Translations under genes and position numbers: made by a program
The notes under the pieces: generated by a model
What the model saw: only the letters and a program-made list of their open reading frames with translations
Databases searched by the model: none
What the model was told of the DNA's origin: nothing
Shown: positions 1-32,000 of the stretch, in pieces
How the letters are laid out: every line of letters starts with the position of its first letter
Position numbering within the stretch: the stretch's first letter is position 1
Origin: Candidatus Saccharimonadota bacterium
GTDB taxonomy: Bacteria; Bacillota_I; Bacilli_A; Mycoplasmatales; Hepatoplasmataceae
Assembly: GCA_027925225.1 (NCBI GenBank)
Contig: AP027131.1
Coordinates: 240,001-272,000 of the forward strand
Length of the DNA: 32,000 nucleotides
Direction of reading: 5' to 3'

Positions 1-1
1 T

Positions 2-706
2 TTTATTCCAGATAATAGTAGAGGAGCATGAGTAGATACTTATATTACAGTTGGAAATTACATTGCTTTAATAGTATTTTTTGTTTTTGTTCCATATAAA
101 TTAATAAGAGATTTTTTTGAAAAAAGAATTTCAGATTCTCATGACTATGATCATTATCATACTTTGCATTCAAACGACGAACATACTGAAGTACATAAAA
201 AACACAGAAATTCAAAGAAAGAAGAGTTTTATCATGAATTTAATCACACTTTTATTACATTAGTATTTATTATTTTTTGAGTTTATCTTTCAATGATATT
301 AATTGGTTTAATAGTTTATGCAGTAAACGCTTCAAGTAATTCAGATTTCTCAAATGCTTCTGATTTTGCAATAAAGCAAAAAGATATTTATAGATTTTTA
401 ATTATTTTAATAGCACTTTCAATAAGTTTAATTCCTGTTTGTGGACCTCAAATATTTTTAGTTACTCTTTTTGGACAAGGATATATTGCTTTTTCTGCTC
501 TTTCTGCAAATAGCATTTCTCAAAATGGTCATGCTGGACTTGCGATGCTTTCTGTTGATAAAAAATCATATCTTTGAATGAAAGGAATCATATTGATTCC
601 CGCCATTATTATAGGAATGATATTTTTTACTATAGAGATAACTATGGGTACTACAGGTACTAGTTTTTCAAATTGAATAAATAGTTATAATAGATCAATT
701 TCATAA
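2..706 (+). CDS. Polytopic membrane protein, 3' part (5' end outside the window); His-rich loop; possibly an ArsP_2/DUF2899-like metal transporter
   Basis: Frame 2 is open from the window edge to TAA at 704-706 when in-frame TGA (e.g. 29-31, 278-280, 575-577, 674-676) are read as Trp. It has several hydrophobic helices (FLIILIALSISLIPVCGPQIFLVTLFGQGYIAFSAL, GIILIPAIIIGMIFFTIEI) and the loop HDYDHYHTLHSNDEHTEVHKKH. The family call is from memory of the IPxC...LF motif region only. Confidence 0.55.
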
Positions 707-720
707 ATTTTATATATTCA

Positions 721-754
721 AAACAAAAATATTTATAAATAAATATTTTTGTTT
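721..754 (+). terminator. Perfect 14-bp inverted repeat hairpin downstream of the membrane-protein gene
   Basis: aaacaaaaatattt (721-734), loop ataaat, aaatatttttgttt (741-754). The right arm is U-rich. It lies 15 nt after the TAA. Confidence 0.5.
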
Positions 755-817
755 ATAATGAAACTATAAATTAAATGAAGTTATAAAATAAAACCATTTT
801 TTTAAAAGGAGATTAAA

Positions 818-1993
818 ATGTTTGGAAAATTTAATGTTGTACCTTATTCTAGAAATCCAATTCAAATTAAACAAGATTTAGAAAATAAATGGTTAGATTT
901 AAATCCAAAATATCAGAGAGGATATGTTTGATCGAAAAGATTTCAAAGAGAATTAATTATTAGTATTTTTTCTGGATATCCTATTGGAACGGTAGTAGTA
1001 AGAGGACAAAGCAAAACAAGAAATCTTGAATTAGTTGATGGTCAACAAAGAATAAAAACAATTATAAGATTTATGGATGATGAATTAACATTAAATTCAA
1101 CCCATTCTGTAAAGGCCAAAGAAATTTTGAATTTAAGAGGAGAAAATTATGATAAATATCAAAAAAATATTTATAAATTTTCTAATTTAACTTTAAGAGA
1201 TCAATCTGATTTTAAAAATTCTTTTTTAATTTCTGGTTTTCAGATTCAATATGATAATGATGAAGAAGTAAAAAATTATTTTGATAAAATACAAACTCAA
1301 GAAAAACTGTTAGCAGGAGAATTAATAAATAATTTACCAAATAATATTTTTGATGAAATATTTGAGGAAAATGAAAATAATATTGATAATTTTTGTAAAT
1401 TTATTGGATTTAATAATAATAGAAAAAATTTTCAAAAAGCTTTATTTAATTCAATTGGATTTAATCTTGAATATATTGAATTAGGAATTATTGACGACAA
1501 ATTAATTAAATTTGTTAATGATTTATCTTCTAAAGAAATGAGAAAAAATTTAAAATATGATGAAGTACTTTTTAAAGAAAAAATAAAGGAATCATTATTT
1601 CAAATATTAAAACTTAATAAAAATATAGATATTAATAAAAAAGCAAAACAAAGATTTTTAAAATTATTGTTTTTATTAATTAATTATTTAAATATGAATG
1701 ATTCTATTAATTTTGAAAGACTTGCACTTATTAACAGAAATTTATCAGAATATAATACAAAATATGCAAGAAAAAATGAAAATAAATTTATTGAAAATTT
1801 AATTACAGATGGAATAATTAGTAATCAGAATGATTTTCATTTATTTGAAGATTTATATGATTTATTTTATAAAACACAAAAAAATGATAATGAAGTCAAA
1901 GCTTTATTAAAATACTGATCAAATGAAATAAAACAAAATTCATATTTAGAATCATTAAATGATTTTAATGCAATACAAAAGGATTTGAATTAA
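818..1993 (+). CDS. DUF262 (ParB/GmrSD N-terminal-like) domain protein, 391 aa, with no recognisable DUF1524/HNH C-terminal domain
   Basis: ATG at 818 sits 6 nt after aggag (807-811). The N-terminus reads NPKYQRGYVWSKRFQRELIISIFSGYPIGTVVV...LELVDGQQRIKTIIRF, the DUF262 QR..VW / DGQQR signature. The gene joins ORF 1073-1918 through TGA at 938-940 and 1916-1918 and ends at TAA 1991-1993. Confidence 0.7.
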
Positions 1994-2023
1994 ATCTAAA
2001 AATTTATTAGTTTATTATTTTAT

Positions 2024-2058
2024 TAAAAAAAGAACAATAAATATTGTTTTTTTTAATT
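2024..2058. terminator. Bidirectional hairpin between convergent genes (DUF262 gene and ybeY)
   Basis: aaaaaaagaacaa / ttgtttttttt arms around the loop taaata, flanked by an A-run and a T-run. It lies between stop 1993 (+) and stop 2068 (-). Confidence 0.45.
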
Positions 2059-2067
2059 TTTTTAAAA

Positions 2068-2550
2068 TTAGTTTCTTATTTTAGTGTTTTTAAAAATTTC
2101 TTTTTGTTTTAAAATCATTTTTTTTTCATCTTCTTTATTTTGATGATCATATCCTAATAAATGTAATAGTCCATGCATAAACAAAAATTTTAATTCAGTA
2201 TATTCATCTGAATTAATTTCTTTTGCTTGTTTTTTTAAAATTTCTCCATTTATAAAAATATCCCCTAAATCTAAATATTTATTGTCTCTCATATAATTTG
2301 GAAAAGAAATTACATCTGTTGTTTTATTAACATTTCGATATTTTAAATTAATTTTATGAATTTCATTGCTATTTTTTATATTTAATGAAACCTCACATTT
2401 TTTATTTAAATCTTTTGTTGCTTCTAAAAAAATTTTGTACAAATCTTTTTTAGATTTTTTTAGTATTTCTTTTGCTTCTTCTACTGTAGAAGAAATGTTT
2501 ATTTTATTCCGCATTGTTAAATACATTTTGAACATCTTCGTTATCTTCAA
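2068..2550 (-). CDS. ybeY: Endoribonuclease YbeY (rRNA maturation factor)
   Basis: Carries the zinc-binding motif HGLLHLLGYDH and the TDVISFP motif. 2550 is the longest ORF. The likely true start is the Met of MRNKINISS at 2514, which would overlap the upstream stop by 11 nt instead of 47 nt. Confidence 0.88.
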   Translation of the reverse strand: MKITKMFKMYLTMRNKINISSTVEEAKEILKKSKKDLYKIFLEATKDLNKKCEVSLNIKNSNEIHKINLKYRNVNKTTDVISFPNYMRDNKYLDLGDIFINGEILKKQAKEINSDEYTELKFLFMHGLLHLLGYDHQNKEDEKKMILKQKEIFKNTKIRN

Positions 2551-3217
2551 GCAAATTTAGAATTCTATCTAATTTTTTATGTTTTTCTGGTGTAAGTTTT
2601 GTTTTTTGTATTGGTATTTTTGTAACCTCTGTTGTAATAAAGTTATTTATATTATTATCTTCTAAAATTTTTTTTGCTTTTAATAAATTAGAAGGACTTA
2701 ATTGTAATATGATTACATCATCTTCATTTTCAATATTTTCAAGTCCAGAATCTATAAGTAGTTCCATTATTTTGTCTTCGCTGTAATTAGTATTTTCTAG
2801 TGCTATGATTCCTTTTGTTTCGAAAAGATAAGCTACTGATCCCTTTGTTCCTAAATTACCATTATTTTTAGTAAATATAGCTTTTACATTTGCTGTTGTT
2901 CTATTTAAATTATCACTTAGACATTCAACAAGAATAGCAATACCGCTTGGGTCATAACCTTCATAAGTTATCTCCTCAAAAATCTTTCCTTCTTTTGATT
3001 GTCTTTCAATAAGTTTTTTGATATTATCATTAGGTACATTTTGACTTTTTGCTTTTTCAATAGCAAGTCTAAGTCTAGGATTATTATCAGGATCTTTATC
3101 TCCAGATTTAAGAGCAACAATTATTTCTTTTGATAATTTTTGAAATAACATACCCCTTTTTTGATCTTGAGATCCTTTTCTATGTTTAATATTTGCTCAT
3201 TTAGAATGTCCAGACAT
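2504..3217 (-). CDS. yebC: YebC/PmpR (TACO1) family DNA-binding transcriptional regulator, 237 aa
   Basis: The N-terminus [32 protein letters not shown] is recovered by reading TGA as Trp upstream of track ORF 2504-3151. The start ATG is at 3215-3217. Confidence 0.9.
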
Positions 3218-3265
3218 AATCTCTTTTCTCTTTCTCTGCTTTTAAATAATACTTTATTATTATAT

Positions 3266-3271
3266 TATAAT
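3266..3271 (+). promoter_or_regulatory. Candidate -10 box (tataat) only 6 nt upstream of the ATG at 3278; possible leaderless transcript
   Basis: tataat at 3266-3271 in the 60-bp divergent region between the yebC start (3217) and the ORF start (3278). Such hexamers are frequent by chance in this AT-rich DNA. Confidence 0.25.
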
Positions 3272-3277
3272 TATCTT

Positions 3278-3709
3278 ATGGTAATGTGATTTTTAGAAAG
3301 ACATAATGAAGAAACTCTTTATTGATTAACTCATAATAATAAAAAAACAAAAATTGTTTTAAAGAGAAACATTAAGTTTACTAATCATCTTGATAATTTA
3401 ATATATAGAAAATATTTTGATAGTAATCAAGGGTATTTTAAATATAAAGCAAAAGGATTTAATTCTCTATTTATAAGTTTTAATGTTGATTTAATATTTG
3501 TAAATTGAGATAACATAATTATTAATTTATATGAAAATTTTTCTACAAATAAATTTTCTAATTTTCATAGTGATGCAAAATTTTATTATGTACTTCCAGT
3601 AGACACTATTAAAAAAAATAAATTAAATATAGGAGATGCATTAAATCATCAAAGGCTTTCTAAAAAAGAGAGTAAAAAACACAATAAAATAGATCAATCT
3701 TTTTATTAA
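3278..3709 (+). CDS. Hypothetical protein, 143 aa, no recognised family
   Basis: Open frame from ATG 3278 to TAA 3707-3709 with three in-frame TGA (3287, 3323, 3506). It is absent from the ORF track only because of those TGA. Product starts MVMWFLERHNEETLYWLTHNNKK... Confidence 0.5.
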
Positions 3710-3782
3710 TTTTTTTAAAAGAAGTATTAAAATTGTAGTGCTAATAATTTAAATACGCAAATAAAAGGTTGTATATTTTGAT

Positions 3783-4697
3783 ATGAATGATTTTCGTGAA
3801 GAAAAATTAGTAATGAAATTTAAAGATTTTTCTAATTTAGTCGATATTAGCACTTTAGGTGTAGAAATCCACTTTTTAGAAATTTTCAAAGATGAATTAA
3901 TAAATATTTTTAATTTAGATTCAGATGATATAAAAATAAATATTCCAGAAAAAAAAGAAGGTTCTGTAATTCTTGTTTTTTCAATTATTGTTACTGTAAC
4001 CCCTATTGCAATTAAGGTTTATTTTTTATTAAAAAAATATTTTGCATTTAAAAATTTTTTAAAAGAAAGTTTTAAAAATAATGAAAAAGTAATTCTTATT
4101 AAAACAGAAAATTCTAAAGGGTATATGGAATATGTTATTGGTAATGAAAAAAAAGATAATACTTTCACTGTTCCAAGATTTATGTATAAATGATTGTATG
4201 AAAAGAAATTTTTAAATAATGATAGAAAACTTTGAAAAGAATTATCGATTAAAAAAACTGATTTTAGTATTTCTGATGGAATTGAAGAATATTCTTTTAA
4301 TAATAATGATATAAGATATATTAGTAAGAATTTTTTAAAAATTAATAAAAATGTATCAATAATTAAAGAAATTACTATATTAGAAGAGAAAAAATTAATA
4401 ATAAGTATTATTTCTATTAATTATGAAGATAAAAAAATAAAATTTTATTATCCTCCCCTTAAGAAGAAAATAATTGCAAAAATAATTGACCCAAATTTTA
4501 ACCCAAATAATCAATACTTTTCTTCTGGAAAATATATGAAAATTGTTTTAAAAATAATTCGTAATAAATTAACTAATTTTGATGAATATGAAGATGAATA
4601 TGAAGTTACACAAATAATTGATTCAAATTTTAAATATTATGGAACAAATATATTAGAAATGACAGAACAAGCTGAAGAATTAGAAAAAAAATATTAG
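3783..4697 (+). CDS. Hypothetical single-pass membrane protein, 304 aa, no recognised family
   Basis: Track ORF 3783-4193 continues in frame through TGA (4191, 4233) to TAG 4695-4697. One central hydrophobic helix (SVILVFSIIVTVTPIAIKVYFLL) and an acidic C-terminus. Confidence 0.6.
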
Positions 4698-4729
4698 AAT
4701 CATATAAATAAATTGATTTAAAAAATAAT

Positions 4730-4981
4730 TTAACTAGCAATTATTTTCTTTATTTGATTATTATCATTTATTAATATTTTTAAATCTATTTGAATTTGAT
4801 TTAAAAGTTTTTCTATACTTTCAATTTTGTAATTTAGTCTATCAATTTCTTTTCTAAAACCACTTGTTTCATATTCAAATTTATCAGATTTTTTTTCAAG
4901 AAAATTAACTCTACTTTTTAAATTATGAAATTCATTTTTATAATAATTATTTCAAGTTATTTTAAAATTAAAAATTCTCAT
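4730..4981 (-). CDS. Small coiled-coil protein, 83 aa (paralog of 11293-11586)
   Basis: ATG at 4979-4981, one in-frame TGA, TAA at 4730-4732. Product: MRIFNFKITWNNYYKNEFHNLKSRVNFLEKK...EIDRLNYKIESIEKLLNQIQIDLKILINDNNQIKK, with heptad-like spacing. Confidence 0.5.
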
Positions 4982-5032
4982 AATAAATACCTCAGTATTT
5001 AATTTATTTATTTTTAATATTTTTTCTTATTT

Positions 5033-6241
5033 TTAAATTTTTTTAACTTCAATATTTCCAGTTTTTTCAAATTCTTTATTTATTATTCCTATATGAGTTG
5101 CTCCATTTTTTTTTGCTTGCGCTATTCTTTTTGTTAAATTTTTATCTGAATTATATTTTATTAGAACATTATATTTTTCTCTTAAAATTCTAGCTGCCCT
5201 ATTTAAATATTTTTCTTCCTTTGGTGTTTTTGCTAAAAGATATAAGATTTCTTCTTTTTCGAGATTTTCTTCATTCATTAAAGGAGAAGCAGAAATTAAT
5301 CTTTCAATTCCTAATGCAAATCCAATTGCTGGAACATTTTTTTTATGGTTTAAAATTTCTACTAAATCATCATATCTTCCTCCGCCTATTATTGTATTTT
5401 GAGCACCAATATTTTTATTGTCAGAAGAAACAAATTCAAAAACTAAATTATTATAATAATCAAGACCACGAACAAGTTTTGGATTTAAATTAAAATTAAT
5501 ATCATTTTCTTTTAATTCTTTTAAAATATTAAAAAAGTTTTCCTTTTCATCACTTTCTAAATAATCTGTAATTTTTGGAGCATTTTTTAATATCTCTTTA
5601 TCATTTTTGTCTTTTGAATCTAGTATTCTTAAAATATTTTTTTCAAATCTCTTTTTTGAATCAATTGAAAGATTTGAAAAATCTTTTTTTAGATATTCTT
5701 TTAAAGCAATTTTATATTTATCTCTACTTTTTTTACTTCCTAAATAATTAATTTCTAAATTAAAATCTTTTATTAAAAATTCTTTTAAAATCATAATTGC
5801 CATTGAAATTATTTCAACATCTTTGTGGTATTTTTTTTCATTAAATGATTCTATTCCAAATTGATAAAATTCTCTTTGTCTTCCTTTTTGAGGATTTTCA
5901 TAACGAAACATTTTATTTATATAAAAATAATTTTTCTTTGCTTCAAGTTCTACTAATTTATTTTCTAAAATCATTCTTACCACAGAAGAAGTTCCTTCTG
6001 GTCTTAAAACTAAATTTCTTTCACTTTTATCTTTAAAAGAAAACATTTCCTTTGAAACTATATCAGTTTCTTTTCCTACTGCTCTAGAGAATAATTCTGC
6101 ATGTTCCAAAATTGAAAAATCAACTCATTTATATCCAAAACTTTTTGCTATCCTATTTAGTTTTAAAAAAGCAAATGATAGTATTTCTGCTTCTTTTTCA
6201 AAGTAATCTCTTGTTCCTTTTACTTTATTTATTGTAGACAT
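5033..6241 (-). CDS. hisS: Histidine--tRNA ligase, 402 aa
   Basis: Track ORF 5033-6109 extends through TGA to ATG 6239-6241 (MSTINKVKGTRDYFEKEAE...). Motifs LRPEGT, FRYENPQKGRQREFYQ and GGGRYD are present. Confidence 0.95.
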
Positions 6242-6242
6242 A

Positions 6243-9146
6243 TTATTTGTTAATTCCTTTTATATATTCTTCAGAAACATTTTTATGTTCTTTTACATAC
6301 TCTTCATCTTTTAATTTTAAATATTCAATATTTTTACTTCTTTTTTTAATTAAGCTTGATGTTAATTTTGGATAGATATATATATTAGTAATTGTATAAA
6401 TAATTGAAAAAATTATAAAATACACAAAAGATACAGCAATTGAAATTCCAAAAAAGAATGCAGCAAATAAATTAAGAAGAATAATTATTGACAATAAAGC
6501 ATTGGGTATTATTGTTTTAGAAAAAATTATTGTAGTTTTTTCATTTTCATCTTTTTTAAGCATTTTTAATTTTGCAAAAACAGAAATCGATATTGATGTA
6601 ATTATTGCAATAAAAAGCGCCATTGAAATTGGAATATAAAAGATAAACAATATTAATGTTGTAAGTAAAACTTCTAATATAAGTGTTAGCATAATTGAAA
6701 ATGTTATTGCTCACCTTTTAGATATTAAAAGCATTATAAAAATTAATATTAAAAATAGTAAAATGCCCATTGAAATTCTTAAAATATTATCATTAAAATT
6801 GTAATTTTGAACTATAGATATATCATTATAAGTTTCATTATAATTTTCACTATAAGCTAAGAAATTATAAGTTCCAGTAATTGATCCTGTAGGAATTAAA
6901 ACAAAATGAAATGAATAATCTGTTATTGGTTGAGAATCAATATCATCTGTTACTTTGTAAGAAACAGAACTTTGATCTACTATTTCTTTTAAATCATTGT
7001 TTATGGAAATATAAGTTTCAGAATCCATTTTATCTTTTGAATAAACTGAAAGCCCATAGCTAAATTCATAGTAAAATTCATAATTTGTAGGTGTTGGAAA
7101 ATCAGGACTAGAATTATCTAAAATTTGATAATTTTCTTTTTTTATAATTTGTGTAGATTCTACATCTATTCCATTATCATTAAATACATTAATTATTTTA
7201 TCTTCATTTCTTTCTACTTCATTTATTAATTCTTTTTGATCATATCTATCATTTTTATTATCACCATATGCATCATCCATTGTAAGCGGTATAGTACGAA
7301 TAACATTATATTGATAATATTTATCATTTAAAAATACTTTATTTATTCCATTATCTGATGTTTTTTCTAAAATTAAAGCCGAAAAACCAAGAATTGCTAT
7401 TACAAAAAAAGATATAAGAAGAATTTTATTTGATTTTTTTGTTTTATTATCAAACTTTTTAAGAATATTATTATCTGTAAATTCATTAAATATTTTACTA
7501 TCTTTTCCAATTAATAATTTTCAATTTTCACTATCATTTGTATATCTAAATGAATATTTTGATAAATAATCAATAAAAGTTAAAAGAGGAATTCAAAGAA
7601 TATATGCAAAAGCATAAAATATTACTATCATTACAATTGTAAATAAAACATAATATTGAATTTGTGTTGTAAAAAGAAAAGATGCAATTGCAATTGTAAA
7701 TAAAAGAACAAATATATATATTATTGTATTCCCTGAAAAATCTTTTGTATTTTTCTTAAACTTATTTAAAGTGCTTGTATTTTTGCTTGTATTTTTTTTA
7801 TAAATTTTTAATATATTATATTGTAAAATTGCAACAATAAAATATGCAATAGTTAAACCTGAAAATAAAATTCATCCTACTGGTATTACAAATAAACTTA
7901 TAAGAGTAACAATAATAATTCCTGGTATTATTGAAGACAATACTACAATAGCTCCCAAAAGCCCAAATCATCAAACAAAAGAGAAAGAAACAATAAGTAT
8001 TATTAAAAATAATAATGAAAAGAAAATAATTAAAACAAGATAATTATTTATATCATTACTATTTAATATAAAATGTTGATCGATAACAGATATATCAAAA
8101 TTATGAATTGAGAAATTTATTTTATTTGCTATTGCATTAGCTTCATTTAATGAGAAATTACCATATATTGCATAGCTATCATCATAATTACTGTGTGTTT
8201 GTTCTATTCTTCCTGATGTTATATAAAATGGTTTGGAAGTTTTTCTTGGTTCGTTTTTTATTTGCCCCGTTACTTCATCGTAATAAACATATTGAAGTAG
8301 TGGATCGGCTTTTACTTGCTCTTCATCAGAATTTGCATTTGCAGAACTATAAGCACCACTATCAAATGTTGAAGCGAGAAAATCATAAAGATCATAATTA
8401 AATCAAAGGGTATAAAAATTACCATATGGATTAGTGCTTTCATCATAGAGGGCAGCCATTTGATTTACACCATCATTAAAAATTGCAATATATTTTTCTT
8501 TAGGGTGTATTTCAATATAAGGGTCTCCATTAATAAATTCTACATTTGCAGAATCTATTAAGGAAATATCATATGTATCATAAGCTTCATTGATATCACC
8601 AAGATTATATGTAGTTGATGAAGTATCTGTGCTTGTAGCGGGGGGGATAAAAATTACTTCTTTATTTTCATCATCATAATCAAATAAAAGATCACCTGTA
8701 TAAGAACGAAACTCTACATTTGCTGTATTAAGTAATGTTCCTTCTATTGTTATTAATTCCTTTAAAAATTCATCTTGAGTTTCAAGAGAAAATTTATCAT
8801 CCTTATTATTTTTTATTGTAGAAATAGGAAATTCAATTATTAAATCATTATTATCTAAAACTCCTACTTTACTGCTATTTAAACCTAAATTATTAAGTTG
8901 TGTATCATAATAATTTGCAACATAATTAATATCATAATCATTACTTAAATTTTCAACATGTACTTGTATTTGATATCTATTTTCTAATTCTTCGTCTTGT
9001 TTTATTGTTCCATTATCAATTATTTTAAACATCCCAAAAACTGTAGAAACAAATATTAAAATTACAAAAATAGGAAAAACAAAAAATTTTAAAATAAAAT
9101 CAAAATTTATTTTCTTTTTATCTTTTGTCTCACTGTTTTTAAACAT
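6243..9146 (-). CDS. Large polytopic membrane protein, 967 aa, with 1+5 / 1+5 TM topology and two large extracytoplasmic loops (RND/SecDF-like architecture; family unconfirmed)
   Basis: Track ORFs 8403-9146, 6711-7280 and 6243-6692 are in one frame. I walked every codon across 7281-8402 and found only TGA, no TAA or TAG. Its stop at 6243-6245 lies 1 nt from the hisS start codon. Hydrophobic clusters fall at about 9050-9080, 7600-8050, 7380-7425 and 6300-6790. Confidence 0.75.
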
Positions 9147-9220
9147 TTATAGATATTATAAAAAAATATCTTTTTAATTTATTTTAAAATTATTAAAATT
9201 ACTTTTAATTTCTTTTAAAA

Positions 9221-9249
9221 TTAATACCTTTTTACAATAAAGTTATAAT
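9221..9249 (+). promoter_or_regulatory. Candidate sigma-70-type promoter for the ybjQ-like operon
   Basis: ttaata (9221-9226), 17-nt spacer, tataat (9244-9249), 35 nt upstream of ATG 9284. A gagg RBS precedes the ATG. Confidence 0.3.
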
Positions 9250-9283
9250 TACTTTGTTGTTAAATAAAATAAGAGGTTAAAAA

Positions 9284-9673
9284 ATGATAAATAATAATGA
9301 AGAAAATCAAGCTTTAACAAATAATTTATTAGATGAAAATTTTGGAAATATAAATCTTAATAAAAAATTAATGCTTTCAACTGGAGATATAAAAAAAGAT
9401 TATGATATTTTAGGATTAGTTTTTGGCAATTCTGTTTCTTCAAAAAATGTTTTTAAAGATATGGGAGCACAACTTAAATCCATAGTAGGTGGTAAAATTG
9501 GTTCATATGAAAAATTACTTTTTGAATCAAGAGAGAAAGCAAAAAATCAAATGATAAAAAATGCAATTCTTCTTAAAGCAGATGGAATTATTTTTATAAA
9601 ACAATCAACTTCAGCAATAATGCAGCAAGCTTCAGAAGTAAGTTTTATGGGAACGGCAATAAAATTTAAATAA
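9284..9673 (+). CDS. YbjQ/UPF0145 family (putative heavy-metal-binding) protein, 129 aa
   Basis: Core reads YDILGLVFGNSVSSKNVFKDMGAQLKSIVGGKIGSYEKLLFESREKAKNQMIKNAILLKADGIIFIK...VSFMGTAIKF, typical of the YbjQ_1 domain. Confidence 0.75.
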   Translation: MINNNEENQALTNNLLDENFGNINLNKKLMLSTGDIKKDYDILGLVFGNSVSSKNVFKDMGAQLKSIVGGKIGSYEKLLFESREKAKNQMIKNAILLKADGIIFIKQSTSAIMQQASEVSFMGTAIKFK

Positions 9674-9698
9674 TTTTATTAAAACAAAAGGAATAATT

Positions 9699-11273
9699 AT
9701 GAAAGAAAAAATATCTTTATTAAAAATAAAACTTGGTTTATCTTTTTCTGAAAAAGAAAAAAATATTTATGTAAGTAAAGTAGATTTTGAAAATCTAATA
9801 GAAAATTTTAAGGATAAGGAGTGAATTAAAAATTATTTTAAAAATTATTTTTTTTATAAAAAAACTTTAAAATACTCTTTTCCAACAAGCTTTTTCTTTA
9901 TCTGAAAAGCAAATGGAAGAAAAACAAATAAAATTTACTTTAAATTTAGAAAAGATGAAATAAAAGAAAGAATTTATAGCGGTGAATTTAATTCTGAAAA
10001 AGAGGGAGATATTTTTGAAGAAAATTTTAAATTAATAAAAACTTATGTTGAATCTCTTTCAAAATTAGTTAATCATTTTTTTGATTTAGTTGATTTTTCA
10101 AAAGAAGAGTGTGATGTTAGATTAAACATTTTAGATACTTCTTTATCTTTAGAAAAATATGTAGAAAGTATTTTGAATTTTTATAAAGATATTAAGAAAA
10201 ATAAGCTTTTTCAAAAAATTTATGTTGTTAATACAAAAATTTTAAATAGCATAATAAAAAATTCTAAAATAGTTTCAAAAGATGAATCATTTATTATAGA
10301 TTCAAAAATTAATAATTCAAATTCAAATACAAATAAAATTGAAATTATTTCTTCTAAATTAAAAGATATAAGAAATATAAGAGATTTGTCCGAAGGGAAA
10401 CAAGTAATTAAAAATTATATTATTAAATCATCATTTATTGAAAATTATTGTTTTTCAAGCGAAAAATTTAATCCTAAAATTAATTTTGTAAAAGCTTCTA
10501 AATTAAAATCAGTGGAAAATTCAATAATAGAAGATTCTTATATTAGTTTTACAAAAATAGATACAGAAAAAACAGAAATATCAAAATCAAAATTAATAGG
10601 AAATAGAATTGATTTTAAAATAAAAAACAAAGTACAAATTATTAAAAATTATGAAATTAATTTTTCTTCTATAACAAATATAAGTTTTGTAGGAGATGAA
10701 AATAATGATGAAAAATATTTTGTTAGAAAATCAAAATTATTTTCATTAAATGAATCAATTTTTGAAAATACAAATGCTAAATATTCTTTAGTTGAAACAA
10801 ATAATTTATTTAATATAAAAAATTCAAATATTTTAAGAAGTAGAAGTAATTGAATTTTAAAAGATGAATCACAAATAATAAAAGATTATTTTATTATTAA
10901 TTCAAATGTTAAAAATGTTTCTTTTTCTTCTGATGAGTTTGAAAACATAAAAGAAATGTCTTCTTCGCTTGAAACAGCAAATAATTTAATTGATAAATCA
11001 CTTGGTAAAATTAGTCCTGATATTATAAATAAAAGTTTAAATTTAATTGGAGATGAAATTAAATCTACTGAAAATGTCTTAAAAAATTCTTCTATCAAAT
11101 CTTTTAATTTATCTAATATAGATAATTCTTATATAAAGAGAGTTAAATTTGAAGTAAATAAACTTAAAATATCTGGATCTAAATTAATAAATATTAAAGG
11201 TAATTGATATTCTCCTAACGGAGTTCAAAATATAATAAATTATTCATTAAGTAATTCTACAATTAAAACTTAA
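9699..11273 (+). CDS. Hypothetical cytoplasmic repeat-rich protein, 524 aa, with a degenerate short-period Ile/Ser/Asn repeat pattern (beta-solenoid-like)
   Basis: ATG 9699 follows aagga. Track ORFs 10173-10853 and 10956-11207 share its frame and are joined via TGA codons. It ends at TAA 11271-11273. No signal peptide or TM segment is visible. Confidence 0.65.
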
Positions 11274-11292
11274 AAGAATTTTATTTAAAAAT

Positions 11293-11586
11293 TTAGTTAT
11301 TTAAACTTTTTTGAAATAAATATGTTTCAATTTTTGAAAGAGTTATTTTAATTTCTATCATTTCTTTGTTATGAATCATTATGGTTTGATTTAAGATTTT
11401 AATATCTTGTTTAACTTCTTTTAAATTATTTTCAATATTATCTATTTTAATTTCAAAGAAATCTATTTTATTTTCGACGGAATTTAGTCTATTTTCAACA
11501 GAATTTAGTCTATTTTCAACAGAATTTAATCTATTATCAATGCTTATAAGTTTTGCGCTATTTCAAAAATGAAAGTTTATTTTCAT
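11293..11586 (-). CDS. Small coiled-coil protein, 97 aa, with three tandem RLNSVEN heptads (paralog of 4730-4981)
   Basis: ATG 11584-11586, one in-frame TGA, TAA 11293-11295. Product: MKINFHFWNSAKLISIDNRLNSVENRLNSVENRLNSVENKIDFFEIKIDNIENNLKEVKQDIKILNQ... Confidence 0.5.
11471..11540. repeat. 21-bp tandem repeat, three full units plus a partial fourth, inside the small coiled-coil CDS
   Basis: ttttcgacggaatttagtcta / ttttcaacagaatttagtcta / ttttcaacagaatttaatcta / ttatcaatgc... Confidence 0.9.
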
Positions 11587-11630
11587 AATTATAAATTAAT
11601 ATATTTCATTTAAAATTCTCATATTTCTTA

Positions 11631-11664
11631 AAAAAAAAATAGATCTTAAGATCTATTTTTTTTT
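11631..11664 (-). terminator. Rho-independent (bidirectional) terminator downstream of deoC
   Basis: A9, then the perfect palindrome tagatcttaagatcta (11640-11655), then T9. It lies 10 nt after the deoC stop. Confidence 0.65.
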
Positions 11665-11674
11665 AAGAAAATTA

Positions 11675-12349
11675 TTAATAATGACTTGTTGCTTCTGTTC
11701 CTTCAATAAGTGAAACTCCATTTGAAGTTCCTATTCTATCTGCTCCTGCTGCAATCATTTCCTCTGCAGATTTTATTGTTTTAATTCCACCAGAAGCTTT
11801 TATTTTAGATTTTCCTTTAGTAATTGCATAAATTAATTCAACATCATGTACAGTTGCTCCTGTTGTTCCAACTGCTGTAGAAGTTTTTATAAAATTAAAC
11901 CCAGCATCTACACCAAGTTTTGCTGCAAATTTTTTCTCTTCATCATTTAGCAATCCGGTTTCTAAAATTAATTTTATTGTTGTTCCTTTTGTTGCTTCTC
12001 TAATTTCCTTTAATTCTTTTTTTAAATAAGCTTCATCTTTTTCATGTACTTTAGAAACATTTATTATAAAATCCAATTCATCTGCACCCCTTTTTAATGC
12101 ATCTTTTGCTTCAAAGATTTTTGTTTCTGTTGTAAATTGCCCATATGGGAATCCTATTACAGTAACTACAAGAACATTATTTGCATGTAATCTTTCTTGC
12201 ACATAATCAATTCAAACAGGTGTAACACAAACACCCTTAAATTTATATTTAATTGCATCGTTTACAGCTTTATCTAAATCTTTAGAAACTGGATCTCTTG
12301 ACACTAATGTATGATCAATATATGTATTTATGTTTTTCATTTTTTCCAT
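11675..12349 (-). CDS. deoC: Deoxyribose-phosphate aldolase, 224 aa
   Basis: FIKTSTA (Schiff-base Lys region) and KASGGIKT motifs. The N-terminus MEKMKNINTYIDHTLVS...GVCVTPVWIDYVQ is recovered through one TGA. An alternative start is at 12340. Confidence 0.9.
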
Positions 12350-12414
12350 TTTTAAACCCTCATTTTCATTTCTATTTTATAACATTTTAAAAAATATAAA
12401 AAATGAAAAATTTT

Positions 12415-13719
12415 CTAAAACATATTGCTTTTAAATTCAAAAATAAGTGAACTATTTTTTACTGTAACAAGATCATTTTCTTTTACACCCATTTTTATAA
12501 GTTTTTTTATTATTCCGTTTTTTTTAAATTTCATTAAAAGTCTTAAAAAATTTTCATGTGTATCTATAGGAATTCTTTGTGCTCAATATTCTGGAAATTT
12601 CCCAGAAATCTCTCATTGATTTTCACCCTTTACTATTTCAAATTTTTCATTTTCAAAATTATCTTTTATTTTTAGTGAAATTAATTTGTAATCATCTTCT
12701 TCAAGTTTTTCTAAAATTTTTTCTTCCTCTTCTTTTTTTATTAAATTAATTTTTTGCCCTAAATAAATAAGTAAATCATTTAATCCTTCTTTTTTTAAAG
12801 TAGAGATAAAAAAAATTTTTTTATCTTTGAAAAGTTCTAAAATTTCTTCTTCTTCTTCTTTTTTTATTAAATCAACTTTATTTATTGCAATTATTTCTTC
12901 TTTTAAAAAAAGTTCTTTAGAATATTTTTTGAGTTCTTTTCTTAAATTTTCATATCTTTCTTTTTTATTTTCAAATGAAGCATCCAATATATGTAATATT
13001 ATTTTTGTCCGAGAAAGATGTTTTAAAAATTCTTTTCCCATTCCTTTATTTTCAGAAGCCCCTTCTATTAATCCTGGTAAATCAGTAACTACATATGAAT
13101 ATCCTTTATAATCTATTACTCCTAATTTTGGAATAAGAGTTGTAAATGGATAATTTGCAATTTTTGGTTTTGCATTTGAAATTACAGAAAGAAATGTTGA
13201 TTTACCCACATTTGGGTAACCAAGTAATCCAACATCAGCAAGAACTTTTAAATTTAAAGTTAGAGAAACTCAATCTCTTTTTTCTCCGCTTTCGTGCAAA
13301 GTAGGAGCCTTATTTTTAGAAGATTTAAAAGTTGAATTTCCTCTTCCACCTCTTCCTCCTTCTTCAATTTTATAAATTTGATCATTAAAAAAAAGATCTG
13401 TTATTTTTTTATTATTAATTATTATTTCAGTACCCAAAGGAACTTCTATTATTAAATTTTTACCATTTTTACCAGTTTTATTATTTGTTCCGCCATTTTT
13501 ACCATTTTCTGCTTTAAATAATCTTTTTCTTTTAAAGGTAATAAGAGTATTTAAAGCAGAAGTAGCCTTAAAATATATATCTCCACCATGACCGCCATTT
13601 CCGCCATCTGGACCGCCTCTACTGATATATTTTTCGCGTCTAAAAGAAGAGATGCCGTTTCCTCCATCTCCTGCTTTTATTTTAATATTTACTTCATCAA
13701 TAAAACTTATAGTTTCCAT
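12415..13719 (-). CDS. obg: GTPase Obg/CgtA, 434 aa, including the C-terminal OCT domain
   Basis: Gly-rich Obg fold (GDGGNG, GGPDGGNGGHGGDIYF). G-domain motifs GYPNVGKST, DLPGLIEGA and NKVD. Track ORFs 13270-13719 and 12613-13209 plus the tail to TAG 12415-12417 are one frame joined by TGA. Confidence 0.95.
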
Positions 13720-13898
13720 TTATCGTTTTTATTATCTTTACCAAATTTAAAAAGTTCCAACACAAGAAGAATCAAATGAGGAATAAAAAGTGCAAATAAA
13801 ATAATTTTTACATATATATTTTTACTTTCCTTTTTTTCTTTTTCTTCTTCTTTTTTGTCCCTATGTTCAATTATAGGAGCATTCTCATTTATTTTCAT
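13707..13898 (-). CDS. Small hypothetical membrane protein, 63 aa
   Basis: Charged N-terminus (KKEEEKEKKESK) followed by one TM helix (IILFALFIPHLILLVLELF). It has a true TAA stop and overlaps the obg start by 13 nt. It begins 8 nt after the purA stop. Confidence 0.4.
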   Translation of the reverse strand: MKINENAPIIEHRDKKEEEKEKKESKNIYVKIILFALFIPHLILLVLELFKFGKDNKNDKWKL

Positions 13899-13905
13899 TT
13901 TTATT

Positions 13906-15195
13906 CTATCAAATATTTTCTATGTTTATTGTTTGTTCTTTTTTAGGGCCTACCGAAAACTGAACTACAGGAACGCCGGTATAATTTTCAATTGCTTCTA
14001 AGTATTTTTTTGCATTTTTTGGTAAATCATAAAATGATTTTACTTTGCTAATATTTTCATTTCATCCAGGTAAAATAACATAATTTACTTTTACATCATT
14101 ATAAATTCTTTCAGAAGCCGGAATTGATTCTAAGATATGTTCTCCTATCGTATAATTTATTCCAATTTTTAATTCTTTAATTCCTGTAAGTACATCTAAA
14201 AGAGTAATAGAAATACCAGTAAGTCCACTTACTCTTTTTGCGTGTTTTATTAAGGTAACATCAAATCATCCAATTCTTCTTGCTCTTCCTGTTGTTGTTC
14301 CGTATTCTTTTCCAACTTCTCTTATTTTTTTTGATATTTCATTTTCAAATTCAGTTGGAAAAGCACCTTTACCAACTCTTGTAACATAAGCCTTTGTAAC
14401 TCCTATTGTTTGAGAAATAGAATATGAAGGTATACCTACATTAAGCGGAATAGAAGAAGAGGTTGGTGAAGAAGAAGTAACAAAAGGATAAGTTCCATGA
14501 TCTAAACAAAGAAGAATTCCTTGTGCACCTTCAAAAAGAACTTTTTTTCTTTTTTCTAAAGCTTTAAACACTAAAAGCGAAGAATCGACAACATAATGTT
14601 TTATTTTTTCTCTTGCTTCTAATGCAAATTTATAAGTTTCTTCAAAATCAATTTTTTTATCTATTTTCATTGCTTTAAAGATTCTATTTTTTTCTTCTAT
14701 GTTTTCTTGTAATTTTTCTTTTAGGTAATCATCATCATAAAGATCAATAATTCTTATTCCAATTCTTGCGACTTTATCTGTATAGGCTGGACCTATTCCT
14801 TGTTTTGTTGTTCCAATAGTAGATTTTCTGTTTTCTTCTTGCAAAGCATCTATTTCTTTGTGATAGGGGAAAACAATATGAGCTCTATCTGAAATAAATA
14901 GTGAAATGTCTACTATTCCTGCTTTTTTTAATCCTTCAATTTCATTTAATAAACCTTTAAGATCGATAACAACACCATTTGAAAGAACATTTTTAACATT
15001 TGTATTGAATATACCAGAAGGAAGGAGATGGAGCCCAAATCTCTCGTTATTATAGATTATAGAATGCCCAGCATTTCCTCCGCCTTGGTAACGAACAACA
15101 TAATCTGCTCTGCTTGCAAAATAATTTGTTATTTTGCCTTTTCCTTCATCGCCTCATTGTGTTCCCACAATAGCAATTGAATTATATTTTTTCAT
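13906..15195 (-). CDS. purA: Adenylosuccinate synthetase, 429 aa
   Basis: MKKYNSIAIVGTQWGDEGKGK, GGGNAGH and TTKQGIGPAY motifs. Track ORF 14266-14844 extends both ways through TGA. Stop TAG at 13906-13908. Confidence 0.95.
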
Positions 15196-15221
15196 TTTTA
15201 TAACCTTATTTTCTTTATTTT

Positions 15222-16511
15222 TTAAAATACTCTTTTATAAATATTATCTACTTCTCTTAAATAATATTTATAATCAAAAAAATTATTTATTTCATCCTTA
15301 TTAAATAATTTATTTATTTCATTATTTTCAAGTATTAAATTTTTAAAATCTTTATTTTCTTTCATTGATTTAAGAGCTAAATTTTGTATTAAGTCATATG
15401 CTTTTTCTCTTGAATATTCTTTTTTTATTAAATTGCTTAATATTCTTTGAGAAAATACTAATCCTTTTGTAATTCATATATTTTCAAACATTTTTTTTTC
15501 ATTTACTATTAATGTTTTTAATGTATAAGAATATCTTTTTAATGCATATTGAATAAGTGTTGTTGCATCAGGAATTATTACTCTTTCTACTGAAGAATGA
15601 GAAATATCTCTTTCATTTCAAAGAGGAATATTTTCATAAGCAGAAAAAACATAACCTCTTAATATTCTAGAAATTCCTGTAATATTTTCTGAAGTTATTG
15701 GATTTTTTTTATGAGGCATTGAAGAAGAACCTTTTTGTCCGGTGCTAAAATATTCTTGTACTTCACCTATTTCGGTACGTTGAAGTGTTCTTATTTCAAT
15801 TGCAATTTTTTCTAATGAATTTCCTATCATAGCAATGCTATGAATATAATTTGCATAAACATCACGTTGGATTATCTGTGTTGATATTTTTGCTGAATTT
15901 ATTTTTAAATTTGAGCAAACCATATCTTGTATATTACTTTTAATGTTTGCAAAATTTCCCATTGAACCAGAGATTTTTCCTGTTTCTATTTCTTCTCTTG
16001 CATTTTTAAATCTTTTAATGTTTCTAGACATTTCGTCATATCAAAGTAATCATTTTAAACCAAAAGATGTAGGCTCTCCGTGAATTCCATGTGTTCTACC
16101 AATTATTGGTGTATTTTTGTATTTATTTGCATTTTCTTTTAAAACTTCTAAAAAAATTAATAATTCCTTTTCTATTTCATTATTTGCTTCTTTAATTAAT
16201 AAAGCATTTGCTGTATCTATTACATCACTTGCCGTTAATTTATAGTGAATTCATTTTTTTTCATCACCTAATTTTTTAGATATTGATCTAGTAAAAGCCA
16301 CTACATCATGTTTTGTTATTTTTTCTATTTCTTCTATTTCTTTTAAATTAATTTTTGCATTTTCTTTTAAAATTTCATAGTCCTTAATTGGAATTACTTT
16401 TATTTTCACAAAAGAATGAATAACTTCTAATTCAACATCTAAGAATTTTTGAAATTTATTTTCTTGAGATCATATTTTTTGCATAACCTCATTAGAATAT
16501 CTTTTTATCAT
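15222..16511 (-). CDS. purB: Adenylosuccinate lyase, 429 aa
   Basis: Fumarate-lyase signature [11 protein letters not shown]. Track ORF 15618-16031 extends through TGA to ATG 16509-16511 and TAA 15222-15224. Confidence 0.95.
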
Positions 16512-16547
16512 ATAGAAATATTATAAGTTATTTTAAATATTAATTTA

Positions 16548-18029
16548 TTATTCAATATCATTAACAATAACAATAAAACTTGAATTTTCATAATCGGGTC
16601 CTATTGGATAATAATATTTATATCCATTTTCTGAATCATAAGTTAAATCTCTAGGAAAAGAGAAATTAAAATCTCCAAAAATCATTTCTTGTGCATAATA
16701 TTCTTCACTATCATATATTCAATCATCTTCATCAGGAAGAACTAAATAATAGGTATAATTCAATGTTCGATTTGTAGTTGCTTTTATATCTGAATTTTGA
16801 TAATAAAGTCCTGGTGTATTGAGAAGTGTAGAATTAATTTCGGAAACTTCTTGTGATTGATAATTTATTTCTTTTTTATCTCATTCATTATGTCCCCCAT
16901 AAGGATCATCAACATTAACTAATATATTTCAATTAAATCCTATTTTTATATTTTTTGTAAACTCCATAAATGATTTAGTATTTTCAACATTTATTTTTTT
17001 CAAATTTATATTAAAAATTAAATAATTATCGCCATAAGCACTTTCTTTGGGATTTACATCAATGCTTTGAACATTTTTTTCATGTATTGATGGTGTAAAA
17101 TAATATGTTTTTTCATCAAATAAATATGAAAAACTAGTTGTTTTATAGTCATTATTTAAAAACATAATTACTGAATCATTTACATCTTTATATCCATAAT
17201 TAATTGGCATTTCAACTTCATTATCAGAAAATTTAAATTCTTGTGTGTATAAACCATCTCCTTTTGTGCTTGTTATTTTACTTGCGCTACTTATTGGAAT
17301 TAATTTATATTTTTCTTTAATTAAAAGTTTTTCATTGTTTGTATCATAAAGATCATAATACTCTGCATAATGATAAAGAGAATAAGAAGAATAATCATAA
17401 AAATTAAAACCATCTCCATCAGAATATGTAATTTCAATTTTATTATTTATTCCTTTTTTTGCATTTATAATTTTTGGATAACTTTGATCTCCATTATCAT
17501 AAATCGTTCGACTTGTTTTTATTTTATAATCTTGTTCATATGTTGTATTAATAATTGTATTATCAATATTGTTTATTGATAATGTTGGATTTAAAATATA
17601 ATAAATATTATCACTTTTTAAATATTCAGGATATATTGAATAATTATAATAAACAGGTAATTCAACATAAAAATAAGTTTCTAGATTTAAGTTTTTAATT
17701 TTAAATAAATTTTTATTTATATAAAAAGAAACATCATGATAACTATCATCATTTTCAGATTTAATTTGATAACTAAATGTTATTGAATTAATTTGAGAGA
17801 TATCTCCATTATAAATTCCTGTTGTAATTAAAATTGTCATATCATCTTCAGCATATTCTCTACCCATATAATCTAATGTTTCATGATTAAAATATGAAGA
17901 AATAATTTGAAAATTTTCATCTTCACTAATATTTTTATTTTTAAAAGAATTATTTATAAAAGGTAATCCTATTATCAAAAATATTGGTAAAAAGATAAAA
18001 GATAGTATTTTTTTATTTATTTTTTGCAT
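16548..18029 (-). CDS. Cassette gene A, copy 1: signal-anchored Asn/Tyr-rich secreted or surface protein, 493 aa, no recognised family
   Basis: Track ORF 16929-18029 continues through TGA codons (16929, 16881, 16719) to TAA 16548-16550. I checked every codon from 16548 to 16929. Hydrophobic N-terminus MQKINKKILSFIFLPIFLIIGLPF, with no lipobox Cys. Confidence 0.75.
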
Positions 18030-18103
18030 AGCTATTTCCTTTTTTATTATTTCTTAAATTAAAGACAACATCATTATAAAATACTTTTTTTATACTTAAT
18101 ATA

Positions 18104-20148
18104 TTTAATTAAAAAAAACACAAATGTAGATATATAAAATAGTGAAATAATTAAAGATAAAATTACTATTAATTTTTTATTTTTTGTTTTTATCGATATA
18201 TTCTCATAATTATTTGGATAAATATAATCATTAAAATATGAATAAGATCAATCATATTTATAATCATTATTTAATTCATTTATTGCATAAATATTAAAAT
18301 TACTATATTTAGTATTATTTTCTAAATTTGTTAAAGTATATTCATATTGATTTTCATAAATTATAGAATTACTAATTAAATTTTCTTCTTTTAAACTATC
18401 ATATTCATTATTATTTGAGTCTTTATAAGTAATTCTTAAGTTATTGGCTTGAATTTTTGAAACATCAGAATATGTAATTTCAAATGTAATTGAATTATTT
18501 TTTATTTTCTTAATTTTTATGTTTTCTATATTTACATTTGAAAAATCAGTTACATAATTTTTTTTATTTAAAAAATATTTTTCATTATATTTAAAATTTA
18601 ATTTACTTAATGAAAAATTCATATTTATATATATATTATTTTCCTCAAAAGTTGGTATTTCATAAATTGCTTCTATATTATTTTTATAATTTATAAAATT
18701 TATTTTAGAATAATATAATTTTTTTGAATATTTTTTAATTTTATTATTTTGATTGTCATATAATGAATAATTAAAATTAATTTCCTTTATTAAATTTAAA
18801 TTCCCATTTTTAGTATTATTTCAAATTTTATTAGAATGATAAAAAACATCTAAATAATATTTGTTTCCTTTTTTTGTAATTTTTGAATCAATTACATCAA
18901 TATTTAATTTATTAAAATTTTTTTCAAAATTTATTTCTTTAAAAAAATACTTATAACCAGTGGTACTTAAATAATTTTTATTATCTTTATAATTTTTAAC
19001 AAAAGAATTGTTTAAATAATCATATTCAAAATATCCACTATTTATAAAAACGAAAGATGATAAGTCATTTGTATTATTTTTTTCAAAATTTATTTCATAT
19101 TTATAAATATCCAAATTTTCCATATAAATTGGATTTGTTAAAACTTTATATTCTTCTTTTCCATTATTTTTATAAGACAAAACTAAATTATTAGCTAATT
19201 GATAATTTATTTCATCATTATATTTTATAAAGATGTAAAAAGAATTATCATAATATTCATTTTCTTCATAATAAACATTTTCAATTTGAGGGGGGTGGAT
19301 TGGGGTAATTATTTTGTAATTATCAACTCACTCATTTAAAAATATTTCTTCATTATTATAAAAAAAAGAAAAATTATAATAAATCATTCCTTCTTCCTTT
19401 GAAATATTATTTATATAAATTGTTTCATTATATCAATTACTATTTCCGTATTTGTAATAGTTATCATTATATTCAAAATTTAATTGGTAATTATTTTCAT
19501 TTTTATCATTATTATAGGATCTGTAATCTGCATATATTTTTAAATTATTTAAAAATTCTTTAATTGTTATTTTTTTAGGAATTAAAACATTTAAGTTAAT
19601 TTCAGCTATATTATTATTTAAAAAAATAAAATCATTTATTATAATTTTTACATTATTTAAATTAAAGTTTTCTTCATAATTTAGACTAAAACTATTAATA
19701 CATTTTTGTATTGGTTTTAATAAATAAGTTGAAAAATATCCATTTTCATAGTAAATATTTACTTCAAATGAAAAATCAGGATTTAATTTATATAAATTTT
19801 CTAAATTATTTATTTTAATATTATTTATATTTAGTTTAATAATAAAAAAATGATTATGAAGGTATTTGTTTACATAATCATTTTTTGTTACATTGTTAAT
19901 TAATAATATTTTATTTTTGCCATTTGAATAATTAATATTATTTAATTTTTCTATTATATGTATTGAATCATTATCCGATATAAGAGAATATTCAATATTT
20001 ATATTTCAACTTTCAATATTTAAAATAGAATTAATTGTATTTTATTTCTATTTTGGTTATTAACAGCATAACCCACAAAAGAAATACTTGAAAGCGTAAT
20101 CAAAAATATTAAAGAAATAAAAAGAAAAGGAGTAAAAAATTTTCTCAT
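18104..20148 (-). pseudogene. Cassette gene B, copy 1: disrupted paralog of 22753-25104
   Basis: A 42-codon leader ORF (20020-20148, MRKFFTPFLFISLIFLITLSSISFVGYAVNNQNRNKIQLILF*) is in a different frame from the 645-codon body (18104-20041). The body has no upstream ATG. About 85 codons present in copy 2 are missing. The C-terminus is truncated after an A9 run (18110-18118). Confidence 0.7.
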
Positions 20149-20264
20149 TGTTACTTAACACCACCCAAATTTGTATATTTTTTTGTTATTGTTTTATATT
20201 TAATTAAATCTCTAAGTACATTATTTATAGCAAAATTATTTTATTAAAATATTAAAAATTTAAA

Positions 20265-20924
20265 TTAATCAATAAGTAATGATATTTCTTCTTTTCATCT
20301 TTTAAAGTCATCTTTTCCATAAGGCGTTTCTAATGCTTTTGGTAAGTTTATTAATTTTGGGTGAAATACAATTTTCTTTAAAGCTTCAAGTCCTATCTCT
20401 CCTTTTCCAATATTTGCATGTCTATCTTTGTTAGATCCTAATTCATTTTTTGAGTCATTTATATGCATTCCTTTTAAATAATGGAGTCCTATTATTTTGT
20501 CAAATTCATTTAAAACTTCATCAATATTTCTAATATCATATCCTCCATCTCAAATATGACAAGTATCCATTACTACGCCAATTCTTTTTTTGTTTTCCGC
20601 TAAATCTATTATTTCTCTTATTTCATTGAAATTTTTTCCAATATAATTTTCTTTTTTCATCATTGTTTCAATACAAAGTATTACATTACTATTTTTTGTT
20701 TTTTCAATTATTTCATTTGTCCCAAAAGCGCATCTTTTAATTCCCTCTTCTCTTTTTCTAAAAGAAACTGGGTGAAAATTAAAATATTTAAGTCCCATTT
20801 TTTCCATTAATTTCACATCTTCTGTATAAGAATAAACAGTAGCATTAAAAATTTTTAAGTCTTCATCATTATTTGCTTTTTTAATTAATAAAGCATTTGC
20901 TGTATCTATTACATCACTTGCCAT
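20265..20924 (-). pseudogene. Chimeric purB(codons ~93-110)::nfo(codons ~82-284) open reading frame; 5'-truncated endonuclease IV copy
   Basis: Product [33 protein letters not shown]...[12 protein letters not shown]...LLID*. The first 15-17 residues match purB ([20 protein letters not shown]) and the rest matches nfo. It lacks the N-terminal third of Nfo, including the VHAP His. Confidence 0.8.
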
Positions 20925-21188
20925 TAATTTATAATGAATTCATTTTTTTCATCACCTAATTTTTTTGATATTAATCTAGTAAAGGCTACTACATCATGTT
21001 TTGTTATTTTTTCTATTTCTTTTAAATTAATTTTCGCATTTTTTTTAAAATTTCATAGTCCTCAATTAGAATTACTTTTAATTTAACAAAAGAATTAATA
21101 ACTTCTAATTCAACATCTAAGAATTTTTGAAATTTATTTTCTTGAGATCATATTTTTTGCATAACCAAATTAGAATATCTTTTATCAT
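20877..21188 (-). pseudogene. purB 5' fragment (codons 1 to ~110), decayed
   Basis: Aligns to 16188-16511 with 1-nt homopolymer indels (one just after the start codon) and a 9-nt deletion of one ctatttctt repeat unit. The reading frame is broken. Confidence 0.85.
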
Positions 21189-21230
21189 ATAAAAATATTA
21201 TAAGTTACTTTAATATTAATTTAATTATGG

Positions 21231-22700
21231 TTAATTTATTATTGGTATTATTAGATTATCATTTTCATAGTCTGGAGAAAATAAATAATAATATTCATAT
21301 CCAGATTTTGAATCATAATTTAGCATTGATGGAAAAAATAAGCAAAAATCACTAAAAATCATTTTATTTGCATATGTTTGTTCATCTTTATATATTCAAT
21401 AATTTTCATCAGGAAGAACTAAATAATATGTGTAATGTAACATATTATCACTTGTATTTATTATGTCTGAGTTTTGATAATAAAGTCCTGGCATATTGAG
21501 AAGAGAAGAATTTATTTCAGATACTTCTTGTGCTTCGTAAGTTACACTTTTGCTATCTCATTCATTATGTATGCCATAAGAATCTTCTACATTTAATAAA
21601 ATATTTCAATTAAATCCTATTTTAATATGCTTTGTAAATTCTTTATATGATGAATTATTATTTGCATCAATTCTATTTAAATAAATATCAAGTTTAAAAT
21701 AATTAGGATTACCAATTTTTTTATTACTATTTAATGTTATATTTGAAATATTTTTTTCATAAACAATAGGAGGATGAAACACAGTATTAGAAGATGAATT
21801 AACTAATGCATAACTAATTGATTGATAATTTTCATTTAAAATCAAGAATAAAGAATTGTTAACAGATTTGTAACTGTAATTTAAAGGCGGATCAATTTCA
21901 TTTTCAGATAATTTAAATTCTTGTACATATAAACCATCAAATAATTTATCTTCTATTTTTTTTGCTTTGCTTATTGGAGTTAATTTAGTAAAATTTTTTA
22001 ATAATAAATTTTCATTATTTGTATCATAAAGATCATAAAATTCTTCATAATGATAAATTGAAAAAGATGAATAATCAAAAAAATTAAAATTATCTCCGTC
22101 AGAAAAAAGGACTAACATTTTTCCTGCATTTTCTACTTGAACACCTTCAATCTTTGGATAACTTTGATCTCCATTATCATAAACTGTTTCACCTGGTATT
22201 ATTTCATAATCTTGTTCATAGGTTGTACTAACAATTGTTCCATCAATATTATTTATTAATAATGTTGGATTTAAAATATAGTAATATGTTCCACTTTCTA
22301 AATAATTAAAATATGTTGAATAATTATAATAAATGGGCAATTCAACATAAAAAAAAATATTTGAAGACATGGATTTAATTTTAAAGGAATTTTTATCTAC
22401 ATTAAAAGAGACATTATGATATTCGGTATCATTTTCAGACTTAATTTGATAATCAAAAGTTATTGAATTAATTTGAGAAACATCTCCACTATATATACCT
22501 TTTGTTATTAATGAAGTCATAAATATATCTGAATCTACTTTGCCATCGTAAAGCAGTTCATCAATATTAAAATAAGAAGATATAATTTTAAAATCATTAT
22601 TTTCATTAATATTATTTTTCTTAAAATTAATATTTTTAAAAGGTAAATTAATTATTATTAAAAATAATGGCAAAAAAAGAATTATGATTTTTTTTTTCAT
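21231..22700 (-). CDS. Cassette gene A, copy 2: signal-anchored Asn/Tyr-rich secreted or surface protein, 489 aa
   Basis: Track ORF 21606-22700 continues through TGA to TAA 21231-21233. N-terminus MKKKIIILFLPLFLIIINLPF. Conserved blocks shared with A1 include DNGDQSYPKI, YDLYDTNNE, KIGFNWNIL, HNEWD, PGLYYQNSDI and YTYYLVLPDE. Confidence 0.75.
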
Positions 22701-22752
22701 TTTTTTTATATTTATTTCCTTTTTTATATTTATTATTTAAAATTCAAAATTA

Positions 22753-25104
22753 TTATAAAATACTTTTTCTGTATTTAATATACTTAATTAAAAAATATAT
22801 AAATGTAAATATATATATAAGTAAAATTGATAAAGATAAAACAATTATTAACATTTTATTTTTTGTTTTTATTGAAACATTTTTATAATCTTGTGGATAG
22901 ATAGAATTATAAAAATATGAAAAATTTCAATCATATTTATAATCACTGCTTAATTCATCTGATATATAAATATTAAAATCTTCATATCTAGTATTATTTT
23001 TTAAATTAATTAAAGTATATTCATATTGATTTTCATAAATTTTTGAATTACTTATTAAATTTTTTTCTATTAAAGTGTTATATTCATTGTTATTTGAATC
23101 TTTATATGTAATTTTTAAATTATTAGCTTGAATTTTTGAAATATCAGAATATGTTATTTCAAATGTAATAGAATCATTTTTTATTTTTTCAATTTTTATA
23201 TTATTTATATTCGAACTATAAAAACTAGTTAAATATATTTTTTTAGATAAAAAGTATATTTCATCATATTTTTCATTTGATTTATTTAATGAAAAATTCA
23301 TATTTACATATATATTATTTTCTTGAAAAGTTGGTATTTCATAAAGAACTTCTATATTATTTTTATAATTTATAAAATTTATTTCAGAATAATATAATAT
23401 TTCTGAATATTTTTTAAATTTATTATTTTCATTATTGTATAAAGAATAATTAAAATTAATTTTTTTAATTAAATTTAAATTTCCATTTTTTGTATTATTT
23501 CAAATTTTATTAGAGTGATAAAAAGAATCTAAATAATATTTATTTCCTTTTTTTATAATTTTTGAATCAACAACATAAATGTTTAATTTATTTGATGAAA
23601 CTTCTTTTAATTGCAAGGTTTTAAAAATATATTTATAACCAGTAGTGTTTACATAATTATTATTATCATAATTTTTAGTAAAAGAATTATTTAAAAAATC
23701 ATATTCAAAATATCCGCTATTTATAAAAACAAAAGAAGATAGCTCGCCAATCTCATCAAATGTTATTTCATATTTATAAATATCAAAACTTTTTATATAA
23801 AATGGATTTTTTAAAAAAATATATTCACTTTTATCATTATCTTTATAGTATAAAACAAGATCATTTGCTAATTGATAGTTTATATTTTTATCATATTTTA
23901 TATATATATAAAAAGAATTTGCATAATATTCATTTTCCTTATAATAAATACTTTTTATATTTGGAGGATATATGGGTGTTATTATTTTATAGTTATCAAC
24001 TCACTCATTTATAAAAATTTCATTAGAATTATAAAAAAAGGAAAAATTATAATAAATTATTCCTTCTTCTTTTGAAAAATTATTTATATAAATAGTTGCA
24101 TTATATCAATTGCTATTTCCATATTTATAATAATCATTATTGTATTTAAAATTTAATTTATAATTATTAACATTTTTATTATTATCATAAGATTTGTAAT
24201 CTGCATAAATTTTTAAATTACTTAAAAATTCTTCAATTTTTATTTTTTTAGGAAGCAAAATATTTAAATTAATTTCAATAATATTATTATTCTGAAAAAA
24301 AAAATTATTTATTATAATTTTTGGATTATTTAAATAAAAATTATTTTCATAGCTTAGATTAAAACTATTAATACTTTTTTCAAAAGATAAAAAATAAAAA
24401 GAAATATTTTTTTCTATATTTGTTTGAATGGAAATATTTAAAAAACTATCTTCATCTAAATAATAATGTTGTGAAATTTTATTGGCCTTAATATTGTTTA
24501 ATTTGTATTTAAATATAAAAAAATGATTATTAATATAAGAATTTAAATAATTGTTATTTGTATTAATATCAATTTTTATAATTTCAATATTTTTTATTTT
24601 ATTTATATTTTCTGGGGTAATAATTCTATGTATTTTAATTTTATTTTTATTATTTTCTTTAGAAATTAAACAATAATTAATATTAATTAAAAAATCAATA
24701 ATTCCTTCTTTTTTTATTAAGTTTAAATCTTGATTTAAATAAACAAACATATAAGATGTTAGTGAATATATATCTTCAAATTTTTCATTAGATTCATAAG
24801 AAGCATAGTAATTTCAAAGAACTAAATCTGGGTTATCATTTAATCATTTTTTAATTTGAGAATAATTCATATTCTCAACACCCTTATTTATTATATTTTC
24901 TTTATTTTCTTTAATTTTTTCTATCTGAATTTTATGGTTAAATATAAAGGCATTTTTTACCTGTTCTCCCATATCAATATTTTGTTCTGTATCAACATTA
25001 TTTCTATTTTGATTATTAACAACATAACCTATAAAAGGAATACTTGAAAATGTAATAAAAAATATTAAAGAAATAAAAAGAAAAGGAGTAAAAAATTTTC
25101 TCAT
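22753..25104 (-). CDS. Cassette gene B, copy 2 (intact): 783-aa surface protein with an N-terminal signal/anchor helix and a C-terminal TM anchor; the membrane-proximal domain looks FN3/Ig-like
   Basis: Track ORFs 24844-25104, 24106-24750 and 22927-23301 are one frame. I checked every codon in 23302-24105, 24751-24843 and 22753-22926 and found only TGA. N-terminus MRKFFTPFLFISLIFFITFSSIPFIGY. C-terminus MLIIVLSLSILLYYIFTFIYFLIKYIKYRKSIL*. Confidence 0.75.
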
Positions 25105-25222
25105 TGTTACTTAACACCACCCAAATTTGTATATTTTTTTTGTTATTGTTTTATATTTAATTAAATCTCTAAGTACATTATTTATAGCAAAATTATTTTA
25201 TTAAAATATTAAAAAATTTAAA

Positions 25223-26077
25223 TTAATCAATAAGTAGTGATATTTCTTCTTTTCATCTTTTAAAGTCATCTTTTCCATAAGGTGTTTCTAATGCTTTTGG
25301 TAAGTTTATTAATTTTGGATGAAATACAATTTTCTTTAAAGCTTCAAGTCCTATCTCTCCTTTTCCAATATTTGCATGTCTATCTTTGTTAGATCCTAAT
25401 TCATTTTTTGAGTCATTTATATGCATTCCTTTTAAATAATGGAGTCCTATTATTTTGTCAAATTCATTTAAAACTTCATCAATATTTCTAATATCATATC
25501 CTCCATCTCAAATATGACAAGTATCCATTACTACGCCAATTCTTTTTTTATTTTCCACTAAATCTATTATTTCTCTTATTTCATTGAAATTTTTTCCAAT
25601 ATAATTTCCTTTTTTCATCATTGTTTCAATACAAAGTATTACATTACTATTTTTTGTTTTTTCAATTATTTTATTTATCCCAAAAGCACATCTTTTAATT
25701 CCTTCTTCTCTTTTTCTAAAAGAGCCTGGATGAAAATTAAAATATTTAAGACCCATTTTTTCCATTAATTTCACATCTTCTGTATAAGAATAAACAGTAG
25801 CATTAAAAATTTTTAAGTCTTCATCATTATTTGCCAAATTTCCAATTAAAGGTGCATGAACAATAATATTTTTAATATTAAAATTTATTTTTTTTGCAAA
25901 TTCCTTTGCTTCTTTTAGATTATCTTCATCTAAAATTAATGTTTTTTTATAAGCTCTTGAATTTGAAATATACATCGCACCAGATGTTGCTTCTATTTCA
26001 TTTAAGTCATGTAAAGTACCTAATAATTGTGTTTTTTGTTTAAAGGATACATGAGCACCAATTAAAGGTTTTTTCAT
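25223..26077 (-). CDS. nfo: Endonuclease IV (AP endonuclease), 284 aa
   Basis: [41 protein letters not shown] and [26 protein letters not shown] motifs. Joined through TGA at 25508. TAA at 25223-25225. Confidence 0.9.
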
Positions 26078-26085
26078 TTTTATTC

Positions 26086-28773
26086 CTATTCTTCTTTTTC
26101 TTTATAATTTTGTTCTTTTATTATTTCAATGTAATAAGGGGTTTCTTTTATTACATTAGAGCATCTTTCACAAATATCATCAATCATTTCTTCTTGTGAA
26201 TAATATTTTCAACATCTTTCACAACGTATTCCATTATATTTTTTTATAGAAATTTCTAAAGTATCTTTTTCATTAGTGAAAAAAAGATTTATTTTTCCCA
26301 CTAGTAAAAGATCTTTTAAATTTTCATTTGCTAAAATTTGATATTTCTCTCCAAGTGTAATATTTACTTCTGCTTCAAAAGATCTATTTAATATTTTTTT
26401 TACTCTTAGTTCTTCTATTTTTTTATTTAATTCTTCTCTTATTTTATTAAATATTTCTCAATTATTATTTTCTTTAAAATCAAATAATTCTTTTTTTGCT
26501 AAAAATATACTTTCGTTATTTTCTTTTAAATGATAGTTTTCATAAGCATCTTCTATTGTGACAGGCAATATTGGAGAAAGCGCATAAATTAGTATTTTAA
26601 AAGCATAATTTAAAATTGTTTGTGCTTCTCTTCTAAGAGAAGAATTTTTTCTTTCGATATATATTACATCTTTTACATATTCAAAATAATAAGCAAGTGA
26701 TTCAGAAGTAACTTCATTTACAATTCTTTTTAAAATATTTGAAAATTTATAATTTTTATAATTTTCTTCTATTTCATTTTGTAGTTTAATTAAATTACTT
26801 AACATCATTTTTCCTAAAAAACTATATTCTTCTTTATAAACTTTTTTTAAATCACTAATATTCCCTAAAATATATTTCAATGAATTTCTAATTTTTTTAT
26901 ATGCTTTTATATTATTTTCAACTATTTCTTTTGAAAATTTTAAATTTGAAAAATAATCAGAATTAGCAACTCAAAATCTTAAAATATCAGAACCATATCT
27001 TTCAATAAATTCAATTGGATTTATTACATTTCCTAATGATTTAGACATTTTATTTCCATTTTCATCTACAGTAAAACCATGTGTAATTACTTTTTTATAA
27101 GGAGCTTTATTTTCTAAAATAGTTTTTGTTATTAAAGAAGAATTAAATCAACCACGATATTGATCGTTTCCTTCTAAATAAATGTCTGCCATTTTTCCTT
27201 TTAATACACTTAAATGACTTGACCCAGAATCAAATCAAACATCTAGAATATCTGTTTCTTTTTTAAATTTTTCATTAAATTTAATTTCTTTAGGTAATAA
27301 ATCTTTTATATTAGCATCTCTTCAACCAATAATTCCTTTTTCGTTAAAAAGATTTTCAATATTTTCTTGTAATTTTTTGTTTACAATTGGTTTGCTTTTT
27401 TCGTCATAAATTATTGGAATTGGCACCCCTCAAATTCTTTGTCTTGAAATACATCAATCATCACGATTTATTACCATTTCTTTTATTTTATTTTTTCCTC
27501 AAGAAGGTATTCATGTTACTTTTTCAATATTATTTAATAAATCATTTTTTATTTTTTCTATTGAAACAAATCATTGTTTTGTTGCTCTATAAATAATTGG
27601 TAGTTTTGTTCTTCAATCAATCGGGATAGAGTGAGTAATTTCTTCTGAAAATAATAGTGCGCCTTTTTTTGTTAAATCATTAAGAATTATATTGTTTGCT
27701 TTTTTATAAAAAATTCCATCGTATTCTTTTGAGTTAATCATATTTCCATCATCATCTGTTACAACAAAAAGTCTTAAATTATTTTCCTTTGTAACAAGAT
27801 AATCATCCATTCCATGGCCGCCTGCAGTATGAACAATTCCTGTTCCGCTTTCAGTTGTTACATGATCTCCATATATTAATCTACTTAAATCTTTATTTAA
27901 TGGATTAATTGCATCTTTTCCAATATTTTTTTCTAAATTAAAATCTTCCAATATTTTTATTTTTTTATTTATCTTTTTTTCTAATTTTAAAATTAATTCT
28001 TCTGCAATTACATATTTTTTATTTTCAATTTCTGTAATTTTATATTTTATATTTTTATTAAATGCCAATGCAACATTTCCAGGTAATGTTCAAGGTGTAG
28101 TTGTTCAAATTAGAATATTTAAAGAATTATTAAATTTAAACGCAACATAACAAGAATCATCTTTTGATTTTTTATATTCAATTTCCGCTTCTGCTAAAGC
28201 AGTTTTTGAAGAATAAGATCAATATATTGGTTTTAAACTTTGATAAATTAATTTATCGTTTAGCATTTTATGGAAAATTTTTATTTCATTTGCAATGTAA
28301 TCATTTTTTAAGGTAAGATATTTATTTTCAAAATCAAATAAAAGATTTAATTTTTTAAATTGCTTTTCTTGTCTCTCAACTTGCTTTAGTGCATAGCTAT
28401 AACATTTTTTTAAATATATTTCCTTTTCGGTATTTTTTAAATTAATTCCACTTTTTTGAATTTCAGTTTCAATTGGTAATCCAAAAGTATCTCAACCAGG
28501 AATTGCATTTAATTTTGAACCATTTAATATCTCTCTTCTTATTATTATGTCTTTTAAAATTTTGTTTAATGCATGCCCCAAATGAATATCTCCATTTGCA
28601 TAAGGCGGACCGTCATGTAGAATAAACTCATAACCATCCCTATTTTTTAATTTATTAATTAAATCTATTTCAATATTTTTTTTAAAAAAATATTGATCTT
28701 TTTTAAAAAGATCACCTTTCATTTCAAAATTAGTTTTTGGCATTAACAAAGTCTTTTTATAATTTATTTTCAT
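26086..28773 (-). CDS. ileS: Isoleucine--tRNA ligase, 895 aa
   Basis: HIGH-type motif [25 protein letters not shown] (W encoded by TGA), KMSKS ([10 protein letters not shown]) and a C-terminal Cys-rich zinc-finger tail. All track fragments (28492-28773, 27613-28068, 26458-26880) are in one frame. Stop TAG at 26086-26088, 8 nt before the nfo start. Confidence 0.95.
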
Positions 28774-29055
28774 TTTTTATTTTAAAAAAAGTATACAAGA
28801 ATAATATTCTATTTTAATTAAACATTAGAAATTTTGATTTATTTTCTTTATTTTTTTAAAATTAAAAGAAATCAATATAATTCAATCGCAACAAATTAGA
28901 AATATTATATTTATTTAATATATATTAATAATTTAAAGCAAATTGTAATATATTTTTTTTGAGGGTAATTAATCCTTTTATTAAGTAATATAAACACTTT
29001 ATTACATAAATTTTTATTTTAAAAATATAAATACTATTGGAAAAGAGTCAAAATT

Positions 29056-29790
29056 ATGGATATATCATTAGGCACAATATTTTTATCAGAAATGTTGGGA
29101 ACATTTTTCTTGATTTTAATAGGTTGTGGTGTTAACGCAAGTGTTAATCTTAAAAAAACCCATTCAAGTAATTCGGGTTGAATTGTAATTTGTTTTGGTT
29201 GAGCAATGGGAGTATTTGCCGGAGCATCTGTTGCTTTTGCTTCTGGGGGACATTTAAATCCTGCTGTTACTTTAGCAATGTGAGTAGAACAAACAATTGA
29301 TGTTGGTCAAGCATTTATGTACTTTTTAGCAGAGCTTGTTGGAGCATTTCTTGGAGCTTTACTTGTTGCATTTTTATTTTGAGGACATTTTAAAGCAACA
29401 GAGGAAAAAGAAAAAGTTGCAGGAACTTTTTATACATCTCCTGCAATTAGAAATTGACCTCGTAATTTAGCAACTGAATTTTTTGCTACATCAGTTCTTA
29501 TTTTACCAATATTAGTTTCTGGTAATACTGATATAACACCAGGCTTTACAATGTATGGTCCATTATTTGCTGCATTGTTAGTACTTGGAATTGGATTAAC
29601 TTTAGGTGGACTTACTGGATATGCAATAAATCCAGCAAGAGATTTAATGCCTAGATTAGTACATACTGTTGTTGCGCTTCCTAATAAAGGAGGAAGTAAT
29701 TGAGATTATGCATGAGTTCCAACTCTAGGGCCATTAATGGGTTCACTTTTTGCAGTTGGAATGTATGAATTAATTTTAGTTACACTTTAA
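29056..29790 (+). CDS. glpF: Glycerol uptake facilitator (aquaglyceroporin), 244 aa
   Basis: Two NPA boxes (HLNPAVT and INPARD) and six hydrophobic segments. Several in-frame TGA explain its absence from the ORF track. Confidence 0.9.
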
Positions 29791-29808
29791 TTAAGGAAAG
29801 AAGAAGGA

Positions 29809-31305
29809 ATGAAAAAAAAATACATATTATCATTAGACTCTGGGACAACATCTACAAGAGCAGTAATTATTGATGAAAAAACAAATGTTGTTTCGATAGG
29901 TCAAAATGAATTTGCTCAATATTTTCCAAATCCTGGATGAGTTGAACATGATGCAAATGAGATTTATGCAAATCAAATTTCTGTTGTAATTCAAGCAATT
30001 CAGAAAAAGGAAATTGATATTAAAGATATTAAGGGAATTGGAATTACAAATCAAAGAGAAACAGTTTTAATTTGAGATAAAAAAACTGGAATTCCTGTTT
30101 ATCATGCAATTGTTTGACAAGATAAAAGAACTGCAGATTATTGTGAAAAATTATCTAAAGATGAAAAAATATTAAAAATGGTTAAAGAAAAAACAGGCTT
30201 AGTTTTAGATCCCTATTTTTCAGGAACCAAAATTAAATGACTTTTAGATAATGTAAAAGGTTTAAGAGAAAGAGCAAGAAGAGGTGAAGTTTTTGCTGGG
30301 ACAATTGATACTTGATTAGTTTGAAAATTAACAAAGGGAAATTCTTTTTATACTGATTATACAAATGCTTCAAGAACTTTACTTTTTAATATTATTGATT
30401 TAAAGTGAGATGATGAATTATTAAAACTTTTTGATATTCCAAAGGAAATTTTACCTGAAGTAAAAAATTCTGCTGATAATTATGGAATAACAGAAGTTGA
30501 TGCATTTAAAGGAATTCCAATTTTATCAGTAATTGGAGATCAACAATCTTCACTTTTTGGACACAGGTCAAAAATAGGAGAAATGAAAGCAACTTATGGA
30601 ACTGGGGCTTTCTTGATGTTAAATACTGGAGAAAAAGTTGTTTATTCAAAGAGTGGACTACTTACAACAATAGCATTAGGTTTAAATGGGAAAATTACAT
30701 ATGCATTAGAAGGATCGATTTATATAGCCGGGAATGCTTTAAAATGAATTAAAGATGAACTTCATCTTATTCAAGAATATGAACAAATTGATTATTATTT
30801 AAAAGATGAATTTGATACAAAAGGAGTAAGTGTTGTTCCTTACTTTGTTGGAGTTGGATCTCCATATTGGAATACAAAAGCAAGAGGTATTATTACTGGT
30901 ATTACAAGAGGAGTGAACAGAGGAGATATTATTAGAGCCACTGCTGTTTCTATACCTTTACAAACTTATGATATTTTTAGAGCTTTTGAAAAAGATTATA
31001 ATAAAAAAATATTAAAAATGTCAATAGATGGAGGAGTATCTAATTCAATCAATTTAATGCAATTACAAGCAAATATTTTAAATGTAAAATTATATAATCC
31101 AAAATCTAGTGAAACTACAGCATTGGGTGCTGCATTTCTTGCTGGTCTTAAAGCTAAAATTTGAGATAATCAAGCACATTTGGATAAAATAATTACTTAT
31201 GAAAAAATATATGAACCAAAATTTGATGAAAAATTAAATGAAAAAATTATTGAAAATTGAAATTCTTCAGTTGAATTAGCACTAAAATGAAATAAAAATA
31301 ATTAA
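29809..31305 (+). CDS. glpK: Glycerol kinase, 498 aa
   Basis: [46 protein letters not shown] and [13 protein letters not shown] motifs. An aaggaaagaagaagga RBS region precedes ATG 29809. TAA at 31303-31305. Confidence 0.95.
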
Positions 31306-31316
31306 AGGATTACTAT

Positions 31317-32000
31317 ATGAATAATAAAAATAATGCAAAAATATATGACATTTTAATAATAGGTGGAGGAATTATAGGAATAAGTATTGCTAAAGAATTC
31401 ATCGATAATAAAAAAAGTGTTTTTTTAGTTGAAAAAGACCCCAAAATATTACAAGAAACTTCTTCTCATAACAGTGGAGTAATTCATGGTGGTTTTGATG
31501 CGACTCCTGGAACATTAAAAGCAAAATTTAATGTTGAAGGCCGCCATCTTTATGAAAAATTATATTTTAAAAAAGAAACATCTTTTTTATGACAAAATTC
31601 TGATTCTTATATTTTGGCTTTTGATAAAGAAGAAGAAGAGGAATTAGAAAAACTTTATAATCAAGGAATTAAAAATGGCCTTAAAGCAAAAGAAATGGCA
31701 ATAATTTCTAGAGAAGATATTTTTAAAGTTAATCCTTATATAAATAAAGATGTTAAAAAAGCATTAGTTTGTTATACATCAAAATCAATTAATCCTCAAG
31801 AATTTGGGAATTTTTTATTTCTAAAAGCAAAAGAAAAAGGATTAGAATATAGTTTAAATTTTAAAGTTAATGAAATTTTTAAAAAAAATGATTATTGAAT
31901 TGTTAAATCTGAAGATGGAACAAAAATTAAAGCAAAATTCATTGTAAATGCTTCTGGAGTTTGAGCGGAAGAAATTGCGAAACTTGTTGAAAAAAATCCA
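31317..32000 (+). CDS. glpO: FAD-dependent glycerol-3-phosphate oxidase/dehydrogenase, 5' part (continues beyond the window)
   Basis: N-terminal dinucleotide fold YDILIIGGGIIGISIAKEF and SSHNSGVIHGGFDA. Track ORFs 31317-31592 and 31614-31898 are in the same frame, joined via TGA. Confidence 0.8.

Follow-up and report, generated by a model that had tools for sequence, protein, structure and literature searches.

Results

Two copies of a B–A gene pair lie between nfo and purB

The window, the whole 32,000-nt stretch of DNA that was analyzed, comes from 'Candidatus Hepatoplasma vulgare' Av-JP (genetic code 4, 21% GC). Ca. H. vulgare is a gut symbiont of pill bugs with a tiny genome (662 kb). On the minus strand the genes follow the order ileS, nfo, B2, A2, the purB-5'::nfo-3' joint, B1, A1, purB, and purA. 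The first-pass annotation had read this order on the plus strand; its layout stands, with the correction that all of the genes lie on the minus strand and are read in genetic code 4. The other ORFs of the window are housekeeping genes or encode a GmrSD_N protein (Pfam and NCBIfam scans). The features of the locus are as follows.

15222..16511, minus strand: intact purB, adenylosuccinate lyase, 429 aa (Pfam Lyase_1 and ADSL_C)
16177..16187, plus strand: parental microhomology site in purB (11-mer match; encodes A-N-N-E)
16188..20876, minus strand: duplication unit 1, 4689 nt (nfo-3' fragment, intergenic DNA, B1, A1, purB 5' part; collinear alignment)
16548..18029, minus strand: A1 (HPAVJP_2390), 493 aa (ORF)
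18074..20041, minus strand: main open frame of B1, 656 codons (annotated as the 437-aa HPAVJP_2400 from 19387)
20020..20148, minus strand: signal-peptide ORF of B1, 42 codons (split from the remaining B1 by a single frameshift)
20265..20865, minus strand: nfo-3' fragment copy, nfo codons 85-284 and stop (alignment; frame open, decaying)
20265..20924, minus strand: chimeric ORF HPAVJP_2410, 219 aa (18 purB-derived residues, then 201 nfo residues)
20866..20876, plus strand: novel joint with 11-nt microhomology (purB ...IKKANN fused in frame to nfo DEDLKIF...)
20877..21183, minus strand: purB-5' fragment copy, pseudogene, purB codons 1 to ~108 (alignment, tblastn)
20877..25834, minus strand: duplication unit 2, 4958 nt (nfo 3' part, nfo–B intergenic DNA, B2, A2, purB-5' fragment; collinear alignment)
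21231..22700, minus strand: A2 (HPAVJP_2430), 489 aa (N-terminal hydrophobic segment; predicted beta-rich)
22753..25104, minus strand: B2 (HPAVJP_2440), 783 aa, intact (N-terminal and C-terminal hydrophobic anchors)
25223..26077, minus strand: intact nfo, endonuclease IV, 284 aa (Pfam AP_endonuc_2, E=1e-46)
25824..25834, plus strand: parental microhomology site in nfo (coding strand GCAAATAATGA; encodes A-N-N-D)

Both purB and nfo remain intact at the outer edges of the duplication, where the first 335 nt of purB (16177-16511) form part of unit 1 and the 3' part of nfo (25223-25834) forms part of unit 2; the duplicated segment spans nfo codon 82 to purB codon 108. The intact nfo product matches deoxyribonuclease IV of Ca. 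H. vulgare (protein P0006) at 100%. Among the matches listed in a purB search of genome contigs there were only relatives at ≤56% identity, none of them Hepatoplasma, and exact-protein look-ups with the window ORFs, A1, and A3 (see below) returned nothing on record. An Rfam scan of the window gave zero matches, a promoter scan was uninformative (140 matches versus 135 expected at 21% GC), and a terminator scan gave a single terminator-like site, located on the wrong strand.

Neither A nor B has any Pfam or NCBIfam match, and their AlphaFold models (pLDDT 45 for A and 36 for B) were too poor for fold searching. B2 retains the full-length architecture of a 789-aa B-like protein of the closest relative examined. 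The main frame of B1 can be aligned to B2 from about B2 residue 121 onward and has no equivalent for most of B2 residues 36-120. A third A paralogue, A3 (HPAVJP_1560), lies elsewhere in the genome, and A1, A2, and the dispersed A3 are equidistant (57-58%); a search for a third B found none. A-family searches recovered only H. vulgare proteins and a single remote Logan match. A1 contains no cysteine, while A2 and B2 contain one each, at about residues 456 and 145, respectively, which is far from the N terminus, so there is no lipobox. The window holds no recombinase. We conclude that B–A is a lineage-specific, fast-evolving two-gene membrane-protein module that had previously gone unnoticed.

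In the closest relative examined, the backbone is the same and nfo and purB are separated by 1.1 kb of unrelated ORFs; its locus (L081) reads ileS-nfo-[235 aa]-[118 aa]-purB-purA-obg, without A or B. A single B-like/A-like pair is found in this relative at a different locus (def...rsmD), and its products are 27-29% identical to A and B, compared to 62-77% for housekeeping proteins. These comparisons suggest that the nfo–purB slot is variable and that B–A is a mobile, fast-evolving module. Metagenome scans with the 38-nt joint sequence and with the A family found nothing, and neither a donor allele nor an independent assembly of the locus turned up in the protein look-ups and metagenome scans.

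A single non-parental junction connects the two units at an 11-nt microhomology

We found exactly three copies of the 11-mer TCATTATTTGC in the window, starting at 16177, 20866, and 25824 of the plus strand (chance expectation, 0.09). The sequence changes over from nfo to purB, in frame, at 20866: the 60 nt to the left agree at 100% with the 60 nt that precede 25824 in nfo, and 57 of the 60 nt to the right of 20876 match those right of 16187 in purB. Outside the 11-mer, the parental sites in purB and nfo are mutually unrelated. Present at both parental breakpoints, the 11-mer is kept once at the joint, where the distal end of the segment is joined to its proximal start, and this purB-5'::nfo-3' junction is the sole non-parental one. 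Because 18 of the ~1.1 million position pairs between purB and nfo have ≥11-nt identity, the microhomology is uninformative as to the pathway used.

A self-comparison of the two units had been proposed in the first-pass annotation; global alignment of 16177-20876 with 20866-25834 was collinear across the full length. Start-to-start spacing of the units is 4677-4689 nt up to ~19900 and 4956-4958 nt thereafter, a shift due to indels in gene B, which add up to ~280 nt in the 5' part of the gene. The units contain near-identical direct repeats of 790 nt (~98%) and 335 nt (~95%) and differ overall by ~22%. Base composition is alike, setting neither unit apart. Pfam and NCBIfam scans of the region and of the window ORFs revealed no IS element, transposase, integrase, site-specific recombinase, or long terminal repeat, and no long inverted repeats were found at the units. 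Thus, the head-to-tail duplication with one purB-5'::nfo-3' junction, the 11-mer confined to the joint and both parental sites, and the lack of an IS element, integrase, or long terminal repeat, all of which the first-pass annotation had claimed, are confirmed, and the structure of the junction supports its reading as the signature of illegitimate recombination at microhomology. We are highly confident that the head-to-tail duplication and its microhomology joint are genuine.

The purB and nfo fragments at the joint carry the marks of decay

By tblastn, nfo residues 82-284 were located at 20876-20268 and purB residues 3-120 at 21183-20847. The nfo fragment matches TIGR00587 nfo over model positions 73-276 of 279, and the 11-mer covers nfo codons 82-84 plus bases 1 and 2 of codon 85. 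It carries 14 substitutions; all five of the resulting amino-acid changes are derived in the fragment copy, and two of them, G118V and G157E, hit invariant positions. Lesions in the purB fragment comprise ~15 substitutions, three –1 deletions, and one 9-nt slippage deletion, and the intergenic DNA between A and purB that lies upstream of this fragment remains conserved as far as the stop codon of A2. The joint block (~1.1 kb) has 29 substitutions of its own. The start Met of HPAVJP_2410 arose from a Thr-to-Met change. Given the derived nfo changes, two at invariant sites, and the frameshifts in the purB fragment, the joint fragments are, on the sequence, decaying pseudogenes. In both the joint block and B1, several of the indels are found within or beside A-runs; homopolymer-associated frameshifts are located at about 20020-20041 in B1 and at 21179, 21042, and 20942 in the purB fragment.

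The flanks of the joint are younger than the A and B cargo

The collinearity of the units implied by the first-pass annotation is accompanied not by uniform similarity but by identities that range from 57 to 100% per 100-nt block. Identity to the parents is 94-100% (pS 0.08-0.10) for the two fragments, purB-5' and nfo-3', for the intergenic DNA, and for the signal peptide of B, whereas the two copies of the coding regions for mature A and mature B share 57-91% (pS 0.35-0.40). High identity starts at the A stop codon and stops at about B codon 35; the diverged part is mature A/B alone. By gene, the values were pS 0.405 and dS 0.58 for A1/A2, pS 0.354 and dS 0.48 for B1/B2, and pS 0.079 and 0.103 for the nfo-3' and purB-5' copies, respectively. 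Measured by codon identity at conserved residues, A has reached 74% of synonymous saturation, B 62%, and the nfo fragment 13%. The joint flanks are ~7-10 times younger than the A/B cargo at synonymous sites. The two units are therefore not of the uniform age that a single event would give, which argues against a single unequal exchange within one genome, one of two routes offered in the first-pass annotation. The other, Campbell-type insertion of a circle, yields the same end structure and would fit only with a circle derived from another strain.

Immediately adjoining the joint, the nfo side is free of differences over 72 nt, and the purB side has a single one in its first 46 nt. Background divergence is similar on both sides (15 substitutions in 335 nt for purB and 11 in 202 nt for nfo), and a search for an older patch in the ~1.1 kb of flank found none and no edge effect. 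Within the nfo fragment the distribution is patchy, with 11 substitutions in 202 nt beside none in 231 nt (P for both = 0.002), and B contains a conversion-like run of 44 codons without a synonymous difference (P=0.0097); interior pS, taken over stretches of 60 codons, ranges between 0.18 and 0.61. Of the two features by which concerted evolution would be recognized, non-random identity tracts are present (in the nfo fragment and in B, at the P values just given) and older divergence at the edges of homology is absent. We conclude that the joint block is young (~4.5-5.5% from its parents on both sides, with later 0% patches), that both A/B cargos are old and most of the way to synonymous saturation, and that this locus is clearly subject to gene conversion. 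As a recent conversion donor, A3 was rejected on account of its equidistance from A1 and A2.

Two lines of argument were dropped. The nine synonymous and five nonsynonymous nfo differences had been considered as proof of two functional alleles; strong transition bias and one neutral lineage predict a ratio near that observed, and the flanks contain too few synonymous and nonsynonymous differences to establish that each of their copies was formerly a functional allele. Polarizing changes by A/T versus G/C direction was abandoned as well, both directions being equally frequent at compositional equilibrium.

Discussion

RecA-independent illegitimate recombination at short homologies yields tandem (join-point) duplications in Salmonella and E. 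coli. The locus resembles these in its direct head-to-tail units, its single novel join at a short sequence common to the parental sites, the preservation of the outer parental genes, the hybrid gene at the join, and the lack of a mobile element. In contrast to laboratory or recent natural join-point duplications, in which the units are identical, the cargo here is 57-91% identical and the join-point flanks 94-100%; nor is this a transient amplification, for it is fixed in the assembled genome of a 662-kb symbiont. Concerted evolution between tandem paralogues is familiar from tuf, from rRNA copies, and from the conserved 5' regions of mycoplasma variable surface-protein genes. Patchy near-identity tracts between otherwise diverged repeats, and a conserved promoter/signal-peptide region ahead of a divergent mature protein, are shared with this locus, although the conserved tracts here are mostly fragments of neighboring housekeeping genes. 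A and B also differ from the mycoplasma variable surface families in having no lipobox, no adjacent site-specific recombinase, and no simple-sequence phase-variation tract; the combination of a lipobox Cys with a recombinase or repeat-tract switch that marks vsp/vlp/vsa/vpma-type systems is absent from them. Homology-facilitated illegitimate recombination (HFIR), which takes place when foreign DNA is taken up, typically uses microhomologies of 3-10 bp and has been described for the transformable species Acinetobacter baylyi, Streptococcus pneumoniae, and Pseudomonas stutzeri (PMC6382021). One homologous anchor and one microhomology join would give the present structure in one step and would account for differing cargo between similar anchors; HFIR usually replaces or deletes recipient DNA, whereas here there is a duplication.

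Because the flanks are young, the cargo is old, the nfo fragment is patchy, and B contains a conversion-like tract, at least one process beyond a single unequal exchange is needed. This extra process is either the capture of a pre-diverged cassette or the concerted evolution of the flanks by gene conversion. Our best explanation, which we hold tentatively and at somewhat less than an even chance for the statement as a whole, duplication included, is that an already-diverged second B–A cassette was captured through one homologous and one microhomology crossover. Two B–A cassettes would have diverged before the joint formed, and the incoming DNA would have come from another strain with a different allele at the hypervariable nfo-[B-A]-purB slot. 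Homologous recombination, in nfo or purB, would have joined one end, and the other would have been sealed in frame at the 11-nt microhomology (GCAAATAATGA), as in HFIR, with an outcome equivalent to Campbell insertion of a foreign circle. Such an 'allele capture' would place two differing B–A versions side by side and leave a dead purB'-'nfo chimera between the two copies of the module. Later, gene conversion would have patched part of B and the nfo fragment in short tracts, both fragments at the joint would have decayed, and B1 would have gained its frameshift. The map, with one novel joint and seamless outer edges, is compatible with HFIR, and intragenomic unequal exchange gives the same map. 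Of note, the 11-nt microhomology is slightly above the 3-10 bp typical of HFIR, which counts against capture. In the genome paper, recA, competence, and recombination go unmentioned (PMC10928387).

Somewhat less probable in our judgment, and still a serious contender, is an old intragenomic tandem duplication, formed by microhomology-mediated unequal exchange at about the time of the A1/A2 split, the flanks of which were kept alike by gene conversion. Mature A and B would then have diverged as fast-evolving surface proteins, possibly under selection for diversity, while RecA-type conversion from the functional nfo and purB kept the fragments, the intergenic DNA, and the B signal peptide near-identical. 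The gene conversion visible at the locus makes such homogenization mechanistically plausible: conversion-like patchiness is seen directly in the nfo fragment, and the 44-codon run in B and the variable interior pS point the same way. No second strain is necessary, and the equidistance of A1, A2, and A3 is compatible with an old family expansion. Against this, independent conversions from two donors, nfo and purB, must have left an equal background of 4.5-5.5% and must have reached the very edge of homology, for neither an edge effect nor an old patch is seen. Moreover, repeats that recombine enough to stay homogenized should often delete a unit, so that long persistence needs selection for both units, yet B1 is frameshifted.

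We consider improbable a multi-step intragenomic history, in which a recent microhomology duplication acted on an older B2-A2-B1-A1 array or on an ectopic paralogue, and deletions or ectopic conversion then removed or replaced the interior copies. A3 attests to a further A paralogue elsewhere in the genome, and the drop in identity at about B codon 35 coincides with the ~280-nt gap in B1 and could mark a deletion endpoint; this history requires at least three events, two of them non-contiguous deletions, A3 is as far from A1 and A2 as these are from each other and hence no recent conversion donor, and the search for a third B found none.

An assembly artefact, whether from wrongly joining the haplotypes of two strains or from spurious expansion during ONT/Flye metagenome assembly, is very improbable: depth was only ~15x ONT and 38x Illumina, the sample held a second, 20-fold more abundant Hepatoplasma species, rRNA/tRNA regions were patched by hand (PMC10928387), the proximity of indels to A-runs means that some frameshifts could be uncorrected ONT errors, and no independent assembly of the locus turned up in the look-ups and metagenome scans, but the ~22% difference between units rules out a collapsed or expanded repeat, the purB::nfo junction needs reads that contain it (read N50 13.8 kb versus a 1.1-kb joint block; PMC10928387), the joint falls exactly at an in-frame microhomology, and the substitutions, slippage deletion, and changes at invariant Nfo positions in the joint block are expected of a decaying pseudogene rather than of a second strain's functional allele. 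Contamination of one unit from the co-resident Ca. H. crinochetorum was rejected because that species shares only ~77% ANI (and ~47% AAI) with Ca. H. vulgare (PMC10928387), against 94-100% identity between the unit flanks, and because A-family matches are limited to H. vulgare and the one remote Logan match.

Returning to capture of a diverged cassette, a further idea, which we regard as unlikely though worth stating, is that the two captured B–A versions are serotype-like and that the 790-nt and 335-nt repeats could act as a reversible recombination switch. If so, deletion of either unit via the repeats would restore an intact single-cassette locus, and this would be a recombinase-free route to surface-protein variation in a mollicute.

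As an event, the rearrangement is of an ordinary, known kind. For the annotation, it means that HPAVJP_2410 is a dead purB'-'nfo chimera and not a hypothetical protein, and that HPAVJP_2400 is the 3' two-thirds of a frameshifted B gene. The locus offers a clean natural case for dating a duplication joint separately from its cargo, and it indicates that illegitimate and then homologous recombination are still active in a 662-kb genome. The B–A module is a candidate host-interaction factor in isopod-associated Hepatoplasma, and capture of the second cassette, if true, would be direct evidence for inter-strain DNA exchange among these uncultured symbionts.

The joint is an in-frame purB-nfo fusion at an 11-nt microhomology

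The window has a GC content of 21%, and reading it in genetic code 4 (TGA = Trp) doubles its total ORF length. The source genome is the complete, 662-kb metagenome-assembled genome of 'Candidatus Hepatoplasma vulgare' Av-JP (AP027131.1), a mollicute hosted by the pill bug Armadillidium vulgare; the genome paper makes no mention of purB, nfo, or the duplication (PMC10928387). Between 12.4 and 28.8 kb the minus strand carries every gene, listed here in the direction of transcription.

28773-26086, minus strand, ileS
26077-25223, minus strand, nfo
25104-22753, minus strand, B2 (HPAVJP_2440), cargo gene of unit 2
22700-21231, minus strand, A2 (HPAVJP_2430), cargo gene of unit 2
21183-20877, minus strand, purB-5' fragment
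20876-20866, 11-mer joint between the two fragments
20865-20265, minus strand, nfo-3' fragment
20148-18074, minus strand, B1 (HPAVJP_2400, split), cargo gene of unit 1
18029-16548, minus strand, A1 (HPAVJP_2390), cargo gene of unit 1
16511-15222, minus strand, purB
15195-13906, minus strand, purA

The first-pass annotation had described a head-to-tail duplication with a purB-5'::nfo-3' joint at an 11-nt microhomology, and we find this description to be correct for the following reasons. The 11-mer TCATTATTTGC occurs at only three sites in the window (16177, 20866, and 25824; chance expectation 0.09). The left flank of the joint is identical to nfo at 60 of 60 positions and the right flank to purB at 57 of 60, and comparison of the two units with each other gives a collinear alignment from end to end. 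Read on the coding strand, the microhomology is GCA AAT AAT GA, and both genes have it in the same frame; the fusion (purB ...LLIKKANN / DEDLKIF... nfo) is therefore in frame, and the chimeric ORF is annotated as HPAVJP_2410. Position pairs of purB and nfo that share at least 11 nt number only 18 among ~1.1 million. The joint itself clearly arose by illegitimate recombination at a microhomology.

The cargo genes are older than the fragments that flank them

Per 100 nt, the units are 94-97% identical in the purB fragment and 93-100% identical from the nfo fragment through the nfo-B intergenic DNA to ~codon 35 of B. The blocks of A (57-85%) and of B (56-91%) form a second, lower class. The boundaries are sharp: identity is high from the A stop codon onward and as far as ~codon 35 of B, past the signal peptide. 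The Nei-Gojobori values were A1/A2 pS 0.405 and pN 0.257, B1/B2 pS 0.354 and pN 0.136, nfo-3' copies pS 0.079 and pN 0.010, and purB-5' copies pS 0.103 and pN 0.036. With a GC3 of only 6-11%, synonymous sites saturate early, so we scored how often conserved residues share a codon relative to what codon usage predicts. On this scale A is 74%, B 62%, and the nfo fragment 13% of the way to synonymous saturation, a 7-10-fold difference in age between cargo and nfo fragment.

The nfo fragment is a decaying pseudogene: residues 1-81 of the enzyme are missing from it, it carries 14 substitutions, and comparison with 10 orthologues shows each of its five amino-acid changes to be derived, among them G118V within the invariant H-P-G-S motif and G157E at a further invariant position. 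The purB fragment (~15 substitutions, three single-base deletions, two of them inside A-runs, and a 9-nt slippage deletion) is, as assembled, not translatable from its own ATG. A1, A2, and B2 are intact. In B1, one frameshift leaves a 42-codon signal-peptide ORF overlapping a 656-codon open frame that aligns to B2 from ~residue 121. The site (20015-20050, minus strand) is a ~20-nt frame overlap with short A and T runs (AAATAAAATACAATTAATTCTATTTTAAA), and the frameshift may reflect true, recent inactivation, a site prone to slippage, or a nanopore homopolymer error left uncorrected; since the frame is still open, any inactivation must be recent, or else the frameshift is such an error.

Capture of a diverged cassette is slightly preferred over conversion of an old duplication

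The first-pass annotation had proposed illegitimate recombination. The microhomology joint bears this out, but a single unequal exchange within one genome is insufficient because it leaves the two ages within one unit unexplained. We place the capture of an already-diverged cassette slightly above the alternative, an old duplication in which the functional nfo and purB genes repeatedly converted the flanks. The incoming DNA would derive from another strain with a different B-A allele; one of its ends would have recombined homologously and the other at the microhomology, much as in homology-facilitated illegitimate recombination (HFIR), which is documented at microhomologies of 3-10 bp (PMC6382021). 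Such a capture would have the same outcome as insertion of a foreign circle.

The locus does undergo gene conversion: in the nfo fragment, a 202-nt stretch with 11 substitutions adjoins 231 nt with 0 (P=0.002), and B contains a tract of 44 codons without synonymous change (P=0.0097). Three observations nevertheless tip the balance slightly toward capture. Background divergence is alike on the two sides of the joint (~4.5% and ~5.4%), the 1.1 kb of flank holds no patch of greater age, and divergence does not rise toward the joint (0 differences within 72 nt to one side and 1 within 46 nt to the other), the very place where conversion tracts would be expected to give out. Under the old-duplication reading, flanking repeats that recombined so often should also often have deleted one unit.

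AP027131.1 was assembled from ONT reads (N50 13.8 kb, ~15x) and Illumina reads (38x), from a sample in which another Hepatoplasma species predominated, with manual patching away from this locus; metagenome scans with the A family and with the 38-nt joint sequence found no independent sequence of the locus. That mis-assembly created the tandem arrangement is very unlikely, because the units are ~22% different and the joint block bears mutations of its own.

B-A is a fast-evolving pair in a variable slot

No Pfam or NCBIfam domain was found in A or B. A has a single, N-terminal hydrophobic segment, B2 has hydrophobic anchors at both termini, and the AlphaFold models of A and B are beta-rich and of low confidence. 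H. vulgare has three A genes (A1, A2, and the dispersed A3), every pair 57-58% identical. A profile search of 1.84 billion proteins returned only one homologue outside H. vulgare, on contig 1358 of the Logan assembly SRR24015491 of the closest available relative. There, a single gene pair (L085:7642-11485) encodes a B-like protein (789 aa) and, immediately after it, an A-like protein (494 aa), the stop codon of the first gene overlapping the start codon of the second. The pair has def on one side and rsmD-coaD-gmk on the other and is not at the same locus as in H. vulgare. The B-like protein aligns to B2 over its full length (29% identity, E=9e-36), and the A-like protein shares 27% identity with A1 and with A2, whereas housekeeping proteins of the two organisms are 62-77% identical. 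These comparisons show B-A to be a conserved module of two genes whose evolution far outpaces that of housekeeping genes.

The relative's backbone (ileS-nfo-[235 aa]-[118 aa]-purB-purA-obg-deoC-...-hisS) agrees with the window outside the nfo-purB slot. Its slot (L081:4260-5310, 1.1 kb) holds two unrelated small ORFs, of 235 aa and 118 aa, the latter with apparent hydrophobic stretches, and no gene fragments; it is for these unrelated ORFs that we regard the slot as a hotspot for lineage-specific genes. Further relatives arrange nfo and purB otherwise. The contents of the slot vary, and the duplication is confined to the H. vulgare lineage. In a more distant mollicute (GCA_040777445.1), a TraG-type P-loop protein and large unannotated ORFs (L083:15487-18108) lie a few kb from nfo-obg, suggesting that an integrative conjugative element lies close to the corresponding region.

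Other features of the window

818-1993, plus strand, 391-aa protein with a GmrSD_N (DUF262) domain, the N-terminal domain of a restriction endonuclease; its gene may serve defence in this 662-kb genome
3783-4697, plus strand, 304-aa ORF without a Pfam domain
9699-11273, plus strand, 524-aa ORF without a Pfam domain, rich in Asn, Ser, Lys, and Ile and internally repetitive in appearance
11293-11586, minus strand, 97-aa ORF with the heptad NRLNSVE four times in tandem, encoded in a 21-nt x 5.5 DNA repeat (11426-11540); weak coiled-coil-type Pfam matches (XhlA, DUF16), all under gathering thresholds
29056-32000, plus strand, downstream of the locus, putative glpF-like facilitator, glpK-like kinase, and start of a glycerol-3-phosphate oxidase/dehydrogenase-like gene, likely a glycerol-utilisation cluster

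Significance of the duplication

The duplication is real, was accurately described, and has useful consequences for annotation. The class of rearrangement is ordinary; the instructive twist is a young joint with old cargo.

Follow-up and report, generated by a model that had tools for sequence, protein, structure and literature searches.

Partial concerted evolution of duplicated genes is well known from tufA/tufB of the enterobacteria, where it proceeds by RecA-type gene conversion. Several mollicutes possess surface multigene families that recombine among dispersed copies: MgPa/MgPar in Mycoplasma genitalium, RepMP in M. pneumoniae and vlhA in M. synoviae. Microhomology-mediated illegitimate recombination gives rise to tandem segmental duplications with a chimeric gene at the junction. 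In Rhs/CDI orphan modules, displaced variable cassettes lie behind repeated conserved segments.

The locus described here, which holds two copies of a gene pair (B and A) between nfo and purB, shares features with each of these systems. As in tufA/tufB, blocks of near-identity with sharp borders lie beside diverged sequence, the age of the blocks varies along the repeat, and the repeats are a few kb apart (B1 and B3 are at distant loci). In tufA/tufB, however, homogenisation affects the coding regions, whereas here it affects truncated or dead housekeeping fragments and a promoter and leaves the functional genes in between distinct. Like MgPa/MgPar, RepMP and vlhA, A and B form a lineage-restricted, fast-evolving, predicted membrane-anchored family of a mollicute, with copies at two or more loci and exchange of segments among them. 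Those families rely on one expression site and silent partial cassettes, whereas three full-length genes are present here; no homology to them was found and, unlike the mollicute variable lipoproteins, no A or B copy has a lipobox cysteine (no Cys within the N-terminal 35 residues). The head-to-tail units, the one novel junction, the 11-nt microhomology and the in-frame purB'-'nfo fusion ORF are as expected of a microhomology duplication. As a rule, duplications of this kind do not last long and their units are identical, but the cores of this one stand at a dS of about 0.55. Finally, as in Rhs/CDI, a repeated conserved segment, which could guide recombination, lies ahead of each highly variable cassette. 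Here, however, the conserved segments are accidental fragments of housekeeping neighbours, with no toxin/immunity features and no homology.

Organization of the duplicated region

The window (the whole stretch of DNA analysed, 32,000 nt) originates from the Av-JP MAG of Candidatus Hepatoplasma vulgare and was translated with genetic code 4. H. vulgare is a mycoplasma of the woodlouse gut with a streamlined genome of 662 kb. The MAG was built from ONT reads, and its host also carried another Hepatoplasma (PMC10928387). On the minus strand, the gene order is nfo–B2–A2–purB'::'nfo–B1–A1–purB (Table 1): the region is a head-to-tail segmental duplication extending from nfo codon 82 to purB codon 109. 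The two units are colinear (16177-20876 aligned with 20866-25834), and the duplication yields two copies of an orphan pair, B (~780 aa, hydrophobic at both ends) and A (~490 aa, with a hydrophobic N-terminal segment).

Table 1. Features of the duplicated nfo–purB region, in minus-strand order (positions in the window)
Feature	Coordinates	Strand	Remarks
Intact nfo, endonuclease IV, 284 aa	25223..26077	(-)	Code-4 ORF; 100% match to H. vulgare deoxyribonuclease IV; PF01261; parent gene of 'nfo
nfo-B intergenic region, unit 2	25105..25222	(-)	Conserved G-rich TTGGGTGGTGTT upstream of B start
B2, 783 aa, HPAVJP_2440	22753..25104	(-)	N-terminal hydrophobic segment and C-terminal transmembrane helix (predicted)
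A2, 489 aa, HPAVJP_2430	21231..22700	(-)	N-terminal hydrophobic segment; rest beta-rich orphan
A-purB intergenic copy and purB' (purB codons 1-109)	20877..21230	(-)	Decayed
Duplication junction, 11-nt microhomology GCAAATAATGA	20866..20876	(-)	From alignments to both parents
'nfo fragment (nfo codons 82-284)	20265..20865	(-)	Part of chimeric ORF HPAVJP_2410
nfo-B intergenic region, unit 1	20149..20264	(-)	Same as unit 2 copy except A7/A8 and the length of one T run
B1, HPAVJP_2400, annotated only 437 aa	18074..20148	(-)	Leader of B2 type
B1 tract close to B3	18700..19440	(-)	Approximate coordinates, mapped from protein alignment
A1, 493 aa, HPAVJP_2390	16548..18029	(-)	
Intact purB, 429 aa	15222..16511	(-)	Parent of purB'; orthologues in L081-L083

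The single novel junction fuses purB codon 109 in frame to nfo codon 82 at GCAAATAATGA, a sequence common to purB (16177-16187) and nfo (25824-25834) that occurs exactly three times in the window. The resulting chimeric ORF, HPAVJP_2410 (20265-20924), is open over 219 codons, and its ATG start derives from an ACG within purB'. Its product does not form a complete AP_endonuc_2 TIM barrel: of the 249 profile positions, only 70-246 are matched, and the first 81 Nfo residues are absent. The earlier note regarded both fragments as non-functional, but 'nfo, part of an open ORF, is not obviously dead. Over the 72 nt of 'nfo and the ~55 nt of purB' that adjoin the junction, the copy is (almost) identical to its parents.

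The reading frame of B1 is shifted by 1 nt within the A4 run (20040-20043), and one added A restores an ORF of 691 aa. About 98 codons present in the relatives are missing after the leader, followed by an open body of 655 codons; the deletion sits exactly at the end of the high-identity flank. B2 keeps the full-length architecture, as do B3 and Bx of the sister species. No match to B2 was obtained in Pfam, NCBIfam, PHROG, PADLOC or PDB, and no family is known for A and B. Both are predicted to be membrane-anchored; the name 'surface proteins' given to them earlier derives solely from the hydrophobic end segments. A Pfam scan of nine window proteins (A1, A2, B2 and six others) identified no recombinase.

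Divergence along the two units

Divergence between the units is discordant rather than uniform, as the earlier note had reported. Likelihood segmentation separates a segment of 1.8%, which comprises 'nfo, the promoter and the B start (20106-20865), two segments of 27% and 57% (19706-20105, including a 278-nt length difference), the B body at 16.6%, A at 28.8%, and a last segment of 4.8% (16188-16530). The manual counts of that note proved accurate for the flanks. Its estimate of about 15 substitutions and two homopolymer changes in the nfo flank (20149-20876 vs. 25105-25834) became 14 substitutions and two single-base homopolymer indels; the B genes, judged the same over their first ~45 nt, share 47 nt (first mismatch at 20101). 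For the purB fragment, the few percent plus indels of the note amount to 15 substitutions in 312 nt (4.8%) and four indel events (three 1-nt deletions and one 9-nt deletion). These substitutions are distributed 5:4:6 over the codon positions, with a GC>AT bias of 9:3. Apart from the two homopolymer indels, the nfo-B intergenic regions agree at 116 of 116 aligned bases but show only 77% identity to the sister lineage L085; hence, the identity between units is not due to selection on the promoter. An ONT sequencing error may account for the A7/A8 difference of the promoter copies.

Compared with intact nfo, the 'nfo fragment shows 14 substitutions and no indel (dS 0.084, dN 0.010, dN/dS 0.12), eight of them clustered at 20714-20793. 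The nfo flank has two tiers of divergence: the 152 nt closest to the junction hold 8 of its 16 substitutions (a rate of ~5%), whereas the remaining 619 nt have a rate of ~1% (Fisher p = 0.006). Of the 14 nfo-flank differences, a close outgroup assigns 10 to the fragment lineage and three to the intact gene. The former occur at third, second and first codon positions in a ratio of about 5:4:1, and the latter are all synonymous. This polarity, together with the spread over codon positions, fits decay in place after a reset. The synonymous excess in the flank is not significant after allowing for the intact-gene mutations (p = 0.21).

The 'nfo fragment also has an odd A:T>G:C excess, several of the differences are homopolymer lengths, and the authors of the MAG report chimeric rRNA/tRNA regions that needed patching (PMC10928387). 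These points would fit an artefact in which the assembly placed two haplotypes of the slot one behind the other or polishing distorted the flank identities. It is nevertheless very improbable: the join is precise and in frame at the 11-nt microhomology, and purB' has a 9-nt deletion and substitutions of its own that are absent from purB, features that assembly software does not create. Homologues of A and B are also absent from the H. crinochetorum and H. scabrum proteomes, which makes a cross-species chimera impossible.

The genes between the flanks are far apart. B1 and B2 differ at about 17–20% of nucleotides (68% protein identity), and A1 and A2 at 29% (57%), in line with the large protein distances noted before, to which the frameshift and shortening of B1 must be added. 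Synonymous divergence reaches 0.58 in A and 0.54 in B. The gap between cassette and flanks, first described as an order of magnitude, is about 4-16 fold at the nucleotide level and about 7 fold in dS. Its significance is high over all sites (Fisher p = 3e-68) and, also, for synonymous codon changes at conserved residues (8/192 in the flank vs. 142/713 in the cassette, p = 1e-8). The borders of the cassette are sharp: around the A stop codon, identity climbs from 65% to 95% over just a few bases, and the other switch lies inside the B leader. As had been argued before, clock-like drift after a single in-situ duplication cannot explain such a contrast, in which the genes have diverged 4-16 times more than the non-functional fragments that flank them.

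Both tandem cassettes appear to have been under purifying selection (dN/dS 0.54 for A and 0.38 for B), even if pN/pS is about 1 in some 40-codon windows. Those windows, and the very fast evolution of A and B between species (27-29% protein identity vs. 62-76% for housekeeping proteins), would suit a recent in-situ duplication in which the cassette only was exposed to intense diversifying selection or local hypermutation. Such a history is the least probable of those considered here. Cassette dS lies about 7-fold above that of the flank with an overall dN/dS of 0.38-0.54, and B1 pairs with the distant B3 instead of its tandem neighbour. The cassette substitutions are of all types, with no base-specific mutagenesis. 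Diversifying selection, offered by the earlier note as one of three explanations, is refuted as the sole cause by the dS values (0.54-0.58 vs. 0.084).

A third B–A pair and exchange between copies

A third pair, HPAVJP_1550 (B3) and HPAVJP_1560 (A3), is located elsewhere in the genome. The B1 tract listed in Table 1 has 95-100% protein identity to B3 over about 215 residues, vs. 53-93% to B2. Informative sites in alignment columns 350-600 favour B1=B3 by 53 to 2 at the protein level, and the tract is, as judged from these alignments, most probably a recent inter-locus gene conversion. The B proteins are accordingly incongruent: the leader pairs B1 with B2 and the centre pairs B1 with B3. Synonymous differences are also unevenly spread within B (p = 0.002).

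A1, A2 and A3 are equidistant (59/57/60 informative sites). These sites are spatially clustered at the protein level (max-chi-square p about 0.01), and the protein alignment displays a mosaic, in which A1 and A3 go together at the N-terminus, A2 and A3 in the middle, and A1 and A2 at the C-terminus. No recent conversion is visible among the A copies, and the window contains no further A or B fragments.

Among relatives, the nfo–purB interval is a variable slot. L085 has the same nfo-intergenic-B arrangement, whereas L081/L084, a more distant sister whose layout bears on the ancestral state, carries one B–A pair in another part of its genome and lacks such a pair in the nfo–purB interval. Housekeeping genes are separated from the L085 lineage by a dS of 0.37-0.58, the same range as the cassette value of about 0.55. 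The L085 contig passes nfo codon 82 without an assembly break, a hint that this lineage has no near-identical 'nfo copy.

Origin of the discordance

The B1-B3 tract, the mosaic A, the uneven synonymous divergence of B and the two tiers of the nfo flank make flank-homogenising gene conversion the best supported of the three options raised by the earlier note. With moderate confidence, we propose that old paralogues have been shuffled by patchy conversion and that the flanks have been homogenised only against the intact parent genes. The three cassettes would be paralogues with a synonymous divergence of about 0.55, and their mosaics would be the product of sporadic gene conversion that exchanged patches between all three. 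For the duplicated nfo and purB pieces and the B promoter/leader, the sole conversion partner would be the intact parent 4.7-5 kb away. With a single partner, any conversion or unequal exchange in these pieces would lead to homogenisation and nothing else, and conversions harming the intact genes would be purged. The 0-5% divergence of such flanks would then date the last homogenisation and not the duplication. The cores would be too diverged for frequent recombination; what occurs may draw on the third copy, and tandem neighbours would be re-diversified instead of homogenised.

Some observations fit this proposal less well. Because conversion requires homologous sequence to either side, eroded edges might be expected at an old junction, whereas the nfo and purB edges adjacent to this one are (almost) those of the parents. 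About 1 kb of non-functional DNA would have been kept for long in a streamlined 662-kb genome. With its four indels and 4.8% divergence, purB' indicates that conversion at this fragment is not frequent. The lack of a visible recent conversion in A and the uninterrupted L085 contig also speak against the proposal.

The intact edges and the sharp cassette ends would also suit a young purB'::'nfo junction, formed about 2-5% of neutral divergence ago. In this view, one of the two cassettes would stem from an allele of this slot that had long been diverging in a different strain or lineage. It could have arrived through recombination between two different chromosomes, either illegitimate or one-sided homologous, or through allelic replacement of one copy after a recent duplication. 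The slot varies among relatives, the two cassettes are as far apart in dS as H. vulgare is from an existing sister lineage with B at this site, several Hepatoplasma lineages share one host (PMC10928387), and the nfo flank has a dN/dS of 0.12 and no indels. This origin is, however, rather unlikely, and the allele capture suggested earlier gains no support from the polarity of the nfo-flank differences: a 10:3 ratio toward the fragment indicates in-place decay, not two functional alleles, and the synonymous excess is not significant. A donor at dS 0.5 would carry diverged flanks, which are not seen, or else one must assume that a balanced polymorphism of great age survived in a symbiont subject to bottlenecks. 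The protein and contig collections searched contained no second H. vulgare strain or cassette donor, and the partial B of L085 (49 residues) is not close to B1, B2 or B3. Moreover, A3 is as far from A1 and A2 as these are from each other; since it resides in the same genome, old intragenomic paralogues suffice.

Young junction and old cores can be reconciled without foreign DNA in another way: an old B2-A2-B1-A1 array devoid of fragments would have been copied whole in a recent nfo-to-purB duplication, and two deletions would then have taken out a single cassette to either side of the new junction. The B1 deletion, exactly at the end of the high-identity flank, agrees with this. The scheme is improbable. 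Of the three separate events that it calls for, two are deletions between sequences only 65-80% identical that must end precisely at cassette borders, and the locus retains no visible trace of an older spacer between cassettes.

Patchy gene conversion thus remains the preferred reading. The edges of the duplication look young and its genes old, and the resetting of the edges by patchy conversion would be a fairly ordinary route for bacterial gene families.

The duplicated locus and its source genome

Protein searches assign the window to the MAG of Candidatus Hepatoplasma vulgare Av-JP, a mollicute of the pill bug Armadillidium vulgare with a genome of 662 kb. The G+C content is ~20%, and genetic code 4 (TGA = Trp) is used: ORFs broken under table 11 become long genes. 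Two copies of an orphan gene pair, B-A, are separated by a 5' fragment of purB (purB') joined to a 3' fragment of nfo ('nfo), the intact parents of which lie at the outer ends. The annotated genes are HPAVJP_2430 (A2), HPAVJP_2390 (A1), HPAVJP_2440 (B2), HPAVJP_2400 (B1) and HPAVJP_2410 (an nfo-like ORF).

Genes and fragments of the duplicated locus; all genes of interest lie on the minus strand
Feature	Coordinates	Strand	Transcription order
ileS	26086-28773	minus	first
nfo	25223-26077	minus	after ileS
B2	22753-25104	minus	after nfo
A2	21231-22700	minus	after B2
purB 5' fragment (purB')	20877-21188	minus	after A2
nfo 3' fragment ('nfo)	20265-20865	minus	after purB'
B1	18074-20148	minus	after 'nfo
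A1	16548-18029	minus	after B1
purB	15222-16511	minus	after A1
purA	13906-15195	minus	after purB

According to the genome paper, the Av-JP MAG was assembled from ONT reads with Flye, then polished using Medaka and POLCA; H. crinochetorum was present in the same host, and chimeric rRNA regions were patched by the authors. Homopolymer differences may be errors, including the B1 frameshift in an A4 run at 20040-20043. The B1 lesion (20040-20043, 19900-20040) begins exactly at the end of the high-identity flank; with one A added to the run, an intact ORF of 691 aa results, the other 655 codons being open at 14.5% G+C. An assembly artefact as the source of the arrangement is among the less likely explanations. 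Exact look-ups of A2, of A3 (a third A copy) and of the chimeric ORF at the purB'-'nfo join gave no match on record in other assemblies, no second H. vulgare strain was present in the protein and contig collections searched, and neither an A profile nor the junction sequence had a match in metagenome scans.

Elsewhere in the window, a block at 9284-11586, between deoC and a gene for a 967-aa membrane protein, is missing at the same position in contig L081 of a sister species. It contains a YbjQ_1-domain protein (129 aa), a 524-aa orphan and, on the opposite strand, a 97-aa coiled-coil ORF with NRLNSVE three times (21/42-nt tandem repeat at 11426-11540). At 818-1993 (plus strand), a candidate defence gene encodes a 391-aa protein with a GmrSD restriction endonuclease N-terminal domain (E = 2.5e-17).

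Divergence between the units and the role of selection

When the two units were globally aligned in sliding windows, the flanks showed 92-100% identity and the interior 52-93%. Uniform divergence is not seen, in line with the earlier note, which had described close flanks around distant cassette genes and whose figures all lie within a base or two of our recount. The 'nfo fragment carries 14 substitutions in 601 nt and no indels, and the nfo-B intergenic region none in 116 nt, with two homopolymer indels. Within B, codons 1-18 carry two substitutions in 54 nt and codons 19-36 seven in 54 nt; in the stretch beyond codon 36 the units differ in length by 278 nt. The alignable body of B has 354 substitutions in 1818 nt (19.5%), A has 425 in 1482 nt (28.7%), and purB' has 15 in 312 nt (4.8%), with four indel events. 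Penalised-likelihood segmentation of the alignment gave blocks of 1.8%, 27%, 57%, 16.6%, 28.8% and 4.8% divergence, and flank and cassette differ with p = 3e-68. The B genes have a G+C content of 14.5%, well under the 20-30% of their neighbours; A is at 20.8%.

Diversifying selection on the proteins, one of the explanations offered in the earlier note, did not hold. Nei-Gojobori estimates (code 4) are dS 0.58, dN 0.315 and dN/dS 0.54 for A1/A2, dS 0.54, dN 0.205 and dN/dS 0.38 for B1/B2, and dS 0.084, dN 0.010 and dN/dS 0.12 for the 'nfo fragment against nfo; dS approaches saturation at this high AT content, and the values are probably underestimates. Silent sites are thus also ~7-fold more diverged in the cassette than in the nfo flank, which rules out selection as the sole cause. 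A model-free measure, the share of codons differing at conserved amino acids, is 23.6% for A, 17.6% for B and 4.2% for the nfo flank (p = 1e-8). For most of their history, purifying selection has acted on both cassette copies, and pN/pS is ~1 in only a few 40-codon windows. Base-specific hypermutation of the DGR type was rejected, as all substitution classes are present and hence no base-specific mutator is involved. That selection or hypermutation alone produced the discordance is a less likely explanation.

Mosaic cassettes, relatives and the history of the flanks

Cluster look-ups revealed a third pair elsewhere in the same genome, in which HPAVJP_1550 (B3, 777 aa) adjoins HPAVJP_1560 (A3, 493 aa). 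In comparisons with this pair, all made at the protein level, A1, A2 and A3 are equidistant (57-58% identity; informative sites 59/57/60; equal unique changes), and the quartet with the sister-species homologue as outgroup gives an 8/8/4 site split. The informative sites are clustered along A (max-chi-square p ~0.01): the N-terminal quarter unites A1 and A3, the middle A2 and A3, and the C-terminal quarter A1 and A2. In B1, the leader is B2-like, the N-terminal domain is unlike both B2 and B3, and ~98 residues common to B2, B3 and the sister-species protein are missing. Its central ~215 residues are 95-100% identical to the distant B3 and 53-93% identical to the tandem neighbour B2 (informative sites 53 to 2), which points to recent inter-locus gene conversion. 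In these alignments the B copies are unmistakably mosaic, and over much of their length B1 and B2 are not one another's closest relatives. Along B, synonymous divergence is uneven (p = 0.002).

An nfo search of Logan assemblies yielded two useful uncultured relatives. Of these, SRR24015491 is the more distant (nfo 76% identical in amino acids; housekeeping dS 0.68-1.1); it matches the window in the order ileS-nfo-purB-purA-obg-deoC, but two unrelated small ORFs lie between nfo and purB. The nfo-purB interval is a variable slot among the relatives. The slot genes of this sister species (L081, 4260-5310) are ORFs of 235 and 118 aa; in contigs L082 and L083 (7381-10864), from H. scabrum and a relative, the order is purB-purA-nfo, followed by a SIR2-domain gene. 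No further remnants of A or B, or of the sister species' slot genes, were found in the window. Among the matches listed for a purB scan of genome contigs, there were distant relatives at ≤56% identity and no Hepatoplasma contigs.

Among 1.8 billion proteins searched with a profile, a single relative of A came up outside H. vulgare, in the SRR24015491 organism, between def and rsmD; the 789-aa gene upstream of it can be aligned with B2 over the full length, at 29% identity. Protein identity of this pair to the H. vulgare copies is 27-29%. B-A is thus an old two-gene module, evolving far faster than the housekeeping proteins (62-76% identical), and the def-rsmD position is probably its ancestral location. 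The pair (contig L084, 7642-11485; 789 and 494 aa) is the only one of the sister species, and its ORFs overlap by 11 nt.

In the closer relative, ERR14127475 (nfo 88% identical in nucleotides; housekeeping dS 0.37-0.58), an intergenic region of recognisable homology and a B leader come after nfo, and there the contig stops. The position of this end, just past the point where the units diverge, suggests that B is multi-copy there as well. The contig, L085 (53 kb), stops 146 nt into the B homologue (10975-11121), just beyond the start of the H. vulgare unit differences. With a cassette dS of 0.54-0.58, the A1/A2 and B1/B2 distances equal that to a lineage in which B was already in the slot. The nfo-B intergenic region is 100% identical between units and 77% identical to this lineage; hence, the identity between units reflects recent history, not constraint.

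At the junction, purB codon 109 is joined in frame to nfo codon 82 at the 11-nt GCAAATAATGA, which occurs in both parent genes and, apart from the junction, nowhere else in the window. Sixteen codons upstream of the join, a change from ACG to ATG creates an open 219-codon chimeric ORF (20265-20924, minus strand; HPAVJP_2410, hypothetical protein) of 16 purB codons followed by Nfo residues 82-284, which matches the endonuclease IV profile only at positions 70-246 of 249. It has no indels in 609 nt, versus four in the 312 nt of the adjoining purB'. The latter is clearly dead, owing to three 1-nt deletions (one in codon 2-3) and one 9-nt deletion; its changes are even across codon positions and biased from GC to AT.

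Flank changes were polarised with L085; L081-L083 had been dropped as outgroups because AT saturation makes their synonymous sites unreliable, and the polarisation was redone. Of the 14 differences in the nfo flank, ten arose in the fragment, on all three codon positions; three, all synonymous, arose in the intact gene, and one is ambiguous. This is as predicted for decay of the fragment after a reset. A synonymous excess in the nfo flank was rejected as a sign of a foreign functional allele: p = 0.011 is reached only against a pure one-lineage neutral model, and the excess is not significant with intact-gene changes allowed for (p = 0.21). The nfo flank is two-tiered, with eight substitutions in 20714-20793 and sparse ones elsewhere. 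Together with the decay after reset and the heterogeneous synonymous divergence of B, this indicates that the locus has been patched repeatedly at different times.

Changes in the 'nfo lineage (20714-20793, and 20265-20865 overall) are nearly all A:T-to-G:C transitions (8-9 of 10-11), five of them within 60 nt. This excess is odd at 20% G+C and opposite to the purB' bias; possible sources are a mutation shower, patching from an unseen template, and an artefact of polishing. Between the nfo-B intergenic copies (20185/25141, 20259/25216), the sole differences are in the lengths of an A7/A8 run and of one T run, which could represent a real expression difference or ONT homopolymer error. Just downstream of the A7/A8 run are a TATACAAAT element and a conserved G-rich TTGGGTGGTGTT, the latter likely a ribosome-binding site and also conserved in L085.

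Origin of the discordance and its significance

The reading we favour, at about an even chance, is that the cassettes are old paralogues and that patchy gene conversion among them produced the discordance. For 'nfo, purB' and the B promoter and leader, the sole possible partner would be the intact parent 4.7-5 kb away, so each exchange in the flanks would homogenise; in the cassette cores, recombination would be rare and three partners possible, and the sequences would be shuffled, not homogenised. A young junction combined with the capture of a long-diverged allele is a rather improbable alternative. Three points count against the conversion reading and fit this rival: the junction edges are uneroded (72 nt identical on the nfo side; two differences in ~58 nt on the purB side), a kilobase of junk would need to persist in a very small genome, and the sister contig crosses nfo codon 82 without a repeat-type break. 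However, the polarised flank changes do not support a pair of functional alleles that had long been apart. A less likely route is that an older array was recently duplicated anew and then underwent two deletions. Mosaic divergence that partial gene conversion produces at a tandem duplication of microhomology-mediated origin is a familiar phenomenon in bacteria; the purB'-'nfo chimera and the A/B gene family are new instances of it.

Neither A nor B has a credible family in Pfam, NCBIfam, PHROGs or PADLOC (no defence or phage match) or a match in PDB profile searches, and profile comparison ruled out kinship between them. AlphaFold2 models have a mean pLDDT of 45 for A and 35 for B, too low for a fold search. 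Hydrophobic segments lie at the N-terminus of A and at both termini of B, and from these end segments alone the two proteins are predicted to be membrane-anchored. A promoter and terminator scan gave no more sites than shuffled sequence of equal AT content. The genome paper covers giant repetitive ORFs and RCC1-like proteins; the A/B locus and family are absent there.

With this locus, a new two-gene family is defined; its proteins evolve fast, are predicted to be membrane-anchored and are confined to a few Hepatoplasma lineages. The locus also indicates that paralogues actively undergo homologous exchange in a 662-kb genome. It is a clean teaching case as well: the divergence of tandem copies gives the age of the last homogenisation rather than that of the duplication, and a synonymous-site test separates selection from recombination.

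Almost nothing is known of the interaction genes of Hepatoplasma, a mollicute that is uncultured and restricted to its hosts. Speculatively, and with a low probability in our view, the three B-A pairs could make up a system in which cassettes for exposed membrane proteins of this uncultured gut symbiont are exchanged, with segments copied between dispersed and tandem copies and flank repeats allowing collapse to either cassette. The direct repeats derived from housekeeping genes span ~760 nt at 98% identity and ~330 nt at 95%, and collapse of the array through them would restore intact nfo and purB each time. If this were true, a host-associated population could vary the versions displayed, by a variation mechanism not previously described in Hepatoplasmataceae and from a new protein family.

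Follow-up and report, generated by a model that had tools for sequence, protein, structure and literature searches.

A conserved two-gene surface-protein module, probably for attachment, in the woodlouse symbiont Candidatus Hepatoplasma vulgare

The Hepatoplasmataceae are uncultured symbionts of woodlice. In one of them, the woodlouse gut symbiont Candidatus Hepatoplasma vulgare, we describe a pair of adjacent genes, B (HPAVJP_2440) and A (HPAVJP_2430), whose products are best explained as a fast-evolving, lineage-restricted surface complex in which B would tether A, and which would serve attachment or host contact. We give this reading a probability of roughly one half. All positions below refer to the window, by which we mean the whole stretch of 32,000 nucleotides that was analysed.

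Gene B (22753-25104, minus strand) encodes 783 amino acids and matches its NCBI protein at 100%. Gene A (21231-22700, minus strand) lies 52 nt downstream and encodes 489 amino acids. An earlier note on this DNA had reported two adjacent minus-strand reading frames of these lengths, and they were found exactly so under genetic code 4 (TGA = Trp), with which the open reading frames of the window were called. A reading with table 11 was dropped, as the region then falls apart into short frames; code 4 restores both genes, with three in-frame TGA codons in A and six in B. At the 0.091 stops per codon that are expected from base composition, a frame as long as A would stay open by chance with a probability of about 1e-20, and one as long as B with about 1e-33. 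Because the lengths of the frames are improbable by chance, their omega values are below 1 and both proteins are conserved across species, B and A are real genes under selection. Their GC content is 0.14-0.18, below that of the adjacent genes. A scan for promoters and terminators was uninformative at 20% GC, with 162 sites against 157 expected.

The predicted layout of B is that of a type I surface protein, with a signal peptide, an ectodomain of about 720 residues, a C-terminal transmembrane helix and a basic tail. The signal peptide, or N-terminal hydrophobic segment (aa 4-29; 25018-25095, minus strand), reaches 2.2 in a Kyte-Doolittle window and the transmembrane helix (aa 748-776; 22777-22863, minus strand) has a hydropathy of 2.85; the basic tail KYIKYRKSIL follows directly. 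A has a single hydrophobic segment by hydropathy (aa 3-24), that is, an N-terminal signal or anchor only. No lipobox was seen, as the N-terminal 40 residues hold no Cys in B, in A, in the A paralogues A' and A'' or in the A homologue Ax; the B homologue Bx alone has an N-terminal Cys (Cys25), which is not conserved. These results agree with the anchoring that the earlier note had proposed, at both ends for B and at the N-terminus for A, with no lipobox Cys. The claimed richness in Asn, Tyr, Lys and Ile is likewise borne out by residue counts: B is 17% N, 14% I, 11% Y and 11% K, and A is 12.5% N, 10.6% I and 9.8% Y, with Tyr at 6% across all proteins of the window. Self-BLASTP found no internal repeats in A or B, and TRF returned only short low-copy arrays. 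An A10 homopolymer just past the start codon of A (MKKK; 22688-22697, minus strand) is a candidate slippage site, and one of four runs of at least 10 nt in the window.

The absence of a recognised family motif, as first read from the letters, held up in database searches. Pfam and NCBIfam gave nothing at E<=1 for A, A', A'', Ax, B or Bx, and searches of PHROGs, PDB sequences and PDB profiles with A and B were empty or returned noise, which supports the placement of both proteins outside the described families. No His or Cys is invariant among the A proteins, and G.SG, GxSxG and HExxH motifs are not present. What the alignments do give is conserved signatures. D-x-G-D-Q-x-Y-P-K-I (aa 175-184; 22149-22178, minus strand) is invariant in all four A-family members aligned. 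The most conserved motif of B in the cross-species alignment, NSGYF[ED]YD (aa 462-469; 23698-23721, minus strand), sits in the block V.{2}NSGYF.YD.{3}NSF.KNY, which is invariant between species. A and B profiles are unrelated to each other, as hhalign aligns only their hydrophobic segments.

The AF2 monomer model of A is all-beta, with a pLDDT of 52, and it matches no folds other than tandem Ig/FN3-like ectodomains and single beta-sandwiches. The monomer model of B has a pLDDT of 35. A search of viral folds gave only generic Ig-like matches at TM-scores of at most 0.2. The models are poor and hint at generic beta-sandwiches and at nothing more specific. The last 120 or so residues of the B ectodomain had been read as an FN3/Ig sandwich, and support for this reading stays below threshold. 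When the membrane-proximal segment (aa 630-747; 22864-23217, minus strand) is isolated, it scores against fn3 (PF00041) below the gathering score of 25 bits, at 23.6 bits (E 6e-5) for B' and 16 bits (E 0.014) for B, and the AF2 model has beta strands here (pLDDT about 50). That said, neither Bx nor the scan of full-length B gave an fn3 hit, and a PDB profile search found no FN3 match. We speak of an FN3-like segment.

With the B profile, 1.84 billion proteins were scanned exhaustively in HMMER, and a single full-length relative emerged, Bx (E 8e-34), from an unsequenced Hepatoplasmataceae-like mollicute in run SRR24015491 (L081). A homologue of A, named Ax (A-profile E 1e-20), comes directly after Bx with an 11-nt overlap, in place of the 52-nt spacer of H. 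vulgare. In both organisms an AAGGA ribosome-binding site lies within or after B. The flanking genes differ, with nfo and purB in H. vulgare and def and rsmD in L081. The members of the two pairs share only 27-29% identity, and the housekeeping proteins of L081 are themselves only 44-62% identical to those of other Hepatoplasma. Like B, Bx has a signal peptide, a C-terminal transmembrane segment (aa 739-773) and a basic tail. In Ax there is a short hydrophobic region that resembles a signal peptide and no transmembrane segment, in keeping with a secreted partner that B holds. The presence of the pair at a different locus in a distant relative implies long co-retention or movement as a unit. 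The earlier note had named as a refutation that A and B never co-occur elsewhere; a pair with overlapping stop and start in a second organism shows the opposite, and the pairing is not accidental. By this conservation of order, B-then-A is a conserved and lineage-restricted two-gene module.

Two closer relatives, H. scabrum and H. crinochetorum, occupy the same kind of niche and lack the module, so it is not essential for symbiosis. An A-profile scan of species-representative genomes, a collection that does not hold the H. vulgare genome, found nothing, and neither did metagenome scans with both profiles.

Within H. vulgare the pair lies between nfo and purB, on the same strand as its neighbours. 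IleS, Nfo, PurB, PurA, Obg and DeoC were all verified with Pfam and all lie on the minus strand, so the "housekeeping array" of the earlier note is confirmed as to its genes; it carries little weight in a 662-kb genome that is almost all housekeeping. The same note had placed a second copy at 16548-20148. The coordinates given are correct, but the pair there is not intact. A' (HPAVJP_2390; 16548-18029, minus strand) is whole, with 493 aa and 57% identity to A. B' (HPAVJP_2400, annotated with 437 aa; 18074-20148, minus strand) is disrupted: a signal-peptide frame (20148-20020), about 97% identical to the signal peptide of B, does not share a frame with the open body (20029-18074). The lesion comprises several multi-base indels, and relative to B it leaves B' a net 277 nt shorter and without about aa 36-120.

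The anatomy of the locus reads as one event. At its ends are the functional copies of nfo (endonuclease IV; 25223-26077, minus strand; Pfam AP_endonuc_2, 1e-46) and purB (adenylosuccinate lyase; 15222-16511, minus strand; Pfam Lyase_1 and ADSL_C), and the repeat is bounded upstream at nt 243 of nfo and downstream at about nt 345 of purB. Downstream of A lies a purB 5' remnant (20866-21188, minus strand), a pseudogene broken across three frames and 91.9% identical to purB nt 1-335 with 12 gap positions. It is followed by an nfo 3' fragment (20265-20876, minus strand), also a pseudogene, which differs from nfo at 14 of 612 nt and has a partial AP_endonuc_2 match. The two are fused in a chimeric frame of 219 aa (20265-20924). 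They meet in an 11-nt microhomology, GCAAATAATGA (20866-20876, minus strand), that also occurs in purB (16177-16187) and in nfo (25824-25834). From its sequence, the second copy is the product of a tandem segmental duplication of 4.7 kb, of the microhomology-mediated kind, with the resulting order nfo-B-A-[purB'::'nfo]-B'-A'-purB. What had been called a tandemly amplified cassette is thus a single segmental duplication that includes pieces of the flanking nfo and purB, and one of its B copies is broken. A third A paralogue, A'' (HPAVJP_1560), is found elsewhere in the genome. The co-resident H. crinochetorum was considered as a recent horizontal source of the nfo fragment and rejected, its Nfo being only 66-70% identical.

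Both genes are under relaxed purifying selection, with an omega of 0.54 between A and A' and of 0.31-0.5 between B and B'. A is the more variable (omega 0.54 against 0.31, and three intact copies against one intact B), as expected if A is the distal, exposed subunit. Identity is very uneven along the repeat, a pattern that implies gene conversion or allele replacement. All three A copies stand equally far from one another, and the phylogenetically informative sites among them cluster weakly (p = 0.04 and 0.18 in two tests). We considered recombination among the A paralogues and do not claim it, since the signal is marginal.

How might these observations fit together? We suggest that B and A are the probably co-translated products of a two-gene module of an isopod ectosymbiont. 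The ectodomain of B would consist of a predicted helical N-terminal region, a large beta-rich part and the membrane-proximal FN3-like module, ahead of the transmembrane helix and tail; A, all-beta and with a signal peptide or N-terminal anchor only, would be tethered by B at the cell surface. The pair may mediate attachment to, or recognition of, a ligand that could be of the host (hepatopancreas) or environmental. Copy number is in flux, through the tandem duplication, the later disruption of B' and the third A paralogue elsewhere, and gene conversion or allele replacement has since reshaped the repeat. We infer complex formation and adhesion from the same gene order, the surface topology, the missing enzyme signature, the beta-sandwich character and the lifestyle of the organism; topology and lifestyle also suggest the interaction with the host. 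Counting against a complex, the A and B profiles are unrelated, and A' and A'' persist without an intact adjacent B, so that A may act alone.

These last two observations are also what one would expect if A and B were independent orphan surface proteins, adjacent only by descent, with neither a complex nor adhesion. Such proteins might form a protective coat, capture nutrients or bind dietary polysaccharide in the manner of a lectin, and the invariant residues, which are rich in Tyr, Asp, Asn and Gln and include DxGDQxYPKI, would suit sugar or Ca2+ binding as well as protein binding. We hold this to be a serious competitor, to which we would give about half the weight of the tethered complex. 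It has to account for the same tight B-then-A order at another locus in a second organism, at 27-29% identity, and unrelated neighbours seldom remain together in such a way.

A system of surface variation is a more doubtful alternative. Here a single B-A pair would be expressed, with B', A' and A'' as donors for recombination or phase switching, in parallel to the MgPar and RepMP repeats that serve the MgpB/MgpC and P1 adhesins. Several diverged copies exist, the 5'-disrupted B' keeps an open and constrained body, identity is uneven along the repeat, the A10 tract comes just after the start codon of A, and the sites of the A paralogues cluster weakly in one test (p = 0.04). Yet the mosaic signal is marginal among three equidistant copies, A' and A'' are whole genes, each with its own signal peptide, and not partial cassettes, and the usual selective driver is missing in a host that is generally understood to lack antibody-based immunity. 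Of similarly low probability is a bolder form of the tethered complex, in which B would be a single membrane stalk that could be loaded with interchangeable, fast-diverging A subunits (three paralogues in H. vulgare), with combinations made by duplication and conversion and possibly switched on and off at the A10 tract. If true, this would amount to combinatorial attachment specificity in an invertebrate gut ectosymbiont free of adaptive immune pressure, and the interchangeable-A design would be a type of modular mollicute surface complex not recognised before.

We think it improbable that a mobile element or prophage carries the pair as its cargo, for instance as a receptor-binding or exclusion protein. 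The distribution would suit such an origin, in H. vulgare and a distant relative and not in H. scabrum or H. crinochetorum, at different loci, as would a GC content below that of the neighbours. However, neither locus has an integrase, a transposase or flanking repeats, PHROGs gave no meaningful match, the viral folds matched are generic, and the spacers to the housekeeping neighbours are short (21-118 nt). A binder-plus-enzyme pair like MIB-MIP, in which one protein captures a host macromolecule and the other cleaves it, is very unlikely: it has the layout in its favour (paired, adjacent, individually anchored, in more than one copy), and against it the lack of DUF31 or any other Pfam or NCBIfam domain, of a conserved G-[AG]-S-G and of an invariant His or Cys in the A family, in hosts (isopods) that are generally held to have no immunoglobulins. 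Finally, decaying or spurious frames, or a duplication and B' frameshift made by the assembly of the metagenome-derived genome, are likewise very unlikely: the source animal also carried H. crinochetorum, some regions were manually patched and the B' body is a single nucleotide out of frame with its signal peptide, but the ORF lengths, omega below 1, cross-species conservation, ONT long reads with Illumina polishing, a clean 11-nt junction and multi-base indels in B' all argue for real genes and a real event, and an H. crinochetorum Nfo at 66-70% identity cannot supply a 98%-identical nfo fragment.

The tethered complex is no new kind of system and no new class of mechanism, as orphan, fast-evolving surface proteins are common in Mollicutes, indeed the norm. 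What B-A offers is a lineage-restricted surface module, probably for attachment, in which cross-species alignment yields sharp motifs, DxGDQxYPKI in A and NSGYF[ED]YD...NSF.KNY in B. The motifs offer concrete targets to antibodies, to binding assays with recombinant protein and to structural studies. Besides, the locus is a clean natural case of microhomology-mediated tandem duplication in a 0.66-Mb genome, complete with a datable chimeric pseudogene and with clear signs of subsequent gene conversion or allele replacement.

Among known mollicute systems, MIB-MIP is the one that the layout recalls, with adjacent paired genes, several copies and a membrane anchor on each product, and the likeness is one of layout only. 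Immunoglobulin, the substrate of MIB-MIP, is to our knowledge absent from isopods. In MIP the serine-protease domain is DUF31, and its catalytic serine lies in a conserved motif, G-[AG]-S-G (PMC13459921). A and B have neither; nor have they an immunoglobulin-binding (protein M-related) domain, or a sequence relative in the PDB, where structures of MIB-MIP and of protein M are deposited. The earlier note had already judged that the sequences do not fit, and with no DUF31, no catalytic motif and no MIB-like domain, membership of MIB-MIP is excluded at the level of sequence.

The Nap-type pairs of the pneumoniae group are P140/MgpB and P110/MgpC of M. genitalium, P1 and P40/P90 of M. pneumoniae, and GapA and CrmA of M. 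gallisepticum. As is generally known, each of these pairs consists of neighbouring genes that point the same way and whose products, large surface proteins, are believed to work together; extra diverged or partial copies occur in the genome and evolution is fast. B-A is alike on each count. In contrast, A and B have no homology to P1/MgpB or MgpC/ORF6 in Pfam, NCBIfam or PDB searches, and a C-terminal transmembrane segment is found only in B and Bx, not in A, A', A'' or Ax. A and B are also much smaller, the extra A copies are whole genes, and the host is an invertebrate.

P97/P102 of Mesomycoplasma hyopneumoniae form two-gene units of N-terminally anchored surface proteins, with several paralogous pairs. 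B-A resembles them as a two-gene unit of N-terminally anchored surface proteins with paralogues, and the Hepatoplasmataceae are the sister family of the Metamycoplasmataceae (PMC10928387). It differs in that homology is not detectable, A and B have no R1/R2-type repeats and B is anchored at its C-terminus.

A further comparison is with the family itself. The Hepatoplasmataceae are regarded as ectosymbionts, with beta-sandwich surface proteins as candidate adhesins, and the attachment candidates in the genome paper are only giant repetitive ORFs and RCC1-like proteins (PMC10928387). A and B have no RCC1 signature and no similarity to these ORFs, and at 489 and 783 aa, with no internal repeats, they are unlike the giant ones in build; a conserved heterologous B-A pair is not described there. 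With the beta-sandwich and RCC1-like proteins (Kawato et al. 2024, PMC10928387) they share the family, orphan or near-orphan status, predicted beta-sandwich content and a proposed role in adhesion. The RCC1-like protein at L001 13866-15602 even has the topology of B, a signal peptide and a C-terminal transmembrane segment. Its gene lies near rsmD, where the L081 organism has Bx-Ax. To these candidates our analysis adds a compact, conserved two-gene surface module outside the genome paper's discussion.

The window has a G+C content of about 20%. Translation with table 11 interrupts its long genes at TGA, while genetic code 4 gives a compact gene set. In the code 4 reading the two minus-strand genes B (22753-25104; 783 aa, six in-frame TGA codons) and A (21231-22700; 489 aa, three in-frame TGA codons) lie exactly where the earlier note had placed them, with B upstream of A. 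At the local base composition one stop is expected per 11 codons, and the chance of an open frame is about 1e-20 for the 489 codons of A and about 1e-33 for the 783 codons of B. Each is a 100% match to an NCBI entry (A, HPAVJP_2430; B, HPAVJP_2440) from the metagenome-assembled genome 'Candidatus Hepatoplasma vulgare' Av-JP, a 662-kb mollicute genome from the pill bug Armadillidium vulgare (PMC10928387). The same-strand neighbours are, by Pfam, IleS, Nfo, PurB, PurA, Obg and DeoC. The surface-protein pair that had been noticed from the sequence is confirmed overall.

Base composition varies along the window: gene B (23000-25000) is its most AT-rich stretch, at 14-15% GC, and the glpF-glpK-glpO region (29000-32000) reaches 24-32%. 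The plus strand carries several further genes. A 391-aa protein (818-1993) with a GmrSD_N (DUF262) domain (E 2.5e-17) may be left over from a type IV restriction or defence system, in a genome that is very small. A 524-aa orphan (9699-11273), with no Pfam match and no signal peptide, has four degenerate repeats, ~80-120 aa long, all of which end in SKL...Q[IV]IK[ND]Y.I..S....N.SF. Two more orphan ORFs have hydrophobic segments (164-706, 180 aa; 3783-4697, 304 aa, the latter with no Pfam match).

B has hydrophobic segments at its N-terminus (aa 4-29) and in a helix at aa 748-776, followed by the tail KYIKYRKSIL; A has a single, N-terminal one (aa 3-24). Neither has a Cys around the signal region. 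Asn, Ile, Tyr and Lys are abundant in both, Tyr making up 10-11% compared with 6% over all window proteins. We found no relationship between A and B, no internal repeats in either, and no match for them or their paralogues in Pfam, NCBIfam, PHROGs or PDB sequences. The AlphaFold2 models rest on few available sequences and are of poor quality, a problem also met with other H. vulgare ORFs (PMC10928387). The A model (mean pLDDT 52) is all-beta with two stretches near 80, and that of B has a mean pLDDT of 35. Foldseek matched the A model only to generic tandem Ig/FN3-like ectodomains and small beta-sandwiches of the ApaG and LEA14 types, at TM-scores of at most 0.2 on the query. An FN3-like fold had been proposed for the last ~120 residues of the B ectodomain. 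This is plausible but unproven: scanned alone, the segment scores 23.6 bits against fn3 (PF00041) in B', the second copy of B in the window, and 16 bits in B. However, both fall below the gathering score of 25, the homologue Bx from a second organism has no match, and a PDB profile search gave no corroboration.

Word-seeded searches of 5.8 billion proteins returned H. vulgare paralogues only. Because B is compositionally extreme, we ran an exhaustive HMMER scan with a B profile against 1.84 billion representative proteins, which recovered B' and one other protein, P0006 (Bx; 789 aa), whose alignment runs end to end (E 8e-34). Its source is a 66-kb contig (L081; 23.5% GC, code 4) in the Logan assembly of run SRR24015491. 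Bx (10001-12370) keeps the signal peptide, C-terminal TM helix and basic tail. Downstream, and overlapping it by 11 nt, lies Ax (12360-13844; 494 aa), a homologue of A (27% identity over ~440 aa, profile E 1e-20) with a short signal-peptide-like hydrophobic region and without a TM helix. The earlier note had made co-occurrence of the two genes elsewhere its deciding test, and the pair is indeed present here. Bx also has a lipobox-like Cys at position 25 (10001-10090, context LILFC); since neither B nor B' conserves it, the mode of N-terminal anchoring may differ between the species.

The flanks on this contig differ from those in the window, with peptide deformylase upstream of Bx and rsmD-coaD-gmk-PP2C-PknB downstream of Ax. 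The latter block is syntenic with both H. scabrum and H. crinochetorum Ps (amino-acid identity 44-62%), and the contig's UvrB, Gmk and TrpS have no cluster-mates at 90% identity, so the organism is, to judge from these genes, an unsequenced and fairly distant Hepatoplasmataceae-like mollicute. Both H. scabrum and H. crinochetorum Ps have the genes arranged locally as purB-purA-nfo, and neither carries a homologue of A or B within 10 kb. Upstream of rsmD they have a DEAD-box helicase and an RCC1-like surface protein. The H. scabrum RCC1-like protein (locus L001, 13866-15602; 578 aa) has the topology of B, with a signal peptide, C-terminal TM helix and charged tail; it is found two genes before rsmD, which is where the contig has Bx-Ax. 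Neither a profile search including Ax nor metagenome scans added members to the A family. As sampled by these searches, the A/B family is very narrow and patchy, with the B-then-A pairing conserved.

The pair had also been said to occur twice. The repeat is real (~4.69 kb; copy 1, 20900-25834; copy 2, 16211-20876) and A' (16548-18029) is intact, but this is a tandem segmental duplication that includes pieces of nfo and purB, and B' is disrupted. A chimeric ORF (20265-20924) starts as purB and goes on as nfo. Its joint is an 11-nt microhomology, GCAAATAATGA, with exactly three minus-strand occurrences: one within purB (16177-16187), one at the junction itself (20866-20876) and one within nfo (25824-25834). 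An ancestral nfo-B-A-purB was therefore duplicated from nfo nt 243 to about purB nt 345, giving nfo-B-A-[purB'::'nfo]-B'-A'-purB. Indels have broken the frame of the purB remnant (20866-21188), which retains 92% identity to purB. In B' the 5' region and signal peptide are ~97% identical to B, deletions (net 277 nt) directly after the signal peptide remove roughly aa 36-120, and the signal-peptide ORF (20148-20020) is one frame off the body. Since that body remains open for ~650 codons at omega 0.3-0.6, the inactivation is recent, or one nucleotide change away from reversal. An assembly artefact is unlikely, as ONT long reads were polished with Illumina data and the lesions are multi-base indels. 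In H. vulgare (nfo-[B-A]x2-purB-purA, 13906-26077) nfo flanks the pur genes on the side opposite to that in H. scabrum (L001, 7327-10852) and H. crinochetorum Ps (locus L002, 7348-10852), suggesting that the locus had undergone duplication or rearrangement before.

Nei-Gojobori estimates under code 4 (A against A', dS 0.58, dN 0.32, omega 0.54; C-terminal half of B against B', dS 0.48, dN 0.15, omega 0.31) show A and B to be genuine coding genes on which purifying selection is relaxed. The repeat's non-functional flanks are far more alike than its selected gene bodies, the reverse of what one old duplication would predict; the ~97% identical B 5' region belongs to this pattern. The nfo fragment (20265-20876) differs from functional nfo (25223-25834) at 14 of 612 nt, mostly synonymously (dS 0.084, dN 0.01, omega 0.12). 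This omega is odd for a non-functional copy and hints that the fragment was repeatedly converted by, or recently derived from, a selected allele. The closeness of the flanks may reflect either their homogenisation by gene conversion from functional nfo and purB or the replacement of one cassette body by a divergent allele.

We conclude that B-A is a real, selected two-gene module conserved across species, comprising a type I membrane protein and a secreted or N-anchored all-beta protein. The tight translational coupling of the two genes, their complementary topology, the greater variability and copy number of A, and the ectosymbiotic lifestyle proposed for the Hepatoplasmataceae (PMC10928387) lead us to suggest, with a probability of about one half, that B anchors A, the two forming a surface complex that serves in attachment or in recognising a ligand. 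The main rival, which we consider rather unlikely, is that A and B act independently or have another surface role, e.g. lectin-like binding. Slimmer still is the possibility, weakly supported, of a variation reservoir modelled on MgPar/RepMP: testing the three A paralogues for mosaicism gave a marginal result (p = 0.04), and the third of them, HPAVJP_1560 at another genomic location, is as far from A as from A' (57-58%). The importance of B-A would grow only if an interchangeable-subunit or variation model were true. Readings of the pair as an enzymatic (MIB-MIP-like) system, as part of a mobile element or as an artefact are all very improbable; the module shows no sign of catalytic machinery, no His or Cys is invariant across the A family, and neither family has a conserved serine-hydrolase or zincin motif.

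An A10 run straight after the ATG of gene A (MKKK), preceded by an A8 run (22688-22707), is one of only four homopolymers of at least 10 nt in the 32 kb and is missing from A'; it could be a candidate slipped-strand on/off switch. The four A-family proteins share ~26% identity yet retain several invariant blocks in their alignment, namely D-x-G-D-Q-x-Y-P-K-I (A aa 175-184), TY..DY, Y.LYD, GLYY and L.Y.YYL.LP. B and Bx have V..NSGYF[ED]YD...NSF.KNY in common, among other blocks.

In layout, B-A resembles both MIB-MIP and the mollicute adhesin pairs P140/P110, P1/P40-P90, GapA/CrmA and P97/P102, although all sequence-based tests of membership in these systems failed. Nap partners typically have a C-terminal anchor, which A lacks, and the DUF31 protease motif that defines MIB-MIP (PMC13459921) is absent from A and B. 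Nor does the pair resemble the giant, repetitive beta-sandwich ORFs reported from Hepatoplasmataceae (PMC10928387). The earlier interpretation, an undescribed surface module, holds in part: the pairing is conserved, but the novelty lies in the family and not in the kind of system. B-A is best filed as a new, lineage-restricted form of paired surface proteins, a theme familiar among mollicutes.
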